This document shows, in pieces, positions 1 to 64,000 of a stretch of DNA of 64,000 nt. The DNA lies in sequence record KM501444. One strand, written 5' to 3'. The translations under genes were made by a program, and so were the position numbers. The notes under the pieces were generated by a model. The model was not told the DNA's origin. It made no database searches and worked only from the letters and a program-made list of their open reading frames with translations. Origin of the DNA: Shigella phage pSs-1. How positions within the stretch are numbered: position 1 is the stretch's first letter; the number at the start of each line of letters is the position of its first letter.

Positions 1-14
1 TTTTGAAATAAAAA

Positions 15-34
15 GGGAGAGCCTCGGCTCTCCC
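15..34 (-). terminator. intrinsic terminator hairpin (8-bp stem GGGAGAGC/GCTCTCCC) followed by U-run on minus strand
   Basis: inverted repeat gggagagc-ctcg-gctctccc; plus 1-14 is A/T-rich giving UUUUUAUUU after the stem on the minus transcript. Confidence 0.55.
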
Positions 35-39
35 TAAAA

Positions 40-189
40 TTACTGCATGACTGTGATAACTGTCATGATAACGCGTTGAATTCCGAACGCAAGAAGACCT
101 CCTGCTACGGCTGGAACAACACCTAAACCCGCCAGTAAAATGCCACCGGATACTAATGCAGCGCTTGTAATACCAATGAATGGACTCAT
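40..189 (-). CDS. small hydrophobic protein (49 aa, Gly/Ala-rich TM)
   Basis: ATG at 187-189 overlaps gene 52 stop (ATGA); 49 codons to TAA 40-42; below ORF-track size cutoff. Confidence 0.4.
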   Translation of the reverse strand: MSPFIGITSAALVSGGILLAGLGVVPAVAGGLLAFGIQRVIMTVITVMQ

Positions 190-1514
190 TTGATTTCCTC
201 TAAATCTTTAGTATATTCGGTAACTACATCAGTAGTTTTCCAATATTCGTTTTCTTCTTTTTTAGCTTTAGCTTCTTCAGCAAGTTTCTTTGCTTCGTCG
301 GAAGTCATATGAAAAATGTTCATTCCAACTAGTTTATCAACATAAGAAGAATACATATCAATTTTAGAAAGTTCTTCGGTCAGTTCTTTGCGAGTTTTAC
401 CCTGTACAACAATTTCACCTGAAATTACTTTCTTAATGAAATGTGCCTTGGCAAAGGCTAAACGAAATGCTGATTCAGTTTCTTTGATTTTGTTATCAAT
501 TCGTTTTTGGACATAAGTTTTACGAACTTCAACGAAGTCTTTGATTAAATCAACTACGTTATCGTAAACTTGTAGTTTTCCTTTCTCATTAATAACGGTA
601 ATATTCTGGGAACGACGCTCAATCAACCCGAAGTCTTTCATAATTTTTGCATGACGTTCTTCTTCGTTATCACTCAAAGAGTATTCTTTACGGAATTTAA
701 CTTTAAAGCCAAAACCATGCTCACCGCAAGCATCATCCCACGTAATGAAACCTTTATCTTCAAGCGGGTCTAAGATTTTACTCACATAAGTTTCACGATC
801 ATACTTATACGGAATCTCAGTGATATGCATTTGAGTTCGTGAAGTAAACTTGTATGTTCCACGAATTTCATATTGACCGTCAATTTCAACGACTTCACCA
901 CGAAATTCTGGGAATTCTACCTTAGGTTTAGTTACTTTCTTTCCTTGAAGAGCTTGCAATACAGCTTTCTTGACAGAAGAAACACTATGAGGAAGAATGT
1001 AAGTTGCATAACCAGTTGCAATACCGGAAACACCGTTAAGAAGAACAGTAGGAATAATAGGCAAATAGAAAGCAGGCGGAATGTGTTCTTTATCTTGATG
1101 TACCGGAGCATATTCAGTATCTTTATATACATTATAGAAATTTTTACTTACACGAGCAAAAATATAACGACTTGCCGCTGCTTTTTGAACGGTACGAGAA
1201 CCAAAGTTTCCTTGACCATCTAACAAAGGAAAGTTATTATTCCAAGTGTTAGCCATCAAAGCACCTGCGTCTTGCGCAGAGTTTTCACCATGATGATATC
1301 CAAGGTCAGCTACACCACCTGCAATAGAAGCGAGTTTGTGAAACTTATCTTTATTTCCTCGTGCCAAATCAAGAGCTCGAGCAATAACAAATCGTTGAAC
1401 TGGCTTAAATCCATCAATCATATTTGGGATAGCACGATTTTCAACCGTGTACATAGCATAAGCCAATGCTTCATTATCAATGATACTTTTTAAATCGCGA
1501 TTATTCAGTTGCAT
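186..1514 (-). CDS. 52: DNA topoisomerase II medium subunit gp52
   Basis: 442-aa ORF, N-terminus MQLNNRDLKSIIDNEALAYAMYTVENRAIPNMIDGFKPVQRF matches T4 gp52 as recalled (GyrA-like); ATG verified. Confidence 0.93.
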   Translation of the reverse strand: MQLNNRDLKSIIDNEALAYAMYTVENRAIPNMIDGFKPVQRFVIARALDLARGNKDKFHKLASIAGGVADLGYHHGENSAQDAGALMANTWNNNFPLLDGQGNFGSRTVQKAAASRYIFARVSKNFYNVYKDTEYAPVHQDKEHIPPAFYLPIIPTVLLNGVSGIATGYATYILPHSVSSVKKAVLQALQGKKVTKPKVEFPEFRGEVVEIDGQYEIRGTYKFTSRTQMHITEIPYKYDRETYVSKILDPLEDKGFITWDDACGEHGFGFKVKFRKEYSLSDNEEERHAKIMKDFGLIERRSQNITVINEKGKLQVYDNVVDLIKDFVEVRKTYVQKRIDNKIKETESAFRLAFAKAHFIKKVISGEIVVQGKTRKELTEELSKIDMYSSYVDKLVGMNIFHMTSDEAKKLAEEAKAKKEENEYWKTTDVVTEYTKDLEEIK

Positions 1515-1651
1515 AAATTTACCATACTAGTGAATGTAGTGCCATAATAACATCAGAAATGAAAAGCACGACTTGAATTAATCCGAACATTACTCCATAA
1601 TATAGTGCTACCAATAAAGTAGCAAGGGCTAATGAATAGCCCAAGATTTTC

Positions 1652-1810
1652 TTAATCATTAGTAGATAACAACACAAATGTTAAATATGCACACATACCC
1701 TGGGCTAAAGCTTGTGAAAACACACTGCTAGCATCGATACAGATAGTTAAAACACATGCTACTATCCAACAAATAAATGAAATAACTCCTAATAATTTTG
1801 CGATATTCAT
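1652..1810 (-). CDS. small membrane protein, Ac-like paralog (52 aa)
   Basis: ATG 1808-1810 with GAGGAG SD; hydrophobic; paralogous to adjacent 51-aa ORF (shared SVF.QA.AQG motif). Confidence 0.5.
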   Translation of the reverse strand: MNIAKLLGVISFICWIVACVLTICIDASSVFSQALAQGMCAYLTFVLLSTND

Positions 1811-1820
1811 AATATTCTCC

Positions 1821-1976
1821 TCAACTATTTTTAGAACCAATGTACGCGAATAATGATAAAATCGCTAATACACCCTGAGCTGATGCTTGCAAAAATACTG
1901 AAGTTTCTCCGGTTATTACTGTTCCGATGCATAAAAAGAACCAACAGAAAAAGGCTATACCGTGAACAAATTTCAT
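1821..1976 (-). CDS. small membrane protein, Ac-like (51 aa)
   Basis: ATG 1974-1976, SD upstream, stop TGA 1821-1823; 51 aa hydrophobic, same size and position as T4 ac (position/size inference). Confidence 0.5.
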   Translation of the reverse strand: MKFVHGIAFFCWFFLCIGTVITGETSVFLQASAQGVLAILSLFAYIGSKNS

Positions 1977-1983
1977 ATTTTCC

Positions 1984-2064
1984 TCACTGGCGTCCGAAGA
2001 CGCCTTTGGTTTTAAGATTGTTACGATAGAACTGCATCACATGTTCGTTGTGGAAATTACTCAT
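1984..2064 (-). CDS. stp: Stp peptide (26 aa, suppressor of three-prime phosphatase; host restriction/anticodon-nuclease modulator)
   Basis: translates exactly to [26 protein letters not shown], the T4 Stp sequence as recalled; start overlaps ndd stop. Confidence 0.9.
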
Positions 2065-2519
2065 TAATATGCCTGCAAAACAAATTTAAAGTTATCAGCT
2101 AACATACGGTTCATTTCTTCAAGTGTTTGATACTCAGAATGATGATTACGAGTAAACGCCAAAGCTAACTGACCTTTTCCAAATCCTGTCGTCAAAGGTT
2201 TCATCTTAGAAGCAGGAAGATAAAATACTGTATATGGAACATTATTATTTGCAATAGTACGCGCAAGCTGAGACCGACGCTGACGAATATGACTTAGAAC
2301 TGCACTGAATCCTTGCTTAGAACGCTGATTACCTACATAAAATCGTGCAGATACACACGGACTATCAAATGGACCACCAAATTTACTCACTAAAAAGTAA
2401 AATCCAGGTGTAGATAAAATGTCTTTATGTGGAGTTCCAAAAACCCATTCACCGCCCTTGATTGTACCAATAACAGTAGCACCTGCATTATTCAGATCAG
2501 TAACAGTCATGTATTTCAT
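2064..2519 (-). CDS. ndd: nucleoid disruption protein Ndd
   Basis: 151-aa ORF at the T4 ndd position immediately upstream of stp; size matches T4 Ndd. Confidence 0.75.
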
Positions 2520-2578
2520 ATTAATTTCCTCTAATTATTTTCTACTCCAAGGCCGCATGAATACACACGGCCGATAAA

Positions 2579-2794
2579 TTAATCGTCGCAGTCGACGCTC
2601 AATTCCCAGAACTCTTCTACAGTATAAGTTTCAGTATCGTTTTCAATACAGAAACGTTCATTACTGTTATTTGCTAAAGTAGCATTAACTGTCATTTTAT
2701 CGCTAGTGCTCTTAAGAGGTGAAATACGAATTAACTGATCACCACTATCCAAGCAAAAAATTTCGCCAACTTTTACATCTTTAAAAATTTTCAT
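2579..2794 (-). CDS. hypothetical protein (71 aa), ndd.x region
   Basis: ORF track; compact minus-strand packing. Confidence 0.45.
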   Translation of the reverse strand: MKIFKDVKVGEIFCLDSGDQLIRISPLKSTSDKMTVNATLANNSNERFCIENDTETYTVEEFWELSVDCDD

Positions 2795-2909
2795 AATTCA
2801 CCTCAGGGAGTATAAAATCCAAATGCAGTTGTTGACCATCCCATCCAATACGGAAAATTTGCACCAACGTAAAACATGAAAATATAAAACCAAATGCTTA
2901 GTAAATTCA

Positions 2910-3107
2910 TTATTTTACACCATTCCAAATTGTTTCAACAACAGATTTTAAGCCATTTTGATGAATGTCCATTCCGACAACCGCCATCAAATAAATTCCA
3001 ACTACAACTGAACCTAAGGCAAAAATCAGCATGAAAATGAATAAAGCCGGAAAAATATTATCGAAAAACCATTCAATAAATGTAAAAGCACTGCGTTTAC
3101 GCTTCAT
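2910..3107 (-). CDS. small membrane protein (65 aa)
   Basis: ATG 3105-3107 with GAGG SD (track start 3128 is upstream alternative); hydrophobic core. Confidence 0.45.
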   Translation of the reverse strand: MKRKRSAFTFIEWFFDNIFPALFIFMLIFALGSVVVGIYLMAVVGMDIHQNGLKSVVETIWNGVK

Positions 3108-3114
3108 ATTTTCC

Positions 3115-3228
3115 TCACATAAATCCAAAGTAAGCGTTTAATACATCAATCATTAAAACGATTGGGAATATACTCAAAACTACTAGTATTATAACTACAT
3201 TCCATATAGCTTTAACAATCTTTTTCAT
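3115..3228 (-). CDS. small membrane peptide (37 aa)
   Basis: ATG 3226-3228 preceded by GGAGG and an early promoter; track ORF 3115..3363 is split by that promoter. Confidence 0.4.
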   Translation of the reverse strand: MKKIVKAIWNVVIILVVLSIFPIVLMIDVLNAYFGFM

Positions 3229-3254
3229 TTTCTGTTCCTCCGTAGTTGATAGGG

Positions 3255-3290
3255 TAATAATACCACAGAGGAACAGTCTTGTAAACAACT
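3255..3290 (-). promoter_or_regulatory. T4-type early promoter (minus strand)
   Basis: plus-strand taataataccac...(14 nt)...gtaaac = minus GTTTAC -35 and extended TATTAT -10; A/T UP element at 3291-3300. Confidence 0.6.
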
Positions 3291-3293
3291 TTT

Positions 3294-3392
3294 TTAAAAA
3301 TATTCGTAATAAATGTGAATACCAATCACCACTGCCGAAACTTGTGCAACCCACCACGCACAAGCAATAAGCACAGAATTCAAAATTTTCAT
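3294..3392 (-). CDS. small membrane peptide (32 aa)
   Basis: ATG 3390-3392, GAGG SD, translated by hand MKILNSVLIACAWWVAQVSAVVIGIHIYYEYF; below track cutoff. Confidence 0.35.
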   Translation of the reverse strand: MKILNSVLIACAWWVAQVSAVVIGIHIYYEYF

Positions 3393-3471
3393 AATAACCT
3401 CATTACAAAAGTAAATGTTAAACAAATTAATGGAATACTAATTAACCAAACAAAACACCACCACAATGAAC

Positions 3472-3735
3472 TCATAGTTCAATCTCAGCGATTTTCATTT
3501 CATTACTATTAATAGCCGCTTTAAGACTATCTGAAAGAATTACATTCCAGTGGTCATTCATATGACCATTAACTAAGCGTGTAATTTCTTCGGGAGTGGA
3601 AAAATAAGGCGTATCAGACTCCCAATGCGATAGACCCAAGCGAGTATAAATCATACCTTCATCATCGCTAGAATATTCAACTGACACAAACTCATCAGTT
3701 ATTTTATGTTTAGCGTAATAAAATTTAAATTTCAT
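3472..3735 (-). CDS. hypothetical protein (87 aa)
   Basis: ATG 3733-3735 with GGAGGAG SD just downstream of an early promoter (track start 3828 lies upstream of the promoter). Confidence 0.5.
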   Translation of the reverse strand: MKFKFYYAKHKITDEFVSVEYSSDDEGMIYTRLGLSHWESDTPYFSTPEEITRLVNGHMNDHWNVILSDSLKAAINSNEMKIAEIEL

Positions 3736-3756
3736 TTTTGCTCCTCCGTAGCTGAT

Positions 3757-3792
3757 AGTTATATAGTACCACAGTCCTTGTGGTATGTAAAC
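3757..3792 (-). promoter_or_regulatory. T4-type early promoter
   Basis: atatagtaccac...gtaaac cassette with UP element gaaaatttttt. Confidence 0.6.
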
Positions 3793-3809
3793 CGTTTTGT
3801 GAAAATTTT

Positions 3810-4367
3810 TTAAATGGAAAGATACCATCCGTTGTAGTTGCTTTTTCTTACAACCTTACGAAGGTCTTCTCTATCACCGATGAACTTCGGAGTGTACTGG
3901 ATGACACCTGGGTGAATTTCTTTAGTGTTGAATATAATTATACAGTCAGCGACCTGATGATTCAGAATAGGCCCTAGATTTATTCCAGAACCATATGGAT
4001 ACTCTCCGCTGCATCCTGTTGTTACAGAAATCCAACGTGAGTCAGTTTGATGTGTCTTAACTTCTACACGAAGCCCGCAGTATCTTGGATGCGCCAATAC
4101 ATCCCATGCGTATGTATACGGGTCATTAACATCCTCTTGGCCTTTGTTAACATACCCGCTTAGCCAATCTGCTACAAAAAACTCTGCGTACACCGCGATA
4201 CGACATCTTTCGATAACTTCTGCTTTATCCTGGTTCGGGTTTTGTTTTAAAGAGTATCTTGCTGTATCAGCAATTTTGACCTTCATTTCACTAGTCAAGT
4301 CACTGTTCGATAGGGTAAATGTCGGAATCTGAAATAGTCTCTGTAAACCCGGATTCGTTTTCTGCAT
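3810..4367 (-). CDS. denB: endonuclease IV DenB
   Basis: 185-aa ORF at T4 denB position between ndd region and rIIB; size matches T4 DenB. Confidence 0.75.
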   Translation of the reverse strand: MQKTNPGLQRLFQIPTFTLSNSDLTSEMKVKIADTARYSLKQNPNQDKAEVIERCRIAVYAEFFVADWLSGYVNKGQEDVNDPYTYAWDVLAHPRYCGLRVEVKTHQTDSRWISVTTGCSGEYPYGSGINLGPILNHQVADCIIIFNTKEIHPGVIQYTPKFIGDREDLRKVVRKSNYNGWYLSI

Positions 4368-4629
4368 TTAGACTTTCCTTTTTACCGCTGAGATAAGCGT
4401 TATATACTTTAAGAGTGCCGTAATAAATTCGGTCATTTTCATCTAAAGACTCACGGTCAAGTTCATCGAGTTCCTTTTTATCCATGACTATAATATCATT
4501 GCAGTAAAGAAACCCAAGTTTTTCGTGACCAAACTCAAATTTATTGCAGTACACAATATTAGCGTGATGATTTCCGTGCAGTTTAATCTCTTTTATGTCG
4601 GAATCACCGATATTCATACAATAAATCAT
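4300..4629 (-). CDS. hypothetical protein (109 aa), denB.1 position
   Basis: ORF track; overlaps denB start by 68 nt. Confidence 0.45.
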   Translation of the reverse strand: MIYCMNIGDSDIKEIKLHGNHHANIVYCNKFEFGHEKLGFLYCNDIIVMDKKELDELDRESLDENDRIYYGTLKVYNAYLSGKKESLNAENESGFTETISDSDIYPIEQ

Positions 4630-4646
4630 AATTTTTCCTTAAAACA

Positions 4647-4664
4647 AAAGGGCCGAAGCCCCTT
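4647..4664 (-). terminator. UUCG-tetraloop hairpin + U tract (intrinsic terminator on minus strand)
   Basis: aagggccgaagcccctt; minus strand reads GGGC-UUCG-GCCC followed by UUUUGUUUU. Confidence 0.55.
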
Positions 4665-4666
4665 AT

Positions 4667-4861
4667 TTATTTGAATTGTGCAATTCTTTTTTCTAAACAA
4701 TCTGCGTAAGATTTCATTGAGATGAACTGTGAAAGCAGTAATTCTTGCTCAACTTCATTAATCGTTAGAAACTTTGTACTTTCTAAAAATTTGCTCAGTG
4801 CATTAATTTTGAGCATTAATTGATCGTATTCTTCTTTTACTCGTGCTTGATAACCTAACAT
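4667..4861 (-). CDS. hypothetical protein (64 aa)
   Basis: ORF track; AAGGAAA SD upstream; flanked by two UUCG hairpins. Confidence 0.45.
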   Translation of the reverse strand: MLGYQARVKEEYDQLMLKINALSKFLESTKFLTINEVEQELLLSQFISMKSYADCLEKRIAQFK

Positions 4862-4889
4862 AATTTTCCTTAGTTAAGGGCCGAAGCCC

Positions 4890-5828
4890 TTATTTAAATT
4901 GTTCAGTAACGTCTTCAACTACTTCGTATTGGCAGGTACGCATTTTAGCATCATTGTAATCAATCGGAATTGATACTACATCGCGAGGATGTACTTTAAC
5001 TTTTACAACTCGACTGGTTGAACTGCCAAAGTGACGAATATAAGATTTAGAACACACATGCAGACCACGAGAACAAGTTTGTGTATCATCGTCATTCACA
5101 CGAGTACGTGGCATTTTAACTACTTTACCAGGACTGTTATCAAAAGTATTTGAATGACAATCAAAGTAATTACTGCGAACTACTTTCCAAGCATAGAAGT
5201 AACCATCTTCTGTGATTTCAATATCGTTTGCTACCAAGAAATCAAAGAGTCGAGATACCGCTTTTTGGCTCGGGTTTTCCAACAGATTTTCCAAGAACGG
5301 AAAATAAAATTCAAAGTTTTCGCCTTTTTCCATCGAATCGAGAATACGATCAACTAAACCAGATCGCAATTCAATATTTTGATAGAACAAGCTTCCACCT
5401 TCAATTCGAACATCACCGGAAATATATTTTTCAACAGCGCGACGAACATTAATTTTTTGTGCCGCTTCTTCCAATTTATCTGCAACAAGCAGATTAAGAA
5501 TTTCCTGGAAGTTTGAATGAGTATTAGGAGTTGCGTTATAAGTTACACCGTCAACAGTAATTGAAATGAATTTTTTAGATGCATTCCAAATAATGTCAGA
5601 TTTAGCAACTGGAGCAATAACTGCATCGCTATTAACTTTAACTGTAATATCACCACTAATAGTAACTTTAGAGCGCTCAGCTTCTTCAGCATTTTTCAAA
5701 ACACGACGGATTGTGTCAACCGATACACCTTGCCAATCAGCCAATTCCTGTTGGGTGTAATTACCACTTGAATACAGTTTGACAATTTCAGCTTGTTCGT
5801 TTTTGGTCAGGCATTTAATATTGTACAT
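4890..5828 (-). CDS. rIIB: rIIB protein (rapid lysis / membrane-associated)
   Basis: 312 aa, same length as T4 rIIB; adjacent to rIIA with 11-nt spacer; ATG verified. Confidence 0.9.
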   Translation of the reverse strand: MYNIKCLTKNEQAEIVKLYSSGNYTQQELADWQGVSVDTIRRVLKNAEEAERSKVTISGDITVKVNSDAVIAPVAKSDIIWNASKKFISITVDGVTYNATPNTHSNFQEILNLLVADKLEEAAQKINVRRAVEKYISGDVRIEGGSLFYQNIELRSGLVDRILDSMEKGENFEFYFPFLENLLENPSQKAVSRLFDFLVANDIEITEDGYFYAWKVVRSNYFDCHSNTFDNSPGKVVKMPRTRVNDDDTQTCSRGLHVCSKSYIRHFGSSTSRVVKVKVHPRDVVSIPIDYNDAKMRTCQYEVVEDVTEQFK

Positions 5829-5839
5829 AATTTTCCTTA

Positions 5840-8017
5840 TTAGGCCGCAAGGGCCTTCATAGTTTTAGCGATTTGGGAAACTTCATCATCACTTAAAGAG
5901 TTGCGATAACCGATGAAGTCGGAAACAATACGGAATTTCTTAGTAAACTCAGTAACCATTTTATCACTGTTTTTTGAAGCATTGTTTGATAATACATCAA
6001 AAAGATTAGTTACTGTCCAGATGTCATGACCGATGGTACCTTTTCCACCGTTGAAATATATACCCTGCAATGAACTAACCATATTACCAAGGCGAGTATA
6101 TTCTTCAGAAACTTCATCTACACTGAAGTACTTCATCATAAAATCGAGTTCAGGATACTTAATAATTTTATCAATATATCGTTTAGCTGAACTTGAATAA
6201 CCTACATACTTATCATAATCTACAGCATCAAAAGCATCTACATATAAATCACGCAGAGTTTCAAAAATACATTGGCACTGACCAAGTTCTTTTACCTTTT
6301 TCTGCAAAAGTGGACGAATAACATAAAATTCATTAATGCCAATAAGATTAGCCATACGAGTCAAAATACTCGTAGATGGATGACAAAGCGATGTAGTACC
6401 ATCCATAGAGAAAATATCAGAACGATGCATGTATGCTACATAACCAGTAATTTCATCTGCTTCTGACGTAAGTGTAAACAGTTCCTCTTTTTCCCAGCGC
6501 CCGTCTTTAATTTCAAACTTAAACGCAGTAGCAGTTTTAGGACGAGGAGCTTTACTTTTAACTGCCTTCGGAATATAACTTTTAACTAAAGCTTCAATTT
6601 CTGACAAATAATGAATGTTAACTTCATCACTTTCAAACATTGCCATAATATCAGGGAGTAAATCAATCTGCGATTCTACTTCCGGATTAATAAACAGAAG
6701 ACGCTCATTATGATGAATATTTAAAGTGTTGTTAAATTCTTTATCATCTAACGCATGCGCTAATCCACGGACAATATTAACACGATTTTTAATATTATCA
6801 ATAACGATATTAATTTTTGTTGTATTAATACCGAACAGACGATAGCTTGACGCAACGGCTGAAGTTTCATGGCTTTGCTTAATGCGTTTCAGTCGAGGGT
6901 CAAGATTTACTTCATACACAACTCCTGCATTGCATAGTTTACTATCAGGTTCAAACATGCTTTGCATCTTCTTATATGACAGATTTTTAGTCGTAAATTT
7001 GACTGAATTACTAATCATATAATCTCGAGCAGAATATCCCATCTTCATCAATTCACGGTATGTATGACGAGGAGATGTAGATTCTTTAAATCGTTTTACA
7101 TCTTCATTGAATGCCTTCTCACTAAGCTCTTTAACACGCTCAATAATATTTTTACGAGTACGATCATCTAGTGAAAGAGCTTCGCGTGATGGAGCAATAT
7201 CAAGTGAACCCATTGGAAACTTAATGTAATTCACTTCATTACGGATGCTTAACCAGTTACGGTCTCTAATAACACCATCGATAGGATAAACAATACCACC
7301 ATAGATAGCATACAATCCACCACGATCTGGCCAGTATCTTTCTGGATTTACGCCGTAATAGTCATCAAAATCCGGAAAATAATCAATTTCGCGGTCAAGA
7401 CCACTAATGATAGCTAAATCTTTGAATGGTCGCATGATATAAGAAACTTCATAAGCAAAGTTTCTAAAGTCTTTTTCTTCAACTGGAACTACGATTTCAA
7501 TACCAGTTTTATCATCTGGACCCATTTCTTTTACAAATGTAGGTTTAATTTGTGGACCATCGCCATCCATGTAAGCTACATAACCACGAATTTCGCCTTT
7601 ATGATATGAAGTAATACTAAATGTATCAGTATAACTAAACGGAGATTTAGAACCTAAACCAAACCCACCAATGAAATCATTAGATTCAGCCTTAGATGAA
7701 CTAAAGTATGAATTATACAACCCAGGAGAATTATCATCACCTTGAATATCAAAATCGCTCATACCTGGACCAAAATCTCGACAAACAAATCGCGGATCTA
7801 ATCGTCCTGGAACTTGAATGATAAATTTTTCAGGATTTCCATTGAGAGCATGGGCATCAATCATGTTGGTAATCAATTCACGGACTACTGCGCGAATCTT
7901 GTTTGTATACAAATCAGATGACAGAATTTTGAATACTTTAGGAGATGCTGTGATGCTAAATGCTTTTGATTTAGAACCATTACCAAGAATTGTTTCTTTT
8001 TCAGTGGTGATAATCAT
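5840..8017 (-). CDS. rIIA: rIIA protein
   Basis: 725 aa, same length as T4 rIIA, N-terminus [16 protein letters not shown]; ATG verified. Confidence 0.9.
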
Positions 8018-8027
8018 AATTTCCTCA

Positions 8028-8231
8028 TTAATTCATATTGCGTTTAATAACTTCAGCAACTTCTAGTAGTTCATCTTTAGTTGCGGTGTCGGATTGAATT
8101 TTATCTCTAATATCCTTAAAGCGGTTTTTAAACTCTTCAGCTTCTCCCATATCGAAAAAGCGTTGAATGATTCTATATTCTCGATGAACTGCTTTATCAA
8201 AAAGTTCTAAATTTACTTTATATGATTTCAT
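8028..8231 (-). CDS. rIIA.1-like small protein (67 aa)
   Basis: ORF track; position between rIIA and gene 39; own early promoter and GAGGA SD. Confidence 0.55.
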
Positions 8232-8254
8232 TTCAATATCCTCATTTGCCCAAT

Positions 8255-8286
8255 TAATTATACCACATCCTTGTGGTAAAGTAAAC
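8255..8286 (-). promoter_or_regulatory. T4-type early promoter
   Basis: ttaattataccac...gtaaac. Confidence 0.55.
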
Positions 8287-10103
8287 TATTGGCTCATCCA
8301 TTCTTTACGAAGGTCAGCATTATCTCCCATGAGCATTTCAAAAAGCTCTTTCCAGTTCTCAGGAAGTTTAACAACATCATATACTGGGTTTTGAATCATC
8401 TCACGATATTCAGATTTTTCCAAAGAGCCAAGTCCCTTAATATAACGGATGCTATGTTTAGGTAGAGCATCTTTGGCACTCTCATATTCAGCGACTGTAT
8501 AAAACCATTCTTGTTTTTTACCGACCTGAGCGATGATTACAGGAGTTTTGACGAAGCGAATTCTTCCTTGTTCAAACAGTTCTGGCCAATTACTAAAAAA
8601 TCCGAGCAGAGAAGGATAAATGCTTCCTAGACCATCGTGATCAGCATCGGTCATAATAGCAATATTATGATAATTCAAGTTTTCAGCCTTTTCACCAAGA
8701 ACTAATCCAGTGATTGCGCAAATATCAAACAGTTCTTTGTTTTTAAGCATATCAGCATATGACATGCCCCAACTGTTAAGAACTTTACCGCGCAATGGAT
8801 AACCACCATGAAGTTCTTTATCACGAACATCAATAAGATATCCGATAGCAGAATCACCCTCAGTCAAGAAAAGAGTAGTGTCAGCATCTTTACCGCAAAG
8901 ATTCGCTTTAATATGTTTATGAACCTTAGCTTTAGAAGCCTTTTTAGCTGCTTTAGTTTCTGCTGCTTTTTCTGCCGCCAATTTACGAGCCAAGGCAGCT
9001 TCAATAATTGGCATTAAAATTGCTTCATTACTTAAAATAGCACGTGAAATCTTTTTAGCATCAAGTTGAATATGACTACGAATTTCACCAAAAGGAGAAG
9101 TCAAACGCTCTTTAGTTTGAGAATCAAATCGCATGTTTTTCATATCACGAACAAACATAACGATAGTCAAACATTCTTTAACACGTGCTTTAGTTACATC
9201 AATTTTGAACTTGCGTTTGATTTGTGGAATAAGGTCTTCACAAATATCATCCATAACACAATCAATGTGATGGCCACCATTCTTAGTATGAATGTTATTG
9301 ACGTACGTTAATTGACGAAAACCATCCGGTGAACGACCAACCGCAATAGAACAATTTTCTTGTTCTTGAACGATAGCATGCTCATCATATTGGCGTGCGT
9401 ATTTCTTAAAATTACCCTGAACCTTTTTACCATTAAAGGTAAATTGAATATCAGGATAAACTACTGCAAGTGTCTGGAGACGATCTAGCGTAATGTCAAG
9501 ATAAACTTGAGATAGCTCATTAGTTTCAAATGACATAAAATCAGGAATGAAAGTAACACGAGTTCCTTTCCATTTTCCAGGAATAGTTTCCCATGATTTA
9601 TTTTCCATGCCATTTGAACAACGAACTACAATATTATTTTGACCGTCGCCAGTTTCACCGACAAACATCACAGAAAAAATGTTAGTTAAACTAGAACCAA
9701 CACCATTCATACCGCCAGTGACGCGTTCTTTATCATCACCGAAGTTACCGCCTGCTTTTGGAATAGTCCAGGCGGCAACAGGACCAGGAATTTCTTCACC
9801 AGTAGGTGTTTTAACCATCGCTTGTGGAATACCACGACCGTTATCTTCAACTGTTACTTGATTGTTTTTGATAGTAACATTAATTTTATTTGCGAATTTA
9901 AACTTAGTACGAATACCTTCATCTACTGAGTTATCGATAATTTCATCAATAAGCTTAACAAGACCAGGTACATACTGAACACTTTCCCATTTACCAAACA
10001 GAAAGCGCTCATGCATTTCATTAGCAGAAGAACCAATGTACATGCCGCTACGCTTTTTGATATGTTCAATATCGCTCAGAATTTTAATTTCATTCTTAAT
10101 CAT
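8286..10103 (-). CDS. 39: DNA topoisomerase II large subunit gp39 (intact ATPase + TOPRIM, equivalent to T4 gp39 + gp60)
   Basis: 605 codons from ATG 10101-10103 (track adds GTG codon); MIKNEIKILSDIEHIKKRSGMYIGSS GyrB-like ATPase; TOPRIM-like segment continues in same frame to MSQ C-terminus. Confidence 0.92.
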   Translation of the reverse strand: MIKNEIKILSDIEHIKKRSGMYIGSSANEMHERFLFGKWESVQYVPGLVKLIDEIIDNSVDEGIRTKFKFANKINVTIKNNQVTVEDNGRGIPQAMVKTPTGEEIPGPVAAWTIPKAGGNFGDDKERVTGGMNGVGSSLTNIFSVMFVGETGDGQNNIVVRCSNGMENKSWETIPGKWKGTRVTFIPDFMSFETNELSQVYLDITLDRLQTLAVVYPDIQFTFNGKKVQGNFKKYARQYDEHAIVQEQENCSIAVGRSPDGFRQLTYVNNIHTKNGGHHIDCVMDDICEDLIPQIKRKFKIDVTKARVKECLTIVMFVRDMKNMRFDSQTKERLTSPFGEIRSHIQLDAKKISRAILSNEAILMPIIEAALARKLAAEKAAETKAAKKASKAKVHKHIKANLCGKDADTTLFLTEGDSAIGYLIDVRDKELHGGYPLRGKVLNSWGMSYADMLKNKELFDICAITGLVLGEKAENLNYHNIAIMTDADHDGLGSIYPSLLGFFSNWPELFEQGRIRFVKTPVIIAQVGKKQEWFYTVAEYESAKDALPKHSIRYIKGLGSLEKSEYREMIQNPVYDVVKLPENWKELFEMLMGDNADLRKEWMSQ

Positions 10104-10127
10104 CACTTATCCTCGTTTGGTTTCGGG

Positions 10128-10158
10128 AATATTATACTCCGGTAATCATAAAGCTAAA
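10128..10158 (-). promoter_or_regulatory. putative promoter for gene 39 (TATAAT -10 with MotA-box-like TTTAGCTTTA upstream)
   Basis: minus strand TTTAGCTTTATGATTACCGGAGTATAAT; one mismatch to MotA box consensus. Confidence 0.35.
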
Positions 10159-10174
10159 GGCCCGAAGGCCTTTT
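10157..10174 (-). other. UUCG-type hairpin (GGCC-CGAA-GGCC) after lipoprotein gene
   Basis: aaaggcccgaaggccttt inverted repeat. Confidence 0.5.
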
Positions 10175-10433
10175 ATTTAAAACGGATAGTCGAATCCTTG
10201 AAGAATAGACCAGAACATACGGTTCCTTCTACTTTCTGTCCGGTAGGTCCAATAGCACGAAATCCAGTATGTTGGAAATCATTTTCAGAGCAACCGAACC
10301 AGTTATATCCAGTGATTTCAATATTAGTAAAACCACTTGAAGACAAAACTTTGGTTGCATTATCAGCATCAGTACATCCTGCTAAAGACACTGCTAATAC
10401 TAATGCTGCGATAGAACGATTAATATATTTCAT
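10173..10433 (-). CDS. putative lipoprotein (86 aa)
   Basis: ATG 10431-10433; signal peptide with lipobox LAGC (MKYINRSIAALVLAVSLAGC). Confidence 0.55.
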   Translation of the reverse strand: MKYINRSIAALVLAVSLAGCTDADNATKVLSSSGFTNIEITGYNWFGCSENDFQHTGFRAIGPTGQKVEGTVCSGLFFKDSTIRFK

Positions 10434-10437
10434 AATT

Positions 10438-10809
10438 TCACTCAAATTTAATGGCTTGAAGAAGACTAATAATTCTCAAGCGACTTCTTTCATCTTTAAC
10501 CGTAAATGAAAGAGGGTCACCAGATTTCATAGTGATAGTGCATTCAAAATCAAAATCTTCGGGAACTTCTTCGAAGAAGTCAAATTCTTCATCATATATT
10601 AGAACATTACTCTGAAAACTGTGAAGAATTTTTCCATCATTTCCAGATGCTGTACTAATCATTGTAACGTTATTACCTTTCATATCTTCAACGATAAATT
10701 CGCTTGTAGATATTACGGCATTAATAGAACCATTCCTATAAATAGCAGAAAATAGATATTTCTTTTCTTCACCTTCGCGAATGCGATATTTCTTACCAAT
10801 TTTAAACAT
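10438..10809 (-). CDS. hypothetical protein (123 aa)
   Basis: ORF track. Confidence 0.45.
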   Translation of the reverse strand: MFKIGKKYRIREGEEKKYLFSAIYRNGSINAVISTSEFIVEDMKGNNVTMISTASGNDGKILHSFQSNVLIYDEEFDFFEEVPEDFDFECTITMKSGDPLSFTVKDERSRLRIISLLQAIKFE

Positions 10810-10811
10810 AA

Positions 10812-10988
10812 TTACCCTTTAAGTAAGTCGTAAAAACCACCAATCACATGCTTAGGAGCGGAAACTAACCGAATAGCAATCCGATGACAATCAGGACATA
10901 CATCAGTATCCCTTTCAGAAATTTTCTTGATTTTTTCGTATTCTTTTGCACAGTCTTTAGATTGACATTTATAATCATAAAGCGGCAT
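10812..10988 (-). CDS. FmdB-like zinc-ribbon protein (58 aa)
   Basis: hand translation MPLYDYKCQSKDCAKEYEKIKKISERDTDVCPDCHR: CxxxxC...CxxC ribbon with MP.Y.Y N-terminus; below track cutoff. Confidence 0.45.
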   Translation of the reverse strand: MPLYDYKCQSKDCAKEYEKIKKISERDTDVCPDCHRIAIRLVSAPKHVIGGFYDLLKG

Positions 10989-10990
10989 AA

Positions 10991-11410
10991 TTATTCCTTA
11001 AAGTGAGCTTTCAACATCTGATACAAAGACCACGCCTGTTCATTATTTTCAATAGTAACTTTCATGACAGGAAATTCTGTGAAATCTTCTATTTGTTCTT
11101 GCTCTTCCTGCTCTTGCTCTTCAGATGCCTGATATGGATTTTCAACTTCATCAAAGAACTCAGCTTCGTTAGTAGAAAGCCAGATAAAGTTTTCATCAAG
11201 GATATCACCATGTTTTGCATATCCAATTGTGCCAGTAAATGACATAATTTTAGTAGGACGACCAAGATGGTCAGCATCTAAAATTTTAAAAGGATGCATA
11301 CCTAAACGGCGCGCATAGATTCCGTTATCAGTATGGTCTTTAATAAAATTTTCTTGAGCTTGTTTATTTTTAAATTGATACCATTTATTAACTTCAAATC
11401 TAATAGCCAT
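10991..11410 (-). CDS. hypothetical acidic protein (139 aa), goF position
   Basis: ORF track; [10 protein letters not shown] acidic run; synteny with T4 goF. Confidence 0.45.
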
Positions 11411-11625
11411 TAATAAATTTCCTTCCAGTAAGTTGTACCGTCTTCAGTGATTTCACGGAATACACCGTAAATTGGTTGTTTATCACCAACCTTTTCATAC
11501 ACATAAACCGAAGTCAAGTGAGTAAACTTAGCAGTGTGTTCCTTTTGAACTACTACCAAATCTGGATCGAATAATACATCTTCAAATTCGTCGCTGGTGC
11601 AATTTTGAACAATTTTACGTTTCAT
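11410..11625 (-). CDS. Cef-like protein (71 aa)
   Basis: 71 aa at T4 cef position (size/synteny only). Confidence 0.45.
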
Positions 11626-11740
11626 TACAATTTCCTCATTAATTGAACATTGGAGCGATGTGTTTCAGAAGAGTAGTAGCACCTTTGGCAAATTTTCCAT
11701 TTTATTCTCCAAGTTGTTTTCTGTATCAGTAGTTGATATT

Positions 11741-11775
11741 GATATAGTACCATAATCAACTACTGATGTATATAG
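11741..11775 (-). promoter_or_regulatory. early-promoter-like cassette (diverged -35)
   Basis: gatatagtaccat...gtatat plus UP element gaaaaaatttt; same cassette family as 29728-29759. Confidence 0.4.
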
Positions 11776-11797
11776 TTTTATGAAAAAATTTTAAACT

Positions 11798-12286
11798 TTA
11801 TGCATAGAGAGCTTTACTATAGTGTTTAATCCAACTTTCAGGAATGACTTTGTATGTTCCTAAAAATACCGCGTTGTACAACTTAACGCCATCTTCTACC
11901 CATTGATCGGTAATGTATGCACACATAGCACGAGTATAAACAGCCGCACCATCATCTTTGATAAATTTAAATTCACAAGGAGCAATGAACTTAATAGCCT
12001 GACCGAGTTTCCACTTAAAGTCTACACCTACATGCGAAGTATCAATCGTTTCAATTCCTTTAGCAGGAACAGCTTTCAAAAACGCAGACTCAAGAAATTT
12101 CGCACGAACATAGCCAAACTGAGGTTTAGACTTTCCATCTTTAGGAATGATACGCACTTTTACTTCAGAATCTTCATCTTTAACACCATGTTTAAGCTGA
12201 ATGCTTACAATTTCAACCAATTTTCCTGCTGCTTTAGAACGGGATTTATCAGATACACGAGCAATTTCACCAATATTAATAATCAT
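11798..12286 (-). CDS. motB: MotB-like protein (162 aa)
   Basis: 162 aa at T4 motB position; C-terminal ITDQWVEDGVKLYNAVFLG shared with next ORF. Confidence 0.55.
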   Translation of the reverse strand: MIINIGEIARVSDKSRSKAAGKLVEIVSIQLKHGVKDEDSEVKVRIIPKDGKSKPQFGYVRAKFLESAFLKAVPAKGIETIDTSHVGVDFKWKLGQAIKFIAPCEFKFIKDDGAAVYTRAMCAYITDQWVEDGVKLYNAVFLGTYKVIPESWIKHYSKALYA

Positions 12287-12329
12287 AGTTATCTCTCACT
12301 TGTTAAAAAGATTTTATACTCCATGGGAC

Positions 12330-12360
12330 CATTATACTCTGGTCCCAAGAGTTTGTAAAC
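12330..12360 (-). promoter_or_regulatory. T4-type early promoter
   Basis: cattatactct...gtaaac; -10 lies inside inverted repeat gggacc/ggtccc. Confidence 0.55.
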
Positions 12361-12362
12361 TA

Positions 12363-12905
12363 TTAATTCAAAATAGCTACCACTGCACTACGAGGTACTA
12401 CGCTAAAATCACCTGCATGAACAACGTTCAGAAGTTCAACACCATCTTCAATCCACTGGTCTGTTACCCAACCACAGACCGAAATAAATGGGGTCTTAAT
12501 AGCTACTGCACGAGTCAAAAGGTCAGTAGGATCAACCTCTTTGAAGAGGATAAGCTCTGCTTCAAAGACTATAGTTTTAATTACTTCATCATTATCTAAG
12601 CGTTGTGCTCGAATCACATAAGCTTTATTCTTATCATGCCAATTACTTTTTGAAAAACTTTTAACCACAAACTCGCCTTCACCAAAAACACTAGTCAATG
12701 CTTTATAACCCAAACTTAGTTCAGTAGTTTTAATTTCAGTTTCAACCAGTTTGTAGATTTTGCCAATTTCGATGGTCCGAGCAGTCATAAATGTTTCCTT
12801 AATTTCCAGTGGTTTAACAGGGCATACATAAGTGCTTACAACATCAAAATCAATCAGTTTAGCTACCGGATTTGGTGTGTATTCAGGATTATAATTAAAT
12901 TTCAT
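12363..12905 (-). CDS. MotB paralog (180 aa), motB.1 position
   Basis: C-terminal VTDQWIEDGVELLNVVHAG matches MotB-like C-terminus. Confidence 0.5.
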   Translation of the reverse strand: MKFNYNPEYTPNPVAKLIDFDVVSTYVCPVKPLEIKETFMTARTIEIGKIYKLVETEIKTTELSLGYKALTSVFGEGEFVVKSFSKSNWHDKNKAYVIRAQRLDNDEVIKTIVFEAELILFKEVDPTDLLTRAVAIKTPFISVCGWVTDQWIEDGVELLNVVHAGDFSVVPRSAVVAILN

Positions 12906-12907
12906 AA

Positions 12908-13408
12908 TTATCTCATTTCAATAAAATCTATAAGTTCAGCATGGGATTTACGGAACATTACTTGATGTCCGCCAATGATAACTTGGTCATCTGGCACTTC
13001 GTATACAGCAAGATAAAATCCTTTAGAAGATAATTCTTCACGCTCTTCTCGTGTGAACCATCTCATCATATCATATTCACTAGCGAAAGCAAAATGATAA
13101 AGAGCTATAAACCATCCTGGAATATGATATTCTACTCCAACATAATCTTTCTTGAACTTAGTATTAATTACTATATTAGCGTTTTTAACTAATAGTTTAT
13201 CTTCATGTGGTACAGGAATTCTTTTATTATCATCGCTATGATGCATAAAATTAGGTCTACTATAACCTACACGTAATAGCCACTCTTCGCTCCATGAATC
13301 TATTATACTCCTGTACGGCGTTATTTGAACACAAAGATTTCGACGTATTGTTATAGCATCTTCATAATCAAGAATACTAAATGATGATTCAACACGATAA
13401 ATTTTCAT
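12908..13408 (-). CDS. hypothetical protein (166 aa)
   Basis: ATG 13406-13408 with GAGG SD downstream of early promoter. Confidence 0.45.
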   Translation of the reverse strand: MKIYRVESSFSILDYEDAITIRRNLCVQITPYRSIIDSWSEEWLLRVGYSRPNFMHHSDDNKRIPVPHEDKLLVKNANIVINTKFKKDYVGVEYHIPGWFIALYHFAFASEYDMMRWFTREEREELSSKGFYLAVYEVPDDQVIIGGHQVMFRKSHAELIDFIEMR

Positions 13409-13433
13409 TTTATTATCCTCAGTAGCTATGGTG

Positions 13434-13465
13434 TTATAATACCACAACTAACAGAGGAAGTAAAC
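13434..13465 (-). promoter_or_regulatory. T4-type early promoter
   Basis: ttataataccac...gtaaac. Confidence 0.55.
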
Positions 13466-13471
13466 AACTTT

Positions 13472-14155
13472 TTATCGTTTTGTTGGAAGAGACAGAGGAT
13501 CGCACTCTTCCTCTGACGGAGCATCTTCAAGACCCATAGCATATCGCAAAGCATACTTCATCATCAGGATGTCTTTCGCACAATCATGAATAGAATCATG
13601 CGCAACGAATCCGTCTAAAGTTCCCTTTGGAAGAGGACATGTAGTCATATCACGAACAAGCAGAAGTGCTTCAATTCTGGTACGAATATCACGTTGATTC
13701 CAGAATTTACAAGGTTCTAACTTAAACGTATCAAGCTCATTCTCGGAAACGCCATTAAGACGTTGAATATCGCGAATGAGATCAACTAAAATTGGAAAAT
13801 CAAACGACATTCCACGGCACCAGCCTTGAGATTTCCAAGGATCGATGTTATGTGCATTGATGTAATCATTAAATTTTGCAATACCATCGATGGTGCTTAC
13901 ATCTTCATCTGATGGTGCAATATTTTTTCGAGCTTCTGGAGATTGGTTTTTCCACCATTCGATAGTGCTTTTAGTAAAAAGACGATGTCCTTTTTGACTT
14001 TTTAAATCAAATTTGATTTTAATACCGCGCGAAACTAATTCATCAAACGTTTCAACTACTTCTGGATTAGGGTCAAAGGCAATAACAGCCAAATCAATAA
14101 CAGCTGCCTTTTCACCGCTTCCCATTGTTTCAAAATCTATAATAAAATCAAACAT
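13472..14155 (-). CDS. dexA: exonuclease A DexA (DnaQ-like 3'-5' exonuclease)
   Basis: 227 aa as T4 DexA; N-terminal DFET Exo I motif. Confidence 0.75.
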   Translation of the reverse strand: MFDFIIDFETMGSGEKAAVIDLAVIAFDPNPEVVETFDELVSRGIKIKFDLKSQKGHRLFTKSTIEWWKNQSPEARKNIAPSDEDVSTIDGIAKFNDYINAHNIDPWKSQGWCRGMSFDFPILVDLIRDIQRLNGVSENELDTFKLEPCKFWNQRDIRTRIEALLLVRDMTTCPLPKGTLDGFVAHDSIHDCAKDILMMKYALRYAMGLEDAPSEEECDPLSLPTKR

Positions 14156-14430
14156 TAAATTTTCCTCGCTAAATCGCGAATTTGACCTACAGTATAATCT
14201 TGGATATAAACTTTATTAATAGGCTCATCAATAAATTTTGCCATAGATTCAATATCTTTTTGTATCTCTTCAAGACTGTATACTATCTTTAAAGCTTTTT
14301 CGCGAATAGTAACATTATCAGGTCCTGAATTTTCTTGGATGACAGCTTTAACATTTGTCATAAGAGATTTAAACTGCTGCAAACTTAATTCAATCATTAA
14401 TAACCGCCTTATAAAGATGGCTAATTTCAC
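14155..14430 (-). CDS. hypothetical protein (91 aa), dexA.1 position
   Basis: ORF track; paralogous to next ORF. Confidence 0.45.
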   Translation of the reverse strand: MKLAIFIRRLLMIELSLQQFKSLMTNVKAVIQENSGPDNVTIREKALKIVYSLEEIQKDIESMAKFIDEPINKVYIQDYTVGQIRDLARKI

Positions 14431-14650
14431 CTAAAACATAATCACTGATTGTAACAGTTTTCACTTCGCCGCAAAAGAATTCTAACGCAATCAAATCTCG
14501 TTCAATTTCTTCCAATTGAAGCATTAACTTGCCTGATTCAATTTTCACGTTTTTGCGATTTTTACTATAAGCTATTTCATAAATTTCGCTCACTTTATCT
14601 TGAAGCAGATAAAACTGGTCTTTAGTTATTTCCACGAATAGCTTCCTCAA
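14390..14650 (-). CDS. hypothetical protein (86 aa), paralog of preceding
   Basis: shared LEEI..D and Y.vGqI motifs. Confidence 0.45.
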   Translation of the reverse strand: MRKLFVEITKDQFYLLQDKVSEIYEIAYSKNRKNVKIESGKLMLQLEEIERDLIALEFFCGEVKTVTISDYVLGEISHLYKAVIND

Positions 14651-14882
14651 ATTTAATCAGCAGCTTACAGACACTTTCATCTAATGTAATTACCGTGTCT
14701 GTATTACTATGATATGATTGTTTTTCAATTCGTTTAATTGCTAGTATAGTATCACTTATAAGATTAAGCTTATAAAGGAGCTCAGCTCCTGTTACCATAA
14801 CACTGAGGTTATCTTGCTTATCAGTATGCTTCTTTATACCATCTATTAGACGATTTAAATATTTTGAATTGATGTTAATCAT
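14622..14882 (-). CDS. hypothetical protein (86 aa)
   Basis: ORF track. Confidence 0.4.
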   Translation of the reverse strand: MININSKYLNRLIDGIKKHTDKQDNLSVMVTGAELLYKLNLISDTILAIKRIEKQSYHSNTDTVITLDESVCKLLIKFEEAIRGNN

Positions 14883-14888
14883 ATATCC

Positions 14889-16208
14889 TCACACATAAAA
14901 CACATCATAACGACCACGAGTGACACCAACATAAAGAAGCTGCTGAGCCAATTCAGCATCTGCATAATGAATACAAGGTGTGTAGATGAAAGCACGGTCT
15001 ACAGACATGCCCTGAGCTTTATGGAATGTTGATGCAGGAAGTGCTTTCACTTTACTAAACTGTGATTTAGCATCCCAAAAATCACTCCACGGAGCTTTTC
15101 CACCTTTATTCCAATTTTTATAAGTTTCTGCCGTTTTACCTAAAAATAAGTTAAACTTATACAGCTCTTCATCAGATGAAATTATTTTAATCTTTTCACG
15201 ATAATATTCATCATCGCCGTAAGTTTCTACTGTTAAATCCCAATGACGAATTAGATATTCTCCAGAAACACCACGAGCTTTAACAAATGTTGATGTATAC
15301 TCTGCTTCTATAATACGAACTAATTGTCCGTTATTAAAAATAATTTCTGACACAGGCTTTCCATCAATTTTATATGTTTTAATTAATGGTTCCTGCATTA
15401 CAATAATTTCACCAACGATAAAATCTTTATCAGTTTCAAAAATCTTTTTGCGAATAATGCTATTTAACTTATCAACAGATTTATTCGTAAATGCCATTAC
15501 GCGATTTTCAAACAAATCGTCTAGTGATTTTACGATTGAAAAATAATTTACCATAAAATCGCGTAAAGCGGTATCACCAGTAAATCCACGTACTCCATGC
15601 CCGTCAACAACTTTATCATAAATCCACTTACCGTTGCGAACATCAGTAGCTACATCAATAATAGGAGCATTACTGCGTTTAACTTCAGTGAGTTCACACT
15701 GATAAAAATCTTTATGTGTAAAGAATGGACTGATATAAGCAGTGTTTTCTCCTGGGTCAACAGGTCTAATTTGCTTATTATCGCCTATTCCAATTATAGT
15801 ACACCACGGCGGGATAGTTGAAAGCAGAATTTTAAATAGCTTTCTATCATACATTGACACTTCGTCGCAGATTAATACTCTGCATTTAGCTAAATCTGGT
15901 ACTTCTTTTTGTTCAAAAAGAACGTTTTCTTCATATGTTACCGGGTTAATTTTGAGAATACTGTGAATAGTACTCGCTTCTTTCCCCGATAGTTTTGAAA
16001 GAATCTTTTTAGCCGCATGCGTAGGAGCTGCTAAAATAATACCAGTTTCGCCCGTAGATATTAAGGCTTCAATGATGAACTTAGTAAGAGTAGTCTTACC
16101 AGTACCAGCAGGTCCATTAATAGTTACATGATGTTTCTTTTCTTTAATAGCCCTCATAACGATGTTAAAGGCATTTTTCTGGCCTTCTGTCAAATCATCA
16201 AATGTCAT
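14889..16208 (-). CDS. dda: Dda DNA helicase (SF1B)
   Basis: 439 aa; Walker A GPAGTGKT, MTFDDLTEGQKNAFNIVMRAIKEKKHHVTINGPAGTGKTT as recalled for T4 Dda. Confidence 0.92.
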   Translation of the reverse strand: MTFDDLTEGQKNAFNIVMRAIKEKKHHVTINGPAGTGKTTLTKFIIEALISTGETGIILAAPTHAAKKILSKLSGKEASTIHSILKINPVTYEENVLFEQKEVPDLAKCRVLICDEVSMYDRKLFKILLSTIPPWCTIIGIGDNKQIRPVDPGENTAYISPFFTHKDFYQCELTEVKRSNAPIIDVATDVRNGKWIYDKVVDGHGVRGFTGDTALRDFMVNYFSIVKSLDDLFENRVMAFTNKSVDKLNSIIRKKIFETDKDFIVGEIIVMQEPLIKTYKIDGKPVSEIIFNNGQLVRIIEAEYTSTFVKARGVSGEYLIRHWDLTVETYGDDEYYREKIKIISSDEELYKFNLFLGKTAETYKNWNKGGKAPWSDFWDAKSQFSKVKALPASTFHKAQGMSVDRAFIYTPCIHYADAELAQQLLYVGVTRGRYDVFYV

Positions 16209-16516
16209 CGTAAATTCCCTGCAATTGGTATACTAACAATACGCCCAGTATCTAAAATTCGCCGATATAATCTTTGTGTGTCTACATCAGGCTTAACATG
16301 TTTAACTTCTATTTTATTAAACCAAAACTTGCGTGGAGTCTCGACTAATCTCGGAATTCCCATACCTAAAGCTAGTCGATACTGATCTTTAAGAGTTGTA
16401 AATACTTTATCAGCAATCTCCCTTTCAAAAAATACAGCAGGACGATGTTCATCAAGCGGAACTGGCACTGCAAATCCATCTTTATCTCTATACACTATCG
16501 CATATACATAAAACAT
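16205..16516 (-). CDS. hypothetical protein (103 aa), dda.1 position
   Basis: ORF track. Confidence 0.45.
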   Translation of the reverse strand: MFYVYAIVYRDKDGFAVPVPLDEHRPAVFFEREIADKVFTTLKDQYRLALGMGIPRLVETPRKFWFNKIEVKHVKPDVDTQRLYRRILDTGRIVSIPIAGNLR

Positions 16517-16517
16517 A

Positions 16518-17264
16518 TTATCCTCGGATAAGTTTAAAAATTGAACAATTTAGCGGGTATCCTCTTTTTAGTTTAAGTTTATCAATAAAAGACAAGTTTT
16601 GATACCGCTCTACACCTTGAATAATTTTATCACACATATCATATTGCATTTCTGCTTCTGACAACTTTTTCACAGTTTTCCAATCCGAGCCTTTAAGAAG
16701 AACGTTCAATTTAACAACTTCAGTGCCTTCTGCTATACGAGAACCATCAATACGAGCTTTGAGTGATACAATCGTTAGCTTAACGTCAGAGGTTTGTTTT
16801 GATTTAGAAAGCTGAGAAATGTGTTCAATTCGGTTTTCACGTTTTTTCTGTATAGCTTTAATTTGATTATAAGTCTTTTTGATTTTAGCCCATTTCTTTT
16901 CATCTAAATTTAGTTTATGAACTTTTTTCGCAGATGAACGACCAATTCGCAAAGCAAATAAATCACGCTTTTCAATCAACTCTTCTAAAGTATAATCAGA
17001 ACGAAATGTATTATACTTTTTCTTTACTGCAATAACATTCCCTTTAATGTATCCAACGTTATTATCAAAACGTTCTAATGATAATTTCTCTCCTTCAATA
17101 CGATTATCAAAAGGTTCTCCTGAGTAAGCGCAAACTTTCTGGTCTAAAATGTTCTTAATGTAATTGAAGTCTAAGTTAAAATCTTTAGAACGTCTTTTAG
17201 CAGATGCCTGGGTATGCTCTAGACGACGTGTAATTTTACGAATTTGATTTTTAGACAGTTTCAT
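16518..17264 (-). CDS. srd: Srd-like protein (248 aa)
   Basis: size and synteny (between dda.1 and modA); basic/Lys-rich. Confidence 0.55.
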   Translation of the reverse strand: MKLSKNQIRKITRRLEHTQASAKRRSKDFNLDFNYIKNILDQKVCAYSGEPFDNRIEGEKLSLERFDNNVGYIKGNVIAVKKKYNTFRSDYTLEELIEKRDLFALRIGRSSAKKVHKLNLDEKKWAKIKKTYNQIKAIQKKRENRIEHISQLSKSKQTSDVKLTIVSLKARIDGSRIAEGTEVVKLNVLLKGSDWKTVKKLSEAEMQYDMCDKIIQGVERYQNLSFIDKLKLKRGYPLNCSIFKLIRG

Positions 17265-17290
17265 ATTTTTCTCACGGACGGGTTAACTAC

Positions 17291-17324
17291 TTATACTATA
17301 ACATTTTCACTTCAGCTTGTAAAC
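17291..17324 (-). promoter_or_regulatory. T4-type early promoter
   Basis: ttatactata...gtaaac. Confidence 0.5.
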
Positions 17325-17380
17325 AACTTTATGAAAAATGCTTTAAAACTTTCATGGTATAATGAATCTAAGTCCTTCCA

Positions 17381-17983
17381 TTATAGATTAAATCCTTCAA
17401 AATCAAGAGTATAGACAGTATATGTTGAATACTTTTTATACTCGTACCTATCCGCAATTCTAAATACGCTTCCAGCTGGTATCATTACTTCTTGTTCATC
17501 TGAAACTAATTCCATATTACGATAGCGATGGCTATCTGGAAACTTAAAACTTGGACTATATTCTTTACAGCGTAGAGCTTTTATAGCATACTCCTGGAAA
17601 TTAAACACCATAGGAGCTTTGAATTCAAAAATAACTTGCGTGTTGTATTCTAATCCAGAAGCAAAATGCAGAGCTATATTTTTATCATATGAAGCTGATA
17701 CTACTTTATCAAATGTAATAATATCAATTCCTTGATTTAACACCTGTTTAGTCTCAACTGGAACACCTCTCCAAAGAGGTTTATCGTTTGGAACCAAACG
17801 AGATTTGATTATTTCATTTAACCAAGAATGATCGTCTGGCTTATTAGTAATACAATGAATTAAAAGTTCAATTTCGGATAAATTAAATCCTTCAGAAAGT
17901 AATTCTTCACGAATAGAAGCACGCACCGATGCATCCATTGATTTGATTTTAAAATCTTTTAATTGCATTGCTGAATATTTCAT
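17381..17983 (-). CDS. modA: ADP-ribosyltransferase ModA
   Basis: 200 aa as T4 ModA; R (LWRG), S-x-S (VVSASYD), EQE motifs. Confidence 0.7.
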   Translation of the reverse strand: MKYSAMQLKDFKIKSMDASVRASIREELLSEGFNLSEIELLIHCITNKPDDHSWLNEIIKSRLVPNDKPLWRGVPVETKQVLNQGIDIITFDKVVSASYDKNIALHFASGLEYNTQVIFEFKAPMVFNFQEYAIKALRCKEYSPSFKFPDSHRYRNMELVSDEQEVMIPAGSVFRIADRYEYKKYSTYTVYTLDFEGFNL

Positions 17984-18603
17984 TCAACTACCTCAATATC
18001 ATACACTTTAAATGTTCCAAATGAATCATGTAATTTTTCTTTTGAAATAGAAGTTATTTTATACTTTCCAATTGGAATCATCCATTCTTGTTCACGCACA
18101 ATCATCATTAAGTTATCAGTACGTTCTGAATCTAATCCATCAGTATCTTCATATGTATACTTAAACTCAGTATTAGGAGAAGAAAGTATAATGTCGCTGA
18201 TATGGTCAGAATAATTAAAAGCTTTATCAGTTTTTAAGCGAAATATTATTTCAGTGGAATATTCAACATAAGAAAAAGAACACGCTGTATGCAAACTAGT
18301 AGTAAATGAATCTACTCTGTTCGTTGAAAACACTTCTCCGACTTGTAAATCTTTAATGAGTTCTTTTGTCGATTTTGATATACCACGATATAGCTGATAA
18401 GGTGATTTAGTTAAATGCTTTTTAACGATTTTATTCAATTGCCGATGAAGAGCTTCATTCTTTTTGGCTTCCATACATTGCCAAAGAACTGACTGTTCAA
18501 AGTCAGTAAATTTTTCACAGACCTTTTTATACATATCATATTGAAAATCGACACTTTCAGCTTTTATAGATAACTGTTCAACATCTGCGAGATTAATAAT
18601 CAT
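17980..18603 (-). CDS. modB: ADP-ribosyltransferase ModB
   Basis: 207 aa from ATG 18601-18603 with GGAGG SD; paralog of ModA (LYRG, STN, EQEWMIP). Confidence 0.7.
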   Translation of the reverse strand: MIINLADVEQLSIKAESVDFQYDMYKKVCEKFTDFEQSVLWQCMEAKKNEALHRQLNKIVKKHLTKSPYQLYRGISKSTKELIKDLQVGEVFSTNRVDSFTTSLHTACSFSYVEYSTEIIFRLKTDKAFNYSDHISDIILSSPNTEFKYTYEDTDGLDSERTDNLMMIVREQEWMIPIGKYKITSISKEKLHDSFGTFKVYDIEVVE

Positions 18604-18628
18604 GATAGCCTCCATATACTTCAGAAGC

Positions 18629-18659
18629 TATCATATCATTGTTAGGAAGGAAAGTAAAC
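18629..18659 (-). promoter_or_regulatory. T4-type early promoter
   Basis: tatcatatcat...gtaaac. Confidence 0.5.
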
Positions 18660-18670
18660 AACTTTTTGAA

Positions 18671-18853
18671 TTATTTTGCCCAGGGAGCCCAAGGCGGAGG
18701 GTCAAGATGGTATGAAGCTAGTTCTTCTAGAAGAGCATCTGGGGCTTCAATTCCATAATTCTGTAATACTATACGGTACTCTTTCTTATAATCACTAGAA
18801 TCATTCTGGATATTCGTAGAATGATTATCTTCTAACATCTCAAATAAATCCAT
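18671..18853 (-). CDS. hypothetical protein (60 aa)
   Basis: ORF track. Confidence 0.4.
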   Translation of the reverse strand: MDLFEMLEDNHSTNIQNDSSDYKKEYRIVLQNYGIEAPDALLEELASYHLDPPPWAPWAK

Positions 18854-18861
18854 ATTAATTC

Positions 18862-19332
18862 CTAGCGATAAAAACCAAAATGACGATTAGCTTCAATAAT
18901 CTTTCTTTCTTCTTCGGACATTCTCCAGCGTAGTCCAACATCAAAATGAGCCCAGACCATCTTAACAAATGCATTTATATCTTTAATATCTTCAATAATG
19001 AATGTTTTACTTTTAGAAGGTTGACTAGCTAATTTAACTTTATCGTCTTCAAACAGGTCAAAAAGACCATATTCATGAGCTCTTTTATAGCCTTTAATAG
19101 TTAAAGCTTCAGAAGAAGAAAACGGTGAATCAGTATTCTGTAAAATATCTTCAGTATGCTTTATAATTAGAATAACATTTTCTGGATATTTTCTTTCTTT
19201 TATATCTTTAATTAAAATATCCGGATTTTCTGCTAAAGGAATAATTAATGAGCATTTTTTATCAAGTGCATTTACTGATTTACCTTCTTTAGACATAAAT
19301 TCTATTGAATAATGTTTTGCTACTTCAATCAT
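18862..19332 (-). CDS. hypothetical protein (156 aa), mrh region
   Basis: ORF track; ATG verified. Confidence 0.45.
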
Positions 19333-19477
19333 GTGATTTCCTTTTGCCTACTAATGGACCGTCAGGAATTTTGTTTTCCTGGATATATTTCTCATTTTCT
19401 TCCATCATTTTACTGCCAATTTTAAGAAGCAAATCCATTGCTTCATTTGCTTTAGCTTTAGCCTCTTCTAATGTCAT
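19325..19477 (-). CDS. hypothetical small protein (50 aa)
   Basis: hand-translated [24 protein letters not shown]...; below track cutoff. Confidence 0.3.
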
Positions 19478-19485
19478 ATCTCTGT

Positions 19486-19689
19486 TCACGATTTATCCCC
19501 ATAGATGTCTCTCATCAATTTAAGCGCTGAGCGTTCTAATTTCTTTTCTTTCTCGGCACTAATCATTGATTTCATCCATTCTTCTGATTCGTTCTGCATT
19601 TCTTTATTTGCTTGTTCAACCCAACCATCGTCAATATACATTGAGTTTGGTCTATTAAACCATTCAAGCATCTTCTTCAGAACTTTCAT
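19486..19689 (-). CDS. hypothetical protein (67 aa)
   Basis: ORF track. Confidence 0.4.
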
Positions 19690-20161
19690 TTGTTTTACCT
19701 AAAACAACAGTAGGAGCATCATCAAATTCATGAATTTTTAGCAAATTTGGATGTAAACTATTCCACACAGAAGAAATAAAGTATGATAAAGCATCTTCAC
19801 TTGCAATTATAAATTTATTTCCTTTATCTATTTTCCAACTATATACTGAATCGTACGAATAAAAAGATAATGGTTTATCATTATATTGTTCTGCGCTAAC
19901 ATTAATGTATTCGGATTTAGTAAATGCTTCAATTGCTCTAAACGGAATATTTGGTACAGTTTCAATAATACCAATCTTTTTAAGTTTTATTTCAGCATCT
20001 TCTGGAACTGGCATTGAAACAAAATTTTCTACGAGATACATTGGGTCACAATAACCCTTATCAATCATTACCGCTACGGTAATTGGAACGTCTTTAGCAA
20101 ACGACAAACTATTACTGCTAATATACATTTCAAACAAAATCGCTTCCATAATTTTCCTCAA
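19664..20161 (-). CDS. hypothetical protein (165 aa)
   Basis: ORF track. Confidence 0.45.
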
Positions 20162-20496
20162 TCACAAGATGTAGATGAACAACTAGAATCACAAGAACTT
20201 CCACATGAATCGCCCGTCCATACATGAACAGGAACATTAGTATCATATGAATCAGAACTAGACTGTGTATTCTGCGTATTAGATGATGTAGGTGTTGACC
20301 AGCGCCAAGGATTTTTATAATATTCCTGGGCTTCTTCATAAGTCATAGTAACTGCTTCTACTGTTCCATCTCCCATATAAACATATTCAACTACAGTTAA
20401 AGGGAGGTAGTCGTTTGAAATAGGAACTACACCTTCTCCGGGAGTTGTAGAGAAAAAATCCGTAAAGAAACTTTTAAACCAATTAAAGATAAACAT
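20158..20496 (-). CDS. hypothetical protein with Cys/Ser-rich C-terminal tail (112 aa)
   Basis: C-terminus [34 protein letters not shown]. Confidence 0.45.
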
Positions 20497-20708
20497 TACA
20501 AAAAGCCTCTTTGAAATTCGACTCTTTGAAATCCACCCCAGTCAGTGTATCGCATTTCAGCATTGAACTCGACTGAACCATCTGCATGCATCATGAATGA
20601 ATGCGTGACGATATCACAATCCCAGCTTTTCATACCCCATTTATCAGAGATAGCTTTATCAAGAACCTTCTGGAGGTCTTCATTTGGTTTAATCCAACGA
20701 TTTAACAT
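20496..20708 (-). CDS. hypothetical protein (70 aa)
   Basis: ATG verified, GAGGAG SD, early promoter upstream. Confidence 0.45.
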   Translation of the reverse strand: MLNRWIKPNEDLQKVLDKAISDKWGMKSWDCDIVTHSFMMHADGSVEFNAEMRYTDWGGFQRVEFQRGFL

Positions 20709-20734
20709 AGTGCTCTCCTCTATAAGATAATTCT

Positions 20735-20764
20735 ATTATACCATACTCATTGTGGAAAGTAAAC
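20735..20764 (-). promoter_or_regulatory. T4-type early promoter
   Basis: attataccat...gtaaac. Confidence 0.55.
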
Positions 20765-20777
20765 CGGTAAAATGAAA

Positions 20778-20799
20778 AAGGACTCTCGAAGGAGTCCTT
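20778..20799 (-). terminator. UUCG-loop hairpin terminator after soc
   Basis: aaggactc-tcgaag-gagtcctt; U-rich 3' flank on minus. Confidence 0.5.
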
Positions 20800-20805
20800 G
20801 AATTA

Positions 20806-21042
20806 TTAACCACCTATTTCTGTAGGCGTAAACATTGCAGCATTCTTAGTTTTCCAAGTTGCTGCATCGGAAACTACATCAGAATAAGCTGCTTTTTCTG
20901 ACGGAAAGATTTGATAATGAGAATCTGCAATACGGTGTTCATTTGAATATACATCAAATGCTACAGAAACTTCCATACCTTTAACTTCTTTGCCTTCACC
21001 TGCTGGATGAGTAAAGGTCTTGATGTTAACGAAACCACCCAT
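20806..21042 (-). CDS. soc: small outer capsid protein Soc-like (78 aa)
   Basis: synteny upstream of gene 56; MGGFVNIKTF...YQIFPSEKAAYS resembles T4 Soc (YVNIKTF, FPSEKAAYS) but diverged; late promoter upstream. Confidence 0.65.
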   Translation of the reverse strand: MGGFVNIKTFTHPAGEGKEVKGMEVSVAFDVYSNEHRIADSHYQIFPSEKAAYSDVVSDAATWKTKNAAMFTPTEIGG

Positions 21043-21073
21043 AATAAACTCCTTTATTGTTTAATTACAGGTG

Positions 21074-21081
21074 TATTTATA
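21074..21081 (-). promoter_or_regulatory. late promoter TATAAATA for soc
   Basis: plus tatttata = minus TATAAATA about 32 nt upstream of soc ATG. Confidence 0.55.
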
Positions 21082-21084
21082 TCA

Positions 21085-21603
21085 TCAATAACCTCGGTCT
21101 TGACGAGCGAAGTTTTCAGCATTTTTCAGATAATAAAGTTTAAAGATTTCTTCAGCCGTAAGACCGAGACCTTGGAACATGTTCAGAACGAAATGAAGAA
21201 TATCAATCATTTCGAATTTAATTTCCAACTGGTCTTGTGGAGATAAGTCAGTAATCAGAGTTTCACGACGTTCACCGTGTTGCGACTTCCAAGGCTTCCA
21301 TACAGCAGATGCATCTTTTTCGCCATTGCTCATACCACCAAGAGAAGTCAGAAGTTCGCGGAATTCATCATCAATATAATCTTTCTGATTACGCAGCCAA
21401 TCAACAACTTCACCTGCAGTAGCCAAATCATCAGGATGACGATTATATTCAGGTTTATCTTTAGCTAAACGAACCTGCAGAGATTTCTGCATATCAAGCA
21501 TAACCTGCAGCGGGTCTTTTTCATCACCGAGAATATCCCAGTATTCATTTTGAGCTTTATCAGCGCCTTCAATTAGTTGACTACATTCGTTAAAGTATGC
21601 CAT
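21085..21603 (-). CDS. 56: dCTP pyrophosphatase gp56 (MazG-like)
   Basis: 172 codons from ATG 21601-21603 (MAYFNECSQLIEG...), T4 gp56 is 171 aa; track start is an upstream alternative. Confidence 0.8.
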   Translation of the reverse strand: MAYFNECSQLIEGADKAQNEYWDILGDEKDPLQVMLDMQKSLQVRLAKDKPEYNRHPDDLATAGEVVDWLRNQKDYIDDEFRELLTSLGGMSNGEKDASAVWKPWKSQHGERRETLITDLSPQDQLEIKFEMIDILHFVLNMFQGLGLTAEEIFKLYYLKNAENFARQDRGY

Positions 21604-21674
21604 TATTTTTCCTTTCAATTCATGGGTTAGTAGATTAATTATACAATAAATATATAAAGCAATAAGGAGGACAT

Positions 21675-21875
21675 ATGGTACAAAAATTAATGGCACTTGT
21701 TAATGCCATAAAAGGTAATAAAAAACGTATAGCTTTTACTATTTCTGCTATGGTAGGAATTTTACTCTGGAATTTTGTTTTATCACCAATTGCTATTGCT
21801 CATGGTGTTAATATTCCGGTAATTACTCTTGATACATTCGTAGATTTAGCATTTGCTTTGGTTGGGTTAATTTAA
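21675..21875 (+). CDS. small plus-strand membrane protein (66 aa)
   Basis: only credible plus-strand ORF in window; AGGAGG SD 7 nt before ATG; hydrophobic; stop overlaps gene 61 stop tail-to-tail. Confidence 0.5.
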   Translation: MVQKLMALVNAIKGNKKRIAFTISAMVGILLWNFVLSPIAIAHGVNIPVITLDTFVDLAFALVGLI

Positions 21876-22900
21876 ATCTTAGCATATTTAGATAGCCGCA
21901 TTTTAGCCATCAACCCTTGAGCAATATTATTTTTCATATATTCCATAATTTGTTCAGGGGTTGCACCTTCCTTTCTAATCATATCATTAACATCTTTTGA
22001 TTTCCAGGGAGATTTGTCCCAAAACATAACCCTTTCTCCTGCATCAACTAATTTAGTCATTCGTTTAATAGTGTCAGGGTGACGAGGTTCATTATCTAAA
22101 ACCCATACACGTCTATCTTTAAATGGAACAATTTCTAGGTCTAATTGACCACCCGTAATAGCTATACCATTTTCAATAAAAAGTGAATCTATAGGTCCTT
22201 CTAGAACATATACATCACCATCTTTAACCCGTTCAACTCCATAGATTTTTGTTGCCTCAGGATAAGCTTTGATGGTGATATATTTTTGAGGAGCATCTTT
22301 CTTTAATGCACGTCCTTGAAAAGACTCGGCTTTTCCGTTAGCATTATAAATTGGAATAACAAGACGAGGCTCAGGTATTTCCTTTTTATATGTTCCTGGT
22401 GCTATGCTATTAACTAATTTAGGCCATTCGGTTGTAAACCAAAGATATTTCCATTTATCCTTTGGAATACAACGAGCTTTTACATATTTTATAATTGGAT
22501 GGTCTTCCGTCAGTTTATCTAATCTAATGCATGACGGAAGAGATTTAATTATTTTCTTCTCAGGTTGTTTAGGAAGTTCTTTAGGTTTTTCTACTGGACG
22601 ACTTTTACCTTTTTCTTTTCTTATTTCAAAGATATACTCACGATATAAATCAGGTTCAAACTCCTTTAAATATATTCCGATTGGTGCATGATAGTTACAG
22701 TTATAACAATGAATATTTCCTTCATTATTATCGCCATAATACCATCCACGGGCTTTATTTTGGTCGGTTTTTGAATCTCCACAAACAGGGCATCTAAACC
22801 GTAATTTAAAAGTTGAACTATTATTTACTTGTGCGAATTTAGGTAAATGAGCTAATGCACGGTATGCAAACTCATTATCAATCCAAGGTATTGATGACAT
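21872..22900 (-). CDS. 61: DNA primase gp61
   Basis: 342 aa as T4 gp61; N-terminal zinc ribbon CPVCGDS...CYNC; TOPRIM-like core. Confidence 0.9.
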   Translation of the reverse strand: MSSIPWIDNEFAYRALAHLPKFAQVNNSSTFKLRFRCPVCGDSKTDQNKARGWYYGDNNEGNIHCYNCNYHAPIGIYLKEFEPDLYREYIFEIRKEKGKSRPVEKPKELPKQPEKKIIKSLPSCIRLDKLTEDHPIIKYVKARCIPKDKWKYLWFTTEWPKLVNSIAPGTYKKEIPEPRLVIPIYNANGKAESFQGRALKKDAPQKYITIKAYPEATKIYGVERVKDGDVYVLEGPIDSLFIENGIAITGGQLDLEIVPFKDRRVWVLDNEPRHPDTIKRMTKLVDAGERVMFWDKSPWKSKDVNDMIRKEGATPEQIMEYMKNNIAQGLMAKMRLSKYAKI

Positions 22901-22902
22901 TT

Positions 22903-23067
22903 TTACTCTTCTTTTTCTTTAGATTCCTCTTTTTTCTTTTTAGGAATCTGTTCAGGACCTTTATTTACTACAGCACCTGACGTTGTTCCAGTGGAGATAT
23001 TTTCAGGATTACCACCTGAATCTCCAGCTACCATATCTTCTTTAATAAATTCTTTATATGTTTTCAT
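22903..23067 (-). CDS. hypothetical small protein (54 aa), 61.1 position
   Basis: hand-translated MKTYKEFIKEDMVAGDSGG...; below track cutoff. Confidence 0.35.
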   Translation of the reverse strand: MKTYKEFIKEDMVAGDSGGNPENISTGTTSGAVVNKGPEQIPKKKKEESKEKEE

Positions 23068-23068
23068 A

Positions 23069-23425
23069 TTAACCTCTATTCATAAAAGCATTAAAAATTT
23101 GGTCATCAATAGATGGAATAGCAACCTTTTCTACATCATTTAACAAATCATTAATTTCATCAGATAGCATAACGCATGTACCTTTATTTCCTGTAATTGT
23201 TACTGCACAATTACGAACGTTTTCTTTATCAAATTTTAGGTTAATATTTTCGTAGTGAAAATCCTTTAATGCCGAGTATATTTTTAAAATGAAATTGTCT
23301 TTTACTACAATAAACCCAACTTCACTATTAAAACGTGGTTCATGGAAACTGTAATAAACCTTTTCATCTATAAAATCGTATGAAATTTTTTCCATTTTTA
23401 AATATGAAAATTCAGAACTATACAT
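23069..23425 (-). CDS. hypothetical protein (118 aa)
   Basis: ORF track. Confidence 0.45.
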   Translation of the reverse strand: MYSSEFSYLKMEKISYDFIDEKVYYSFHEPRFNSEVGFIVVKDNFILKIYSALKDFHYENINLKFDKENVRNCAVTITGNKGTCVMLSDEINDLLNDVEKVAIPSIDDQIFNAFMNRG

Positions 23426-23437
23426 ACTAACCTCTAA

Positions 23438-23731
23438 TTACTCACCTACCACTTCAGCGATGATATTTTTATTATTAAAGTTTTTATCGCAATACAGAAC
23501 ATAATTATACTGCATTACACCACCAGACTTAAGTTGTTTTTGCACCTCAGCTTTCATTTCAGGACGATCACGCTCAACGATATTCATAATATCTGCTTCA
23601 ATTTGAGTTTCAACCTCAGTCTGGTCTGCAGTCATAGACCACTCACACAAATCTTTATCATAACCTGCCATAGCAGGCTGAGCAGCACAAGAAGATAAAG
23701 CAAAAATTGCAGCAAAGATAAATTTTTTCAT
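23438..23731 (-). CDS. sp: Spackle periplasmic protein Sp
   Basis: 97 aa with signal peptide MKKFIFAAIFALSSCAAQPAMAGYDKDLCEW as recalled for T4 Sp. Confidence 0.8.
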   Translation of the reverse strand: MKKFIFAAIFALSSCAAQPAMAGYDKDLCEWSMTADQTEVETQIEADIMNIVERDRPEMKAEVQKQLKSGGVMQYNYVLYCDKNFNNKNIIAEVVGE

Positions 23732-23789
23732 GATAATCTCCTCAGTAGTTTATGTTTATAGTATCTCAATTTCCAATAAAAGTAAACAA

Positions 23790-24047
23790 TTATTTTAAAA
23801 CTTCTGCATAATCACATGCTACAAACTGTTTCTCTAACTTGACGATTTTACGAAAGTATCTTTTGCATTGACGAATCTGTCGCTTCGTAGGGCGCACAGC
23901 AAACTTAATAAATTCCACTCGACCAAATGGAGGACTTTCTTCTGCCGGAATATCTAATACTAATTCCCACGTATCTGCAATAAGTGCTTTGAATTGAGTA
24001 TTTTTCCTGACGTTATGTGGAGTAGGTTTAAATAAAACAATATGCAT
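23790..24047 (-). CDS. hypothetical protein (85 aa), 61.4 position
   Basis: ATG 24045-24047 with SD; track start overlaps dmd. Confidence 0.45.
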   Translation of the reverse strand: MHIVLFKPTPHNVRKNTQFKALIADTWELVLDIPAEESPPFGRVEFIKFAVRPTKRQIRQCKRYFRKIVKLEKQFVACDYAEVLK

Positions 24048-24048
24048 A

Positions 24049-24231
24049 TTATCCTCGGTAATCAACTTCACATACTTTCTTGTCATCAATGAAAGCTTTA
24101 ACTAATGCTTTATTAACTTCAGCATATTGAGTAGTAGCCCAGTGAACGTCATCTTTCATCATTGTGATTTCTTTAGTAAACATGCTTTCATTCTTAAACC
24201 ACCCCATAAAAACTACCTTTACCAATTCCAT
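24049..24231 (-). CDS. dmd: Dmd, discriminator of mRNA degradation (antitoxin against RnlA/LsoA)
   Basis: 60 aa MELVKVVFMGWFKNESMFTKEITMMKDD... as recalled for T4 Dmd. Confidence 0.85.
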   Translation of the reverse strand: MELVKVVFMGWFKNESMFTKEITMMKDDVHWATTQYAEVNKALVKAFIDDKKVCEVDYRG

Positions 24232-24260
24232 AACAATCTCCTCATTTAACCAACAAGACT

Positions 24261-24290
24261 ACTATACCATAGTCTTGTCAGCTTGTAAAC
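24261..24290 (-). promoter_or_regulatory. T4-type early promoter
   Basis: actataccat...gtaaac. Confidence 0.55.
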
Positions 24291-25717
24291 TAAAATTTTA
24301 ATTCATTTGCCAAAGCATCTAACTGAGCTCGAGCGGATTCGTTTCTTTGATAGCGATTCTGTTCAGCTTGAATCTGCTGTGAACCTGCTACTTCGTTCAC
24401 TTCGGTTGGAGTAGAATCTTGTTCAATTTCTACCCATTTCTGATTTCCTTTTTGAACACCCATTAAAAACTTATTCCATTTATTCTTATCACCGTATCGT
24501 GATTTGATTTGCTTAATGAGTTGTTGTTCAGCAGCTGCTAACTCCTCGGTTTCAATGACCGCAAGCATAAAATCGGCTGTTGCTGGAAGACCGGCAGATT
24601 CTGCAATATCGCTCATGTTAACATCAGAAGAATCCCAAGCTTGCTTACCAACCTGTGCTGCAGTCCAAAGAACAGTTTCGGTTTCAACAGCCAGAGCACG
24701 CAATTCCTCTGCGATAGCTTTAACAGTCGTGTAACTATTTTCTGAATAAACTCTAATGCGGCAAGATTTACAAATACCCAGATAGTCAACAATAATGATT
24801 GTTGGAACAAAATTCTTCTTGAGCTTCAATTCGTTTAAAAGAGATCGAAATGTATTAGCGTCTGCTCCACCAGTAGGATACTGTTTAACGATTAAACGGC
24901 CGAGAGTAGATTTCTCACGCCATTTTTCCATTTTTCCTTTATATTCAGCGTAAGAAATATGCCCGTCATCAATGTCATCAAGAGAAACATCAAGCATATT
25001 AGCGTCAATACGCTTAGCACAAACTTCTTCTGCCATTTCCATGGAAATGTAAAGAACATTGTGTCCGAGCTGCAAATAATCTGCTGCCAATGAACACAAT
25101 CCTAATGACTTACCAACGTTAACACCAGCCATTAAAACGTTCAGCGTTCCAGTTTCAGCTCCGCCTTTAGTAATTTTATTTAGAATTTTGAGTTTAAATG
25201 GAACCTTACGAGCTTTATTCATATAAGATAGCCAACGTGCTTCGTAGTCATCCATCCAATCATGACCAACGTAACTATCAAATGAAATTGATAATGCTTG
25301 GCGCATGATGTCAGGAATAGCACCAACATCCGGCATTTTCTTATTTCGTTTTTCCGGAGGAAGCTCAGCATTAGTTTGAATTTCAATTATTTTAGATGTA
25401 GCATTAAACATCGCCCTTTGCTGAACATATTTTTCTGTTTCTTTTACTAACCAGCTGTGGTCTTCTGGAGAATCGGCTAGTTTCGAAATAAGTGTTTTTA
25501 CACCAGAATATTCTGTTTCAGTAAATGAACTATTTTCTAATGCAACATTTAACGCATTAATAGATGGAACGCTATGGTACTCATTAACATGAGATTTAAT
25601 TAATTTGAATGTATTTTTAGCTGGACCACTTTCAAAATATTCTGAATCCATATATGGCCAAACTTTTGAAAAATAAGCTTGATCAAATATGAGATGAGAA
25701 AGAATAATTTCTACCAC
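24290..25717 (-). CDS. 41: replicative DNA helicase gp41
   Basis: 475 aa; MVEIILSHLIFDQAYFSKVWPYMD; GTG start with AAGGAGTA SD. Confidence 0.92.
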   Translation of the reverse strand: MVEIILSHLIFDQAYFSKVWPYMDSEYFESGPAKNTFKLIKSHVNEYHSVPSINALNVALENSSFTETEYSGVKTLISKLADSPEDHSWLVKETEKYVQQRAMFNATSKIIEIQTNAELPPEKRNKKMPDVGAIPDIMRQALSISFDSYVGHDWMDDYEARWLSYMNKARKVPFKLKILNKITKGGAETGTLNVLMAGVNVGKSLGLCSLAADYLQLGHNVLYISMEMAEEVCAKRIDANMLDVSLDDIDDGHISYAEYKGKMEKWREKSTLGRLIVKQYPTGGADANTFRSLLNELKLKKNFVPTIIIVDYLGICKSCRIRVYSENSYTTVKAIAEELRALAVETETVLWTAAQVGKQAWDSSDVNMSDIAESAGLPATADFMLAVIETEELAAAEQQLIKQIKSRYGDKNKWNKFLMGVQKGNQKWVEIEQDSTPTEVNEVAGSQQIQAEQNRYQRNESARAQLDALANELKF

Positions 25718-25726
25718 ACTTACTCC

Positions 25727-26089
25727 TTAAAAGAATTTAAATTTTTTCTTTGACCTTTTATTAAACGCATCTTGTAGTTGCATTGTAATACATTTTTCTA
25801 CATGAGGAGCTAACTCAGCTTTTCTTTCTTGGTCAAGAACAGCAAAGTCCATTACGACTTTTCCATCAACCCAATCTAATTTTGTCACATACACAATGTG
25901 TGTAGAACCGTCTTCTAGTTTAATGACAATCTCCTGGATAACATTTTCCATGGCAGATTTAATTATCTTAAGAGATTCATTAAAAAGACGTTCTTTTCTT
26001 TCTTCTTCCCCCTCCGAAGAGGGGGATTCATCGATAATTTCTAGATCTAAATCTAAATCATCTTTATTCATTAAATTCTTCCATATCAC
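25727..26089 (-). CDS. 40: gp40-like protein (120 aa)
   Basis: synteny between 41 and uvsX; acidic N-terminus. Confidence 0.55.
   Translation of the reverse strand: MIWKNLMNKDDLDLDLEIIDESPSSEGEEERKERLFNESLKIIKSAMENVIQEIVIKLEDGSTHIVYVTKLDWVDGKVVMDFAVLDQERKAELAPHVEKCITMQLQDAFNKRSKKKFKFF
26008..26025 (-). other. stable UUCG-tetraloop hairpin inside gene 40 coding sequence
   Basis: ccccctc-cgaa-gaggggg (7-bp G/C stem). Confidence 0.5.
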
Positions 26090-27245
26090 TTAACTGATCT
26101 AGGTCAGTTTCTAAATCAGCTGCTGATTTACTTTTACTTTCTGGAGATTTAAATTTTTCAACCTTCGAGTTAATCAATTCATCAACTTCAGCTTCAACAA
26201 TTTCATTACTATCAATAGCACCTAACTGATAAGCGCGTTTAATAGCATCTCGGAATGGTTGATGCTTAAATAAAGGACCCCAGAATGTAGTGCAGTTGGT
26301 ATCTTTTGCACGCCAAGATTTTTCTTCGCGAATCATCTCGCCGGTTTCTTCGTCAAGAAATTCACGAGCATACCAGCCATTTTTAGGTTTTACCACAAAT
26401 CCTAATTCAAGAGCCATATCTAACAATCCAGAATAAGGATCGATACCACCGTCAAATTTAACATCAATAAAGAATTTACTTTTTTCTTTAACAGTACGAG
26501 ATTTTTCTACATTTAGAACAAATTGATACCCCTGAAGATCAGAACCATCTTTAATCTGGCGCTTACCGATAATGAATACAGTATCAGCCGAATACATTAC
26601 GCCTGTACCACCTGTCATCACGGTTTTACTAAACATTTCAATTGTTTCAATTGTATGGTTAACCGCAACACATGGAATGTTTTTAATACTAAAATAAGGA
26701 GTAACAATACGGAATAATGACTTCAGTGATTTAGCACGAGTCATATCTGCCACAGATTTTTCATTCAAGGCATCTTCCGTTTCTTTCTTAGAAGCCATAT
26801 TACCGATTGAGTCGATGAATACAATAACTTTTTCACCACGCTCAATAGCTTCAAGCTGATTCACCATATCAATTTTCAGCTGTTCAACTGACTGAATTGG
26901 TGTATGAATTACTCGTTCCGGGTCAACTCCCATGGATCGCAAATAAGCTGGAGTAATACCAAATTCGCTATCATAGAATAGACAAACCGCGTCAGGATAT
27001 TTGTTCAAATACGCCGCAACCATAGTCAAAGACATATTTGATTTAAAGTGTTTAGAAGGACCTGCAAAAATGGTTAAACCCGACTGCATACCGCCATCAA
27101 TCGCACCAGAAATAGCAATATTAAGCATTGGGATTTTTGTACGGATTACATCCTTTTCATTAAAGAATTTAGATGTAGTCAGTTCAGCAGTCATTTTAGA
27201 AGTGGAAGCTTTAATCAAACGGGATTTTAAATCTGCAATAGACAT
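26064..27245 (-). CDS. uvsX: UvsX recombinase (RecA-like)
   Basis: 393 aa; near-identical to recalled T4 UvsX (391 aa) with small differences. Confidence 0.92.
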   Translation of the reverse strand: MSIADLKSRLIKASTSKMTAELTTSKFFNEKDVIRTKIPMLNIAISGAIDGGMQSGLTIFAGPSKHFKSNMSLTMVAAYLNKYPDAVCLFYDSEFGITPAYLRSMGVDPERVIHTPIQSVEQLKIDMVNQLEAIERGEKVIVFIDSIGNMASKKETEDALNEKSVADMTRAKSLKSLFRIVTPYFSIKNIPCVAVNHTIETIEMFSKTVMTGGTGVMYSADTVFIIGKRQIKDGSDLQGYQFVLNVEKSRTVKEKSKFFIDVKFDGGIDPYSGLLDMALELGFVVKPKNGWYAREFLDEETGEMIREEKSWRAKDTNCTTFWGPLFKHQPFRDAIKRAYQLGAIDSNEIVEAEVDELINSKVEKFKSPESKSKSAADLETDLDQLSDMEEFNE

Positions 27246-27322
27246 TCATTTTTTCCATAGGCAACATTATATTTTCCTCACTGGTTAAAGATAGAGTAAT
27301 TATAACACAATAAATTTAGGCA

Positions 27323-28171
27323 TTAATCAACTGCTATTGGATGAATAGCATTAAACTTATGAAACGCTTCTGATTTTTCTTTGCGCGAAACACACATGCG
27401 AAGAACCTTTAATGGCTCGTCTTCTTCACCCAACGATTTTCTCTTTTCAATATTCGATGTTTTCCAACGAGCTTGCTCTGGAAACTCTCTATTGATTTGC
27501 TCAAGAGCTCTATTATGTTTTGAATTACTACGAATTGAACTACATCCGCCGGGAGCTTGCGCTTTTCCGGATACAACCAGATATTTGAACAAGGCCAAAT
27601 GCGGATAACCTTGATTAATTAAATTGAGAAATGCATACATATCTTCGCATAAATCAATTTTTCCATACCCAATCTGTTCTGTTGTAAGTTTTCCAAGGTC
27701 ATACCAGGTATTCGTGAATCCATATGAATTTTCACGATAATTACCCCAAGATGAAGTAATTTTAAAAATAGGCAGACGAGCATGACCATGATAATACCCA
27801 CAATCCATGGCATCTTCAACGTATTGAATCAATTCATAGAACTGTTCACGAGTTAACTGATTAATTTTATCTACGCAGCGACGATCATCTTTCTTTCGCA
27901 TTGAACTCATACGAATAGTAGTATCATCATCAATCATCCAAATTCGTTGACCTGCATACATATCAGTAATTGCTTTACGAGTACCAGCAATTCCGTTAAC
28001 ATCATCAGGAATAGTTATAATTTTAGCTCTAGACCCGTAAGCGTCATAATAAGCTTTTTCTTCGTGTTCACGTACTACAATATGAGGTTCATAATCAGTC
28101 GGAAACATATCAAGGGCAGAAACTGCCCCTACGCGTTGATAGCTTGGAATTACGAATTGAATCATTTCCAC
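27323..28171 (-). CDS. DxD-motif glycosyltransferase-like protein (282 aa); candidate DNA hmC sugar transferase
   Basis: occupies the uvsX-42 locus where T4 has beta-gt; RIWMIDDDTTI DxD-like motif; not T4 beta-gt-like. Confidence 0.45.
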   Translation of the reverse strand: MEMIQFVIPSYQRVGAVSALDMFPTDYEPHIVVREHEEKAYYDAYGSRAKIITIPDDVNGIAGTRKAITDMYAGQRIWMIDDDTTIRMSSMRKKDDRRCVDKINQLTREQFYELIQYVEDAMDCGYYHGHARLPIFKITSSWGNYRENSYGFTNTWYDLGKLTTEQIGYGKIDLCEDMYAFLNLINQGYPHLALFKYLVVSGKAQAPGGCSSIRSNSKHNRALEQINREFPEQARWKTSNIEKRKSLGEEDEPLKVLRMCVSRKEKSEAFHKFNAIHPIAVD

Positions 28172-28902
28172 TCACCGTTATAATCTTTTTTCACAATATG
28201 AGTTTCGCCAGTATTCCACCAATGATCAACCAAGTAAAAATGACGAGAATATACATGAAGACTTCCAACATTCCATATAATAGAACCTGCTTTATACTGA
28301 CGAGTTGAATCACCTGCATTCAAATCAGATACTAATTTATCTAGTACGTATTTTTGCCATGCATAATCATTACGGAATCCGAAGACCACGTCATTTGAAC
28401 GCATGCTTACTACTGCATTGACTTTCTTATCACGAATCAGGTACTGTACTGTATTCGTACACATGAAATCTGACATACCATCTTTATTGTAGTCAAACTG
28501 CATGGATGGACGAGTATAAATCATGATACCACGCCGAGAATCAGGATTTTGACCAAGCTCAGCTAAACACATATCATACTGGGCATAGTTATCTTCTGAC
28601 CAAATAGCCCAACCATAATTCGAATTAATTTCTCCTTTAGAAGATGCTACCTGCTGCCAAATCTTTGGTGTTTCACCTGGAATATCTTTAACAAACAAAC
28701 TTTTAGATTTATACCATTCAAGTTCACGCTGAATGTATTCATCATTAAGAGCGCCAAAAATAAACGGTTCATCTGCTACAAATGATGCGCCAATAATTTC
28801 AATAGTTTTAACACCAGTTTTATCAACTACGAAATCTTTTTCCTTTAATGCAAGCCCCAAATGAAGACGGATTTCTTCAACTGTCATAGAGTCACTAATC
28901 AT
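28162..28902 (-). CDS. 42: dCMP hydroxymethylase gp42
   Basis: 246 aa as T4 gp42; thymidylate-synthase-like. Confidence 0.88.
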   Translation of the reverse strand: MISDSMTVEEIRLHLGLALKEKDFVVDKTGVKTIEIIGASFVADEPFIFGALNDEYIQRELEWYKSKSLFVKDIPGETPKIWQQVASSKGEINSNYGWAIWSEDNYAQYDMCLAELGQNPDSRRGIMIYTRPSMQFDYNKDGMSDFMCTNTVQYLIRDKKVNAVVSMRSNDVVFGFRNDYAWQKYVLDKLVSDLNAGDSTRQYKAGSIIWNVGSLHVYSRHFYLVDHWWNTGETHIVKKDYNGEWK

Positions 28903-28909
28903 TTAAACC

Positions 28910-29059
28910 TCAATTGATACATTCATATTTAACTTGTAACAGTAATAAACCCCAACCTATAATAAGTGGCGGAATCATAAGAGGAACTGTTACGCTATAG
29001 TATATACTTATTATAATCATCAAGATTAAAAGCAATACTGCTAAAATTTTGCTTTTCAT
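28910..29059 (-). CDS. small membrane peptide (49 aa)
   Basis: ATG overlaps imm stop (ATGA); hydrophobic; below track cutoff. Confidence 0.35.
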   Translation of the reverse strand: MKSKILAVLLLILMIIISIYYSVTVPLMIPPLIIGWGLLLLQVKYECIN

Positions 29060-29307
29060 TCCTTCTCTCTGATGATAATTACTTGATTTTGCTGCACAGA
29101 TTTTTTAGTTTCACCCGCAATTGACCAAATAAAGGTAATAAACCAACCAATAATTGACCAATTAAACAGTAAAGACGTGAAAAAGATTCCTACTGTTGAT
29201 TTTGACCCGCGCATCAAGGCGATGAACCATGGAAGCATGTATATAATAATAGCCAACACGCCTGAAACTAAAACCATAAAAATTGAACCTGCTACTAAAG
29301 TTTCCAT
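29056..29307 (-). CDS. imm: Imm, immunity to superinfection membrane protein
   Basis: 83 aa, two TM segments, position between 42 and 43. Confidence 0.8.
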   Translation of the reverse strand: METLVAGSIFMVLVSGVLAIIIYMLPWFIALMRGSKSTVGIFFTSLLFNWSIIGWFITFIWSIAGETKKSVQQNQVIIIREKE

Positions 29308-29314
29308 GCTTTCC

Positions 29315-29695
29315 TCACTTAGTCAAATTTTTTACACATGAATTATAAGAATTCACTACATACTCCATCGGAGCATTTTTACCAGTACGCCATTGATAAT
29401 TATTAGCCCAATTAGCCCAAAGTTCGGCACAGTAGTTTTCAATTTTTTCTTCGCGTGTAATTACATCTGAATTACGATATGCTTGAGCAGATTCATCTGG
29501 ACGAATAGCTTCGTCAAAATTCGCCTGCATTTGTTCTACTGTCTGTTTTGGAGCTTCTTTATAACACTTAACATTAGGATTATAAAATTTGCTTGAACAA
29601 TTTACAATTTTTCCTGCATCGGACTGATTTATTACTGGTCCTTGAGCTACACATCCAGTAAGACCCAATGCAATAACCAAAATAGCGATTTTCAT
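29315..29695 (-). CDS. putative lipoprotein (126 aa)
   Basis: ATG 29693-29695; lipobox LTGC; early promoter upstream. Confidence 0.5.
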   Translation of the reverse strand: MKIAILVIALGLTGCVAQGPVINQSDAGKIVNCSSKFYNPNVKCYKEAPKQTVEQMQANFDEAIRPDESAQAYRNSDVITREEKIENYCAELWANWANNYQWRTGKNAPMEYVVNSYNSCVKNLTK

Positions 29696-29780
29696 TTCAT
29701 TCTCCAAATCCGTATCAGTTGATAGTTGTATAGTACCACAGAGGAACAGTCTTGTAAACAGTTTTGTGAAAAAATTTTAA
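29691..29780 (-). repeat. promoter/early-start cassette repeat (copy 1), near-identical to 55995-56080
   Basis: ttcatt..attctccaaatccgtatcagttgatagttgtatagtacca...cttgtaaac.gttttgtgaaaaaatttt shared between the two loci. Confidence 0.6.
29728..29759 (-). promoter_or_regulatory. T4-type early promoter
   Basis: gtatagtaccac...gtaaac. Confidence 0.6.
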
Positions 29781-29845
29781 TGAATTTACAGGACCTAGAA
29801 TCATCTATTTTTCCTAAGTATAGATTTATATTACTTGTATGAAAA

Positions 29846-29863
29846 AGGGACCCGGAGGTCCCT
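29846..29863 (-). terminator. hairpin terminator downstream of gene 43
   Basis: agggacc-cgga-ggtccct then U-run on minus. Confidence 0.55.
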
Positions 29864-29875
29864 AGATTTATTCTA

Positions 29876-32572
29876 TCAGCCAAACAGGAAGTCTAACGAA
29901 GCTTTTTCCTCATAGTCCATACCTGCCGATTCACACATACCAGCAAGAGGTTTAACAAACGATTTTTGGAACAAAGTTGAGTAGTCAATCCAAGATAGTA
30001 CATCAGAACGAATTTCTTTTGGAAGTTCTGTGCCTGATGGCCAAGCAATGCACTTATCACCAAATGGATTTCCTTCACGTAATGGAAGAACCATTACCTT
30101 ATTTCCATCCAAAATTGGAGCTACACCTAAACCGCTAACAGCTCGACGATAAGTTAGCACACCACGAATATGGAATGGACATTTAAATCCTGGCCAACCT
30201 TTATCATCATATTTCGCTATATCGTTCGCAGTTTTTACTTCAGCAATAACTTTATAGTCAAGTTGACGATATTCTTTCTCAAAGTTCTTGTAGTATTCTT
30301 GGACAGACTCTTCGCCTTCTTGAAGAATACGACGAATACTTTCTTCGAGAGCTTCTTGTACTGCTTTTGGTGTTGAACTCTGCTGAGTTTCCATACCCAT
30401 GATTTTTAAATGCGGTTCGGCAAATCGCTTATCTTCCATATCATAAACGTTCAGAGCATAACGTTTTTTCGCTTTCCAAAATCCACCGACACCCTTTGAA
30501 CCAAGTGGAGGGCAAGAAATAGCTTCACGGTCCATATGCATCAGATGCTCGCGGTTATTCATATAATCACATAACTCACGATATGCAGCATCAATCATAG
30601 GTTCCATCTTTTTCTTACCAAACTGATTCATGAATTCAACTAAATCATTTTGTTCTTTAAAGCGATCAAGACCTACTTTTTCAATAACTTTATCTACACA
30701 AACGTATACCGAATCAGTATCACCTGCTGCGATGAAATCTTCACCATTAGTTCCACACACTTTATTTAGATACTCATTAATTTTACGAGCAATCCACTGA
30801 ATACCAACTTGACCGAAAATTGTGATAGCAGTAGCATTTCGCAAATCATAGTAACGGAAATGAATATTACCAAGAGCACCATAAAGACTGTTAATAAGAA
30901 TTTTACGGTTCAACTGATTTGTGTTAGCAAGCGTAGCTGCTTTTTCACATTCTTCGATCAGACTGTTAAGAACAGATTCAGTGTAATTCGATAATTCGTT
31001 TAAGAAATCATCACTGAACTTAACATATCGTTCAACTTCTGGTTTAGTTGAACAAGACCCTGCACCTTTCATAATAATCTTTTTAATAGCTTCGGCATTC
31101 ATTTCTTCCGCGAACATTTTCTTTTTCCAATCTTTACGTTGGAAAAATACTTTAGCGATTTCCTTTGGAATGATACCTTCTTGGTGCTTATCATACATCC
31201 ATCCATTCGGAGAGCAAGAATATTCATCACTTGGCTTAGGAGCTGTTCCTGCGATATATTCATGAATTGGATGAACTTTAAACTGCCCACGAATAGTCTC
31301 AGGACTAATGTTAACCTGACGAATAATGCTAGGATACAGAGACGTCAAGTCAAAACTCATAATGTATCGACGAGCAATCGGTTTAGGTTCAAACACAAAT
31401 GCACCTGGAAAACTCTGTTTAACGTGCGAACCTTGTTGAGGAATAACCTTATGTTCACCTTTCAGTGAGTTAAAAATAATAGCATCCCAAGTTTTAATAG
31501 GACTCATTACACCAGAAAAAGGCATTTTAGCGTAATAAGACATACTTAAAACTAGATCGATAAACCCACGAATTTTATCAATTGCTTGAACTGATTCTAC
31601 GTCAATGATGTTATAACTAATGTATCGTTGATGATTAGTCTCACGAAGTTTATTAATAGGACCATCGTACGGCAATTTACCTTTTTTGGTTTCATGTTGA
31701 GCAACTGATTCCAAAGAGAACGATGGCAAATTAGTAAATGCGAATTTCTTGTACAAATCTAAATAATCAAGAATAGATACGCCATCAATAGAATAAATTT
31801 CTTTGCTACCGTACATATTTTGAATTAGTTTAGATTTTACTCGACCGATTGGAGAGAAGCGTTTCATACTACGTTCACCGAGAACCATTTTAACACGATT
31901 CATGATATACGGAACGTCAAATCCCTCAATATTCCAACCGGTAAAAATAGCAGGTCGTTTCTGTTCCCAGAGATTAATATATTCCATGAGCATATCACGC
32001 TCATTATCAAATGGCATATAAATTACTCGGTCAAGAATTTCTTGAGGAACTTCATCACCACCTTCACAGTCAAGCTTAGCAGCTAACTTTGCATCCCATT
32101 TTGATACTGAACCGTACATTGAATTCAACAAATCAAAGACGTAAAAACGATCGTCAATTGAATCATAATGAGTGATAGCATCAATTTCATATTCTGCTTT
32201 CATTGGGTCAGGAAATTTATCACCAGTAACCTCAATGTCACAGTTAGCTACACGAACAAATTTTCGGTCATAAACAATTTCTGAACCATACGTATCACTG
32301 ATGTAAGCAAGTTTAAAATCGTTCATACCGAGAGCTTCGAGACCGATGTCTTCCATTCGCTTCATCCAGTCTCGTGCATCTTTCATTGATGGAAATTTTT
32401 GAGGAGCACAATTTTTACCATAAATGTCTTTGTATTTTGACTCTTCCTTACAATGTCTAAACATAGTCGGAAGATATTCTACTTCACGGGTACGTTCCTT
32501 TCCGTTTTCATCAATATAACGTTCAACAATATTATTTCCGACTGTTTCGATAGAGATATAAAATTCTTTCAT
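29876..32572 (-). CDS. 43: DNA polymerase gp43 (family B)
   Basis: 898 aa as T4 gp43; MKEFYISIETVGNNIVERYIDENGKERTREVEYLPTMF. Confidence 0.93.
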   Translation of the reverse strand: MKEFYISIETVGNNIVERYIDENGKERTREVEYLPTMFRHCKEESKYKDIYGKNCAPQKFPSMKDARDWMKRMEDIGLEALGMNDFKLAYISDTYGSEIVYDRKFVRVANCDIEVTGDKFPDPMKAEYEIDAITHYDSIDDRFYVFDLLNSMYGSVSKWDAKLAAKLDCEGGDEVPQEILDRVIYMPFDNERDMLMEYINLWEQKRPAIFTGWNIEGFDVPYIMNRVKMVLGERSMKRFSPIGRVKSKLIQNMYGSKEIYSIDGVSILDYLDLYKKFAFTNLPSFSLESVAQHETKKGKLPYDGPINKLRETNHQRYISYNIIDVESVQAIDKIRGFIDLVLSMSYYAKMPFSGVMSPIKTWDAIIFNSLKGEHKVIPQQGSHVKQSFPGAFVFEPKPIARRYIMSFDLTSLYPSIIRQVNISPETIRGQFKVHPIHEYIAGTAPKPSDEYSCSPNGWMYDKHQEGIIPKEIAKVFFQRKDWKKKMFAEEMNAEAIKKIIMKGAGSCSTKPEVERYVKFSDDFLNELSNYTESVLNSLIEECEKAATLANTNQLNRKILINSLYGALGNIHFRYYDLRNATAITIFGQVGIQWIARKINEYLNKVCGTNGEDFIAAGDTDSVYVCVDKVIEKVGLDRFKEQNDLVEFMNQFGKKKMEPMIDAAYRELCDYMNNREHLMHMDREAISCPPLGSKGVGGFWKAKKRYALNVYDMEDKRFAEPHLKIMGMETQQSSTPKAVQEALEESIRRILQEGEESVQEYYKNFEKEYRQLDYKVIAEVKTANDIAKYDDKGWPGFKCPFHIRGVLTYRRAVSGLGVAPILDGNKVMVLPLREGNPFGDKCIAWPSGTELPKEIRSDVLSWIDYSTLFQKSFVKPLAGMCESAGMDYEEKASLDFLFG

Positions 32573-32612
32573 AGATATTCCTTAGTTTATAGCCCGAGTT
32601 ATTAGGCTCTTG
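32573..32612 (-). promoter_or_regulatory. gene 43 translational operator (hairpin + SD)
   Basis: mRNA GAGCCUAAUAACUCGGGCUAUAAACUAAGGAAUAUCU-AUG; matches recalled T4 gp43 autoregulatory operator. Confidence 0.6.
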
Positions 32613-32630
32613 ATATATTATACTCCAAAT

Positions 32631-32648
32631 AAGGGGCCGAAGCCCCTT
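32631..32648 (-). other. UUCG hairpin after regA
   Basis: aaggggccgaagcccctt. Confidence 0.5.
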
Positions 32649-32650
32649 GC

Positions 32651-33019
32651 TTAATTACCAATCGTATATTTAGGAACGAGTTTCCATTCATGTTTTTGTT
32701 TAAAAGAAATAACTCGGAAGTTATTGGTTAAATCTTTCATAAAAGTTCTTTGACCAGGAACGATTTCAACCAGTCCCCAATCTTCTAACAGCCACGCAAT
32801 CGAATCACGACGAACTTCATCTTCTTCTGTCATTTCAACCTGACGGCCATCCATACGAAGCATTTCTTTAAAATGAACGATATAGTATAGTCCTTTTTTC
32901 TGAAGAATATGACAGGACTGATACAGAACTTTATCTTTATTATTAGCAATTCCCATACGAGTCAAAGTTTCTTTTACTTTCAGAAAATCTTCAGGTTTTT
33001 TAAGAGTAATTTCAATCAT
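32651..33019 (-). CDS. regA: translational repressor RegA
   Basis: 122 aa as T4 RegA; MIEITLKKPEDFLKVKETLTRMGIANN. Confidence 0.85.
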   Translation of the reverse strand: MIEITLKKPEDFLKVKETLTRMGIANNKDKVLYQSCHILQKKGLYYIVHFKEMLRMDGRQVEMTEEDEVRRDSIAWLLEDWGLVEIVPGQRTFMKDLTNNFRVISFKQKHEWKLVPKYTIGN

Positions 33020-33020
33020 T

Positions 33021-33584
33021 TTACCATTCCAATGCTAGTTTTTTGAGTTGTTTCTGTTCTTTTACATTCTTAGTCACTTCTTTTAAAAAATCATCCGTGA
33101 CTAAACCTTTTAGTTCTTTTAATACTAAAGGAAGTTTTCCATTTTTAGTAAGAATTGATTTATAGTTAATTGCATCATTTGTATTAACTTGATACCGCTT
33201 AGCAAGTAACTTAATAATCAATACTTCAGTAGAATCTTCGACCAGTTTTGCCCATTTACCATATCTTTTACCGCGAGGAACAGCAGCCATCAGATAATTA
33301 AAATGGGCTTCATCGCTTAAACCTGATCCAATTAAATTCATAGCATATACAGCTGGCATGCATTCAGGAAATTGTGATAATGCATTCTCAACCATGTATT
33401 TTGAATAATCTTTTTGAGCAATAGAGCATTTAGTTTTATTATTAATAGCTCCAATTATTTCAAAAAATTCATTTTCAGCTTTTTCCTTAAAAGAATCAGC
33501 AGCAGATTGGACAGCTGTCCAATCTTTTGAATACCAAGCAACTTGATGCTCGTTTAATTGAATATCATCTTCAAATAAGCTCAT
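33021..33584 (-). CDS. 62: clamp loader subunit gp62
   Basis: 187 aa as T4 gp62; synteny. Confidence 0.88.
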
Positions 33585-33585
33585 A

Positions 33586-34545
33586 TCACTTCCACTGCAT
33601 TTCGCATGCTAATTGAATGAAAAGATATGCTAAATGTAATTCCGTATTAGCCGCAATTCCGTGATATTGGTTATTTTCACCAACAATTTCATACATACGA
33701 ATAATACTTTGCGGAGTTACGCGTGTATAGATTTCTTCGGCAAGTTTACCAACGAACCACGAATAATCAGCTGCATATTTTGGCGCTAAAGCTCTGAGCT
33801 GTTTAACATCTTTATTTTTGAGAGATTCAAGAACATCATCAATAGCACCACGATCGTTAGTAACCAGTGATAAAATACCAGCATCCAAAACACCTTTAGA
33901 TGAATAACTATCGAGCTCACCAATAGTTTTACGAAAATCAGGAAAATTCTTTTTAACCAAAGCTGCTACAACTTTCATATCAGCTATAGCAATTCCTTCA
34001 TGCTTGCAGATTTCAGTCAATCGACGAATCATCTGCTTCATCATTTCAATTTTATCTTCATCGGTCGGTTGACCGAATGTAATAACTCGGCAGCGTGACT
34101 GAAGCGGTTTAATAATACCATCAATATTGTTAGCAGTAATAATAATACTACAGTTTGAACTATAAGCTTCCATAAAGGAACGAAGATGTCGCTGAGACTC
34201 TGCTAACCCTGAGCGGTCAAATTCATCAATAACGATTACTTTTTGACGACCATCAAATGAAGCTGCACTAGCAAAATTAGTCAAAGGACCACGAACGAAA
34301 TCAATTTTACAATCTGACCCATTCACAAACATCATATCAGCATTTACATCATGACACAATGCTTTTGCTACAGTTGTTTTACCTGTTCCTGGAGAAGGAG
34401 AATGAAGAATAATATGTGGAATTTTACCTTTACTTGTAATAGATTTAAAGGTTTCTTTATCAAAGGCGGGAAGAATACATTCATCGATAGTAGATGGACG
34501 ATATTTCTGTTCAAGAATGTGTTCTTTTTCATTTACAGTAATCAT
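33586..34545 (-). CDS. 44: clamp loader ATPase gp44
   Basis: 319 aa from ATG 34543-34545 ([22 protein letters not shown]); Walker A GTGKTT. Confidence 0.9.
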
Positions 34546-34576
34546 AATTTCCTCATTCAAGTTTTAGTGTAAATTT

Positions 34577-34593
34577 AAGGGCCGAAGCCCTTT
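34577..34593 (-). other. UUCG hairpin between genes 45 and 44
   Basis: aagggccgaagcccttt. Confidence 0.5.
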
Positions 34594-34594
34594 A

Positions 34595-35281
34595 TTAAAA
34601 ATCGTGGGTAGAATCAGCTTCAAGAGCTACTACATAATTCGCATGTTCACCTTCAAATTTAGCAGCACCTTGTTTACCTTTTGCCCAGAGCAGAAGTTTG
34701 TAATTTCCTGGTTGCATTTTCATATTTGCCATATTGATAATGAAATTAAATGTATTTTCACCATCATAATCACCAAGAGTCAAAGAATATTTAACACGAG
34801 TCAAAGCAGAATCTTCTACTTTATTAAAACCGTTAATTACGATTTTACCTTCTTTTACTGTGATAGCAATTGTATCAATCTGCAGACCACGAGATACACG
34901 CAACAGCTGTTGAAGGTCTTCAGCTTTAATTTCAGTAACAACAGATGCTACCGGGAATGGAATTGGTTTATTAGGAGCAACTACTGTACTCGGATCGGCT
35001 GCTGGCCAAAAAATTGTTGAACGAGCATCAGCAATTTTAATATTTCCATCTTCTGACTGGGAAATTTCTGCATCGTCATTAACTAGGGACAGAATACCGA
35101 GAAAACCGTTCAAATCGTAAATTGCTACATCAAAATCAATGGTGTCGGAAATATTTGCTTCCGCATAAGTTGTACCATTAACTGCGCGAGTCATAATAAA
35201 TTGACCAGATTTAAGCATAATACCAGAGTTAATAGTAGCGAAATTTTTAAGCAGAGCAGTAGTATCTTTAGACAGTTTCAT
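34595..35281 (-). CDS. 45: sliding clamp gp45
   Basis: 228 aa as T4 gp45; MKLSKDTTALLKNFATINSGIML. Confidence 0.9.
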   Translation of the reverse strand: MKLSKDTTALLKNFATINSGIMLKSGQFIMTRAVNGTTYAEANISDTIDFDVAIYDLNGFLGILSLVNDDAEISQSEDGNIKIADARSTIFWPAADPSTVVAPNKPIPFPVASVVTEIKAEDLQQLLRVSRGLQIDTIAITVKEGKIVINGFNKVEDSALTRVKYSLTLGDYDGENTFNFIINMANMKMQPGNYKLLLWAKGKQGAAKFEGEHANYVVALEADSTHDF

Positions 35282-35336
35282 GTAATTTCCTTCAATTCAA
35301 ATGAGATTTAATTTTATAACTAATTTAATAAAGCAA

Positions 35337-35726
35337 TTAACGATTAAAATCGGCAGCAATTGTTTCCGCAACAATTTGAGCAGCAACAATTAGACGTTCA
35401 TCTGCATTACCACAATAATCATCTTCAAGACGTTCACCACATGAAGTCATAATAAATTTAGCACCAGCATTTAGAGATTCTGTAGTATGTTTGCGCATTA
35501 GTTCAATCCATTTATTACTTACTTCACGATCGATAGCTTCATAATACGCATGACGAGCAGGTGCAGATTTAATTTTGTTCTGAATAACTTCCATCGCGTT
35601 ATCAGAAAGAGACAAAACCCATGCTCGACGAATTTTATTTTGGTTTTGTGGATTTGATTCAGAACGCACGTGTTTTGGCTGAATATCTTTTACATCAACA
35701 GTATAATTCACAGTAATTTTAGTCAT
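35337..35726 (-). CDS. rpbA: RNA polymerase binding protein RpbA
   Basis: 129 aa; synteny. Confidence 0.6.
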
Positions 35727-35735
35727 AATACACCT

Positions 35736-35924
35736 TTAGTCATAATAATCAGTAACAGTCCAAGCTTCATTTCTGTTGGACATTATTTTCGTATATTCTG
35801 CTTTAAATGCATTCTTAAGCATAGATTCAGTAACTATATGCTCTTCATTAGAAAAATTATTTCTCAGAATATATCGTTTTATTTCAGGAATAGTTAATAG
35901 ATGCTGTCCAGTTGAATATTCCAT
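35736..35924 (-). CDS. hypothetical protein (62 aa), 45.2 position
   Basis: ORF track; GGAGG SD. Confidence 0.5.
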   Translation of the reverse strand: MEYSTGQHLLTIPEIKRYILRNNFSNEEHIVTESMLKNAFKAEYTKIMSNRNEAWTVTDYYD

Positions 35925-35941
35925 GTTTTTCCTCCATAGAG

Positions 35942-35968
35942 ATTATACTCTAATAAATTAAAGCATAA
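35942..35968 (-). promoter_or_regulatory. middle (MotA-dependent) promoter
   Basis: minus strand ATTATGCTTTAAT-(11 nt)-TATAAT: MotA box TGCTTTA at about -30 with correct spacing to -10. Confidence 0.55.
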
Positions 35969-35979
35969 TCTCTTATAAA

Positions 35980-37662
35980 TTAAACCATTACAGTAAATCG
36001 ACCAACTTTCTTCATTTGAAGATGCTGACCATATGCTTGCGGGTCGTGGTCTCTATGTGAAATAACAAAAACATTAGTATTTTTTAAACTATCTAAAATA
36101 GTTGAAATAGCTTTTACACCTTCAACATCAGTTGCTGAATCAAAAACTTCATCGAGAATTAGTGTGTTTATTTTAACACCTGAAACTTTTTCAGCAATAT
36201 CACGCCAAGTAAATAGAAGAGCAATATCAATTCGTGCTTTTTCGCCTTGACTGAATGAAGCATAACTAAAATCTTCACGACCGCGGGATTTAATTGTCTC
36301 ATTAAATTCTTCATCTAATGTAAACACATAATCCGCTTCCATTATTTTAAGATAATGGTTAATCTGCTTATTAAATAATGGAATGTACTTTTTAATAATA
36401 GCACCTTTAATACCAGAATCTTTGAGCATATCAGTCAAAATTCCTCTGTGGTATTTTTCCATTACTAAATTAGTTTTTGTCTTAACAATTTTATCAAGTT
36501 CTTCTTGAAGCAGTGCTATTTCATCAGCATGGTCAATAAACTCGGATGATGCTTTTTCTATAGCTGCTTTAACTTTTTTAGCTTTATCTACCGTCGTGAT
36601 TAGAGATTGCTTTTTATTGCGAATATCATTCGCCAACGTCTGTTGGGTTTTAATATTATCTCGGTATTCATCGACGAGAACTTTTAAATTATCACGATGT
36701 GTTGAAAGCTGTTCAAACGAATGCGTGCATTCAGAAACTTTATCTTTAATTTTAGAAACAACTTTATCACCGGAACTTAATTGTGACAAACAGGTTGGAC
36801 ATAATCCACCTTCGTGATACATATTAATGACTTTATTATATGAGTCAATTTTTGATTTAATTAAAAATGCTTCTTGACCGATTTTATTAAATGCATCAGT
36901 CGGGTCTTCATCCAAAACAATATTAACTAATCTTTCATTAGCTTCTTCTATTTCCGATTTTAACGTTCTAGCTTCTTTTGCCAAATCATCATACATATTC
37001 TGCAGACGAGTAAGGTTATCACCAGTTAATTTTTTCTGGCGTTCAACGTTATCATTATATATTTTAATTTGTTGGATAATACTATCTTTTTTAACATCAA
37101 GCACTTGGTTTTGTGAATTTAATTCACGTATTAGTGCTTTATTAAGCTTATCCATTTCAGCTAATGTTCCTACCTCGAGCAGGTCTTCCACAAGCTTTCT
37201 TCGTGCAGGGGTCGACAAACCCATGAAAGGGGTATACCCTGCTGTACCAAGGACAACAATCTGCTTGAAACTGGCATATGACATTCCGATAAGCTGTTCA
37301 AATTCTGCTTGGAAATCTTTACTGCTGGCAGATTCATTAAGACGTGTACCGTTAACGGTGATTTCGAAAACGTTTGGTTTTTGTCCTCTTTTGATATAGT
37401 ACTTTTTCTCATCATATTCCATCCACAGTTCAACTAAAAGTTCTTTCTTATTTGTGCTGTTTATTAATTGACCTTTCTTTACATCACGGAATGGCTTGCC
37501 AAAAAGCCCAAATGTGATGGCTTCTAACATAGTAGACTTACCACCGCCATTTCGTCCAGTAATAAGAGTTTTTTGAACCTTATCTAGTTGAATGTCAATA
37601 GGATTTCCACCTACTGACATTATATTTTGATACCTAACTCGGTTTAGTTTAAAATTCTTCAC
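35980..37662 (-). CDS. 46: recombination nuclease subunit gp46 (Rad50/SbcC-like)
   Basis: 560 aa; Walker A GRNGGGKST; coiled-coil middle; GTG start. Confidence 0.9.
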   Translation of the reverse strand: MKNFKLNRVRYQNIMSVGGNPIDIQLDKVQKTLITGRNGGGKSTMLEAITFGLFGKPFRDVKKGQLINSTNKKELLVELWMEYDEKKYYIKRGQKPNVFEITVNGTRLNESASSKDFQAEFEQLIGMSYASFKQIVVLGTAGYTPFMGLSTPARRKLVEDLLEVGTLAEMDKLNKALIRELNSQNQVLDVKKDSIIQQIKIYNDNVERQKKLTGDNLTRLQNMYDDLAKEARTLKSEIEEANERLVNIVLDEDPTDAFNKIGQEAFLIKSKIDSYNKVINMYHEGGLCPTCLSQLSSGDKVVSKIKDKVSECTHSFEQLSTHRDNLKVLVDEYRDNIKTQQTLANDIRNKKQSLITTVDKAKKVKAAIEKASSEFIDHADEIALLQEELDKIVKTKTNLVMEKYHRGILTDMLKDSGIKGAIIKKYIPLFNKQINHYLKIMEADYVFTLDEEFNETIKSRGREDFSYASFSQGEKARIDIALLFTWRDIAEKVSGVKINTLILDEVFDSATDVEGVKAISTILDSLKNTNVFVISHRDHDPQAYGQHLQMKKVGRFTVMV

Positions 37663-37922
37663 AAAAGATTCCTTTTAATGTATCTTTTAGACCATTCTAT
37701 CATATCATCATAATCTAAAAAGTATTCATCAAATTCAGCCATGCAAACAACGCCTTGTGCTGCTTTTGATGTGATATAAATTATTCCAACATATCTAGAA
37801 TCTTCTTCGGTGTAATCAATATTTGCTATGAATTCATCGTTAATGTCAAATGTCGAAAACTTCACAATATGCATCCTTAATACAAGATACAGCCATATCT
37901 TGTAATGATTTAGGTGTATCAT
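37659..37922 (-). CDS. hypothetical protein (87 aa), 46.1 position
   Basis: ORF track. Confidence 0.4.
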   Translation of the reverse strand: MIHLNHYKIWLYLVLRMHIVKFSTFDINDEFIANIDYTEEDSRYVGIIYITSKAAQGVVCMAEFDEYFLDYDDMIEWSKRYIKRNLL

Positions 37923-38109
37923 TATCTAAAATGTTGAAGTTAAAAGATACAGCCCAGTCAGTGCAGACCGTAACCTTTTTAATACAATTATCTTCAACCT
38001 CTAGCGGTTCAAACCAATATTCAATAATTTCTTTATGCCCAATATCATCTTTTACTTCGCATTCAAAATGCTGACTCATCATAACATTTTTAAATTCATC
38101 AAAAGTCAT
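37846..38109 (-). CDS. hypothetical protein (87 aa), 46.2 position
   Basis: ORF track; start may be internal. Confidence 0.4.
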   Translation of the reverse strand: MTFDEFKNVMMSQHFECEVKDDIGHKEIIEYWFEPLEVEDNCIKKVTVCTDWAVSFNFNILDNDTPKSLQDMAVSCIKDAYCEVFDI

Positions 38110-39125
38110 TGTGTTGCCTCTACATATAACTGATTTGCATATTGAATAAGTGCTTCGCGATCAGAATCAGTGATGTCTGGAATTGCATTAATGTATTCTT
38201 CCATCAATGTCTGAAGAGATTGAACTTCAACTTCTTCACTATCATCTGACTCGACAGAGTTATCAATCTTTGACACAACTCGTAATGAATGTACAACTTT
38301 TTCTAGTTCAGATTCGAACTTCGTTAGATTTTTGTCTACTTCAGTTACTATAACACGTACTGATAGATTTGTAAAATCTTTATAGTCAATTTTTCCCTTA
38401 AATGGATATTGAATTCGACGATGCCAGGTGGTGTTGTTTGGAATAAATTCCATTCGTTCTGTTTCTGTATCAAACATCCAGAACCCACGAGGGTCATTCT
38501 CGTCACCCGCAGTTAGTGTCCATGGTGTCCCAATATATCTGACGTTAGCAGCCTCAGAGATAGTATGGAAGTGACCAGACCACACCTCTTTATAAGTCTT
38601 AAGGAAATCGGGTTCAAGACCGTGAGATTTCATTCCTTTATAAAAATAAAATCCATTCAGTTCCCAGTGACCAACACAAAAAGAAGCAGATGAAGTTTTG
38701 ATGTGTTCAAGAATTTCACCAGTATTTTCTTCGCACATCCAAGGAATTAAATCAATCAAACATCCGTCAAAATCTACTGTAGTAGGCTTATCATATACTT
38801 TAACATTAGGATATTTAGCCAAAAGCTCAGTAGAAGCATTTGGAGTTAAAGTATTTTTAAAGTGCATATCATGGTTTCCTACAACAGTATGTAGGGTAAT
38901 ACCAGCATCATCAAGCATTTGAACTATTTCACGGGCGAATTCCATAGTTTTATGCGTGATTGCTTTTCGCACATCAAAAATATCGCCGTATTGAATCCAT
39001 GTAGTAATTCCATTTTTCTTAGAATATTCTATTGCTTGTTTAATTCCATCCAACTGAATGGATTGAACCCACTCATCATCGGCTTTAACACCTAAATGCC
39101 AATCACCTAAATTTAAAATTTTCAT
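38106..39125 (-). CDS. 47: recombination nuclease subunit gp47 (Mre11/SbcD-like)
   Basis: 339 aa; phosphoesterase motifs DWHLG, GDIFD, GNHD. Confidence 0.9.
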   Translation of the reverse strand: MKILNLGDWHLGVKADDEWVQSIQLDGIKQAIEYSKKNGITTWIQYGDIFDVRKAITHKTMEFAREIVQMLDDAGITLHTVVGNHDMHFKNTLTPNASTELLAKYPNVKVYDKPTTVDFDGCLIDLIPWMCEENTGEILEHIKTSSASFCVGHWELNGFYFYKGMKSHGLEPDFLKTYKEVWSGHFHTISEAANVRYIGTPWTLTAGDENDPRGFWMFDTETERMEFIPNNTTWHRRIQYPFKGKIDYKDFTNLSVRVIVTEVDKNLTKFESELEKVVHSLRVVSKIDNSVESDDSEEVEVQSLQTLMEEYINAIPDITDSDREALIQYANQLYVEATQ

Positions 39126-39286
39126 ATATCAAGAACCGTCATTGAAATGCAAAATAAAATTATTGAAATAAATCCATCTGGAGTGCTAAAGAACCCAATC
39201 CAACATGCTCTAGTGAATAGATAAAATGCGAGAAAAAGTATCACATATCCAAGAAATATCATTATATCAAACTCCGTATAAAGCTA

Positions 39287-39303
39287 AAGGGCCGAAGCCC
39301 TTT
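39287..39303 (-). other. UUCG hairpin at alpha-gt stop
   Basis: aaagggccgaagcccttt. Confidence 0.5.
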
Positions 39304-40504
39304 ATTTTGTAATAATGTCAAACTGTTCTTTAAAGCAGAAGCTTGAATCTTGATGCTGATACAAAAATTCATAAGCTTTTTCGCGTTCACGGTCATAAAG
39401 AGCTCGGTCAGATGACAGTTCTTTAATACGCTCAAATGTTGATTCCATGTCATTTTCATCAAACCAAACGATACCGCTATCATGAGAAATTAACGGAGTA
39501 TTATCAACACGGAATTTTAAATTTTCGCCAGTAGATTTCCAAAATACTGGAATTGTTCCACATGCACCAAGCTCGAGATGAGTATATTCTAAAGAACGTT
39601 GTAGATATTTTTTGTCCAACTTACTCAACTGATAACCAAATCCGGATTTACTCATGCGTTCAAGCATTTCGCTATTTACATAACGGTCAAGAATTTGCGT
39701 TGGCAAATTAGGAGCAATTTTAATTTGGTCTACTTGATGAAGACGATAATACTCATATGGAATTCCTTTTTCTTTAATAGGAATGAACGCTGGAGAACGT
39801 TCCAGACCTTCCATAATAGTACTTAGTCCTGCAGGTTTAAGATGTTTTTCGTGAAAATCAAACATCTGATAAAAACCTTTCCATGTAGTCGTACGACCAA
39901 TCCAACGGTTGACATTCATGTTAATTTCAGAAACATCTTTCCAATAGGTTGATCGAACTTTCGCAATATCCATAGGAGGCTGAAAGTTGTATACAGTCGG
40001 TGCTTCTTCAATATCATCAAACAGAGAAACTGTTTCTGGATACCATTCTTTCATCAAAACTTTATTAAAATCGCCATTATCAGAATGGCTAAAAATAACA
40101 TCAGCTCGACGAACAGTTTCTTCTAATCCCAAATTTCGGCGCAAAGAAAGAGAAGAATGGTCATGTTGATAAACTACAACACGAACCGAAGGTTTAATGT
40201 TATCAATAATTTTTTTATAGTTATTAATAGTGTCTTCTTCGACTGAAGTAGCAGGAACTGAATTGATAATTAGAATATCACAATCATTTACCAGCTTAAG
40301 TGTTTTATCGTATTCTTTTGCCAATAAAACCGGAATTGAAAATGATTTATAATCATGCGCGCAATTACGAGTAAATGATTTATCTTTAGCATAAACCAAA
40401 GTTACTTCATGACCATTTTTAATAAACCAATCACGCTGCTCAAGAGAAAATTTAGTTACGCCACAACCTTCAAGACCTCGAGCCATAAAAATGCATACTT
40501 TCAT
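39302..40504 (-). CDS. a-gt: alpha-glucosyltransferase (hmC DNA)
   Basis: 400 aa as T4 alpha-gt; synteny between 47 and 55. Confidence 0.85.
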   Translation of the reverse strand: MKVCIFMARGLEGCGVTKFSLEQRDWFIKNGHEVTLVYAKDKSFTRNCAHDYKSFSIPVLLAKEYDKTLKLVNDCDILIINSVPATSVEEDTINNYKKIIDNIKPSVRVVVYQHDHSSLSLRRNLGLEETVRRADVIFSHSDNGDFNKVLMKEWYPETVSLFDDIEEAPTVYNFQPPMDIAKVRSTYWKDVSEINMNVNRWIGRTTTWKGFYQMFDFHEKHLKPAGLSTIMEGLERSPAFIPIKEKGIPYEYYRLHQVDQIKIAPNLPTQILDRYVNSEMLERMSKSGFGYQLSKLDKKYLQRSLEYTHLELGACGTIPVFWKSTGENLKFRVDNTPLISHDSGIVWFDENDMESTFERIKELSSDRALYDREREKAYEFLYQHQDSSFCFKEQFDIITK

Positions 40505-40747
40505 TTAATATCCTCATTGTTTTGGTTTATTTTACCAAAAATTTATAAAGCAATATAGGAGCCGAAGCTCCTATCCGCATAATACACCATACAGAGGCTC
40601 ATTAGAGCTTCTAAATTTTATACGTTTATGTGTTATAGTTCCTTCTGCTTTAGCTTTATCATGAGACTCTTTAAAACGTCTCATCGTTTCTACTTTAGAG
40701 GAACGAATTTTATTATAATCTATTTCACAAGTCTGGGCGTTCATCTT

Positions 40748-40954
40748 TCACAGCTGCCACCATTTTTTGACTTGATAAGAATCAACCCACACTTTCATGT
40801 TAGGGTCTGCTCTTACAATAGGAGGATTAACTTCTTTAATTGAACTATCATGGTATTCTTTTTCAGAAATTTTCACACAAAGATGACCGTTCAAAGATTC
40901 AGTAAATCCTGCATTAATTTTAAGACGCTTGAATTTTACGTGTGTAAGCATCAA
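40748..40954 (-). CDS. hypothetical protein (68 aa)
   Basis: ORF track. Confidence 0.4.
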   Translation of the reverse strand: MMLTHVKFKRLKINAGFTESLNGHLCVKISEKEYHDSSIKEVNPPIVRADPNMKVWVDSYQVKKWWQL

Positions 40955-41237
40955 TCATATCCTCAATCTGCGATCTAGTAGTCTTCCAAAGAATACTAAT
41001 GAGTTCATCGTTATATGGCTGTTTTAGAATATCCCGACTTTTCTTGATAGCATATTCGTATTGAGCAAAATTATTGTTTTCAGCTGCAATCTGAGCGTGC
41101 TTATAAAGACGGTTCAGTTCGCGTTTGTTTTTAGACAATAACTTATTTGCTTTTCTTTCTGCTTCAAGACGGTTCTTTTCTTCAATAGAAGAAATAAGCT
41201 TTTCCACTTCATCATTAATTTCGGGTTTATCAGTCAT
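40920..41237 (-). CDS. hypothetical protein (105 aa)
   Basis: ORF track. Confidence 0.45.
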   Translation of the reverse strand: MTDKPEINDEVEKLISSIEEKNRLEAERKANKLLSKNKRELNRLYKHAQIAAENNNFAQYEYAIKKSRDILKQPYNDELISILWKTTRSQIEDMIDAYTRKIQAS

Positions 41238-41238
41238 A

Positions 41239-41457
41239 TTATTTCTCTAATATAAAATAAAAATCATCATCTGTTAAATGATACCGATAGTTTAATTCTA
41301 CACCATTAGATTTAAAAGCGGTATCATACGGATTTTCTGGATCAATATCAATGTCAAGAGCTAAAACTTCCCTGAGATACATTTTAAGTAAATAGGGAAT
41401 AGCTTCAACTTCAGGTATTTCTTCCAGGAATCCGGAGAGGTTAATCGTTAGCCTCAT
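41239..41457 (-). CDS. hypothetical protein (72 aa)
   Basis: ORF track. Confidence 0.45.
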
Positions 41458-41998
41458 ATAAAAAATCCAAACTAGGAGAATCGTCTACAACACTTTTCTT
41501 TTCAGCCCCCGGTGTTCTATAGGTTGATTCTTCGTAATGCGTCATTTTATCGTAGATGTCTTGAATAAAAGTTTCATCTACTAACGCAACCATATCGTCG
41601 TCACGACTGTCATAGACATTGTGAACGAAGTAACTGTATTTCTTTGCAACTTCCTTACGTTCTTTTTTAATACGTTGGACGAATGCATTAAAACAAGCTT
41701 GAGTTATATATGCATGTGGGTTTTTATATTTCGTTTCATCAAAATTATGAAGCCCCTTAATAGAAGCTTCTATACCATCTGCAATCATTTCTTGTTTCCA
41801 GGATTGGGTGTATCCTGAAAAGTTGAAACGTTTAGATAAGCCTTCTGCAATAAGCATAATGGCTAATCCGATAGTATCATTCTGACGAACTACTTTATTT
41901 GGGTCTTTATTATTTGCTAATTCTGTTTTCCAATCAATAATAGCTTGTAAAAGCTCTTTATTGTTTACGTAATTATATTTAGGCTTAGTTTCTGACAT
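41441..41998 (-). CDS. 55: late sigma factor gp55
   Basis: 185 aa from ATG 41996-41998 ([24 protein letters not shown]) as recalled for T4 gp55. Confidence 0.9.
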
Positions 41999-42076
41999 TT
42001 TCACCTCTTAGCTCAATTCATAGATCTATTATATCATAATATTTGAAGATCTATCTTAAAGCATAGAGGATATCAG

Positions 42077-42346
42077 TTATCTAAGTAAGCAGTATGCTTG
42101 GAACACTTTCTCCATCATCTTTTTAAATTCATGAATATCTATGTAATGACTAGTTAAATCAGCGTGATATAAAAAGTCTAAAAACTTTTCATGTGTGCTA
42201 GCATATTCACTTTCATTTAATTCAGAAACATGGCTTTCCCAATATCCAACCCCAGTCTTATTTGGGAAAAATGAAATTTTCATGTATTGATCAACATAGA
42301 AAATTCCATAATTTTCAATAGTAATAGAAATATTAATTAATTTCAT
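42077..42346 (-). CDS. hypothetical protein (89 aa)
   Basis: ORF track. Confidence 0.45.
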   Translation of the reverse strand: MKLINISITIENYGIFYVDQYMKISFFPNKTGVGYWESHVSELNESEYASTHEKFLDFLYHADLTSHYIDIHEFKKMMEKVFQAYCLLR

Positions 42347-42558
42347 ACATTCATCAACTTAGCCGCTTCAAGAGCTGCATCTAGTGAATCAAACTGGTCA
42401 ACATATTCAATCAATTCGCCGTAATTAGCGTATAACCACCATTGGCTAAATTCATACTCAAGGATGAATCCATTTCCTTCAATTTGAGTTAAACCAATGC
42501 CGTTTGTATTTACTTCATATCCAGCAAGACGCAAATCGTTAATAAGAACTTCGTTCAT
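42343..42558 (-). CDS. hypothetical protein (71 aa)
   Basis: ORF track. Confidence 0.45.
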   Translation of the reverse strand: MNEVLINDLRLAGYEVNTNGIGLTQIEGNGFILEYEFSQWWLYANYGELIEYVDQFDSLDAALEAAKLMNV

Positions 42559-42560
42559 AA

Positions 42561-42887
42561 TTATGCCTTAGTAATTTTCAGGTCAGCAAATTTTTTCTTG
42601 CGTTGATTTTTCATACGACGAATAGTTTTATCGGAAATTTCATGCTTTTGATAAGCTTTAGATTCTACACCAAAAGCTTTAACATCAAATTCTGACAAGA
42701 TATATTGAACCAACAATTCACGGACAGTATTGCGTCCAATCTTCTGATCATTCTGTTTCATCATCTGATGAAGCTCTTTTTCCCATTTATCCAAAACTTG
42801 AGGAGTTACAATATCGCCTTTTTCTAGCAAAGAAACTACTTTATCATATGCGTAAGAATTAATGGCGTTTTTAATTTGAATAGTCAT
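42561..42887 (-). CDS. hypothetical protein (108 aa)
   Basis: ORF track. Confidence 0.45.
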   Translation of the reverse strand: MTIQIKNAINSYAYDKVVSLLEKGDIVTPQVLDKWEKELHQMMKQNDQKIGRNTVRELLVQYILSEFDVKAFGVESKAYQKHEISDKTIRRMKNQRKKKFADLKITKA

Positions 42888-42939
42888 ACATTATCCTCAA
42901 TTACATTAAAATTTTATTATCCAAAAAGGGCCGAAGCCC

Positions 42940-43140
42940 TTAGCTAAACTTTTTGGCACCCTTCCAGCCTTCGTACATCATTGCGGCTGATATTAATATT
43001 GCTCCTGAGCAACTTGAATATTTGTGATTCCAAAACCAGTTTAGAAAAACTTCGTCATCAATACCTTGGGCTATCATATTTTCAAAGAACTGGCGACGAG
43101 ATTCAGCAATTCGTTGCGATAATTTAGATTCAGGATTCAT
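42940..43140 (-). CDS. hypothetical protein (66 aa)
   Basis: ORF track. Confidence 0.4.
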   Translation of the reverse strand: MNPESKLSQRIAESRRQFFENMIAQGIDDEVFLNWFWNHKYSSCSGAILISAAMMYEGWKGAKKFS

Positions 43141-43272
43141 TTAAATTTTCCAGTTACCATTTTCATCAATAAATTTAATCCAATCATTTACTGACCACTT
43201 GGTCGTATCGCCTTTTGGAGCAACATTTAAAGTGTATAATCCTTGTTTAAAAAGCATGCGTTTGATATTCAT
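43141..43272 (-). CDS. hypothetical small protein (43 aa)
   Basis: ATG 43270-43272 with GAGGAAAA SD; track start 43356 overlaps upstream gene. Confidence 0.35.
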   Translation of the reverse strand: MNIKRMLFKQGLYTLNVAPKGDTTKWSVNDWIKFIDENGNWKI

Positions 43273-43279
43273 ATTTTCC

Positions 43280-43573
43280 TCAGCTGTAACGATAGCACTC
43301 GTTTGATTTACGCTTAGCAACTCGTTGAGAAGTATTGTAATCAAAATCATCGTCAATGTAAACTGATTTTTTCAACTTTCTTACTTCACCACGTAATTGG
43401 CGATTTAACTCATCTTTAACTTCTGAATCAATGCCTTTCATTCTACGCCATTTATCTGAGCGAAAAATGTTTTCAACCATATCTTTATGACTTACACCAT
43501 CAGGAGCTTTACGCTTTCCGAAATAATCATAATCACGAACTTTCAAGTCTTTACGACGATACGTTTTACCCAT
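43280..43573 (-). CDS. hypothetical basic protein (97 aa)
   Basis: ATG 43571-43573 with AAGGAAA SD. Confidence 0.45.
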   Translation of the reverse strand: MGKTYRRKDLKVRDYDYFGKRKAPDGVSHKDMVENIFRSDKWRRMKGIDSEVKDELNRQLRGEVRKLKKSVYIDDDFDYNTSQRVAKRKSNECYRYS

Positions 43574-43748
43574 GGAGTTTAATTTCCTTAGCAACTGAAC
43601 TAAATACAGCACGGTCACAAATCATCTGTTTATGTAACTTGAGTATAAGATAATAAACTTCAAAACCATTTACATAAGTAACACGAACAACATTACCATT
43701 AATAAAATAATATTGTCCCTTTTTAATTTCTTTATCAACCACAACCAT
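43566..43748 (-). CDS. hypothetical protein (60 aa)
   Basis: ORF track; early promoter upstream. Confidence 0.45.
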   Translation of the reverse strand: MVVVDKEIKKGQYYFINGNVVRVTYVNGFEVYYLILKLHKQMICDRAVFSSVAKEIKLHG

Positions 43749-43776
43749 ATCAAATCCTCAAAGGCAATTCATATGT

Positions 43777-43808
43777 TAATAATACCACAGTTTGAACTTC
43801 TTGTAAAC
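43777..43808 (-). promoter_or_regulatory. T4-type early promoter
   Basis: taataataccac...gtaaac with UP element. Confidence 0.6.
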
Positions 43809-43905
43809 AACTTTGTGAAAATTATTTTAGGGAATGATAAGAAGGGAACGATAGTTAGAATGGTAATATACAGAATGTGAGAAAGAAAGGCCCAGAGGGC
43901 CCATC

Positions 43906-44214
43906 TTAGTCTTCTATGATATCTCTATCATATCCAAGTGAAATGAGAGTTTCTTTGAAGTGTTTAATGTTCTTTTGTCTAGAATCATTAATGAAAATGA
44001 CTGGATACCGAATGTTAAGAGATGTAAATCCAGCGCGTTTAGCAAGAGATACAATCAGTGGACGATCATACTCAATCTTACCATTATTTGTAAGAACTTT
44101 ATAGAAAGTAAAAGGTGCATTGAGCTCCTTTAGAAGTTTTGTAACTGATTGACATCCAGGACAACGACCTACTTCATCTGGAATTCCATAGACTTCAATC
44201 TTGTTTTGTTTCAC
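43906..44214 (-). CDS. glutaredoxin/thioredoxin-like redoxin (NrdH-like, 102 aa)
   Basis: CPGC redox motif near N-terminus; position upstream of nrdG/nrdD. Confidence 0.6.
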   Translation of the reverse strand: MKQNKIEVYGIPDEVGRCPGCQSVTKLLKELNAPFTFYKVLTNNGKIEYDRPLIVSLAKRAGFTSLNIRYPVIFINDSRQKNIKHFKETLISLGYDRDIIED

Positions 44215-44216
44215 AA

Positions 44217-44429
44217 CTATTCCTTACTAAGAGCAGCATTCAGCTTATTAGTAATTTTATCCAGACGCTCATTGAACTCGCTAGAAGACAGTCCTTTTTC
44301 TGGAGAAATCAAACTAATCACGAAAAATATAGCAATAAAAGGAATAAGAAAAATAGCTCCAACTGCCATAAACAAAAAGAATGTTACAGTTGTAAGAAAA
44401 TCAGCTAAACCTTTACGAAATTTATACAT
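44217..44429 (-). CDS. small membrane protein (70 aa)
   Basis: ORF track; single TM. Confidence 0.45.
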   Translation of the reverse strand: MYKFRKGLADFLTTVTFFLFMAVGAIFLIPFIAIFFVISLISPEKGLSSSEFNERLDKITNKLNAALSKE

Positions 44430-44544
44430 ATTTTACCCTTAATTGATTAACCAAGCATTGATAAGCACTAAACTATATTGCGAATAAAATTCTGGACCAA
44501 AATGAAAAACCATATCATTTATAGTGTCCATAATATAATTCAAT

Positions 44545-45015
44545 TTAATCATGTTTCCACACCCCATCGGTATTTGACCAAAGTCGCTGATTATCTGATC
44601 CTCGCCACAACTTTTTGGTCGGAAGATTTTTCTCATACTTCCCATCAATAATAACATCAACATATTTAAGCATTTCTAGTTGTTTAATATCTTCAAACTT
44701 ATATCCTGTCCACAACCAAATGCTTTTATTGGGATAAAGATTTTTTACTGTTTGAACAATGCAATGAACAACATCTCGGTTATCAGGATAGAGAGGGTCT
44801 CCTCCAGTTATAGTTAATCCTTCTATATAATCATTATTCAAACATTCAATTAATTGTTCCAGTGTTTCACCAGTGAATGGAATGCCATTTCTAGCATTCC
44901 ATGTTGATTTATTATAACACCCTTCGCATTTATGCAAACAACCTGTAACGAAAAGAACGACCCTGCATCCAGGGCCATTCACAAAATCACAAGGATAAAA
45001 TCTATCATAATTCAT
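44545..45015 (-). CDS. nrdG: anaerobic ribonucleotide reductase activating protein NrdG (radical SAM)
   Basis: 156 aa; CLHKCEGC cluster motif. Confidence 0.88.
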   Translation of the reverse strand: MNYDRFYPCDFVNGPGCRVVLFVTGCLHKCEGCYNKSTWNARNGIPFTGETLEQLIECLNNDYIEGLTITGGDPLYPDNRDVVHCIVQTVKNLYPNKSIWLWTGYKFEDIKQLEMLKYVDVIIDGKYEKNLPTKKLWRGSDNQRLWSNTDGVWKHD

Positions 45016-46829
45016 TGGTGTTTAACCCTATGCATGATTTCTTTATTTTTTCCAAGATTAAATCCGCGTTCGTTCGGATTTCCCAAATAACCACAAGTTC
45101 TTCTTATTGTGTTCATCTTTTTAGGATCAGTTTCTCCACAAATAGAACAAACAAATCCGTTTTCAGTAGGAGTCATTTCATGAGTACTTCCACACGTAAA
45201 ACATTTATCTACTGGCATATTAACACCAAAATAATCTAAATGTTGTGCAGCATAATCCCATACAGCCTCAAGACCTTTTAGGTTATTTTTCATATCAGGA
45301 AGTTCAACATAAGAAATGTGACCACCTGTCGCAATGAAATGATATGGGGCTTCGCGAGAAATCTTTTCAAACGGAGTAATATTTTCTTCTACTGAAACGT
45401 GGAAACTGTTAGTGTACCAGCCTTTATCAGTAACATCCTTTACACTTCCATATTTTTCAGTATCAAGTTTACAGAAGCGATAGCAAAGGTTTTCAGCAGG
45501 AGTAGAATACAAGCTAAAAGCAAAACCAGTTCTTTCAGTCCACTGCTTAAGACGAGCATTCATTTTAGTCAAAATTTCCTGTCCAATATCACGACCGACA
45601 AGAATATTCAATTCGTGAATACCAATGTATCCTAGGGACACTGAACTTCTACCGTTTTTAAATAACTCAATTATGTCGTCATCAGGTTTAAGACGAACCC
45701 CAAATGCACCTTCTTGGTAAAGAATAGGAGCAACAGTCGCTTTAACTCCTTTTAAGGAACTAATTCTACACATCAAAGCTTCAAAACACAAATCCATTCG
45801 TTCATTGAACAATTCAGCAAATTTCTGTTCATTGAACTGTGTTCCAATATAAGAATCTAACGCAATACGAGGAAGATTCAGTGTTACAACGCCAAGATTA
45901 TTACGTCCATCAAGAATTTCATTACCAGTCGAATCTTTCCATACGCTCAAGAAACTACGGCAACCCATTGGAGAAACAGGAATAGATGAGCCGGTGATAG
46001 CTTTATTGTTCTTAGCCGAAATGATGTCAGGATACATTCTTTTGCTTGCACACTCTAGAGCAAGCTGCTTAATATCATAGTTCGGATCATCTTTATAAAG
46101 ATTAACACCCTCTTCAACGAACATAACAAGTTTAGGGAAAATAGGAGTTATCCCATCGCGACCAAGACCCTTAATACGATTTTTCAGAATTGCTTTCTGA
46201 ATCATTCGTTCAGTCCAGTCAGTTCCCGTACCAAATGTAATTGTTACAAAAGGCGTTTGTCCGTTTGAACTAAAAAGAGTATTTACTTCATATTCATAAG
46301 CTTGGAATGCATCGTATACGTCTTTTTCTGTTTTAGATTGAGCATAATTCAACGCATCAGCGATTTGCCATTTTTCTGCGTCCTCAATATGTTTTGCATA
46401 GGTGCGTTTAACATAAGGAGAAAGTACTTTATCTACATTCGCAAAAGTTGTTCCGCCATATTGATGGGAAGCAACCTGCGCAGTAATTTGTGCCATAATT
46501 GCAGTAGCAACGCCGATTGATTTAGGAGTTTCAATCTGTGCATTGCCGAGCTTAAATCCGTTTTCAAGCATTCCTTTTAAATCTACTAAACAGCAATTAG
46601 TAAATGGAAGAGCAGGGGAATAATCAATATCATGGAAATGGATAATTCCGCTTTCATGCGCTTTCATAATAAAAGACGGGACCATATTTTTGGCAATGTG
46701 TTTAGACACAATACCAGCCATAAGGTCCCGTTGAGTTGGAAAAACACGAGAATCTTTATTAGCATTCTCGTTCAAAAGGTCTTTATTAGTTTTATGAATC
46801 AATCCTTCAATTTCTTTTTCAATTGTCAT
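45012..46829 (-). CDS. nrdD: anaerobic ribonucleoside-triphosphate reductase NrdD (uninterrupted)
   Basis: 605 aa single ORF; glycyl-radical motif RTCGYLG near C-terminus; zinc ribbon CFTCGS...CSICG. Confidence 0.9.
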   Translation of the reverse strand: MTIEKEIEGLIHKTNKDLLNENANKDSRVFPTQRDLMAGIVSKHIAKNMVPSFIMKAHESGIIHFHDIDYSPALPFTNCCLVDLKGMLENGFKLGNAQIETPKSIGVATAIMAQITAQVASHQYGGTTFANVDKVLSPYVKRTYAKHIEDAEKWQIADALNYAQSKTEKDVYDAFQAYEYEVNTLFSSNGQTPFVTITFGTGTDWTERMIQKAILKNRIKGLGRDGITPIFPKLVMFVEEGVNLYKDDPNYDIKQLALECASKRMYPDIISAKNNKAITGSSIPVSPMGCRSFLSVWKDSTGNEILDGRNNLGVVTLNLPRIALDSYIGTQFNEQKFAELFNERMDLCFEALMCRISSLKGVKATVAPILYQEGAFGVRLKPDDDIIELFKNGRSSVSLGYIGIHELNILVGRDIGQEILTKMNARLKQWTERTGFAFSLYSTPAENLCYRFCKLDTEKYGSVKDVTDKGWYTNSFHVSVEENITPFEKISREAPYHFIATGGHISYVELPDMKNNLKGLEAVWDYAAQHLDYFGVNMPVDKCFTCGSTHEMTPTENGFVCSICGETDPKKMNTIRRTCGYLGNPNERGFNLGKNKEIMHRVKHQ

Positions 46830-47299
46830 TTTAAACTCTTTCTAAGCTGCTTCTTAAATGAAGCTATTAATTGTGTTTTAGTGTCAGATTCATTATATTC
46901 AAATCCTCTTTGAAGCATCTCAGCCATCATTTCCTCTTTTCCTAAACGAGAAAATTCCTTTGATTTATCTCCAACAAAGTTAGGGTGAATATTATTTTGG
47001 GTGTAATCGGATTTTAAATAAGTAAGTAAATTTTCTAACCATTCAAGATAATCAACGCCTTGTCCCTTTAAGCCAGAACGATTAAATTTATGTTTCATTT
47101 GACCTTCCGCTGCATTGCAAAGATTACAGAGCAATCCACGTACCTTTCCTGCTTTTGGTCCATTTAATTCATGGTCATGGTCAAGGTGATTAGCTTGAAC
47201 ATCAGGATTTAGTTCTCGTTGGCAAATTAAGCATTTACCGTTTTGTGCATTATAAAATTTTTGTTTTTCTTCTTTGTATAATTTGCCAGTCAATAACAT
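46826..47299 (-). CDS. 49: endonuclease VII gp49 (Holliday junction resolvase)
   Basis: 157 aa as T4 endo VII; zinc site CLICQ...CNLCN. Confidence 0.88.
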   Translation of the reverse strand: MLLTGKLYKEEKQKFYNAQNGKCLICQRELNPDVQANHLDHDHELNGPKAGKVRGLLCNLCNAAEGQMKHKFNRSGLKGQGVDYLEWLENLLTYLKSDYTQNNIHPNFVGDKSKEFSRLGKEEMMAEMLQRGFEYNESDTKTQLIASFKKQLRKSLK

Positions 47300-47330
47300 A
47301 ATAAAACCCTTACCTTGAATAGATAAGGGT
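47300..47330 (-). promoter_or_regulatory. RBS-sequestering hairpin upstream of gene 49
   Basis: mRNA ACCCUUA-UCUAUUCAAGG-UAAGGGU, 7-bp stem with AAGG in loop/3' arm, 9 nt before AUG. Confidence 0.5.
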
Positions 47331-47341
47331 ATTTATTATTT

Positions 47342-47518
47342 TCAAGTATTGTAAAACATTCGATGCAATCGCTTATATTGCCGAATCATCTTTTTAGTAG
47401 GACGAGAATAAGTTCCTACACAAGTGGTCATATTAGAGTCGGTAGGACTTCCTTTAATAAAAAGTTTCCAAACCTTACCACCATTTAACTTTTCAGTATA
47501 AATTAATTCGGTTTTCAT
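47342..47518 (-). CDS. hypothetical small basic protein (58 aa)
   Basis: hand-translated ORF; ATG overlaps upstream gene stop. Confidence 0.35.
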   Translation of the reverse strand: MKTELIYTEKLNGGKVWKLFIKGSPTDSNMTTCVGTYSRPTKKMIRQYKRLHRMFYNT

Positions 47519-47982
47519 TAAAACGCTCGGTCAGAAAAAGAATTTTGAGTTTCAAGCCATTCAATATATTCTGCCGCAGCTTGCATTAAATTTCCTTCAT
47601 AACCATCGTTATTTTCTTGTGCAGCTAATTTAGCTAATGCGTATGAAATACGTTCACCTTGAAAAGCGGCTTCAGGTTTCCGAATAACTTGACTAGTTCG
47701 TTCTACAACTTCTTCAATTTCGCCATTTTCTGCGGATTCAGTATTCCACAAGCACCAATACGTAATTGGCTTATCATAGATGTTAATAATCTTTCCATCA
47801 GAAAGTTCAATTTCAATAATTCCAGTATCAGGTTCTATGTCATCTTCACATTCTTTTGCAAGTTCACGAACTTTAAAGACAGTACCTGCACTAAGTTCCG
47901 GCCAGTAATTACACAGCCCTTTATCAGCACGATTAATTCTAAACCACTTATCTACTGCAATCATGTCCCATCTCCATATCAA
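47518..47982 (-). CDS. hypothetical protein (154 aa), pin region
   Basis: ORF track. Confidence 0.45.
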   Translation of the reverse strand: MIWRWDMIAVDKWFRINRADKGLCNYWPELSAGTVFKVRELAKECEDDIEPDTGIIEIELSDGKIINIYDKPITYWCLWNTESAENGEIEEVVERTSQVIRKPEAAFQGERISYALAKLAAQENNDGYEGNLMQAAAEYIEWLETQNSFSDRAF

Positions 47983-48087
47983 TTAAGTCGTTTATCGTCG
48001 GTTCATTATATACTGTTTCTTCATCAGTGTAAACCGGTTCTTCCGGCTCTGGCTCTACAGTTTCCCATCTAGCCGTCCACCAAGGTT

Positions 48088-48408
48088 TTATAGCGTAATC
48101 CATTCTCGTACTGTCTGAGTTACTACACGTTCACGGGGCTCGACTAGTTCAACAGTCGGAACTGCATAATACCAGTCAGAATGGTAAGAACCTGAGCGAG
48201 ATTCATTTACGGAAACATGTACATTGTGTTTTGGACTAAAATAAACACACTGACGATATTGGCATTTACCATCTTGCACCCAGTCTTCTATTTCAACAGG
48301 TTTAAGATAATCCGAAAAATCGAAATCATAATTTTCTGAAAATGCATCATGGTCTTCGATGATTTCACTCAGAACTGCATCAACATCTAATTTATTTTCA
48401 GTATTCAT
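48088..48408 (-). CDS. hypothetical protein (106 aa)
   Basis: ORF track. Confidence 0.45.
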   Translation of the reverse strand: MNTENKLDVDAVLSEIIEDHDAFSENYDFDFSDYLKPVEIEDWVQDGKCQYRQCVYFSPKHNVHVSVNESRSGSYHSDWYYAVPTVELVEPRERVVTQTVREWITL

Positions 48409-48418
48409 TTGTCACCAC

Positions 48419-48613
48419 TTAATTTCGCAATTTATTAAGTTCTTCATAATCAATCCAGGATTCTAATCCTGATGGCAAATCAGATTCAATTTCCCAAAGA
48501 AGTTCTTCAATTTTCTGAAGACGATCTAATTCTTCAGCTGGAATAGTAACCATTGACGGAGTTCTTGATGCACTAATATCGTAAATCATATTTACCCCAG
48601 TTTGACCATACAA
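48419..48613 (-). CDS. hypothetical protein (64 aa)
   Basis: ORF track. Confidence 0.4.
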   Translation of the reverse strand: MYGQTGVNMIYDISASRTPSMVTIPAEELDRLQKIEELLWEIESDLPSGLESWIDYEELNKLRN

Positions 48614-48807
48614 TCACCATATTTCCATTTAGAAATAGACTTTTCGCCGTTAGAATAATAAACTTCAAGTTTAGCACGATTATTTTTAATTTGAATAACC
48701 TTGGCTGTCATCAAAGTTCCATACCCATAATAAACTGCAACCTCATCACCTACATATACCGCGCTTCCGCGGTAGTCATGGATATAATCAGTTCCTTCGA
48801 GCATCAT
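48592..48807 (-). CDS. hypothetical protein (71 aa)
   Basis: ORF track. Confidence 0.4.
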   Translation of the reverse strand: MMLEGTDYIHDYRGSAVYVGDEVAVYYGYGTLMTAKVIQIKNNRAKLEVYYSNGEKSISKWKYGDCMVKLG

Positions 48808-49067
48808 TTAAAGTATTCCCGCAATTGATCAAATCCACCAATATGACTTCCATCAGGAGCAAATACTTGTGGCATCGTCAATCCGATTTGAGTATCACGA
48901 CCTAGTTTCGTCAGAAGCTCAGCGATTTTCTCATCATCAAAAACACCTTTTTCCGGCATAATATTGATAAATTCAAACGGTTGTTTCTTAACAGTCAAAA
49001 GACGTTTTGCATTATCGCAATACACACATTTGTGGATGTTGCTATCATAACCATATACTTTAAACAT
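48804..49067 (-). CDS. nrdC: thioredoxin/glutaredoxin NrdC
   Basis: 87 aa; active site CVYC; MFKVYGYDSNIHKCVYCDNAKRLL as recalled for T4 NrdC. Confidence 0.85.
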   Translation of the reverse strand: MFKVYGYDSNIHKCVYCDNAKRLLTVKKQPFEFINIMPEKGVFDDEKIAELLTKLGRDTQIGLTMPQVFAPDGSHIGGFDQLREYFK

Positions 49068-49068
49068 A

Positions 49069-49311
49069 TTATTCCTTAATTCCTAGTACTTGTTTAAAAG
49101 TCTCGTCGTAATCAAGACTTTGGCCCGTTTGTTCTTTATGTTTGTATATAATATCACTTACTTCTGATAGCATATTTTTATATGAACGAGTTAAAGCAGA
49201 TTTAAGCACGCTGTATCTATCAGGAAATTTACCATGTTCATTATAATACGCTATTGCTAATTCACGGACTGCCTTTTCAGCAGTCTCCATATATTCTTTA
49301 CGCTTTGTCAT
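49069..49311 (-). CDS. hypothetical protein (80 aa)
   Basis: ORF track. Confidence 0.45.
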
Positions 49312-49615
49312 TTTCTTCTCGGTTAAATCGGTGTTTGCAATGACGGCATTTATAATGAAGAATACTACTCTGCCAATGAATTAATTGAACCTGTTCAGTA
49401 CCGCATTCAGGACAATTAGGAACGTTTTTAGAAGCCCTTTCGCGACGTTCAACCATAGCCATAATAGCATCCCATGCTGGAGGTTTAAAATCTAAATCGT
49501 CACAACCATGAATCTTTCCACGCATTTCCAGATCGTCTTCTTCACCAGCCATAATAATTTTAATTAGACTGGAATTACTTGAAGCTGCAATATCTTCTAA
49601 TAAGCGCTTTTTCAT
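49298..49615 (-). CDS. zinc-ribbon protein (105 aa)
   Basis: CPEC...CRHC ribbon. Confidence 0.45.
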
Positions 49616-50541
49616 TTCAATACCTCAATAGCATTACGTAAACCATTTGCTTTTGCATTAAGAGCTTTTAACGATTTGGTGTGTTCGGCAATCTGGGCTT
49701 CAACTTCAATCAAACGAGCATTGAGATATTCACGTTCTTCGCTCAAGTTATCAATCTTTTCCACTTTAGGCTCTTTTACAACTGTCTTATATGTATTAGG
49801 ATTCTTCAGTTTAATTAGAATGCGTGAACTATATAACATTGAACCATTATCTTCGATTTCGTCATACATTTCTACTACGTCCATGATTTTTAACATCATG
49901 CGGAGTTTATAAGACAACGAACGAATAGTTTTGTTGTGCTTATTAATTTCTCTAGATGTCATGGTTCCGAGATTACGTGAGTAATAATAAGGAACTTGGA
50001 TATTAATTAACACCGATGAACCACCTGGCTTGTGTGTTACTTCATCAGCAATAACCCAATCCTTAACATGAACTGTATTTGTACGGTCATCACCAGCAGT
50101 AAATAGTTTGCGAGCATGCTTAAAAAGCATATTCACTTGGGTATTGAATTGACAAGCAAATTTATCAGCAAATTTAGTTTCAGGAATGGTAGATAACCAA
50201 TCAGCTAAATGGGTCTTTTTAACATCGTTAACAATAGTAAATTCAACCAAATCGGTTATAGATGTCGTAGATTTAATGAAGCTCGGCTTCATAAAGTTTT
50301 TAATGTTATCACGAGCTACAGTAGAAGATAGCATACGAGAACGTTTAAACCATTCAAGCAAATTGCCTAATGAATGAGAATAGGCGTTTTGAGTATCTTT
50401 ACAGATATGATTTTCCTGGCCAACATATTGAAGGAAATCACGAAGAATATTATTGATTACTGCTCTGTGTCCGATCTGATAATTACGGTGTTTAGTAATA
50501 AGACTATCAAAATAATCAATATAATGTTTACGAGTTTTCAT
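49612..50541 (-). CDS. coiled-coil tail family protein, paralog A (309 aa)
   Basis: shares N-terminal MKTR..YI and central lF+KqlL..AsrL...GdD motifs with three downstream ORFs; C-terminal heptad coiled coil. Confidence 0.55.
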   Translation of the reverse strand: MKTRKHYIDYFDSLITKHRNYQIGHRAVINNILRDFLQYVGQENHICKDTQNAYSHSLGNLLEWFKRSRMLSSTVARDNIKNFMKPSFIKSTTSITDLVEFTIVNDVKKTHLADWLSTIPETKFADKFACQFNTQVNMLFKHARKLFTAGDDRTNTVHVKDWVIADEVTHKPGGSSVLINIQVPYYYSRNLGTMTSREINKHNKTIRSLSYKLRMMLKIMDVVEMYDEIEDNGSMLYSSRILIKLKNPNTYKTVVKEPKVEKIDNLSEEREYLNARLIEVEAQIAEHTKSLKALNAKANGLRNAIEVLK

Positions 50542-50593
50542 GTTCTTCTCACTTGGTTAATGATTTATACTCCGAGCCATCCTTGGCTTTAAA

Positions 50594-51595
50594 TTACTTA
50601 ATTAACTGTAAAGCTTGTTCAAGACGATCAAGGCGATTAACAGATTCTTCCCAAATCCTTTTAGCCTGCTCATATTCTTTCTGTGCTTTATTAGAAATTT
50701 CTAAAACTTCTTTATAAGCTTTTTCTAATGCAATAACTTCTGGACGAATTTCTACCGGTTCAGGTGAATCATCAAGATTATCCATTAGTTCCTCAAGGGT
50801 AGTTTCTTCTTTAGGAGTATTCACAATTTCTTCACATTTTTGTTGGTAAATTTCTTTATCAGTCGGTGAGTACGCACACTTTACTTCACGAAGACTAACT
50901 ACAATTTTATATCCTTCCCAACCGCATATATTCTTAAAAGGATAAGTATGAATATTTTCTACTGTTTCCATACAAAGTAATGCGGTCTCTAACTGACGAG
51001 TTATATCGCTAGCAATTGAGAAAAATTTATTAATGTTCTTTTGATTAGCTTCTGGTGTAAAAAATTCATAATTCACAAAAATAGCTGCTTTATTTTTATC
51101 AAGCTCATATTCTTTTATGATAATCATATCAGAAGCCCAAGGATGGATTTGACGATAATCACCATAGCATAATTTAGAAGCTGATTTTAGAATTTGCTTC
51201 TTGAAAAGTCTAAAATTACTAATCCAACGACGAGTAAAAATATTCTCAGGGTCTTCTTTAGCATTAAGATGATAAGAATTAACATCACCGAACCAATTGT
51301 ATCCTACTACATCTTTAGTTCGTTTAATTTCTTTCCCAAATTTACCAAGAATATCTTGATTAACTAAATATGAAAGAAGACGAGACCCTTTAAAGGTTTC
51401 CTTAATATCATCTTTATATTCGCGACTAGAAATTTTATGAACTTCATGAATAAATTTGCTTGAAGAAACAATACTTGCATCAGTATTGTTGAGCCACTGA
51501 TTGATAATAGAAAGAACACTATTCTGACTAGACATAGATTTAACTTTATCATCAATAACGCTATTGAATGATTTGATATATTCGTTACGAGTCAT
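50594..51595 (-). CDS. coiled-coil tail family protein, paralog B (333 aa)
   Basis: ATG 51593-51595 with GAGGAG SD and early promoter; same family. Confidence 0.55.
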   Translation of the reverse strand: MTRNEYIKSFNSVIDDKVKSMSSQNSVLSIINQWLNNTDASIVSSSKFIHEVHKISSREYKDDIKETFKGSRLLSYLVNQDILGKFGKEIKRTKDVVGYNWFGDVNSYHLNAKEDPENIFTRRWISNFRLFKKQILKSASKLCYGDYRQIHPWASDMIIIKEYELDKNKAAIFVNYEFFTPEANQKNINKFFSIASDITRQLETALLCMETVENIHTYPFKNICGWEGYKIVVSLREVKCAYSPTDKEIYQQKCEEIVNTPKEETTLEELMDNLDDSPEPVEIRPEVIALEKAYKEVLEISNKAQKEYEQAKRIWEESVNRLDRLEQALQLIK

Positions 51596-51620
51596 ATTAA
51601 TCTCCTCAGTAGAAAGTAAG

Positions 51621-51653
51621 AACATTATACCACATCCTTGTGGCAAAGTAAAC
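51621..51653 (-). promoter_or_regulatory. T4-type early promoter
   Basis: cattataccac...gtaaac. Confidence 0.55.
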
Positions 51654-52675
51654 TAGTTCAGTGCATTTAGTGCATTGTTCAGTTTAGAACGTTGCTTTGT
51701 CAGATTTTGAACCCTTGACTGAGCTTGTTCTAACACCTTTTCAGCTTCTAGCACTTCATTGGTCGCTTTAACGAGTTCATCATCTACTGCCTTAAGAGAC
51801 TTCTCAATCGCGTCAGCGTGCCATTTTTCTACAGGTTTAAAATTTGAATTTTCAGTAGGAAGAAAACTCACTTTATTAAGTTTACATGCATCTATATTGC
51901 TTGAGCTATACATCCAAAATTTAGGATCGTTTGATGAGTAATTGGATAAATTTAAGTTATCTTGCACTTCCTGCTTTTTCTCTTGCGGGATTTCGTCCTT
52001 TCTCAAAAAATCGTATTTAAATGAAACGATCATATCAAGTTCATATGTTGTTGTGTCTAATTTAAATCGCTCAAAACGAGGTAAAATCTTAGACTGAACA
52101 GCGGCAACAACATCCATATACTTAAATGCTTCTGTCAACTGCGATTTAAGGCATTCGCAAATTGAAAGAGAATTTTTTGTATTAGGTTTAAAGCTAATTC
52201 GTGCAGTTCTGTTATTTTCTTTTAATGGTCTTACTTCCATCTGAAGAGTATAACCATCAAATTTCAGGTTCTTTAAGTTAATGTCAGAACCTTTTAATCG
52301 ACTAGCCGTCGACAAAATTTGCTTTAATTGTTTACGGAATAGAGCAATAAATCTCCATTCAATACGATAATGATTTGGATTAAAAAATCCAGATGATAAA
52401 TCAACCTTACTCTGACCAACGCCTTGAACAAATAGAGGATTTTTATAATCAATAGTTTTACAGAAATCGGTGAGCTGCTCACGAGCCGTCATTTGTGTAA
52501 TATACCCCGCTTTACTAAAATTACTCACCCATTCGCTGCTATTTAGATATTTAAAGTGATGAATAGCACGATTAACTTTATCAGGGTCTAAATTATTTTC
52601 GCACAAAAATGTCATAACATTACGAGTATCGCTGGCAGTACGAACCATATCTTCAATTTGAGAACGAGTTTTCAT
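51653..52675 (-). CDS. coiled-coil tail family protein, paralog C (340 aa)
   Basis: same family; C-terminal LEAEKVLEQAQSRVQNLTKQRSKLNNALNALN. Confidence 0.55.
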   Translation of the reverse strand: MKTRSQIEDMVRTASDTRNVMTFLCENNLDPDKVNRAIHHFKYLNSSEWVSNFSKAGYITQMTAREQLTDFCKTIDYKNPLFVQGVGQSKVDLSSGFFNPNHYRIEWRFIALFRKQLKQILSTASRLKGSDINLKNLKFDGYTLQMEVRPLKENNRTARISFKPNTKNSLSICECLKSQLTEAFKYMDVVAAVQSKILPRFERFKLDTTTYELDMIVSFKYDFLRKDEIPQEKKQEVQDNLNLSNYSSNDPKFWMYSSSNIDACKLNKVSFLPTENSNFKPVEKWHADAIEKSLKAVDDELVKATNEVLEAEKVLEQAQSRVQNLTKQRSKLNNALNALN

Positions 52676-52683
52676 GGTGTTCC

Positions 52684-53589
52684 TTAAGATTTAAGTAAAT
52701 CAACAATTTTAATTAACTTTTCACGCTCAGATTTAGCTTTACTATTCAGTCCAGATAGTCTGAAAATTTCATCATCATATTGTTGAATAGAAATATTCAG
52801 CTCTTCAATCTGTTTATTAAAATAATCAATTTGTTCAGAATGTTTTTCGTTACTACGAACTGGTACAGGTGTCGTAGGCAATTTAGTTGAACTGGATTCA
52901 TCCGGGCGATAAATTAAAATACAACTTGAACCAATAGGGCATTTTGCACCAGATGAATATTCTAATGTTCCAGCTTCTTTTAAAACTTCAAAAGCTAAAC
53001 AGAGATGATGCCCCATATTAACATAATCTGTAGAGCGAGCTCTGATATAATAATCATCGCCACGAATACTAAATTTAAAGCATTTAAGGTCTTCTGTATT
53101 ATTGGTCTTAAAAATCATTTGTTTATCTAGACCTTTAGCTAATCGAGCGCCTAATGCTAATAATCGTCTTTGATTTTCCCATAAATCCGCAATCATTTGA
53201 TCGAATGATAATTTTGGCATCAGTCGACCATAAAGGTCATATCCTTTATTATAATTACGAAGGATTTCACTTGCATTAATACGAGACAATGCTCCAATTT
53301 TATTAAGGGCTTTCATAATGCGATTAGATAAACTCATTCCAGACCCATTTGTTCGCTGCAAATGTTTTTCTAATCCAAATCCAATATCAACTTTAAACTT
53401 ATCTAAAATTTCTGCATGAACATCTCTGTCAATAACATTCAAATCCAAAGTTGGGTTAAATCTATGAAAAAATTTATCTGGCTCTCCACGACGAAATACA
53501 GTCCATTCATTCATCATTTTTTTATTAACTAAAGATTTAATTACTGCATTGACATTATTAATTACTACTGACATATTTTCCTCACTCAA
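52684..53589 (-). CDS. coiled-coil tail family protein, paralog D (301 aa)
   Basis: same family; C-terminal IEELNISIQQYDDEIFRLSGLNSKAKSEREKLIKIVDLLKS. Confidence 0.55.
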   Translation of the reverse strand: MSEENMSVVINNVNAVIKSLVNKKMMNEWTVFRRGEPDKFFHRFNPTLDLNVIDRDVHAEILDKFKVDIGFGLEKHLQRTNGSGMSLSNRIMKALNKIGALSRINASEILRNYNKGYDLYGRLMPKLSFDQMIADLWENQRRLLALGARLAKGLDKQMIFKTNNTEDLKCFKFSIRGDDYYIRARSTDYVNMGHHLCLAFEVLKEAGTLEYSSGAKCPIGSSCILIYRPDESSSTKLPTTPVPVRSNEKHSEQIDYFNKQIEELNISIQQYDDEIFRLSGLNSKAKSEREKLIKIVDLLKS

Positions 53590-53983
53590 TTTTACTAATT
53601 ACGCGGAATAAGATTGAACAAACTATATAAGTACCACATATAGACTGAACTAATGCCATTCCAAAGAACCAAACAATATTATCAAACCATGTCTGTTTTA
53701 CGTCGAAAGGACGTAAACTTACAGTAATATTATCACCTTTTTCTATTGAAGAATACATCTCTGGGGAAATATATTCACTAAATCTATAGCCGTCTTTAAG
53801 TTCATATACGGCAATAAACGATAAACTAGACCCTTTTCCTTGTGTTCCTGTAATGGTATTAACTACAGTAACATCATAATCTTTATAGTGCATATAATCA
53901 TTAATTGCGTAATAACCATATGCAACTACTACACATAAACAACATATCAATAAATTCAATCTTTTAATTATCAACTGTTTCAT
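53582..53983 (-). CDS. membrane protein (133 aa, N- and C-terminal TM segments)
   Basis: ORF track. Confidence 0.45.
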   Translation of the reverse strand: MKQLIIKRLNLLICCLCVVVAYGYYAINDYMHYKDYDVTVVNTITGTQGKGSSLSFIAVYELKDGYRFSEYISPEMYSSIEKGDNITVSLRPFDVKQTWFDNIVWFFGMALVQSICGTYIVCSILFRVISKIE

Positions 53984-54038
53984 AATAATCTCAATTAAAA
54001 GGGCTTAGAACCATTATACCATCCTTGGTATAAAGCGG

Positions 54039-54566
54039 TTATGCGAGTACCGTCTTTAACCGTTCTTCAAACTTCCGAAGAGTATTTTGGCGTTCAGCTC
54101 TTTGCTTTTTGTAAGTTTCAATACGCTCTGAAATGAGAGAGTATCGTTCATTTACTGATTCTTTCATAAAATCAGGAATTTCACGAGAAGCTTTAATCTC
54201 ATCAAATTTATCAATAACAGCTTGCTCTTCAGCAATTAAGTTATCATACATTAAAATATCTTTCTTGATGAACTCAATATCTTCTTGAGTTACACGAGAT
54301 AATTTAGATGCTTTATCCTTTTTGTACTGTTCGTTAGTATCACGAGACCAGTGTAATGTACGATTTTTATTCGTATTCTTGTAAATTTCTACAATACCAA
54401 TCTCATCAATAATAACGATCCAATTCCAACGGGATTTGTAAATTTGTCCTCCATCAACAGTGATTTCACCTCCGATTGAGATGTCATTAAAGAACTTGCT
54501 TTGTGCCTCAGATTTAAATTTACCATCGTTGTAATTTACCAAGTTGAAAATATCTTTAGCGTTCAT
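54039..54566 (-). CDS. hypothetical protein (175 aa)
   Basis: ORF track; early promoter upstream. Confidence 0.45.
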   Translation of the reverse strand: MNAKDIFNLVNYNDGKFKSEAQSKFFNDISIGGEITVDGGQIYKSRWNWIVIIDEIGIVEIYKNTNKNRTLHWSRDTNEQYKKDKASKLSRVTQEDIEFIKKDILMYDNLIAEEQAVIDKFDEIKASREIPDFMKESVNERYSLISERIETYKKQRAERQNTLRKFEERLKTVLA

Positions 54567-54592
54567 TTTGTGTTCCTCCGTAGTTGATAGTT

Positions 54593-54624
54593 GTATAGTA
54601 CCACAGAGGAACAGTCTTGTAAAC
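54593..54624 (-). promoter_or_regulatory. T4-type early promoter
   Basis: gtatagtaccac...gtaaac. Confidence 0.6.
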
Positions 54625-54626
54625 CA

Positions 54627-54941
54627 CTAAAAGAAACTTCTTTCACAATTTTTTCCACTGAACCATGCACTTACCGCTTTCTTAGTCTCAGGAGCAGTGT
54701 TATCCATAAACCATTCAAAGGCAGCCTTTTTATGATTCTGGAGGGCTTCTCGGGCTTTAATCTGCTCACGGTCTATTAACACTAACATATGAGCCTTTCT
54801 TGTCACCATGGGCTTCTTATGATTTTTTGAATACTCCCAGTCATTTGTCCATCGCATTGTCGTTGCGAACTGAAATACTGCTTCTTTAATTTTAGTTTCG
54901 TAAATTTCACGAGCCTTTGAGTATAACATCACTACCTCCAT
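54627..54941 (-). CDS. hypothetical protein (104 aa)
   Basis: ORF track. Confidence 0.4.
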   Translation of the reverse strand: MEVVMLYSKAREIYETKIKEAVFQFATTMRWTNDWEYSKNHKKPMVTRKAHMLVLIDREQIKAREALQNHKKAAFEWFMDNTAPETKKAVSAWFSGKNCERSFF

Positions 54942-55030
54942 TCATCAGTTTAATTCTAGTCATCTTTTTAATGGCAGTCCATATAATCTATTTCTGAACT
55001 GCCTTTTTGTCATAGAAGTCCTCTTATGAA

Positions 55031-55999
55031 TTATTTCAAAAGAGTAACCTCAGCAATTTCTTCCCAACCGTTTTTGTCGGTCATAATAAAGTCAGCAAGA
55101 TAAAGAGCAGTACGCAGTGAAACATTGCGTAAACGATTAACATTAACTTTCATCCATGATAATGCTTTATAAGTTTCTTCATCAGAAAGACCGCGCTTTT
55201 GCATCATGTCAGTTGAAAGAATAACATCTTCAACCCTGACCATAATTTCTTCATTAGTGTGAACACCCAAATCTAAATAAACTGAGCGGGACACTAATGC
55301 TTGTAAATGTGGAGCAAGTTTAGTACCACGGTCTAATTCGCGGTCAATGTCAACGTTTGTGATAAAAACAATCGTTCCTTTAAATTCAAACTCACGCTCA
55401 ATGCCTTTTTCTTCTAAGTAAGAAGACGCAGTGCTCCAGCAGACTTTACGGGTCTCTCCGGTGTCCAGAGCAGCTTTTAGAAGATTAAGAATGTCCATAT
55501 CAGAGAAAACATCCACATCATCAATCAAAAGGACAGAATTCTCTTCACGATTATTCCAAAGCTGCTCATAAAGACCAATACCAGAGATTTTACCATTAAT
55601 GCTTTTATATTCAATGTATCCAATATCATTTGCTTTATTTAAAGCTTTATCTAAAGAATACGTTTTACCAATACCTGCTGCTCCTGAGATAATTAATGAA
55701 CGAATATTTCCGTTAATAATACCATTCGTCATCATTCCCATAACATTAAATCTTTTATTAATGCGGGTTTTCATATCTTCATACGATTCTTTAACTTCTT
55801 CAACTTTTACACCATCATATGAAATATCTGATTTGTAAACCCAAACACCGCGACGTTTACCGTCAATTTCAACAAAAACTTTACCATCTCCTTGTGCATC
55901 TACCGGAGCATTATCTGGGAACCATTCGCCTAAGAGCTCAAAAGTTCCAGAGATTTCTTTACCGAAGTAGATACCCTTATTGATAGTTACAGTTTTCAT
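55031..55999 (-). CDS. AAA+/P-loop ATPase (322 aa)
   Basis: ATG 55997-55999 with GGAG SD; Walker A GAAGIGKT, Walker B LLIDDVD; about 110-aa N-terminal extra domain. Confidence 0.6.
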   Translation of the reverse strand: MKTVTINKGIYFGKEISGTFELLGEWFPDNAPVDAQGDGKVFVEIDGKRRGVWVYKSDISYDGVKVEEVKESYEDMKTRINKRFNVMGMMTNGIINGNIRSLIISGAAGIGKTYSLDKALNKANDIGYIEYKSINGKISGIGLYEQLWNNREENSVLLIDDVDVFSDMDILNLLKAALDTGETRKVCWSTASSYLEEKGIEREFEFKGTIVFITNVDIDRELDRGTKLAPHLQALVSRSVYLDLGVHTNEEIMVRVEDVILSTDMMQKRGLSDEETYKALSWMKVNVNRLRNVSLRTALYLADFIMTDKNGWEEIAEVTLLK

Positions 56000-56080
56000 T
56001 TTATTCTCCAAATCCGTATCAGTTGATAGTTGTATAGTACCATAAAGCTTTATGCTTGTAAACTGTTTTGTGAAAAAATT
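55995..56080 (-). repeat. promoter/early-start cassette repeat (copy 2), near-identical to 29691-29780
   Basis: shared about 85-bp sequence including SD, -10, -35 and UP element. Confidence 0.6.
56031..56063 (-). promoter_or_regulatory. T4-type early promoter
   Basis: gtatagtaccat...gtaaac with UP element. Confidence 0.6.
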
Positions 56081-56093
56081 TTGAAATAAAAAA

Positions 56094-56111
56094 GGGAGCC
56101 CGAAGGCTCCC
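56094..56111 (-). terminator. UUCG hairpin terminator
   Basis: gggagcc-cgaa-ggctccc followed by UUUUUUAUUU on minus. Confidence 0.55.
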
Positions 56112-56113
56112 TA

Positions 56114-56359
56114 TCATTTATAATAACTTCGATGGTTTTCAAGATAAACCCTCTCAAGGAAGTCATCCCAAAAACACATGTCTACTTTTTGCTGCATACC
56201 GTTCTTAGAAGCTTCAATGGATGCTGCTTCTACTTGATCGACCACATCTTCCAAAAACTCTTGAACAGTTTTAAATGGATGTTTACCCAACTTCACGTCG
56301 AGAATAAATGGAGCGTCTTGAAGTGGATAGACTAAGTCACCAGTTTTGTAAATTTCCAA
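56114..56359 (-). CDS. hypothetical protein (81 aa); frame overlaps 3' end of upstream nucleotidyltransferase
   Basis: ORF track start is TTG with no clear SD; frame stays open about 29 codons upstream into the NTase gene. Confidence 0.35.
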   Translation of the reverse strand: MEIYKTGDLVYPLQDAPFILDVKLGKHPFKTVQEFLEDVVDQVEAASIEASKNGMQQKVDMCFWDDFLERVYLENHRSYYK

Positions 56360-56388
56360 TAGTTGGAGTCCACCACGGCAAGCATGAC

Positions 56389-57126
56389 TCAGAGCTTTCC
56401 AGTCAATGCCCTCATTCGCTTCAGCCTTACGAGCACGTCGCCGTATTCAGCATCAAGTTTATTCAAAGATTGCTTAAGCTCGATAAGAGAAAGCGTTGTT
56501 TGATATTTACGACCCAACACAGTGTAGAACGTTTGTGGGCCTGTTTTCTCATGATTATGGAATACCCATTCGCAGAACTCGTTCTCTGGAAGACGATGCT
56601 TAATATCTTCAACTTTAGTTCGACGCTGCTTAATGGAACCGTCTTCTTGGTAATCAACCCATTGCTCAGGGATTTGATTAACTACTTTCAATATATCACG
56701 TAATGCGGCCAAACGAGAACCTTTAACACCGTATTTAGAAGCTTGCTTGCGAACATATCCTAAGTAGGATTTCATGTTGGTCGTATAAAAACGAGAACGG
56801 TTGTCTTGAATAAACTTCCATACATCAGGCAAATCAGATTTAACTACTAGTTCCGGTGGAGTGTGGAGCATATCCAATGCTACAGTTTCACCATCTGCTG
56901 CTAATTTAAAGAAATACTTAAGACTGTATAGTTCATGGTCAATATCATCTTTAGTGTTTTTAGATGATGTGTTGTTAGTGTTTTTACTCATATGCTCTTT
57001 AACATTTCCAATAAGAATATCGCGAGCAGGAGGAACAAAGATTTCTTTAAAATCTACATCAGATTCTGGAGTAGAAGTTCCATAAAGATGACTACCAAAA
57101 TAGCTTTTCATTACTGTTTTCATCAT
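56389..57126 (-). CDS. pol-beta-superfamily nucleotidyltransferase (245 aa)
   Basis: N-terminal GSHLYGTSTPESDVDF fits the G[SG]-x(9-13)-DxD NTase signature. Confidence 0.55.
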   Translation of the reverse strand: MMKTVMKSYFGSHLYGTSTPESDVDFKEIFVPPARDILIGNVKEHMSKNTNNTSSKNTKDDIDHELYSLKYFFKLAADGETVALDMLHTPPELVVKSDLPDVWKFIQDNRSRFYTTNMKSYLGYVRKQASKYGVKGSRLAALRDILKVVNQIPEQWVDYQEDGSIKQRRTKVEDIKHRLPENEFCEWVFHNHEKTGPQTFYTVLGRKYQTTLSLIELKQSLNKLDAEYGDVLVRLKRMRALTGKL

Positions 57127-57596
57127 TCAGCCTTATATTCAATAACAGGACATACTTTAGCTTTACGCGCTTTTAAAAATTCGACGATAATAGATTTCTT
57201 GGGTTGAATAGGAGGTAAACCTTTATACGCCCTATCAATATTTTCTACATGTAAAGCATAATCCTTTTTCCATTTATAATCTTTATATTTTTCATGCAGT
57301 TGTGCAGGAATAACAAATGAACCAATAATAAGTAAAACAAGCAAAATGGCAAGTATAAATGCTGATGGAATAAGAGTCCATAAACTACCAAAAATAAGCC
57401 ATTTCTGCATGATTTCTGCACAGATAATAGTTAGACCTGCGAGTATAGTACATCCGAAAAAAGAAACGAAAAATGTAGGGATAACAATAGACCAAAAGTA
57501 TGCACACAGTGTCTTAGGTCGTTTCCATTCATCATTAAACAGTTTGAATAATTTATAGTGCCAAGAGTTTTCATTAATAATCATAATTATAATCAT
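57123..57596 (-). CDS. membrane protein (157 aa)
   Basis: ORF track; hydrophobic helices. Confidence 0.45.
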   Translation of the reverse strand: MIIIMIINENSWHYKLFKLFNDEWKRPKTLCAYFWSIVIPTFFVSFFGCTILAGLTIICAEIMQKWLIFGSLWTLIPSAFILAILLVLLIIGSFVIPAQLHEKYKDYKWKKDYALHVENIDRAYKGLPPIQPKKSIIVEFLKARKAKVCPVIEYKAE

Positions 57597-58114
57597 CCTT
57601 TCATTGAAGGTGTAACAGTTGTTAAATACTTAATCATAGCTTCAGCTTCTGATTTTGATAATGAAATTTCTCCATTATTTTGACGAATAGAAATAAAATC
57701 CGGATGACGGTCACCACCAGCTTTTAAAACACACATATAAGTATCAGTTTCATCTTCAATATTTGAAATGATTGAAGCAGTTCCGCATGAATGTGGTTTT
57801 TGATAAATCAATGCAGCTTTTCTTCCACCGTTTGACTGTTCATAAACTTTTAACACATCAAACAAATCGCTTCTTTTATCAATAGCTAAGATGTTGTTTT
57901 CATCTTCAATGTTAAATCCTTCGGATACTTCATAAAGTGTCACCCATAAATCACCTATATCGATAGTAGCATTTCCTTTTCCACGACTTTCAAGAATGTG
58001 ACAAATTTTCTTAATTTCATCATAACTCATTTTAATAATATCATCTCCTTGACTAAGGAAGATGTCATTTTTAAATTCAACGCGAATTAAACCACTTCCA
58101 CTTGAAATAAACAT
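57593..58114 (-). CDS. hypothetical protein (173 aa), paralog of next ORF
   Basis: C-terminus ISLSKSEAEAMIKYLTTVTPSM vs VTFTKDEAIALKTYLDSVIPTM; shared GFNIE motif. Confidence 0.5.
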   Translation of the reverse strand: MFISSGSGLIRVEFKNDIFLSQGDDIIKMSYDEIKKICHILESRGKGNATIDIGDLWVTLYEVSEGFNIEDENNILAIDKRSDLFDVLKVYEQSNGGRKAALIYQKPHSCGTASIISNIEDETDTYMCVLKAGGDRHPDFISIRQNNGEISLSKSEAEAMIKYLTTVTPSMKG

Positions 58115-58120
58115 ATTTCC

Positions 58121-58675
58121 TCACTTTGAAATCATAGTTGGAATGACAGAATCAAGATAAGTCTTTAGCGCAATAGCTTCGTCTTTGGTAAATGTGACAA
58201 TATGCGATCGAAAATCATCAATTTGACGAATAGTTAAGACATCTCCATCTTCATAACATTTTGATACGTTTAAAACAGTTTCATCATTCTGATTGCAAGC
58301 GTTAGTAATAATAGCATTGCAATTTTTAAACCATTTTAAACTATGTTTTCTTTCATTAGAATAATAAAAATATTTAATCTTATCTATAAAACTGTCCCAA
58401 TGAATAACTGATAAACACATTGACTCGCTTTCAATATTAAATCCTGGGCATGAAGAATAAAAATGAATTTTATGCTCATCATTAATGCTTACAATTTTAT
58501 CAGTATAAGGATTTTCAATTTGGGTTAAATGAATGATTTCACTAGGCGTAAAATACATCATATCATCTTCTTGCGTCAAACGATACATATTATTTACTTT
58601 TTCTATAGCTAATTCACCAAAAAGTGAACTAACTTCTAGTACTAATCGTTTCATATTAATCCTTTTTATTGGCAT
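58121..58675 (-). CDS. hypothetical protein (184 aa), paralog of preceding ORF
   Basis: see preceding. Confidence 0.5.
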   Translation of the reverse strand: MPIKRINMKRLVLEVSSLFGELAIEKVNNMYRLTQEDDMMYFTPSEIIHLTQIENPYTDKIVSINDEHKIHFYSSCPGFNIESESMCLSVIHWDSFIDKIKYFYYSNERKHSLKWFKNCNAIITNACNQNDETVLNVSKCYEDGDVLTIRQIDDFRSHIVTFTKDEAIALKTYLDSVIPTMISK

Positions 58676-58934
58676 GAATTTGTTTTAAAATTTTAGAGTA
58701 TTCCTTTGTATCAGATTTACGTACAATCGATACACTATAAGGCATACTATCGGTGTCTTTTATAAAACGTTCCAAATGACACTCTAACAAAATTTCTGGG
58801 TTATAAATCGTGTACATCAAATTACCTGTTGCTCCACGATATTGACAGATTTCTACTGATTGAGCGTCATTCCACAATTTTGTTAAGACTAAATCACCTA
58901 CTTCTAATTTCGGAAAGCTCACATTATTCACCAA
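58656..58934 (-). CDS. hypothetical protein (about 88-92 aa)
   Basis: ORF track start is TTG; GTG 12 nt downstream with GGTGA SD is a likelier start. Confidence 0.4.
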   Translation of the reverse strand: MVNNVSFPKLEVGDLVLTKLWNDAQSVEICQYRGATGNLMYTIYNPEILLECHLERFIKDTDSMPYSVSIVRKSDTKEYSKILKQIHANKKD

Positions 58935-59114
58935 TTAAAGTTTCAATTAATTCTCTTAACTTAAAAGCTTGTTCACTTGTCATTACATACTCCTTTGAAT
59001 AATATCAATAATATTGTTCACCAGATTATAAGTAAACATTGGGTAATTATATTGAATCATCACATACACAACAAACAAAACTTTCATTCTCTTCTCCTTG
59101 GCAGTTGACAAGAT

Positions 59115-59145
59115 TACTATATCATAACCTTGCCAACTTGTAAAC
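59115..59145 (-). promoter_or_regulatory. T4-type early promoter
   Basis: tactatatcat...gtaaac; embedded in inverted repeat cttggca/tgccaa. Confidence 0.5.
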
Positions 59146-59310
59146 CATTAAATGACGTTTTCAATAAAATTCTGAAGCTTTGTGTGAGCATCAACCATAA
59201 TTTTCATTTCTTCCTTTGCGAAAGCTGTACCTCTTTCTCGAGCAGAATACTCATAGTCAGAAACTGCATTAGCATATTCTTCAATTAGCTTCATTAAAAA
59301 CATCTGCTTT

Positions 59311-59505
59311 TCAGTTTTCATTATTCCACCTAATCATTTCAAGATATTGAACTAACTTAGCTTTGGATTTATCCAAATCCTTTTTAGCTGCTTCTATACC
59401 ATCGTATGAGTATCCTTCACAATGCTCAACTGCTAATTGATATGAATCTATTTCAACATCACGTGCTAATTTAATAATTTTTTCAAACTGTTCACGTGTT
59501 AGCAT
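59311..59505 (-). CDS. hypothetical protein (64 aa)
   Basis: ORF track. Confidence 0.4.
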   Translation of the reverse strand: MLTREQFEKIIKLARDVEIDSYQLAVEHCEGYSYDGIEAAKKDLDKSKAKLVQYLEMIRWNNEN

Positions 59506-59507
59506 AC

Positions 59508-59711
59508 TTAAACTCTCGTATTATGATCGATAATTTCATCAAGAAACATATCTAAAGCTTCTACAGCATTATCAACTTTAGCTTCAAATTTTTCAATACC
59601 TTTATTTGCAATGCCTGCCGAAAACCAAGCAAAGTCACTAAGTTCCTCATCTGCTTTGCGAATTAAAGCTACCAATTCTTTAATTTTATCTGCTTGTTCA
59701 ATTCTAGTCAT
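59508..59711 (-). CDS. hypothetical protein (67 aa)
   Basis: ATG 59709-59711; track start is GTG further upstream. Confidence 0.4.
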   Translation of the reverse strand: MTRIEQADKIKELVALIRKADEELSDFAWFSAGIANKGIEKFEAKVDNAVEALDMFLDEIIDHNTRV

Positions 59712-59899
59712 TATTCCACCACATATGAAAGAGAGAATATTGCACACGCCATGTGAGTTGCAGCTTCATCACACATATCATAACGTTTCTTAAGAAGTTC
59801 TACAAGTTCTTCACTAATAACTTCATCCATGTCGACGAAAAAATCACCATTAATGATGACGTAGATATTTCCTTCTTGATTGAGTGCTTCAATTTTCAT
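59711..59899 (-). CDS. hypothetical protein (62 aa)
   Basis: ATG 59897-59899 with GAGGAG SD; early promoter upstream. Confidence 0.4.
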
Positions 59900-59925
59900 G
59901 ATGTTCTCCTCTTTATCCGATAGTT

Positions 59926-59957
59926 GTATAGTATCACAGCTCAAATGGAAAGTAAAC
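59926..59957 (-). promoter_or_regulatory. T4-type early promoter
   Basis: tatagtatcacag...gtaaac. Confidence 0.55.
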
Positions 59958-59990
59958 CGGTAAAATGAAAAAAGTCTCCCGAAGGAGACT
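59944..59990 (-). repeat. terminator-plus-promoter module repeat (second copy at 20752-20800)
   Basis: tggaaagtaaaccggtaaaatgaaaaag + UUCG hairpin shared between both loci. Confidence 0.55.
59973..59990 (-). terminator. UUCG hairpin terminator
   Basis: agtctcc-cgaa-ggagact followed by U-run on minus. Confidence 0.5.
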
Positions 59991-59994
59991 AATG

Positions 59995-60381
59995 TTATTC
60001 GAGGGAAAGAAGATATTTACTCTGGTAAAACATCCCAGTAATATCATCTATCGTGCTTTGAATGGCTGGAGGCATTTCTTTATAAATGCTGTTAGATTGG
60101 TCTAGTATGCGATCAATCATTTTAATTGTGTCGGTAGGAAGTTTACTGGCATCTGGAATAGAAGGCGTGTATTTTCTACCAGAATACCCCAAATATTGCT
60201 CACCAAATTTATCAATCAAATCTGGCAACTCAGAGAAAATAAAATCGTATGCTTTGTGTCTAGCATAACTTTTAGTTTCAAAATGTGCAGAATGAAAATA
60301 AGCTTGTGCAGCCATTAATAAACCTAAGTATTCATCTGCCTTTGAAGGTTTTCCACTTTGTGAAAAGTCGCTGAATTTCAT
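59995..60381 (-). CDS. hypothetical protein (128 aa), rI.-1 position
   Basis: ORF track; synteny. Confidence 0.5.
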
Positions 60382-60671
60382 TCAGTCTCCAATTTAATGT
60401 TCATAATTCTAGCGTATGATTGTGCCATCTCCGCGCCTCGCTCTATACATTCAAAATCGGAAGAGCACGGGTCATTTTTATAAGTCGTTCGCATAAAACT
60501 ATAGAACTGTTCAGATGATTCTACGCTTTTATTTTCAAAAAGCATATAAACATGTCTAATACCAGATTCCATAAATTTATCAAAATGAGGATCGACATTC
60601 GCTTCAATCGGTGGAGATAAAACAAACGCTAATCCTAGCATGGCAAATAGTGCCGTTGCTTTTAAGGCCAT
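60378..60671 (-). CDS. rI: lysis inhibition regulator rI (signal-anchor periplasmic protein)
   Basis: 97 aa; MALKATALFAMLGLAFVLSPPIEANVDPHFDKFMESG closely matches recalled T4 rI. Confidence 0.85.
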   Translation of the reverse strand: MALKATALFAMLGLAFVLSPPIEANVDPHFDKFMESGIRHVYMLFENKSVESSEQFYSFMRTTYKNDPCSSDFECIERGAEMAQSYARIMNIKLETE

Positions 60672-60683
60672 AAAGGCCTCCTA

Positions 60684-60896
60684 TCATTTTTGTCCTGTAT
60701 TTACTTTATGCCGATGCACGGCCTTAACTTTATCAAGGTATTTTTCAAAATTTCGCAATCTAGTATAGTCTGCCGGAGATTGGTTGAGTGATACTTCTCG
60801 ACGCAAAGCTGAAATGATATTTCCAACTTCCCTACGAATTTCATCTAATTGAAGAACAGTAAGATTGCGAAGTTGCTTTTCAGTTAATTGTAGCAT
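60684..60896 (-). CDS. hypothetical protein (70 aa), rI.1 position
   Basis: ORF track. Confidence 0.45.
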
Positions 60897-60921
60897 ATAT
60901 ACCCCTTTAGTTAGATAAACC

Positions 60922-60929
60922 TATTTATA
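60922..60929 (-). promoter_or_regulatory. late promoter TATAAATA
   Basis: plus tatttata = minus TATAAATA about 26 nt upstream of the rI.1-position ATG. Confidence 0.45.
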
Positions 60930-60938
60930 ACTTTTGCA

Positions 60939-61520
60939 CTAACCGAGCTTTTTAGTTAATTCATTCCAGTGTTTTCTACACAAAGAAACATAAATTTCAT
61001 CACCAATACAGATTTGATTACCTTCTTTAACTGGTGTTCCATCTTCCATTAATCGAGCTGTCATAATCGCTTTTTTACCACAATGACAAACTGCTTTTAG
61101 TTCAATAAGTTTATCTGCAATCGCCAAAAGTTCTTTAGAACCTTCAAATAATTTTCCAGCGAAATCAGTCCTTAGACCATAAGCCATAACAGGAACATTA
61201 TATGTATCAACAATTCGGCTTAATTGATGCACCTGTTCAGTTTTTAAAAACTGGGCTTCATCTACAAATACACAATGAATATCTTTTTGTGCTTCTGCCC
61301 ATTTATAGAACTCAAAAATATCCATATCATCCGTAATAATATTCGCTTCCTGTTTAATTCCAATGCGAGAAACGACTTCACAGACAGAATCGCGAGTATC
61401 AATAGCAGGCTTAAGAACTAATACACCCATTCCGCGTTCTTTATAATTGTGTGCAGCAGTCAAAAGAGAAGCAGATTTTCCAGCATTCATTGCTGCATAA
61501 GTAAAAATTAAACTCGCCAT
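60939..61520 (-). CDS. tk: thymidine kinase
   Basis: 193 aa as T4 Tk; P-loop AMNAGKS; C-terminal zinc site CHCGKKA... Confidence 0.88.
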   Translation of the reverse strand: MASLIFTYAAMNAGKSASLLTAAHNYKERGMGVLVLKPAIDTRDSVCEVVSRIGIKQEANIITDDMDIFEFYKWAEAQKDIHCVFVDEAQFLKTEQVHQLSRIVDTYNVPVMAYGLRTDFAGKLFEGSKELLAIADKLIELKAVCHCGKKAIMTARLMEDGTPVKEGNQICIGDEIYVSLCRKHWNELTKKLG

Positions 61521-61521
61521 C

Positions 61522-61710
61522 TTAGTCCTTAGTTAAATTTTCTAAATATGTTTCTAAATCATTTTCAGCTTTATCGATAGATTTTACTAATTCGTAATAT
61601 GTTTCGGCATCTCCGTATTCAGAAGATATTTCAAAAGACAAATCCTTTTCTAAACTAATAATTTCACCAACTAAAAATAATATTTCGTTCTTTTGTTCGC
61701 GAGTAATCAT
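61522..61710 (-). CDS. hypothetical protein (62 aa), tk.1 position
   Basis: ORF track; paralog of next. Confidence 0.45.
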   Translation of the reverse strand: MITREQKNEILFLVGEIISLEKDLSFEISSEYGDAETYYELVKSIDKAENDLETYLENLTKD

Positions 61711-61892
61711 AAGGAATTTATATAATTAATAAGTTCTTGTTCTTTATCGTCGAAATCTTTACACAGTTCTTCGTATTCGTCGGTATTAAAAGGACCGCAT
61801 TCATCACAAACTTTTTCCAATTCGCTATTTTTATCCATAACTTCGTGAATAAGAGAAAATAGTCTGTCTTTTTGTTCTTTGCTTAGGCTCAC
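61707..61892 (-). CDS. hypothetical protein (61 aa), tk.2 position
   Basis: ORF track (GTG start); EQK..LF.L..E motif shared with preceding. Confidence 0.45.
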   Translation of the reverse strand: MSLSKEQKDRLFSLIHEVMDKNSELEKVCDECGPFNTDEYEELCKDFDDKEQELINYINSL

Positions 61893-62065
61893 AGTATGTC
61901 AATCCCCAAAAGTTTTAAAATGACTCGTTTCTGATTCATAACCGCTACGATTGAATGACCGTTGGGGTCTTTTTGACCTGATCCAATTATAAATCCTTTT
62001 TGTGCGGAAAGTTCAATCAAAACATCAAGTTCACGTAATAATTGATATTTTAAATCATCGTTCAT
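61889..62065 (-). CDS. hypothetical small protein (58 aa)
   Basis: hand-translated MNDDLKYQLLRELDVLIELSAQKGF...; below track cutoff. Confidence 0.3.
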   Translation of the reverse strand: MNDDLKYQLLRELDVLIELSAQKGFIIGSGQKDPNGHSIVAVMNQKRVILKLLGIDIL

Positions 62066-62289
62066 TTTGGTTTACCTTCTTTAACGAAATCAGGATAAGG
62101 ATAAAATCCTGAATAAAATCCTTCACCTTTATGATTGATGCATCCTTTATTAGAACAATAGCACCAATAATCGAAATCGCAAGCCATTTCATCATTACAT
62201 AAAGCAAAAACAACCGGCCATTCACACTTTTCGCAGTGGGCATTTTTAAGAATACTAGTTTGGCTCATAACCATGTAACCTTTAAGCAA
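62062..62289 (-). CDS. Cys-rich small protein (75 aa)
   Basis: multiple Cys/His (CEKCEW...CNDEMACDFDYWCYCSNKGCINH), possible zinc binding. Confidence 0.4.
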   Translation of the reverse strand: MLKGYMVMSQTSILKNAHCEKCEWPVVFALCNDEMACDFDYWCYCSNKGCINHKGEGFYSGFYPYPDFVKEGKPK

Positions 62290-62477
62290 TATTCTTCTAC
62301 ATGTTGTTTACGACCTTTCTTATCAATAAAGGTATATTCAACGAATGTTCCAATATAGTCTTTATCTACATCATGTGGACTATTAATTGGGCATTTAGTA
62401 CGGCAAATGCGTTCCCATTGACGAATAATTTCCACTTTGTTTTTAGGATCAAACGGATGCGGGTAATGTACTTTCAT
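62265..62477 (-). CDS. hypothetical protein (70 aa)
   Basis: ORF track. Confidence 0.4.
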   Translation of the reverse strand: MKVHYPHPFDPKNKVEIIRQWERICRTKCPINSPHDVDKDYIGTFVEYTFIDKKGRKQHVEEYCLKVTWL

Positions 62478-62928
62478 AATCCACCACTATTAAATCAATA
62501 TCAGGAGTAAACATGTCAATTAATTTAGAAACCTTATCCCAATCACCACCAGCAATACCGCAACCTATGCGTGGAATGTAAATTACTGGTTTAAACAAAA
62601 GGGTTTCTACCTGTAGATTTAATTCTATCATGCAGTTTACTAAAGCACCATAATCAAGATTAGGACCCGGTTCATATTGCGTATACAGGTTATAGCATAT
62701 ACCAAATCCTGTAGGATTATGTTTAAAAACAATAGACATATCGCCTAATTTATCACGAGAACCGTACTCGGTAGTGGTTTTATCTATTTCTAAAATTTTG
62801 GGATAGGCTCTTGCTAATTGACCTGCTACGCCAGAGCCCATTGTGTGGAAGCAATTGCACCCGTGCGCAATAATATTACCTTGAAGAAATAGGGCGACAA
62901 TATCGCCCTTGATATATTTTACAATCAT
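62449..62928 (-). CDS. macro-domain protein (ADP-ribose binding / hydrolase-like, 159 aa)
   Basis: IAHGCNCFHTMGSGVAGQ (N..G.GVA motif) and IPRIGCGIAGGDW (iP.iG.GiaG motif). Confidence 0.6.
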   Translation of the reverse strand: MIVKYIKGDIVALFLQGNIIAHGCNCFHTMGSGVAGQLARAYPKILEIDKTTTEYGSRDKLGDMSIVFKHNPTGFGICYNLYTQYEPGPNLDYGALVNCMIELNLQVETLLFKPVIYIPRIGCGIAGGDWDKVSKLIDMFTPDIDLIVVDYESTLPASV

Positions 62929-63272
62929 CTAGTACTCAATCCTCGATTATAAGAATCTACTAAACGGTCAACCATTGAATGACAAGCGGCTTTATCTTTC
63001 TCCTCCGCAACTGAACATTCTAAGGTATTCCACTTTTTAGCATATCGTTTTAACAATGTATCATTTTTGTATCTGCTTGATTTATCTCTTTCTCCGTCTT
63101 TATATGCATATATTAATTTCTGTGCAAATTCAGCTTGGCATGCTTTATTTTTCCCGCAATAATCCGCGGCAGTACGATTTACATACTCTCTAATTTCAGT
63201 ATATGATGTATCTGCTGATGCAGAAGCAGAAAATGAAATTAATCCTATACATAAAACCAAAATTTTAGTCAT
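62925..63272 (-). CDS. secreted Cys-containing protein (115 aa)
   Basis: Sec-type signal peptide MTKILVLCIGLISFSASASA; 4 Cys in mature part. Confidence 0.5.
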   Translation of the reverse strand: MTKILVLCIGLISFSASASADTSYTEIREYVNRTAADYCGKNKACQAEFAQKLIYAYKDGERDKSSRYKNDTLLKRYAKKWNTLECSVAEEKDKAACHSMVDRLVDSYNRGLSTR

Positions 63273-63810
63273 TTACTATTTCCAAAAGTTTATTATTTTT
63301 AAGGTAATTAGCCTTTTCTAGGACTTCAGAAGCATATTTAGAACCTGCTTTAACATTCCATCCCGAATTATAAGAGGATATTGCTTTTCTTATATCGCCC
63401 TTATGTATATTTAACCAATAAGAAAGTTCAATGTACGCCCAGGAAGCTGAATTGGACCGTTTATTCAACATTCTTTTTATTTCAGCATCGGTCATATTAT
63501 AACCAAGTTCCTTAACTCTTGCTCGCATGGTCGGCAAATAATTTTGGAACATTCCATAGGCATGATGCTTTGGTTTAGATTTTAAATTAACTCCGGCAGA
63601 GCTTTCTTGCCATAAAATAGCAGCCATTATATGACCCAATCCGCTCTTGTGGATATTTTTGTGTGTTTTATATTTTCCATCCTTAGAAAATTGTTCCCCG
63701 AATTGATATGCGTAACGCATGTTATCGAGTTGGACATTACTGAAAGTATGCTCGGAGCTATGTGCCATCATTGAAATGGCCAATAGACCAGCGAGTAGTG
63801 CTTTTCTCAT
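63265..63810 (-). CDS. secreted lytic-transglycosylase-like protein (181 aa)
   Basis: signal peptide MRKALLAGLLAISMMAHS; ILWQESS motif resembles SLT-domain catalytic Glu-Ser region. Confidence 0.5.
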   Translation of the reverse strand: MRKALLAGLLAISMMAHSSEHTFSNVQLDNMRYAYQFGEQFSKDGKYKTHKNIHKSGLGHIMAAILWQESSAGVNLKSKPKHHAYGMFQNYLPTMRARVKELGYNMTDAEIKRMLNKRSNSASWAYIELSYWLNIHKGDIRKAISSYNSGWNVKAGSKYASEVLEKANYLKNNKLLEIVND

Positions 63811-63817
63811 GCTTACC

Positions 63818-64000
63818 TCATTGAGTTTTAATTACTGCTTTAGAAGCCTTTCCTGGTAAACGACGACTATTGATAATTGCCATCCTGCATTGAAGCGACG
63901 GGTCTTTGAACTTTGCATTAGGTTTACAAACTGTAAATCCAAGCCAAAGATTTCCATCTGTGATTTCTAAACGCCCAGGACGATATTCAACCCCATCAAT
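63818..64000 (-). CDS. hypothetical protein, C-terminal 60 codons (partial, continues beyond window)
   Basis: open frame to window edge ending ...RRLPGKASKAVIKTQ; stop TGA 63818-63820. Confidence 0.4.
   Translation of the reverse strand: MDGVEYRPGRLEITDGNLWLGFTVCKPNAKFKDPSLQCRMAIINSRRLPGKASKAVIKTQ

Follow-up and report, generated by a model that had tools for sequence, protein, structure and literature searches.

Two intergenic sites in the window (the whole stretch of DNA analyzed here, i.e., the first ~64 kb of a Tequatrovirus, or T4-like phage, whose genes in this part lie on the minus strand) are, with a probability that we place at about 90%, composite regulatory cassettes of the minus (coding) strand. 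In each of them, a Rho-independent terminator, made up of a UUCG-type hairpin and a U-run, would end the upstream transcription unit, namely, the ...56-soc unit, including late soc transcripts, at the first site (copy 1) and the tk-rI.1-rI-rI.-1 unit at the second (copy 2). A new immediate-early unit furnished with GAGGAG, namely, at copy 1 mrh.2-mrh.1-mrh-srh... and at copy 2 mobD.5-mobD.4..., would then start from a strong T4 early promoter of the sigma-70 type (GTTTAC, 17 bp, TGn-TAnnAT) located 10 bp downstream of the terminator. We infer that both termination and initiation indeed take place at both cassettes in this phage. Judged by sequence and position, both copies are orthologous to T4 features annotated decades ago and, hence, already known and ordinary.

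Layout of the two copies

The preliminary description had reported a repeated sequence at two places, and both are confirmed: the 28-mer TGGAAAGTAAACCGGTAAAATGAAAAAG has an exact match at 20753-20780 and a 27/28 match, with one mismatch, at 59946-59973. The 64-kb window holds no further copy at up to 3 mismatches, and the chance expectation from 100 dinucleotide shuffles is 0.00 matches. In minus-strand order, the 28-mer comprises the last base of a stem, a T-run, the spacer CATTTTACCG, GTTTAC, and TTTCCA. The two copies lie 39 kb apart in otherwise unrelated contexts, with a near-identical core of 28-47 nt, and share the order stop codon, UUCG-type hairpin, T5-6, CATTTTACCG, GTTTAC, TGn-extended -10, GAGGAG, and ATG. 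The gene order at both sites, soc|mrh.2 and rI.-1|mobD.5, is that of T4; Shigella phages sb1 and sb4 match the 1 kb around copy 1 at 97% identity, and phage KNP1 matches that around copy 2 at 99.6%.

At copy 1, the upstream gene is a non-T4 allele of soc (20806..21042, minus strand), coding for the small outer capsid protein and recognized from its open reading frame (ORF), the annotation of sb1 and sb4, and T4 synteny. Its stop codon (20808-20806) stands 6 nt before an 8-bp hairpin, AAGGACTC-CTTCGA-GAGTCCTT (20799..20778, minus strand; -11.1 kcal/mol), which bears out the earlier placement of this copy downstream of soc. The T-run TTTTT (20779..20775), whose first two T's double as the end of the stem, occupies approximately positions -51..-47 of the promoter. 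It is followed by the -35 element GTTTAC (20764..20759), which is of the T4 early-promoter type and orthologous to the -35 of T4 P(E) 14.98, and by the extended -10 element TGG-TATAAT (20743..20735), which is 17 bp from TTTACT and scores 10/12 matches with the TG present. The Shine-Dalgarno (SD) sequence GAGGAG (20720..20715), identified by sequence and alignment, precedes the mrh.2 homologue (20496..20708, ATG at 20708; 70 aa by ORF and T4 synteny), the first gene of the early unit; all these elements are on the minus strand.

At copy 2, likewise on the minus strand throughout, the rI.-1 homologue (59995..60381; 128 aa) has its stop codon (59997-59995) 4 nt before a 7-bp hairpin with a canonical C(UUCG)G loop, AGTCTCC-TTCG-GGAGACT (59990..59973; -10.8 kcal/mol). 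Here, the first T of the T-run TTTTTT (59973..59968) doubles as the stem end. The -35 GTTTAC (59957..59952) is the one marked as minus_35_signal in T4 record U76612, and the extended -10 TGA-TACTAT (59936..59928), 17 bp from TTTACT, corresponds to early promoter 57.9 of the same record. An SD sequence, GAGGAG (59911..59906; sequence and alignment), then leads to the mobD.5 homologue (59711..59899, ATG at 59899; 62 aa by ORF and T4 synteny). Copy 2 had been placed upstream of rI.-1; this is incorrect, as it sits downstream of that gene and upstream of the mobD.5 homologue.

At both places, terminator-like and promoter-like sites are found on the minus strand only. The description of the module as the repeat followed by a hairpin is right for the plus strand as written, but on the functional minus strand, the hairpin lies upstream of the repeat. 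A plus-strand reading was rejected, the hairpins having no following T-run in that direction and no plus-strand genes lying nearby. The plus-strand ORFs that start in the repeat (ATGAAAAAG...) were likewise set aside as chance occurrences. The longer one, of 46 aa at 59965-60105, has its ATG inside the repeat (ATGAAAAAAG...) and runs antisense to rI.-1; it is most likely fortuitous, since its copy-1 counterpart has only 9 codons.

Terminator hairpins and overlapping early promoters

A hairpin directly before a T-run is the defining feature of an intrinsic terminator, and at both copies a G+C-containing stem followed by T5 or T6 stands just past a stop codon on the coding strand. The stability of the hairpins is far above that of shuffled sequence (z of -4.2 at copy 1 and -4.5 at copy 2). 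In a covariation alignment of 17 cassettes, drawn from both sites in several phages, 98.3% of the cells pair, whereas shuffles reach 89.2% and slid controls no more than 66%. Two stem pairs have changed on both sides, one from A-U to U-A between the paralogous sites and the other from C-G to A-U among soc-site orthologues. The differences between the stems are thus compensatory, so that the earlier characterization of the copies as differing in stem sequence while sharing an architecture was right, and the alignment identifies the stem as one kept by selection as a structure. An Rfam scan of 20600-20900 returned no match up to an E value of 1.

Only two cells of the alignment are unpaired, one in a hybrid cassette of phage EcNP1 (see below) and the other at the loop-closing position of copy 1 in the window. 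In the latter, a G-to-A change at 20786 (minus strand) turns C(UUCG)G into a 6-nt loop closed by C.A. The canonical CTTCGG is present in T4 and nine other soc-site sequences, including sb4 and seven from IMG/VR, and none of T4, sb4, and these seven has the change. The predicted stability of the hairpin falls from -15.1 kcal/mol at the T4 soc site to -11.1 kcal/mol in the window, a loss of ~4 kcal/mol. Given the lost loop-closing G-C pair, copy 1 may terminate transcription less efficiently than its T4 counterpart.

Hairpins of this type are a recurrent feature of the window: those with a UUCG loop and at least 5 bp number 14 on the minus (coding) strand versus 2 weak ones on the plus strand. 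Further minus-strand examples lie at 4647-4664, 4875-4892, 10156-10173, 32631-32648, 34577-34592, 39285-39304, 40555-40574, and 42926-42941, among others. Most of the 14 are not followed by a T-run, indicating that this hairpin type has nonterminator uses in the genome, and one could by extension view the hairpins of the two cassettes as mainly mRNA 3'-end stabilizers or processing barriers rather than transcription terminators, in the manner of the numerous intercistronic C(UUCG)G hairpins of T4. We consider this improbable, as copies 1 and 2, along with a hairpin at 56112, run straight into 5-6 T's and the depositors of the T4 sequences marked both sites as terminators; moreover, the stabilizing and terminating roles are not exclusive. 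Hence, we retain the terminator reading for both copies. At least two other hairpins of the window (10173..10156 and 39304..39285) have (A/T)GCTTTA...TATAAT directly after them, a sequence resembling a MotA-box middle promoter; if so, they would represent composites of a terminator or stabilizer hairpin with a middle promoter.

The promoters of both cassettes display the hallmarks of T4 early (sigma-70) promoters, i.e., GTTTAC/TTTACT, a 17-bp spacer, and a TGn-extended TAnnAT, and are among ~20 promoters of the form GTTTAC...TGnTAnnAT on the minus strand of the window. That of copy 2 matches the E. coli hexamers at only 8/12 positions and depends on the TGn and the T4-specific context. At each copy, the -35 GTTTAC begins 10 nt past the T-run. 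The other 18 minus-strand GTTTAC promoters are A rich at -54..-50, T rich at -49..-46, and A rich at -44..-39, an arrangement resembling an UP element. The T-runs of the cassettes, at about -52/-51..-47, coincide in their 3' half with the T-rich -49..-46 segment of these promoters. In both cassettes, the upstream portion of the A-rich segment has given way to the 3' arm of the hairpin (stem at -54..-52). Both also have T's at -44..-41, where the other early promoters of the window have A's, which leaves an UP-element function of the cassettes uncertain; the T-run might conceivably serve in binding of the RNA polymerase alpha-CTD. As the T-run physically overlaps the upstream region of the promoter, the terminator and promoter can be described as fused. 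This agrees with the earlier proposal of an early-promoter -35 fused to the preceding terminator, an architecture for which the orthologous T4 sites are also annotated. We accordingly classify copies 1 and 2, on their nucleotide layout, as a compact subtype marked by physical overlap of the terminator with the promoter.

A third composite of a terminator and an early promoter is seen on the minus strand at 56112..56030. Its hairpin, AGGGAGCC-TTCG-GGCTCCCT (56112..56093), is followed by T6, a complete UP-like segment (aaaattttttcacaaaaca), and GTTTAC at 56063. This composite and a promoter at 29759 (29700-29770) have identical -10 and 5' untranslated region (UTR) sequences (tggtactatacaactatcaactgatacggatttggagaa, 39 nt), and by this identity the two are assigned to a different repeated early-promoter family. 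The -10 region of copy 2 (TACTATACAACTATC) matches this 56063/29759 family, which gives the promoter regions a mosaic look.

Fixed positions, mosaic flanks, and kinship of the copies

A search with a 95-nt query found 940 places in 516 phage records, from which it follows that nearly every Tequatrovirus has just 2 copies, and all loci inspected are at soc|mrh.2 or rI.-1|mobD.5. IMG/VR was covered by an exact-pattern scan and two protein-anchored scans, each returning only 5-7 Tequatrovirus loci; these being too few, population counts were taken from BLAST identity bands and are, hence, approximate. The exact-pattern scan of IMG/VR yielded 7 stretches, all fitting the two sites, with no third genomic context, and the cassette alignment contains no flanking or target duplications and no terminal repeats. 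The rI.-1 site is nearly invariant, its flanks being uniformly at least 94% identical across the genomes compared, with no breakpoint. The preliminary description had called the module mobile, and one could imagine a truly mobile element, MITE-like or with site-specific insertion, whose two copies are independent insertions; this would account for a near-identical core in two unrelated contexts, and excision and integration of mini-circles have been proposed for promoter-early stem-loop (PeSL) cassettes (PMC2839356; PMC4122927). However, the occurrence of nearly always two copies at the same two syntenic sites in ~500 records, without terminal repeats, target duplications, or a third context among the IMG/VR stretches, and with such uniform flanks at the rI.-1 site, makes it extremely improbable. 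Movement is thus not supported, and the sequences hint at mobility of the module only faintly.

The soc site presents a different kind of variability. An island of ~130 bp (-100..+30 relative to the mrh.2 ATG) is 87-97% identical in all genomes compared and is flanked by two very divergent alleles of soc and two very divergent alleles of mrh.2, the central part of the latter being only 40-50% nucleotide identical; the window carries the non-T4 allele of both genes. All four allele combinations occur around the island: window-type soc is joined to mrh.2 allele A in the window and locus L015 and to allele B in L017, L018, and L019, and T4-type soc is joined to allele A in L014 and to allele B in T4 and L016. 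This points to homologous crossovers within the soc-site cassette and not to transposition. The region upstream of soc, at the 56/segF position, is also highly mosaic.

The spacer of the soc site itself exists in several variants (CATTTTACCG, CATTTAAATG of T4, CATTTAAACG, CGTTTTTGCA, and CGTTTTACTG), which fall into the types ACCG, AAATG, AAACG, TTGCA, and ACTG. The ACCG and AAATG types each make up very roughly half of the ~380 records with a soc site (an approximate figure from BLAST identity bands), and each is found on both soc alleles. The 28-nt core of the window is, by this comparison, identified as one of two common soc-site spacer alleles.

The likeness of copies 1 and 2 is not confined to the 28-mer but covers the whole ~95-nt intergenic region. 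From -45 to +11 relative to GTTTAC, the copies are identical at 42 of 56 positions, the top value in a comparison of 190 pairs of promoters from the window (mean, 22.7; sd, 4.3). The likeness takes in the loop-proximal stem (CTCCTTCGGGAG), the nonconsensus spacer CATTTTACCG, and the 5' UTR with its SD sequence (ATC..(T/A)TA.AGAGGAGA.CA). Convergence on a terminator plus a T4 early promoter, with neither common descent nor exchange, might be entertained on the grounds that a large share of the 28-mer consists of functional elements (the T-run, GTTTAC, and TTTCC), that TTTCC also follows GTTTAC at 18659, and that UUCG loops are common in this genome. We nevertheless think it unlikely: the 10-nt spacer departs from the consensus shared by the remaining 18 promoters, with its A-rich -44..-39 segment, the pair is the top outlier of all 190, and the likeness reaches into both the loop-proximal stem and the 5' UTR/SD region. 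Further, the spacer of the soc site is freely polymorphic, so that constraint alone does not force spacer identity. The ~95-nt similarity appears to be best explained by common descent of the cassettes together with strong functional constraint.

Another possibility is that the 28-nt identity was made or kept by ectopic (nonallelic) gene conversion of the PeSL type between the sites 39 kb apart. Several observations favor such an origin. The two T4 copies differ at 4 spacer positions (AAATG versus TACCG), while the soc copy has the rI.-1-type spacer in the window, sb4, and several IMG/VR genomes; both spacer types, each very roughly half of the records, occur on both soc alleles. In addition, the rI.-1 site of EcNP1 has a soc-type 3' stem arm, GGAGTCC, unpaired with its rI.-1-type 5' arm, and that of Ec_MI-02 has the same soc-type arm plus an extra G, the latter suggesting a sequencing error. 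The rI.-1 site of TB004 (MW822011.1, a Shigella phage) even has the whole soc-type promoter, together with an 81-bp tandem duplication (125841-126017; locus L027). However, the end of the linear TB004 record (169731-169805; locus L031) falls inside its soc-site cassette, so we treat this structure as a probable repeat-induced assembly artifact and have set aside its interpretation as a promoter swap with a tandem duplication.

Against conversion, a distant soc-site sequence, L020 (CGTTTTACTGG), is ACCG-like; ACCG is therefore perhaps ancestral and the T4 spacer derived, in which case conversion is unneeded. Moreover, there is no general pattern of concerted change within genomes (one genome, for instance, has both L019 and L021, which differ), only 3 of ~500 records contain hybrids, and no record, at the soc site or elsewhere, contains the reciprocal hybrid of a soc 5' arm and an rI.-1 3' arm. 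The hybrid records are thus suggestive but weak indications of exchange between the cassettes. We put forward only tentatively, with the balance tilting against it, that conversion shaped the 28-nt identity, and we are equally doubtful that the two cassettes occasionally swap promoter and terminator halves by this route. If such exchange were real, it would offer natural, population-level evidence that PeSL recombination operates in T4 proper and would give the phage a means of retuning early transcription units. Common descent under constraint remains the preferred account of the two copies.

T4 counterparts and the PeSL class

Beyond correct annotation, the importance of these cassettes is small. 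As already proposed in the literature, they would set the boundaries of early units, stopping late or upstream transcription after soc and rI.-1 and letting immediate-early transcription start afresh at the mrh/srh/modA and mobD clusters; a further published idea is that they provide short conserved stretches at which divergent alleles can recombine among T4-like phages. What is modestly new is the finding that two spacer alleles are common at the soc site, the mosaic of all four allele combinations around its cassette, and the few possible hybrids between cassettes. These population data could be used for a quantitative test of the PeSL recombination model on ~500 Tequatroviruses, and the probable TB004 misassembly is worth knowing before that record is cited as evidence for recombination.

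With regard to the C(UUCG)G hairpins that Tuerk and colleagues reportedly described in 1988 from T4 intercistronic regions, the same tetraloop is present in copy 2 and in the T4 version of copy 1, whereas copy 1 of the window lacks the closing G. Copies 1 and 2 differ from most other such hairpins in the window in preceding a T-run and a promoter.

The closest relatives are the T4 sites themselves. The T4 terminator t15.02 and promoter P(E) 14.98 (X01416; Macdonald & Mosig 1984) are orthologous to copy 1 and have the same position between the soc stop and the mrh.2 start. X01416, covering the gene 69/soc region, labels AAGGACTCCTTCGGGAGTCCTT, downstream of soc, as "palindrome sequence, put. 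transcription termination t 15.02" and gives TTTACT and TATAAT as the -35 and -10 regions of P(E) 14.98 (Pe15.0). The T4 site shares with copy 1 the hairpin arms AAGGACTCC/GGAGTCCTT, TTTACT, and TATAAT and is near identical from the -35 on. It differs in its spacer (CATTTAAATG in T4 versus CATTTTACCG in the window), in lacking the G-to-A change that opens the loop-closing pair in the window, in having 6 T's versus 5 in copy 1, and in the flanking soc and mrh.2 alleles.

Copy 2, in turn, is orthologous to the T4 terminator and Pe57.9 between rI.-1 (formerly mobD.7/mobD.6) and mobD.5. U76612, covering the rI-mobD-nrdC region, annotates a "terminator" (feature 696-724) after the gene now named rI.-1, a minus_35_signal GTTTAC, and a minus_10_signal TACTATA of "early promoter 57.9." The hairpin, spacer, and -35 are identical, and the intergenic regions are 96-97% identical, with point differences only (T6/T7, TTTCCA/TTTCCG, and TGATACTAT/TGGTACTAT). 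These features are held by the older partial records; the T4 RefSeq and AF158101 records contain no promoter or terminator features at either site, and the record of phage Lutter has a computationally annotated terminator and promoter at the rI.-1 site. Pe15.0 and Pe57.9 are established T4 early-promoter names, and transcriptome sequencing shows early-gene behavior for the genes that these promoters precede, among them the mrh/srh/modA and mobD groups (PMC6024815). The literature searched yielded no open genome-wide mapping of T4 transcription start sites and terminator ends.

At the level of class, the preliminary description had viewed the module as a second class of its own, but it corresponds to the published PeSL composite terminator/promoter cassette, which consists of an intergenic stem-loop terminator, an AT-rich stretch, a sigma-70 early promoter, an SD sequence, and a start codon (PMC2839356; PMC4122927). 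The T4/PST pair has its stem-loop immediately before TTTACW-N17-TAYWAT (Comeau 2014, PMC4122927), and the PeSLs of RB49/phi1 have demonstrated terminator and promoter activity with reporters (Arbiol 2010, PMC2839356). Recombination between PeSLs has been proposed to shuffle the genes lying between them (PMC2839356; PMC4122927). The two sites combine an intergenic stem-loop terminator, an early promoter, an SD sequence, and a start codon, repeated in the genome, and we assign both to the PeSL type from the published description of its architecture. They differ from other PeSLs in that this sequence subfamily has only two copies per genome, at fixed sites, and in that the surroundings of copy 2 are uniformly conserved, free of indels and replacements. 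The cassette of copy 1, in contrast, forms a conserved island amid shuffled alleles, in line with what the PeSL model predicts.

Follow-up and report, generated by a model that had tools for sequence, protein, structure and literature searches.

A conserved small gene running against primase in T4-like phages: a probable late membrane protein, independent of dam

Introduction

What lies between genes 56 and 61 in a T4-like phage that has no dam gene there, and is the small gene read rightwards through that interval a substitute for dam, a chance open frame or something else? The question is raised by a 64-kb stretch of DNA from Shigella phage pSs-1 (record KM501444; hereafter 'the window', by which we mean the whole of this stretch), which is that of a Tequatrovirus. 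The closest complete genome, that of Escherichia phage EC121, shows a 99.1% match over 701 bases around the locus and ~96% identity to the window as a whole, and hundreds of other T4-like phages match the same 701 bases around the 56-61 locus at 95-99%. An earlier note on this DNA had drawn attention to the absence of dam and to a hydrophobic open reading frame (ORF) that was supposed to be there instead. We suggest that the ORF is a conserved gene for an inner-membrane protein of 65-66 residues, situated beside the primase gene, expressed late in infection and independent of dam, and we regard this reading, taken as a whole, as probably correct. The coding constraint, conservation, synteny, motif statistics and absence of dam set out below are matters of observation; from them we infer the late timing, the topology and any function.

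The 56-61 interval

Gene 56, which determines dCTPase/dUTPase (MAYFNE...), forms the left flank of the interval, at 21085-21603 on the minus strand with its start at 21603. The right flank is gene 61, for DNA primase, at 21872-22900 on the same strand and ending at 21872. The gap between them (21604-21871) measures 268 bp, much as the earlier note had estimated (about 270 bp), and from it a plus-strand ORF of 66 codons, recognized by its open frame and translation, by a profile match and by its dN/dS, extends from 21675 to 21875 (stop codon included). The ORF is preceded by the Shine-Dalgarno sequence AGGAGG (21665-21670, plus strand, 4 nt ahead of the ATG), and a GGAG-type Shine-Dalgarno is present upstream of it in every lineage examined. 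It meets gene 61 tail to tail, the two stop codons overlapping (TAA at 21873-21875 for the ORF, 21872-21874 for primase). The description previously given of the ORF, as encoding a hydrophobic protein of 66 aa behind an AGGAGG and converging on gene 61 with overlapping stops, is therefore accurate in its coordinates and agrees with the hydropathy of the product.

The ORF had also been called the single convincing plus-strand gene of the window, and its orientation unusual. Both judgements stand: no other plus-strand ORF of the window has at once an ATG start, a strong Shine-Dalgarno and an otherwise non-coding position, and its orientation is exceptional in a leftward-transcribed block of ~75 kb, the RefSeq annotation of EC121 having just one plus-strand CDS, this same ORF, in its first ~75 kb. 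An N-terminally extended version of gene 56 that would overlap the ORF (from a GTG at 21696, giving 203 aa) was considered and rejected, as the annotated orthologues examined all start at the ATG equivalent to 21603.

dam as cargo of a variable slot

That T4 carries dam between 56 and 61, as the earlier note had it, is confirmed by NC_000866 (dam at 16846-17625), and dam is indeed missing from this position in pSs-1, no Dam homologue being found by local tblastn in the 64-kb window (best E 0.7). For sequences outside the window we used EC121 as a proxy, at the ~96% identity mentioned above, and its complete genome likewise yielded no Dam homologue at E <= 1. However, the ORF is not present instead of dam: T4 and T2 have both, with the ORF in the same place beside primase, so it cannot be a replacement. 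Comparison with T4 and T2 thus upholds the difference from T4 in respect of dam, but the ORF is not peculiar to the dam-less locus.

Nor is the absence of dam in itself unusual. The dam-less arrangement is contiguous in 321 of the 556 matching phage records; T4-type Dam (>=90% identity) occurs in 182 phage records, against 498 for the ORF at the same threshold; and about two thirds of sequenced Tequatroviruses are without dam. In Mosigvirus, Gaprivervirus, Dhakavirus, Jiaodavirus and Kanagawavirus, too, dam is absent from the 56-61 locus. With a dam-less majority of records and these dam-less genera, to lack dam is the commoner condition, and was probably also the ancestral state. For pSs-1 it amounts to ordinary, common variation in gene content, separate from the ORF, which is a constant neighbour of primase independent of dam.

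What varies is the segment between the gene 56 promoter and the ORF, which is a slot for differing cargo. The slot is empty in the window; in T4 it holds dam, in T2 dam together with a gene for 181 aa, in fPS-2 a homing endonuclease, and in Kanagawavirus CIP9 a gene for 95 aa. All of these, the T4 dam cassette included, are inserted at the same place, between the middle promoter of gene 56 and the small ORF, and dam is better seen as an optional occupant of it than as a fixed feature of T-even genomes. A second variable slot lies one gene to the left: in pSs-1, soc and gene 56 adjoin (21043-21084) with no segF between them, where T4 has the SegF homing endonuclease, and in vB_SsoM_113 the soc/56 junction holds two small ORFs. 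We also observed that GATC is 3.5-fold under-represented in the window (65 sites, compared with 229 ± 13 in dinucleotide-preserving shuffles), despite there being no Dam encoded either in it or in EC121.

A protein-coding gene conserved beside primase

It is almost certain that the ORF is a genuine gene coding for a protein. Pairwise comparisons give a dN/dS of 0.10-0.19 among members of Tequatrovirus, and for Mosigvirus the value is 0.13; the variable sites fall at first, second and third codon positions in numbers of 8, 2 and 13 (Tequatrovirus) and 7, 0 and 15 (Mosigvirus); and between genera, at distances at which synonymous sites are saturated, the proteins are still 48-68% identical. The contrary reading would make of it a frame open by chance, lying in a spacer that has been conserved only through its regulatory signals on the minus strand (the 3' UTR of primase, a terminator and the gene 56/oriA promoter), and such a reading could appeal to the terminator-like minus-strand hairpin inside the ORF, to the MotA-type promoter that abuts its Shine-Dalgarno, and to the lack of annotation in the T4 and T2 reference records. 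We think this very improbable. It is already contradicted by the substitution pattern, with dN/dS of 0.1-0.2 and changes mostly at third positions, and by the conservation of the protein where the DNA is saturated; moreover, the length, the Shine-Dalgarno and a set of invariant residues (W, N, P, G and P) have been kept in six genera, whereas the DNA of the hairpin region cannot be aligned base for base.

The gene is a member of a family already known as hypothetical proteins, phrog_2024, to whose profile it matches over the full length (E 5.4e-31; residues 2-66 on positions 1-65 of 65), as do 11 of 11 diverse homologues tested. It is the orthologue of RB69ORF029w and RB32ORF030w, its position and strand being those found in RB69 and vB_SsoM_113 with no difference detected, and an identical protein has already been deposited (e.g. 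AEK12294.1). By tblastn the protein was found in 691 phage records, where its gene always abuts primase, and in 190 of them the identity is ~50%. At least six genera of Tevenvirinae (Tequatrovirus, Mosigvirus, Gaprivervirus, Dhakavirus, Jiaodavirus and Kanagawavirus) have it in the 56-61 interval, read against its neighbours and tail to tail with primase, and tblastn matches lie next to primase also in Salmonella phage S16 and Enterobacter phage Q7622. Dhakavirus, Jiaodavirus, Kanagawavirus and others have more divergent subtypes. In Gaprivervirus VR25 (locus L004, 2995-3401) there are two types of paralogue in tandem, 8 nt apart, with a late-promoter motif (see below) before the first only, and Dhakavirus MN04 (locus L027, 2526-2726) has only the second type, type A having been replaced by type B. 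Karamvirus EnA02 and Krischvirus KFS-EC do without the gene, which must therefore be dispensable for the T4-type life cycle.

Outside this group relatives are scarce. When 1.84 billion representative proteins were searched with a profile, seven matches came up, and, save for one protein of 1255 aa, all of these belonged to T-even phages, as whole proteins or as fragments, so that no remote family is known; a single-protein search for related loci gave just seven IMG/VR loci; and Foldseek comparison with viral models picked out, above noise, only the family members OE5505 and CIP9. Scans of diverse members against Pfam, NCBIfam and PADLOC gave no match, and a profile search of the PDB gave only noise (E > 0.5).

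Interleaved signals on the two strands

The sequence ahead of the ORF is also the promoter region of gene 56. On the minus strand, a MotA box ATTGCTTTA (21655-21663) and a -10 element TATAAT (21638-21643) can be aligned with the mot-box and -10 of the T4 sequence X01416, and the alignment to T4 P(M)16.53, with which this middle promoter of gene 56 is homologous, continues through the conserved gene 56 leader downstream of them. As the transcript that covers gene 56 from P(M)16.53 is named the oriA primer in the T4 RefSeq record, it is very probable from this alignment that the oriA promoter has been retained in the window. The 11-nt spacer between MotA box and -10 contains, on the plus strand, the element AATAAATA (21645-21652), which we predict, from motif statistics and from its recurrence in other lineages, to be the core of a T4-type late promoter.

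Late promoters of T4 have the consensus TATAAATA at -13 to -6; in most of the T4-like phages that have been compared, conservation of its T at -13 is poor (PMC1524935). AATAAATA agrees with it at seven of the eight positions, with A at -13, and stands 22 nt ahead of the ATG, so placed that transcription would be predicted to start at ~21658 and to give a leader of ~17 nt holding the AGGAGG. The published late-promoter HMM made no call before the RB69 orthologue, RB69ORF029w (Nolan et al., 2006).

The heptamer ATAAATA is depleted seven-fold in the window (six copies on the two strands of the 64 kb, against 41.6 ± 6.2 expected from dinucleotide-preserving shuffles), and five of the six copies are 22-34 nt upstream of the ATG of an ORF. 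Apart from the one already considered, these are minus-strand elements that are likely late promoters of soc (21080-21074), of gene 49 (47336-47330), of an ORF for 70 aa upstream of rI (60928-60922) and of an ORF for 109 aa (4670-4664), gene 49 and the 109-aa ORF having the AATAAATA variant. Among the 21 heptamers of this composition, ATAAATA is the least frequent in the complete EC121 genome (54 copies, against 62-194), and 52% of its sites precede a Shine-Dalgarno and an ATG-started ORF, compared with 5-16% for the control heptamers. The only copy in the window that is not close to a gene start, on the plus strand at 10737-10744, is a perfect TATAAATA that falls within a gene of the minus strand and is followed by no ORF start; since it precedes no gene, it may be an antisense late promoter.

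Comparison across lineages points the same way. A NATAAATA motif is found 12-23 nt ahead of the ATG in all lineages examined but one, in surroundings that do not align with each other: it takes the form GATAAATA in the T4/T2 type, AATAAATA in Mosigvirus, Dhakavirus and a metagenomic lineage (L015), and CATAAATA in Gaprivervirus, Jiaodavirus and Kanagawavirus, and the exception is another metagenomic lineage (L013), with TATTAATA in place of the late motif. The canonical T at -13 is seen in none of the lineages examined, A, G or C being there instead. The P(M)16.53 spacer of T4 is without a late motif, and GATAAATA is found beyond dam, 21 nt ahead of the ORF. To judge from these sequences, then, the late motif tracks the ORF and not the position.

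The presence of the motif before the ORF, its depletion elsewhere and the nearness of the remaining copies to genes make gp55-dependent late expression of an N-in inner-membrane protein likely, and late expression of the gene, judged by itself, has in our view a good deal better than an even chance of being right. There are parallels in soc and gene 49, late genes of T4 that lie in early regions and have a TATAAATA-type element 22-34 nt before their starts (identical, in the case of gene 49, to AATAAATA). These two genes are read leftward like their neighbours, whereas the 66-aa gene, whose late promoter is predicted from the motif, is read rightward, and its promoter consequently overlaps a divergent middle promoter. 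A plus-strand promoter of the sigma-70 type was sought for the ORF and rejected, the only candidate being a weak 9/12 match inside gene 56.

Signals for the ending of transcription are likewise superimposed on the ORF. Within its codons 6-12, on the minus strand, is a hairpin of 8 bp (21690-21709; dG -8.4 kcal/mol) followed by a U-run, which is likely to be the terminator of gene 61; from its position, the 3' UTR of primase (~165 nt) would be antisense to almost the whole of the ORF. The annotation of fPS-2 has a middle promoter and a terminator predicted at the corresponding places. No plus-strand terminator was found within ~400 nt after the ORF, so a late rightward transcript would extend, as antisense RNA, over the end of gene 61. 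In Rfam, the only matches to 21400-22100 were sub-threshold ones to eukaryotic families.

Features of the predicted protein

All the positive charges of the protein, five in number, lie in residues 1-18, which have no negative charge and are predicted to form an amphipathic helix. They are followed by two hydrophobic stretches, residues 19-42 and 49-66, with a mean Kyte-Doolittle hydropathy of ~1.8-1.95 (15-residue windows), the second of which has two acidic residues near its start (D53 and D57) and ends the protein with ...LAFALVGLI. AlphaFold2 places helices at 2-14, 16-42 and 52-63 (mean pLDDT 74). Across 11 diverse members M1, W32, N33, P38, G44 and P48 are invariant, the W-N...P...G...P residues being at the end of the 19-42 helix and in the loop that follows. 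On these predictions it is very likely that the protein is inserted in a membrane and, by the positive-inside rule, its charged N-terminus should be cytoplasmic.

Our proposal for the gene as a whole may be put as follows. Rightward transcription would take place only late in infection, by gp55-RNA polymerase acting at AATAAATA, the late promoter being nested in the spacer of the middle promoter, MotA-dependent and leftward, that serves gene 56. The messenger, translated from its ~17-nt leader carrying AGGAGG, would contain the full complement of the ~165 nt that form the untranslated 3' tail of primase mRNA. In the product, an amphipathic, positively charged helix at the N-terminus would stay in the cytoplasm, the next helix would span the membrane and end on the periplasmic side with the invariant W-N...P...G...P motif, and a short hydrophobic helix would form the C-terminus; such a protein would most plausibly act at the cell envelope late in infection in some accessory function.

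What might the function be?

Each of the specific functions that we have considered (lysis control, counter-defence and antisense control of primase) must, on sequence evidence, be rated as unlikely. One of them is that of a holin, pinholin or antiholin-like component of the lysis cassette, controlling the timing of lysis or lysis inhibition. The class II holins and pinholins, such as S68 of phage 21, are proteins of ~65-70 aa with two hydrophobic helices and a charged tail at the C-terminus. The 66-aa protein is like them in size and in its two helices, and, small as it is, is predicted to have at least one transmembrane domain by hydropathy, by AlphaFold2 and by the published segment 21-41 of the RB69 orthologue; the probable late promoter would also suit such a role. 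However, its charged segment is N-terminal and its C-terminus hydrophobic, the reverse of typical holins; there is no charged C-terminal tail; no sequence or profile similarity of the ORF to class II holins was found in Pfam, NCBIfam or the PDB; and it has no linkage to an endolysin or to a lysis cassette. In EC121 the locus is at 15.9 kb, far from the lysozyme-like glycoside hydrolase at 64.3 kb (where T4 has gene e), the spanins at 134.6 kb and the annotated holin at 159.6 kb. T4-type phages, moreover, already have holin T, and it counts further against a holin that, to our knowledge, the classical r loci do not map to the 56-61 locus. The homologue OE5505 is labelled 'Holin' in UniRef and BFVD, but without a stated basis, and a lysis function has been suggested for some novel ORFs of T4-like phages (Nolan et al., 2006). 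Altogether we think a lysis role improbable.

We would give about the same small weight to the idea of an accessory factor for host range or counter-defence, directed against some host system located in the membrane. The protein has evolved faster than primase (52-54% identity between Tequatrovirus and Mosigvirus, against 74%), it has given rise to tandem paralogues in Gaprivervirus and to the exchange of type A for type B in Dhakavirus, and its occurrence among related genera is patchy, all of which would be in keeping with such a role; yet there is no homology in PADLOC or elsewhere to support it, and the characterized counter-defence genes of T4 are mostly expressed early. Slightly less probable still is a role at the level of RNA, by which the convergent late antisense transcript would shut off primase mRNA, or the 3' UTR of primase would silence the ORF early in infection, much as in type I toxin-antitoxin systems. 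It is true that the primase transcript must traverse the whole ORF before reaching the hairpin at 21690-21709, that no plus-strand terminator follows the ORF within ~400 nt, and that the tail-to-tail arrangement has been kept in all genera examined. A type I system would call for a small hydrophobic peptide and an antisense RNA lying over its mRNA; a hydrophobic peptide is predicted here, and a complementary primase 3' UTR is deduced from the position of the terminator, while neither a dedicated gene for antisense RNA nor data on toxicity nor an Rfam match was found (the Rfam scan covering 21400-22100). Against any purely RNA-level role is the purifying selection on the protein, and the junction between the ORF and gene 61 ranges from a 14-nt overlap to an 18-nt gap, so that no fixed geometry of an RNA duplex has been conserved. 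A broader version of these ideas, in which we would be dealing with an overlooked late inner-membrane protein of T4 and most Tevenvirinae that has a real late role (in lysis timing, in envelope integrity or in a step of assembly at the membrane, for example), or else with convergent transcription that helps to switch off primase, is a little less doubtful than any one of them, though still on the unlikely side.

The gap in the T4 annotation

Annotation of the gene dates back to the genomes of RB69 and RB32. RB69ORF029w appears in a list of Nolan et al. (2006), who gave for it a predicted transmembrane segment at 21-41 and used the label 'ORFnnn' for ORFs without a match in T4; the RB69 gene has a name of this kind because of a gap in the T4 annotation at its orthologue. 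The T4 ORF is at 17738-17938 of NC_000866 (4239-4439 of locus L001), is 94% identical, and has the same Shine-Dalgarno and the same 4-nt overlap with 61, but it sits in the 310 bp between dam and 61 that the NC_000866.4 annotation leaves blank. In T2 (NC_054931; 1501-1701 of locus L020) the ORF, beside dam and the 181-aa gene, is likewise unannotated. The exact T4 protein sequence has no NCBI accession, and the sole source of it that we found was a set of automatic gene calls made on Logan assemblies. Our search of the literature found no paper mentioning the ORF, and no transcript or proteome data; we know of no phenotype in T4 genetics that was ever mapped to the 56-61 interval.

The interest of all this is modest. 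The RefSeq records of T4 and T2 omit a conserved gene that is annotated in hundreds of their relatives, and studies that start from the T4 gene list would miss it; being absent from the reference annotation, it has probably been absent also from the screens built on that annotation. It is the sole rightward gene in a leftward block of ~75 kb, and, with a putative late element inside the spacer of a MotA-dependent promoter, the locus offers a compact case of overlapping divergent promoters of different temporal classes. The understanding of phage biology would be changed only if the protein proves to have a phenotype. One T4 record, OL964745, from a mutant, does have an annotation at this place, in the form of a truncated 41-aa version of the ORF together with a split dam.

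Follow-up and report, generated by a model that had tools for sequence, protein, structure and literature searches.

Stabiliser hairpins between cistrons block 3′ exonucleases and thereby give unequal expression of the genes of one operon, as in the malE-malF REP element and the Rhodobacter puf operon. In T4 mRNA, extra-stable hairpins with C(UUCG)G tetraloops were reportedly described by Tuerk et al. in 1988. The C(UUCG)G hairpins of T4 mRNA have also been summarised in a review (PMC4371310). The closest described system is a stem-loop in the uvsX-40-41 region of T4. For an RNA 3′ end in vivo immediately past a stem-loop upstream of gene 41, Kim et al. 2025 (PMC12152347) cite the two Hinton papers of 1989 (J Biol Chem 264:14432 and 14440). 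Kim et al. describe a reporter leader made of the 358 nt that precede gene 41, and report that more RNA ends at the stem-loop in a rho mutant, that the level of gene 41 mRNA depends on RNA reaching beyond the hairpin, and that GoF(D25Y) restores the normal amount of RNA running into gene 41, acting post-transcriptionally by raising RNA stability. A T4 uvsX record of the 1980s (GenBank X03099) marks two inverted repeats at the site and already labels it 'stem-loop structure pot. transcription terminator'. The T4 reviews Hinton 2010 and Uzan and Miller 2010 do not mention the hairpin.

The window analysed here is a stretch of 64,000 nucleotides from Shigella phage pSs-1 (KM501444). The phage is T4-like (Tequatrovirus) and has uvsX, gene 40 and gene 41 in T4 order on the minus strand; its gene 40 region is 100% identical to that of Shigella phage sb3 and ~96% identical to that of T4. 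The features that concern us are the following.

26064..27245, minus strand: uvsX, RecA-like recombinase, 393 aa, stop codon at 26064-26066
26064..26071, minus strand: AUGAAUAA, overlap of the uvsX stop with the start codon of gene 40
25727..26071, minus strand: gene 40, head vertex assembly chaperone, 114 aa, placed by use of the T4 start ATG
26007..26026, minus strand: hairpin UCCCCCUC-UUCG-GAGGGGGA, 8-bp stem with C(UUCG)G tetraloop, −15.9 kcal/mol
26019..26026, minus strand: 5′ arm UCCCCCUC, comprising Ser16 (UCC), Pro17 (CCC) and codon positions 1-2 of Ser18 (UCU)
26015..26018, minus strand: tetraloop UUCG, comprising the last base of Ser18 (UCU) and Ser19 (UCG)
26007..26014, minus strand: 3′ arm GAGGGGGA, comprising Glu20 (GAG), Gly21 (GGG) and codon positions 1-2 of Glu22 (GAA)
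25990..26006, minus strand: purine-rich tail AGAAGAAAGAAAAGAAC, without U-tract, directly 3′ of the hairpin
24290..25717, minus strand: gene 41, replicative helicase, downstream of gene 40

T4 (HM137666) has the same 20-nt hairpin, identical, and there it is the sole perfect stem-loop of −4 kcal/mol or lower in the 358-nt stretch that precedes gene 41. Because no other strong hairpin lies in this stretch, we infer that the stem-loop of Kim et al. (Fig. 5B) is this hairpin and that the RNA 3′ end lies accordingly. The hairpin itself is already known in T4. The 3′ arm in X03099 (L001, 695-713) reads GGGG, and later T4 genomes (L002, T4T) read GGGGG; loss of one G would shift the gene 40 reading frame, and its absence from the record probably goes back to gel compression that the hairpin itself brought about.

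The initial annotation of the window described CCCCCUC-UUCG-GAGGGGG at 26008-26025 of the mRNA as a 7-bp all-G/C stem. The sequence was verified on the minus strand and the seven pairs stand, but one of them is U:A. With an outer U:A pair from the flanking bases, the stem has 8 bp, six G:C and two U:A. The loop is closed by C 26019 and G 26014 (minus strand), and RNAfold, applied to the 116 nt around the site, includes the 8-bp helix in its minimum-free-energy structure. Rfam covariance models gave no match at E <= 1 within 25500-26500. The hairpin begins 37 nt past the uvsX stop codon and 45 nt into the gene 40 ORF, and it does lie inside the gene 40 coding region as first annotated, in codons 16-22 (S-P-S-S-E-G-E). 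As gene 40 starts atop the uvsX stop, the hairpin has to be written in gene 40 codons. The Pfam Phage_head_chap domain covers aa 44-99 of gp40, so that the hairpin-encoded segment is outside the conserved domain, in an acidic N-terminal extension that looks dispensable.

Strong hairpins are frequent on this strand. Simple hairpins of −10.8 kcal/mol or lower number 28 on the minus strand of the window against 3.5 expected, and those of −15.9 kcal/mol or lower number 5 against 0.17 expected, the expectations coming from first-order Markov simulations of a 64-kb strand. About a dozen strong hairpins on the minus strand are of the C(UUCG)G type. With mechanical ORFs as gene proxies, the other tetraloop hairpins are intergenic, as the initial annotation had stated: five lie 1-4 nt past a stop codon and the rest tens of nt from ORFs. 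Several of them share the core AAGGGGC-UUCG-GCCCCUU, and a U-tract comes next in some cases only. Two 15-bp hairpins of ~−17.9 kcal/mol on the minus strand resemble each other in sequence. The first, AGCUGACAAGACUAU-GGUAUA-GUAGUCUUGUUGGUU at 24248-24283, is directly past gene 41, where it shares bases with a sigma-70-like promoter match (24289..24261); the second, AGUUGGCAAGGUUAU-GAUAUA-GUAAUCUUGUCAACU, is at 59103-59138.

The codons used for the hairpin are the rarest for their amino acids: CCC accounts for 1.8% of Pro, GGG for 5.7% of Gly and GAG for 15% of Glu, and the Ser codons TCC (5.4% of Ser) and TCG (5.1%) are rare as well. In 20,000 codon-usage-weighted synonymous recodings of DESPSSEGEEE, native stability was never reached. 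However, ~10% of the recodings still formed a hairpin of −10 kcal/mol or lower, because Ser and Pro codons are complementary to Gly and Glu codons. This self-complementarity of S-P-S-x-E-G-E in codon space speaks for a reading in which the hairpin has no RNA function and is a by-product of selection on the SPSSEGE peptide. A DNA element, such as a cruciform or recombination site, would belong to the same class of explanation, and antisense indeed folds about as well as sense in most lineages. With 10% of recodings able to self-pair, the codon test alone is suggestive but short of decisive, even though the native codons are the rarest and outdo every recoding.

Comparison of related genomes bears on the same explanation. 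The initial annotation had set conservation of the hairpin against synonymous drift, and we found the synonymous sites of the stem either frozen or changed in pairs, which favours function. The third positions of UCC and CCC pair with third positions of GGG and GAG; two of the eight stem pairs are third-codon positions on both sides, and exactly those two vary. They go from C:G to U:A on both sides, and none of the changes breaks the seven core pairs; this formal pair count covers seven same-register variants only, because MAFFT aligned arm-swapped and register-shifted variants by sequence and not by structure, and the others were compared by position and energy with our own scripts. In Tequatrovirus, 422 GenBank records are identical across the 50 nt around the hairpin, and three of four sampled one-mismatch records differ outside the stem. 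The fourth, Tequatrovirus EC101, has UCC changed to UCU, giving a U:G wobble, the expected intermediate. Among the Melville-like phages, Citrobacter phage Merlin and Enterobacter phage CC31, hairpin codons for the same residue as in the window are identical to the window's in 16 of 16 cases, versus 39-50% elsewhere in gene 40. G:U pairs give the sense strand an advantage of 4-11 kcal/mol in stability over its antisense in four lineages (EC101, Marfa, RZ-like and L074), and this advantage points to mRNA over DNA or antisense RNA; the lineages compared throughout are not phylogenetically independent.

Gene 40 and uvsX loci were gathered from IMG/VR and GenBank phages. A strong hairpin lies at the same place in nearly every lineage in which the two genes adjoin, in the following versions (5′ arm/loop, and 3′ arm where given).

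T4-like phages: UCCCCCUC/UUCG
RB69-like phages: UCCCCUUC/UUCG, or UUUG through a Ser-to-Leu change in the loop
Melville-like phages, Citrobacter phage Merlin and Enterobacter phage CC31: CCCCCUC/UCAG or UUCG
Roth66-like phages: UCUCCCUC/GGAA
Marfa: AAGCUCCCCUU/GAAG/AAGGGGAGUUU, pairing register shifted by one base
RZ-like phages: UGCGGAGGGAGC/UAAG/GCUCCUUCUGUA, arms swapped with the purine arm first, peptide EGAKAPS
Bp7-like phages: GAGGGUC/CUAGU/GACCCUC, arms swapped, peptide EEGPSDP
L077: GAGGGCC/CUAGU/GGCCCUC
L053: AGAGGGUCA/CUA/UGACCCUCU, kept despite non-synonymous Pro-to-His and Ser-to-Tyr changes
L074: CUGGCUGGG/GAGA/CUCAGCCAG, peptide LAGETQP

The peptides at the hairpin site thus differ (EGAKAPS, EEGPSDP, EEGHYDP and LAGETQP), all with a hairpin. 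A peptide that is not conserved while the hairpin persists, compensatory synonymous changes, the sense-strand advantage of G:U pairs in four lineages and a position outside the Pfam domain all stand against the absence of an RNA function, and we regard that explanation as largely refuted by the comparative data and scarcely credible. In this comparison, it is the RNA structure and not the peptide that is kept by selection, and the structure appears to dictate the gp40 peptide.

Other lineages have loops other than UUCG, so the tetraloop is not the conserved feature. This bears on the suggestion in the initial annotation that the hairpin could be a protein-binding operator; a phage translational repressor or an RNA chaperone such as GoF would be a candidate ligand. 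In favour of binding by GoF, Kim et al. 2025 (PMC12152347) report that GoF(D25Y) alters the stability of RNA with the 358-nt leader more than that of RNA with other leaders; they also report that wild-type GoF has little effect. Moreover, the UUCG tetraloop is bound by no proteins according to the review PMC4371310. The loops range over UUCG, UUUG, UCAG, GGAA, GAAG, UAAG, CUAGU, CUA and GAGA, with sizes of 3-5 nt, and the order of the arms varies as well; pairing alone is kept. We therefore do not uphold the operator, which we consider very improbable. Cleavage by RegB at GGAG was also considered as the conserved feature and rejected, since RB69-like phages have GGAA.

Two further observations were made on these sequences. 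CC31, L044 and RZ-like phages have a second strong hairpin (e.g. UUGAAAAGGGUCCUGCGAAGACCCUUUUCAA) close to the 5′ end of gene 41 (L036, 1906-1930; L044, 1908-1934; L046, 1912-1942), without counterpart in the window. For GAATCCCCCTCTTCGGAGGGGG, matches of 19-22 nt with 95-100% identity were found in unannotated DNA of the unrelated Mycobacterium phages Myxus, Anselm and Darrell (GenBank hits H152-H154); Myxus has an exact 22-nt match, and 38 Mycobacterium phage records matched in all. These matches appear to be the same hairpin design of independent origin.

Data from lineages with a spacer between uvsX and gene 40 showed that the hairpin is then located in the spacer, 0-22 nt past the uvsX stop, with −8 to −15.5 kcal/mol. 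Such spacer hairpins were found in RB43, FL20 (Krischvirus), Aeromonas phages ZPAH1 and Asswx_1 and Pseudomonas phage PspYZU05, and also in loci L070, L072, L073, L078-L081 and L092. Three of them read as follows.

RB43 spacer: AGGGGGC/AUAA/GCCCCCU
FL20 (Krischvirus) spacer: AAAGGGGC/UACGU/GCCCCUUU, then U's
PspYZU05 spacer: GAAAGGAGGC/UUCG/GCCUCCUUUUUU, a textbook terminator

The embedded hairpin was absent from every spacer-hairpin lineage examined. The N-terminus of gp40 is mostly short in these lineages, and long in PspYZU05 and L070. L070 combines a new intergenic hairpin with a long gp40 N-terminus, in which DETPAKENN looks like a decayed relic. In PspYZU05 (L045, 331-1419), the uvsX homologue is spread over three consecutive ORFs (331-612, 596-781 and 778-1419), which could reflect frameshifts, sequencing errors or an insertion.

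In six environmental loci (L093, L098, L129, L131, L132 and L140) there is no gene 40, and a gene 41-like helicase ORF directly follows uvsX with an ATGA overlap. Here the hairpin GGAAGG/UYAUMC/CCUUCC is embedded in the helicase gene at +46 to +48, in codons for G-R-K-V-I-P-F, and shows a compensatory G:C to C:G change at synonymous sites. Over all loci, a hairpin of −10.8 kcal/mol or lower was present within 120 nt past the uvsX stop in 43% of 79, versus 1.2% of 648 control windows of equal size inside uvsX. Among loci with a UvsX of 52% identity or more to that of the window, all 18 have a hairpin of −8.3 kcal/mol or better, and 17 of the 18 reach −10.8 kcal/mol or lower; about half of the distant environmental uvsX loci are without a strong hairpin. 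A stable stem-loop closely 3′ of the uvsX cistron has the same placement in more than 20 lineages. Because the hairpin moves between spacer and ORF, the conserved unit is a strong hairpin just past uvsX, and not a gene 40 hairpin. Two loci were set aside: Acinetobacter phage AbTZA1, an apparent exception in which the gene upstream turned out not to encode UvsX (18% identity, no Pfam match), and ZZ1, because uvsX is not adjacent. In several environmental T4-like contigs (L105, L113, L114, L118, L120 and others), a 16-17-bp hairpin UUUCACACAGAUACAG-AAGAA-UUGUAUCUGUGUGAGA of up to −23.7 kcal/mol lies +54 to +90 past the uvsX stop, in Cys-rich coding sequence.

This turnover of position also bears on translation. 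The initial annotation offered a ribosome pause site, and a hairpin that must be unwound by the ribosome 45 nt into the gene 40 ORF might slow ribosomes early in the gene; alternatively, the purine arm, which includes GGAGG, might act as a Shine-Dalgarno-like pause. Such a device would tune gp40 synthesis or folding. However, in spacer lineages the hairpin is upstream of the gene 40 ribosome-binding site and absent from the ORF, in some environmental phages it is in a different gene, that of the helicase, and RB69-like phages are without GGAG (GGAAGGGG). A pause as the selected function leaves the move to the intergenic spacer unexplained, and we consider a translational role improbable. No slippery heptamer is present 5-9 nt upstream, where GAA AUU AUC GAU GAA has no X XXY YYZ motif; a programmed frameshift signal was ruled out for this reason. 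An internal translation start after GGAGG was also rejected, as no start codon lies at the right spacing from it.

The main rival to a barrier against exonucleases is partial true termination. The hairpin would then be a genuine partial terminator or attenuator, perhaps helped by NusA or influenced by Rho, and fewer polymerases would reach genes 40 and 41. Intergenic counterparts that look like canonical terminators make this idea plausible: those of PspYZU05, FL20, L073 and L080 have a U-tract. X03099 labels the T4 site a potential terminator, and the increase of RNA ending at the T4 stem-loop in the rho mutant (PMC12152347) is in accordance with termination. On the other side, the 3′ tail is purine-rich or mixed, without U-tract, in the window and in all embedded versions, and the intergenic counterparts in RB43, L072 and L081 are likewise without U-tract. 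A consensus terminator scan did not call the hairpin site, because of the missing U-tract. Moreover, the effect of GoF(D25Y) on this region is shown to be post-transcriptional, through RNA stability, in PMC12152347. We consider partial termination an unlikely, though plausible, account of the hairpin.

According to the explanation that we favour, the hairpin is a sense-mRNA stem-loop that delimits the uvsX message on its 3′ side and serves as an exonuclease barrier within the uvsX-40-41 unit, and we regard this as probable. It is favoured because embedded versions have no U-tract and because rescue by GoF(D25Y) is post-transcriptional. From the three functions proposed in the initial annotation, only the decay or processing barrier is retained; the 3′ end in vivo at the identical T4 hairpin, as cited in PMC12152347, and the constant placement after the uvsX stop speak for it. 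For the mechanism of the barrier and its purpose of differential expression, we infer the following course. Transcripts cut or terminated further downstream would be trimmed 3′ to 5′ by host PNPase, RNase II and RNase R; these exonucleases would be halted by the very stable hairpin, and a stable uvsX-only mRNA would build up. Genes 40 and 41 would be expressed solely from RNA that is intact beyond the hairpin. The recombinase would thereby be decoupled from the chaperone and the helicase, which are needed less abundantly. Transcripts ending at the hairpin would hold a gene 40 fragment without stop codon, and the cost of this is unexplained by the barrier model.

A wider reading of the comparative pattern is offered tentatively: a regulatory module after uvsX may be old and mobile in T4-like phages and may have been overprinted repeatedly and independently by whichever ORF follows, namely by the N-terminal extension of gene 40 with several sequence solutions and by the helicase gene in environmental phages, the RNA structure setting a short stretch of protein each time. 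In this overprinted form, the ratio of uvsX-only to full-length mRNA could track gene 40 translation activity, since translation of the embedded version melts the stem, and ribosome rescue would have to deal with stop-less gene 40 fragments from transcripts that stop at the hairpin. We found no statement of this pattern (compensation, multiple peptides and turnover of placement) in the accessible T4 literature. Hence the comparative picture, with its compensatory synonymous changes, several peptides, embedded/intergenic turnover and embedding in the helicase gene, may be new.

The hairpin helps to explain how one transcription unit can supply much UvsX and little gp41 and gp40. It is also linked to the long-standing question of why T4 fails on rho(nusD) hosts and how goF mutations rescue it, since the critical RNA 3′ end is placed at this stem-loop in the literature. 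More generally, a signal for RNA stability or termination can be carried inside a coding region and shape the N-terminus of a protein. Synonymous recoding of gene 40 would probably change the expression of uvsX and gene 41, and we suggest caution in phage genome annotation and recoding.

Among known systems, the T4 uvsX-40 stem-loop matches the window hairpin in sequence, in its 37-nt distance, in gene 40 placement and in uvsX-40-41 order, and there is no difference of substance. With the other C(UUCG)G hairpins of T4 it shares the UUCG loop, the C:G closing pair and a short G/C-rich stem; those hairpins are otherwise intercistronic, whereas this one is written in gene 40 codons. Rho-independent terminators also have a G/C-rich stem-loop near the end of a gene (here 8 bp with 6 G:C, −15.9 kcal/mol), but they need a U-rich tract 3′ of the stem. 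The tail in the window is AGAAGAAAGA, and without a U-tract the hairpin is not a canonical terminator. The REP and puf stabiliser hairpins resemble the hairpin of T4 and the window in being a stable stem-loop 3′ of a highly expressed upstream cistron. For T4, PMC12152347 extends the likeness to an RNA 3′ end reported at the stem base and to lower stability of the segment downstream, which depends on further factors. Stabiliser hairpins sit in a spacer, whereas the window hairpin, for which blocking of exonucleases is proposed, sits in the coding sequence of the next gene. Because it is embedded there, translation of gene 40 must melt its stem.

Follow-up and report, generated by a model that had tools for sequence, protein, structure and literature searches.

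In phages T2 and T6 the 5-hmC of the DNA is glucosylated first by alpha-gt, and ba-gt then adds a further glucose in beta-1,6 linkage, giving gentiobiosyl-hmC (PMC6024577, PMC13216743). When ba-gt is missing from T6 the DNA carries alpha-glucosyl-hmC only (PMC11078745; bioRxiv 10.64898/2026.02.25.707755). The T6 enzyme, TAGT, is a GT-A glycosyltransferase and sister to GT2, whereas both alpha-gt and beta-gt belong to the GT-B class (PMC13216743). Solly-type phages, like T6, encode alpha-GT and TAGT, the latter 'at the position syntenic with' T4 beta-GT, and are devoid of beta-GT (PMC13390438). Analysis of Solly virion DNA by HPLC/MS gave about one third of 5-hmdC and about two thirds of alpha-gentiobiosyl-hmdC, with alpha-glucosyl-hmdC at background level only (PMC13390438). 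The grade of second glucosylation differs greatly between phages, since gentiobiosyl-hmC amounts to about 5% in T2 DNA according to classical data (PMC6024577) and to 72% in T6, despite proteins that are approximately 98% identical. In the Durham phages EL, BGP and Geo an intermediate 1:2:2 ratio has been described (PMC13390438).

The locus studied here belongs to Shigella phage pSs-1 (KM501444), of which a stretch of 64,000 nucleotides, hereafter the window, was analyzed. A preliminary description had placed a 282-aa ORF with a DxD-type motif, RIWMIDDDTTI, at 27323-28171 between uvsX and gene 42, and a 400-aa alpha-gt elsewhere in the window. Both genes were found, on the minus strand; the ORF at 27323..28171 has 282 codons when counted from a GTG, is flanked by uvsX and gene 42, and contains the peptide RIWMIDDDTTI, with the DDD codons at 27931..27923. 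The features on which the following comparison is built are:

26064..27245, minus strand: uvsX recombinase, the downstream flank of the ba-gt locus (PF21134, T4_UVSX_C, E 4.7e-39, plus PF00154, RecA).
27323..28165, minus strand: coding sequence, very probably of ba-gt (also ggt or TAGT), beta-glucosyl-HMC-alpha-glucosyltransferase, 280 aa plus stop from the likely start (PHROG 842, PF20691, identity to T2, T6 and Sfk20, GT-A model).
27923..27931, minus strand: D79-D80-D81 (GAT GAT GAT), DxD motif of the predicted GT-A fold (sequence; invariant in the nine-member alignment).
28162..28165, minus strand: ATGA overlap of the gene 42 stop and the ba-gt start (sequence ...GGTGAGTGGAAATGATTCAA).
28162..28902, minus strand: gene 42, dCMP hydroxymethylase (PF00303, E 1.1e-15; syntenic with gene 42 of T4, T6 and T2).
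39302..40504, minus strand: alpha-gt, DNA alpha-glucosyltransferase, 400 aa (PF11440, AGT, E 5.2e-236; 397/400 identical to Solly alpha-gt).

Translation of ba-gt likely starts at ATG 28165, which yields a protein of 280 aa. This codon is preferred because GTG 28171 is located inside gene 42 and because all the annotated orthologues inspected begin at ATG; the GTG is merely the first in-frame start codon, within the gene 42 end, and was discarded. The annotated proteins of T2, RB14, Sfk20 and Solly have 280 aa as well. Around the start the sequence reads ...GGT GAG TGG AAA TGA TTC AA..., so that ATG 28165 shares the ATGA with the TGA stop codon of gene 42, and the same four-nucleotide overlap is annotated in Sfk20, T2, RB14 and Solly. 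The overlap suggests that translation of ba-gt is coupled to that of gene 42. The GC content and skew of ba-gt resemble those of the neighbouring genes and therefore give no compositional hint of a recent foreign origin. A scan for promoters and terminators between 26900 and 29200 yielded the counts expected from shuffled sequence, and no transcription signal stood out in that interval.

Between imm and gene 42 there is a conserved hydrophobic ORF of 49 codons (28910..29059, minus strand; sequence MKSKILAVLLLILMIIISIYYSV...), whose ATG overlaps the imm stop codon as ATGA and is preceded by GAGAAGGA. The frame is open at equal length in T4, T2, T6 and Sfk20, with no CDS annotated there in any of the four; the names given to it are gp42.1 in RB14 and 'Phage protein' in Solly. 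The ORF probably corresponds to a real small membrane protein that has been inconsistently annotated.

The results indicate, with a probability of roughly 95%, that the gene is ba-gt (ggt, Pfam TAGT) and codes for a beta-glucosyl-HMC-alpha-glucosyltransferase of the T2/T6 type, which adds the second glucose onto alpha-glucosyl-hmC. The protein matched PHROG 842, 'beta-glucosyl-HMC-alpha-glucosyltransferase', with an E value of 1.9e-89 along profile positions 3-269 of 270. The only significant Pfam family was TAGT (PF20691, TET-associated glycosyltransferase), with residues 5-209 aligned to profile positions 2-205 of 205 and a score of 38.8 bits, above the gathering cut-off of 27.5 bits. Over 280 aa the protein is 99% identical to those of T2 and RB14, 98% identical to that of T6 (both records), and 100% identical to the annotated one of Shigella phage Sfk20. 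A megablast search with the gene retrieved 473 phage records, each along the full length and with at least 90% nucleotide identity; they are mainly Tequatrovirus phages of Escherichia, Shigella and Yersinia, and beta-glucosyl-HMC-alpha-glucosyltransferase is the common annotation. The order uvsX, ba-gt, 42 is common to the window, T2, T6, Sfk20, RB14 and Solly, and over 24 kb the window aligns, at the same coordinates, with Shigella phage sb2 and further Tequatrovirus genomes at an identity of 97.7%. The suggestion of the preliminary description that the ORF could be a second-sugar transferase as in T2/T6 is thus borne out by the identity to the T2 and T6 proteins, the PHROG 842 and TAGT matches and the synteny. 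The novelty that it implied did not hold, as the gene is a textbook one carried by about 470 sequenced phages. Indeed, ba-gt is already known and present in most sequenced Tequatrovirus genomes; the published work covers its fold, the synteny with beta-gt and the consequences for defence systems. The primary reference for its cloning is said to be Winkler and Rueger, 1993.

A search through about 5.8 billion proteins recovered only 11 clusters of ba-gt homologues, most of them with PF20691, whose identities range from 99% to 48% (Serratia phage PS2), plus one member at 29%. In an alignment of nine sequences, reaching down to 32% identity, the invariant residues include the N-terminal IPSY-x-R (R11), D79-D80-D81, D175 (within the pair E174-D175), G206-G207, S209 and R212. 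Sequence search of the PDB identified no solved-structure relative; the lone match, an RNA-binding protein at E 0.78, was considered noise, and a weak Pfam RNA_binding match (E 0.15), below the cut-off, was taken as chance. An AlphaFold2 model built on the nine-sequence alignment was of moderate quality (pTM 0.74, mean pLDDT 71.5), with the 130 N-terminal residues confidently placed and the loops 130-150 and 190-211 below a pLDDT of 50. As modelled, the protein would adopt the GT-A fold of nucleotide-diphospho-sugar transferases, with GT2 as the nearest family; its DxD motif, D79-D81, comes after the fourth beta strand (E74-78). The modelled fold and its nearest family reproduce the published result for T6 TAGT (PMC13216743). 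With the Pfam TAGT family the protein shares the whole domain, matched above the gathering score, the GT-A model and the conserved DxD. However, that family was named for members adjoining TET/JBP dioxygenases, whereas here the hmC comes from the nucleotide-level pathway of gene 42, and the acceptor is the sugar on the base and not the base.

The partner genes that this activity calls for accompany ba-gt, since alpha-gt and the dCMP hydroxymethylase gene are both present in the 64-kb window, and beta-gt is not found there. In the proposed pathway gene 42 would provide hm-dCMP, the first modification step, to be built into the phage DNA; alpha-gt would place an alpha-linked glucose on 5-hmC, thereby generating the acceptor of ba-gt; and ba-gt, by analogy with its orthologues, would move a second glucose from UDP-glucose to the first one in beta-1,6 linkage, to produce gentiobiosyl-5-hmC. 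In GT-A enzymes the DDD/DxD motif is the site of metal and UDP binding, and GT2 enzymes use an ED catalytic motif. On these general grounds, D79-D81 would bind a divalent metal and the diphosphate of UDP, and the anomeric configuration would be inverted, from UDP-alpha-glucose to a beta linkage. The catalytic base would be an acidic residue, possibly in the invariant E174-D175, a pair reminiscent of the GT2 ED motif.

Comparison with T4 separates what is common to the two loci from what is not. The uvsX-42 interval of T4 is occupied by segA and beta-gt, and ba-gt fills that slot in the window. The two transferases have in common the genomic position and the UDP-glucose donor; both act after alpha-gt, and in both cases the linkage made on phage hmC DNA is beta. 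Nevertheless, they display no sequence similarity (BLASTP E = 3.4), and their folds differ: T4 beta-gt is GT-B, ba-gt is modelled as GT-A, and the two-domain GT-B fold of the T4 beta-gt family is not found in ba-gt. The acceptors differ as well, being the glucose of alpha-glucosyl-hmC for ba-gt and the hydroxymethyl group of bare hmC for T4 beta-gt. A tblastn search with T4 beta-gt detected no homologue in the 64-kb window (best E 2.4), and by analogy with the relatives the presence of beta-gt elsewhere in the genome, beyond the window, would be excluded. The lack of resemblance to T4 beta-gt, as stated in the preliminary description, is upheld by both searches. At the T4 beta-gt slot, ba-gt is a non-homologous replacement and not a product of divergence. 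The GIY-YIG homing endonuclease gene segA, located in T4 between uvsX and beta-gt (NC_000866 23570-24235), was omitted from the preliminary description; tblastn with T4 segA likewise revealed no homologue anywhere in the 64 kb of the window (best E 5.1). Only a 77-nt spacer (27246..27322) separates ba-gt from uvsX, and the same is seen in T2, T6, Sfk20 and Solly.

The likeness to T2 and T6 extends from the protein (280 aa, 99% and 98% identity, respectively) to its uvsX-42 position, the ATGA overlap, the alpha-gt and gene 42 partners and the absence of beta-gt. The differences are few and conservative: the window protein has K92 and I101 instead of R and V, and it has neither the substitutions private to T2 (R11H, P251S) nor those private to T6 (Y40N, D55G, R106H).

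Both public T6 genome records contain private lesions in ba-gt, different in each, and the window gene has neither of them. In MH550421 (4950-4976) codon 10 is an amber TAG, homologous to window 28136-28138, and the protein is annotated from M20; this lesion is unique among 471 records. In AP018814/NC_054907 (about 1135-1145) three nucleotides of the GATGATGAT run are deleted, converting DDD to DD in the DxD motif, a change unique among 472 records and homologous to window 27923-27934. Either mutations of particular stocks or errors of sequencing might explain these lesions, which are of importance to users of T6 as a gentiobiosyl reference.

All the T2 records and SV76 share an 86-nt stretch in the N-terminal part of ba-gt that is seen in no other record and that encodes R11H (codon 11 in AP018813, homologous to window 28133-28135), at a position where R11 is invariant down to 32% identity. 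As judged from this conservation, R11H may be a hypomorphic allele behind the low gentiobiosylation of T2.

That the enzyme modifies DNA in the manner of T6 has to be weighed against other readings. The ORF might be nonfunctional, open merely by chance or left over from a decaying gene. Nothing was found in favour of this, the sole imperfection being the longest-ORF call from the GTG inside gene 42. The frame is intact over its full length with every family-invariant residue present, conservation in 473 records and the PHROG 842 match (E 1.9e-89) are far beyond chance, and the protein is 100% identical to that of a phage whose gene differs by 1.3% at the DNA level, which indicates purifying selection on ba-gt. 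Taken together with the identity to T2, T6 and Sfk20, this reading is effectively refuted and hardly deserves any credence. Transfer of another sugar or formation of another linkage, for instance of arabinose as in RB69-type phages, would produce a hypermodification absent from T2/T6. The TAGT family is diverse, with homologues from other phages that retain as little as 29-50% identity, and the sugars of phage DNA vary (PMC6024577, PMC13390438). However, an identity of 98-100% to enzymes with measured products leaves almost no room for a changed specificity, the hmC/alpha-gt pathway of Tequatrovirus is present here, and the arabinosylating Mosigvirus phages begin from 5-hydroxy-dC and not from 5-hmC (PMC13390438). 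An altered sugar or linkage is thus very improbable. An arabinosyltransferase of the RB69/Mosigvirus type in particular was dropped on the near-identity to glucose-transferring enzymes and on the hmC/alpha-gt pathway.

More weight is due to the possibility, unlikely as it is, that the enzyme is weak here as in T2, in which case the DNA would be mainly alpha-monoglucosylated with a few percent of gentiobiosyl-hmC. The extent of second glucosylation does vary among near-identical enzymes, because T2, with a gene 99% identical, reaches only about 5% (PMC6024577), and EL, BGP and Geo show the 1:2:2 ratio (PMC13390438); such an extent is uncertain and is not readable from sequence. On the other hand, the window protein has neither of the T2-private substitutions R11H and P251S, R11 being family-invariant, and just K92R and I101V separate it from the protein of Solly, whose DNA is about two thirds gentiobiosyl-hmC. 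It is this proximity to Solly, with ba-gt identical at 278/280 positions and alpha-gt at 397/400, together with the composition measured for Solly DNA, that makes a T6-like or Solly-like pattern the most likely one, in which the virion DNA would contain mostly gentiobiosyl-hmC and some bare hmC. On the same analogy, beta-glucosyl-hmC would be absent and alpha-monoglucosyl-hmC scarce. Two further leads, quite unlikely, are that the K92/I101 allele, with R11 and DDD intact, might lead to second glucosylation that is unusual in its extent or in its sequence context, or that the T2-private R11H might explain the gap between T2 (5%) and T6 (72%). If the R11H lead were true, the wild-type-like allele of the window would be a useful reference. 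Both leads are refinements of a known system and not a new one.

The sugar coat of the DNA is set by ba-gt, and the presence of gentiobiosyl-hmC instead of mono-glucosyl-hmC alters which host defences can attack. This applies to GmrSD/BrxU-type enzymes of type IV restriction, to CRISPR nucleases and to glycosylases such as Brig1 and BapA. Deletion of ba-gt in T6 results in higher sensitivity to Brig1, and gentiobiosyl-hmC resists this glycosylase in vitro (PMC11078745). Gentiobiosyl-hmC is likewise not a substrate of BapA, which cannot strip its glucose (bioRxiv 10.64898/2026.02.25.707755). However, GmrSD-type enzymes still act on gentiobiosyl-hmC, and GmrSD on gentiobiosyl-methylcytosine (PMC13216743). 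The changed susceptibility to modification-dependent restriction anticipated in the preliminary description is therefore documented for the orthologues. In the phage studied here a gentiobiosyl pattern would protect from enzymes specific for alpha-glucosyl-hmC and would not protect from GmrSD/BrxU-type restriction. Although the assignment adds nothing new for biology, it is of use in phage annotation and in the prediction of host range, for example in the design of phage therapy cocktails.

Follow-up and report, generated by a model that had tools for sequence, protein, structure and literature searches.

The near-identical blocks dispersed over a 64,000-nt stretch of the Shigella phage pSs-1 genome (record KM501444, hereafter the window) are very probably composites of a T4-type early promoter, its 5' leader and its translation start, with copies that are related by descent and patchwise exchange and that serve as occasional crossover points. 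Both the blocks and the hypothesis that they shuffle accessory genes are already known, as T4 early promoters and through the published model of promoter-early stem-loops (PeSLs; PMC2839356, PMC4122927). Re-derived here from the raw sequence, the cassettes correspond to the published concept of portable expression units and recombination linkers in T4-like phages.

Cassettes of the window are T4-type early promoters by sequence and position

The closest match of the window was Shigella phage sb3 (99.0%), with coordinates equal to those of the window. Three segments compared with Tequatrovirus (T2/T4/T6-like) genomes gave hundreds of matches of 95-99% identity, and by sequence the window is assigned to Tequatrovirus (T2/T4-like). 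Nearly all called genes lie on the minus strand, and two variable regions are included, the denB-ndd region in the first 5 kb and the nrdC.x/mobD region at roughly 49-59 kb. A repeat search of the window returned one repeat family, with members at 3216-3305, 3722-3811, 11703-11792, 29689-29778, 54554-54643 and 55993-56082. The pair 29689-29778 and 55993-56082, 89% identical over 90 nt, was the strongest internal repeat of the 64-kb window (self-BLAST: 90 nt, 88.9%, E = 4e-21) and agreed within 2 nt with the blocks of about 85 bp that the original prediction had placed at 29691-29780 and 55995-56080. Self-BLAST of the whole window gave nine significant internal matches, eight of them promoter regions and the ninth a 22-nt palindrome.

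Read on the minus strand, all five flagged copies have the same order of elements: an A/T-rich tract, GTTTAC, 18 nt ending in TGG, TA(C/T)TAT, a leader of 28-34 nt with a GGAG-type Shine-Dalgarno (SD) sequence, and ATG. The SD, ATG, TGn-extended -10, GTTTAC -35 and A/T-rich UP element had all been read correctly in the original prediction. The cassette of imm.1, on the minus strand, begins with an A/T-rich UP element at 29760-29785 (AAAATTTTTTCACAAAACT; 18 of 19 positions identical to the nrdC.10 copy), followed by the T4 early-type -35 hexamer GTTTAC (29754-29759), an 18-nt spacer with the TGn of the extended -10 at its end (29736-29753, AAGACTGTTCCTCTGTGG), the -10 hexamer TACTAT (29730-29735) and a 34-nt leader (29696-29729, ACAACTATCAACTGATACGGATTTGGAGAATGAA) with the SD GGAG at 29702-29705. 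Transcription would start about 7 nt downstream of the -10, near 29723. The gene behind this promoter (29315-29695, minus strand) encodes a lipoprotein-like DUF5481 protein (MKIAILVIALGLTGC...) with an LTGC lipobox. Gene 43, encoding the DNA polymerase (29876-32572), is followed by an intrinsic terminator hairpin detected by a terminator scan (AGGGACCTCCGGGTCCCT + TTTTT; 29846-29863, minus strand), which is separated by 87 nt from the downstream -35 of the imm.1 cassette and is conserved in T4 and ime09.

The nrdC.10 cassette (55997-56092, minus strand) consists of the UP element (56064-56092), the -35 (56058-56063), a spacer containing the palindrome CATAAAGCTTTATG (56040-56057), the -10 (56034-56039), the leader (56000-56033) and the ATG (55997-55999). 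A terminator hairpin (AGGGAGCCTTCGGGCTCCCT + TTTTTT; 56093-56112, minus strand) stands directly upstream. Its gene (55031-55999, minus strand) encodes a putative P-loop NTPase with weak AAA_14 and nSTAND matches below the Pfam cut-offs (AAA_14 score of 23.5 bits against a cut-off of 27). Thus the claim that the cassettes flank a lipoprotein and an AAA ATPase was borne out for the former, while the latter assignment is weak.

The shorter versions, predicted at 3225-3300, 3730-3812 and 54566-54625, proved to be real as well, and all are on the minus strand. They are the nrdC.8 cassette (54564-54650; -35 at 54619-54624, -10 at 54595-54600, ATG at 54564-54566), the cassette downstream of denB (3733-3826; -35 at 3787-3792, -10 at 3763-3768, ATG at 3733-3735) and the ndd.5-like cassette (3226-3320; -35 at 3281-3286, -10 at 3257-3262, ATG at 3226-3228). 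The cassette downstream of denB is predicted to drive an 87-aa accessory ORF (MKFKFYYAKH..., 3472-3735, minus strand) that is absent from T4 and whose 3' end contains an 18-nt sequence, AATGAAATGAAAATCGCT, identical to the SD-start region of imm.1. The sixth family member, at 11703-11792 (minus strand), is degenerate, with TATATAC in the -35 region, TGGTACTAT as its -10 and a leader of ...ACTACTGATACAGAAAACAACTTGGAGAATAAAATG.

In the whole window, the pattern GTTTAC-N15-19-TANNNT was found at 22 sites, 21 of them on the minus strand, against 4.25 ± 2.4 in shuffled sequences (both strands). A scan with the generic sigma-70 consensus had no power here (83-101 sites versus 83-87 in shuffles), and the enrichment of promoters in the window was limited to the T4-type pattern. 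Tracts of the AAAATTTTTTCACAAAAC type were present upstream of the -35 sites at 29759, 56063, 3792 and 43808; the UP tract at 54624 is weaker and overlaps the end of nrdC.9. The five copies have one-to-one orthologs in T4, at 27080 (upstream of imm.1), 55384 (nrdC.10), 53943 (nrdC.8), 166807 (ndd.4/ndd.5 region) and 167086 (downstream of denB), which are sites of the early-promoter type co-directional with prereplicative genes. The orthologous sites are labelled 'predicted early promoter' in the fPS-90 record, and no promoter features are annotated in the T4 record AF158101.

From T4-type early promoters, sigma-70 RNA polymerase initiates within the first minute of infection, and they are shut off after about 3 min. 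Catalogues of the T4 early promoters (P_E) are reportedly those of Liebig & Ruger 1989, Wilkens & Ruger 1996 and Miller et al. 2003. T4 early promoters comprise UP, -35, TGn and -10 elements plus additional consensus regions (Hinton 2010, PMC2988021), outcompete host promoters and are in some cases boosted by Alt ADP-ribosylation (PMC2988021). In early leaders, a GGAG SD followed by A-rich sequence forms the cleavage context of RegB/S1 (PMC3014915). We read the blocks as early promoters with leaders because of the T4 orthologs, the fPS-90 annotation, the Hinton review and this RegB/SD context, and they would be expected to be active as promoters in pSs-1. As established for T4, host sigma-70 RNA polymerase would bind the UP element, the GTTTAC -35, the TGn and the -10 right after infection and begin transcription about 7 nt past the -10. 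The leader would then provide the GGAG SD and the A-rich sequence after it, in T4 also the RegB/S1 cleavage context, and the GC-rich hairpin with its T-run just upstream, where present, would insulate the unit from upstream transcription. The window copies showed no essential difference from T4 early promoters, with which they have in common the GTTTAC -35, the 17-nt spacing from TTTACA to TAnnAT, the TGn, the A/T-rich UP element, the orientation and the map positions. For annotation, this reading gives start sites and transcription units for imm.1, nrdC.8, nrdC.10 and the 87-aa ORF.

Identity of the copies extends beyond the promoter consensus

The T4 early-promoter consensus is unusually long (PMC2988021), which would favour pure functional convergence, that is, promoters of maximal strength with an optimal SD/RegB context that share no history and take no part in recombination. 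As a consensus-only null, a weight matrix was built from 20 promoter sites and sets of 20 sequences were simulated 3000 times. The best pair of each set had on average 59.5 of 110 positions in common (sd 2.2), with a maximum of 70. The imm.1/nrdC.10 pair shares 86 of 110 ungapped positions, more than in any of the 3000 simulations, and we conclude from this difference that the identity of the cassettes exceeds the promoter consensus. Self-alignment, proposed with the original prediction to see whether the identity stops at the short consensus, showed that it does not. By part, the two copies agree at 21/30 positions in the UP element, 6/6 in the -35, 10/18 in the spacer, 6/6 in the -10 and 39/40 in the leader; such a leader, nearly identical between two unrelated genes, also speaks against convergence. 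The copies at 54624 and 3286 have 74/110 positions in common.

All copies lie on the minus strand, co-oriented with transcription, and their ends are fuzzy, with a point of identity decay that differs from pair to pair. Identity among copies extends through the ATG and one or two codons (ATGAAAA), and similarity between cassettes ends no more than 7 nt from the start codon.

The imm.1 cassette is a mosaic. Its spacer is identical (18/18) to those of 54624 and 3286, and its UP element and leader match 56063, whose spacer differs. At 54624 and 3286 the spacer would be constrained by its predicted pairing with the SD region (described below), a point in favour of convergence, but the imm.1 copy has the same anti-SD spacer without a matching leader. 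This partnerless spacer is therefore likely the product of patch exchange from another cassette. The nrdC.8-type spacer (CCTCTG) at imm.1 was common to 2 of the 10 relatives compared (sb3 and PM136); the other eight differ, including T4, whose imm.1 copy has another spacer variant. Alignment of the imm.1 locus from 11 phages revealed that the upstream sequence is of two types and the spacer of several, that the leader varies by a 3-nt ACT indel and that only some phages have an extra ORF. These variants co-occur in nearly all combinations; although about 20 nt apart, ACT indel and extra ORF are found in all four.

Portable cassettes bound insertions and replacements among relatives

A 22-nt core spanning the -10 and the leader, TGGTACTATACAACTATCAACT, had 21 exact occurrences in six IMG/VR T4-like contigs. 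It precedes at least eight unrelated genes, namely imm.1, nrdC.10, nrdC.8, motA, the 87-aa ORF, the ndd.5-like ORF and two ORFs absent from the window. Together with the T4-orthologous early promoters and their leaders, this identical core supports the idea that the cassettes can act as portable regulatory modules.

Gene content was also compared across related phages, as had been suggested, and inserts bracketed by pieces of the cassette were found in BW-1, EPIMAM01 and fPS-90-like phages, in addition to a difference between T4 and the window. In BW-1, a module of about 580 bp with its own hairpin and promoter core lies between nrdC.11 and nrdC.10, bracketed by a 39-nt repeat that comprises the T-tract, UP element and GTTTAC. 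At the same nrdC.10 site, EPIMAM01 carries another, different insert of about 460 bp, bracketed by a 21-nt repeat of SD+ATGAAAACT. In fPS-90, G8, PM136 and others, an ORF for a secreted protein of 78-85 aa stands between the imm.1 cassette and imm.1, bracketed by an 8-nt ATGAAAAT repeat. Replacement of imm.1 by another ORF was considered for this locus and rejected, the event being an insertion ahead of imm.1. For the 87-aa ORF (3472-3735), the homology between the window and T4 breaks inside the leader of the 3792 cassette. In T4, the cassette downstream of denB is chimeric: its 59-nt -10/leader segment is 58/59 identical to the T4 imm.1 leader, and both have T4's lineage-specific ACT indel. 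Ectopic conversion from imm.1 would explain this chimera, and gain or loss of the 87-aa ORF between SD-ATG repeats would do so equally well. In RB3, a 'promoter + ORF' module has been inserted directly in front of the -35 at 23787, and a replacement relative to the window begins exactly at the start codon (11700) of the degenerate member 11703-11792. The 56063, imm.1, 87-aa ORF and 23787 cases are indels between close relatives with the crossover inside the element. These documented cases were found by looking at cassettes and carry an ascertainment bias.

The inserts bracketed by duplicated cassette pieces and the ACT indel common to the T4 chimera and the T4 imm.1 leader are further evidence against convergence, which we regard as unlikely and, with the results above, as largely refuted here. 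Part of the extra conservation may nevertheless be functional rather than historical, through spacer-SD pairing (54624, 3286) and the RegB/SD context. In the favoured reading, descent with patchwise homologous exchange would relate the copies, whose sub-blocks (UP, spacer, leader, SD-ATG) match different other copies. Since T4-type recombination requires only short homology, the dispersed, co-oriented copies could occasionally serve as crossover points, and small 'promoter + ORF' modules would be inserted, deleted or given a new leader at the cassettes. We infer the direction and mechanism of each exchange event, and any mini-circle intermediate, from the sequences compared. For phage engineering and evolution, the documented junctions mark places where small modules were slotted in with their neighbours undisturbed.

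Rearrangement breakpoints are not enriched at cassettes

The window from 5829 to 50680 was aligned with T4, RB3 and fPS-90, and every gap of at least 40 nt was listed, with the cassette zone set from -75 to +45 of the -35 coordinate. Among 27 distinct indel or replacement events, three had an end in a cassette zone, one of them a homing-endonuclease insertion. Gene junctions with a cassette were affected in 4/11 cases and others in 24/70 (Fisher p = 0.57), so no enrichment at cassettes was found in this segment against three relatives, in a survey whose power is limited by a small sample, by the position of the two most cassette-dense regions outside its range and by approximate gene calls. 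Cassettes are thus used as junctions and are not demonstrably preferred over other gene boundaries in this segment. The lack of enrichment is a point in favour of convergence, and it is a caution against calling the cassettes preferred junctions. The proposal that cassettes provide homology for recombination accordingly holds in the form that they can act as such, given four cassette-bracketed inserts or differences, and a role as hot spots is not supported (3/27 events, p = 0.57). Overall, the sequence comparisons lend the recombination role qualitative support.

Many of the rearrangements are homing-endonuclease genes, including segF, mobB, mobC, mobD, I-TevII and a seg-like ORF in ESh34. 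Two candidates for cassette-mediated events were rejected. The fPS-90 event at the 8286 cassette is an 886-nt homing-endonuclease insertion with a 28-nt duplication, and the 730-bp insert near nrdC.10 in ESh34 carries a GIY-YIG-like endonuclease ORF.

A dedicated recombinase is improbable

The cassettes could alternatively be the sites of a dedicated site-specific recombinase that moves 'promoter + ORF' mini-circles, in the manner of a mobile element or integron. Mini-circles have been detected in RB49/phi1 by inverse PCR, by authors who left a dedicated recombinase open (PMC2839356), and in BW-1 and RB3 whole 'promoter + ORF (+ hairpin)' modules are inserted. However, the position of the junction varies, lying in UP/-35 in BW-1, in SD-ATG in EPIMAM01 and in ATGAAAAT at imm.1, and the flanking repeats, from 8 to 39 nt long, are pieces of the cassette itself. 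Variable junctions and repeat lengths indicate homology-driven exchange rather than a fixed core site. The uniform orientation with transcription and the fuzzy ends also count against a recombinase, as do the lack of a linked recombinase gene and of terminal inverted repeats around the cassettes, the latter noted without a dedicated inverted-repeat search. With a single orientation, identity that decays at variable points and flanking repeats of variable length, the cassettes do not match a transposon or MITE, which would have terminal inverted repeats, target-site duplications of fixed length and defined ends. They resemble integron gene cassettes (attC + ORF) in functional analogy only, as ORF-sized, repeat-bounded modules with a proposed circular intermediate; unlike those, they come without an integrase or an attC-like imperfect palindrome, each module has a promoter of its own and the position of the junction varies. 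We therefore hold a dedicated recombinase to be very improbable.

Relics of segmental duplication, in which each gene was copied along with its promoter and the coding sequences diverged afterwards, would account for the identity through the ATG and the next one or two codons, but this explanation was rejected as having next to no probability on the Pfam results, since the downstream proteins are unrelated (a DUF5481 lipoprotein, a P-loop NTPase and DUF-less proteins of 175 and 87 aa), and on how abruptly similarity stops, no more than 7 nt away from the start codon.

Some of the cassettes read as complete PeSLs

Arbiol et al. 2010 defined PeSLs in RB49/phi1, where adjacent elements form mini-circles by recombination; the crossovers fell within the AT-rich region, in the stretch from the -10 to the ATG, or in that from the SD to the -10 (PMC2839356). 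PeSLs were extended to T4/PST (and KVP40/nt-1), with the ndd region as an example, by Comeau, Arbiol & Krisch 2014 (PMC4122927). The T4/PST PeSL is described as an AT-rich region, TTTACW-N17-TAYWAT, an SD and an ATG with a stem-loop just upstream, and degraded 'half' PeSLs are counted too (PMC4122927).

The window copies are composite units of an AT-rich region, early promoter, SD and start codon that fit this description, including the published consensus. Like the PeSLs of T4-like phages, they are dispersed, co-oriented and clustered in the denB-ndd and nrdC-mobD regions, and they sit at the junctions of indels, the crossovers lying in the AT-rich part or in the segment from the -10 to the ATG. 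Terminator-like hairpins were located directly upstream of 56063 (56093-56112), 59957 (59973-59990) and 20764 (20778-20799). The first of these reads, with the nrdC.10 promoter, as a complete PeSL. A further complete PeSL is the candidate at 59900-59990 (minus strand), made up of the hairpin 59973-59990 and a promoter with its -35 at 59957; in its upstream part it matches a copy at 20753-20794, with 93% identity over 42 nt. The terminator scan found no upstream stem-loop at 3286, 3792 and 54624, three of the five flagged copies, which abut upstream coding sequence, and at 29759 the hairpin is the distant one after gene 43. Some copies, not all, would thus qualify as complete PeSLs. The window differs from the published PeSLs in that only part of its copies have an upstream stem-loop, and in that breakpoints were not enriched at them in the 45 kb compared with three relatives.

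Spacers of two promoters are predicted to pair with their own SD regions

A hairpin of 14-15 bp is predicted at 54624 and 3286, in which the promoter spacer (CUGUUCCUCUGUGGU) would pair with the SD region (ACUACGGAGGAACA) and the loop would contain the -10 and the start site. For nrdC.8 (54624), the predicted partners are the spacer arm at 54600-54613 and the SD region at 54571-54584, over 14 bp (dG -22.4 kcal/mol, z -3.8), and the ndd.5-like copy (3286) forms 15 bp (dG -23.2 kcal/mol, z -4.6). Folding of 29759, which has the same spacer, gave no complementary leader for this 'orphan' anti-SD arm (z +1.1), and folding of 56063 gave no spacer-SD structure. The pairing suggests a functional reason for spacer conservation at 2/5 copies (54624, 3286).

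Leader hairpins that sequester the SD have been documented for the late-promoter genes e, soc, 49 and I-TevI (PMC3014915). As in those genes, the SD of 54624 and 3286 would be in the 3' arm of the predicted hairpin and the promoter start in the loop. Unlike in those genes, the internal promoter here is of the early sigma-70 kind, with its own -35/-10 spacer as the 5' arm, and 29759 and 56063 are without an SD-sequestering structure. We found such a design described in reviews for late promoters only, not for early ones, the older T4 literature being outside this scope.

Among 23 early promoters of the window and T4, five spacer-SD duplexes beat shuffled spacers (p <= 0.05), and spacers combined with their cognate SD regions outscored permuted combinations (p = 0.005). 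For -10-spanning hairpins as a whole the enrichment was only weak (8/20 versus 19%, p = 0.03), and they are not claimed as a feature of the class. We tentatively suggest, while considering it rather doubtful, that a minority of T-even early promoters might double as translational gates, with the spacer as the 5' arm and their own SD region as the 3' arm; candidate cases are nrdC.8, ndd.5, mobD.2, T4 regB and T4 65799. Transcripts from the proximal promoter, which do not contain the 5' arm, would then be translatable, and read-through RNA from upstream would be silent. Such a gate, if true, would strictly confine those proteins to the immediate-early period and explain part of the 'extra consensus' in early-promoter spacers. 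The nrdC.8 promoter of a Dhakavirus has the same design in a different sequence (CUCCAGUAG pairing with CUACUGGAG), and other hairpins straddling the -10 were observed in Mosigvirus and Gaprivervirus.

Promoter mosaics, palindrome and terminator hairpins

Two segments of the window lying 39 kb apart (20753-20794 and 59946-59987) share 93% identity over 42 nt, and this match spans a hairpin, a T-run, CATTTTACCG, GTTTAC and TTTCCA. The -10 and leader of these hairpin-plus-promoter copies are unlike, and the two copies are therefore another mosaic pair. Outside the promoter regions, the sole significant internal repeat in the window was a perfect 22-nt palindrome with the core GATTGGACAGCTGTCCAATC, located at 33504-33525 within the replication-gene cluster.

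A strong terminator hairpin, AGGGAGAGCCGAGGCTCTCCCT followed by TTTTT, occupies 14-35 on the minus strand. Comparison with IMG/VR contigs placed the promoter of the motA cassette (early promoter, leader and start region) just outside the window, past its start, and by the same comparison the hairpin is the stem-loop of this cassette. Tetraloop terminator hairpins of the GGGCC-GAAG-GCCC type, with conserved flanks, form a second dispersed repeat family, found at 4630-4667, 4876-4903, 10148-10178, 34559-34604, 39269-39314 and 42908-42953. A passage in Arbiol et al. (PMC2839356) mentions T4 deletions associated with GGGC/GCCC motifs (Mosig et al. 1998).

Insertions and the nrdC region

Six small segments of about 140-370 bp each are present in the window but not in T4 (10435-10807, 14659-14889, 42071-42332, 47389-47527, 58652-58980 and 61891-62264). 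They are mostly gene-boundary inserts of ORF size without a strict GTTTAC promoter; a promoter-like site at 59037 directly precedes the start of the insert at 58652-58980. Shigella phage ESh34 (L008 1822-2553) carries a 730-bp insertion in the nrdC.10/nrdC.9 interval, corresponding to window 55014/55050, with an ORF for a 239-aa GIY-YIG-like (seg-type) homing endonuclease. It illustrates the second major origin of indels here, alongside the promoter cassettes.

The neighbouring nrdC.11 (nucleotidyltransferase, RlaP domain; 56114-57126, minus strand), one undivided gene of 336 aa in T4, is divided by a frameshift relative to T4 into two ORFs (56389-57126 and 56114-56359): the gene is a pseudogene, or else the frameshift is a sequencing error.

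Spacer-SD pairing in early promoters

In some early promoters, the SD region of the promoter's own gene was complementary to the -35/-10 spacer. The predicted hairpin, with 14-15 bp, a dG of about -22 kcal/mol and the start site within its loop, lies on the minus strand at 54571-54613 (nrdC.8 promoter cassette) and 3232-3275 (ndd.5-like cassette), and further sites of complementarity are found at T4 62797 (regB promoter), T4 65799 and window 59145. Such pairing would sequester the SD in read-through RNA and leave it free in RNA begun at the proximal promoter. The nrdC.8 promoter of a Dhakavirus retains the spacer-SD design with a different sequence.
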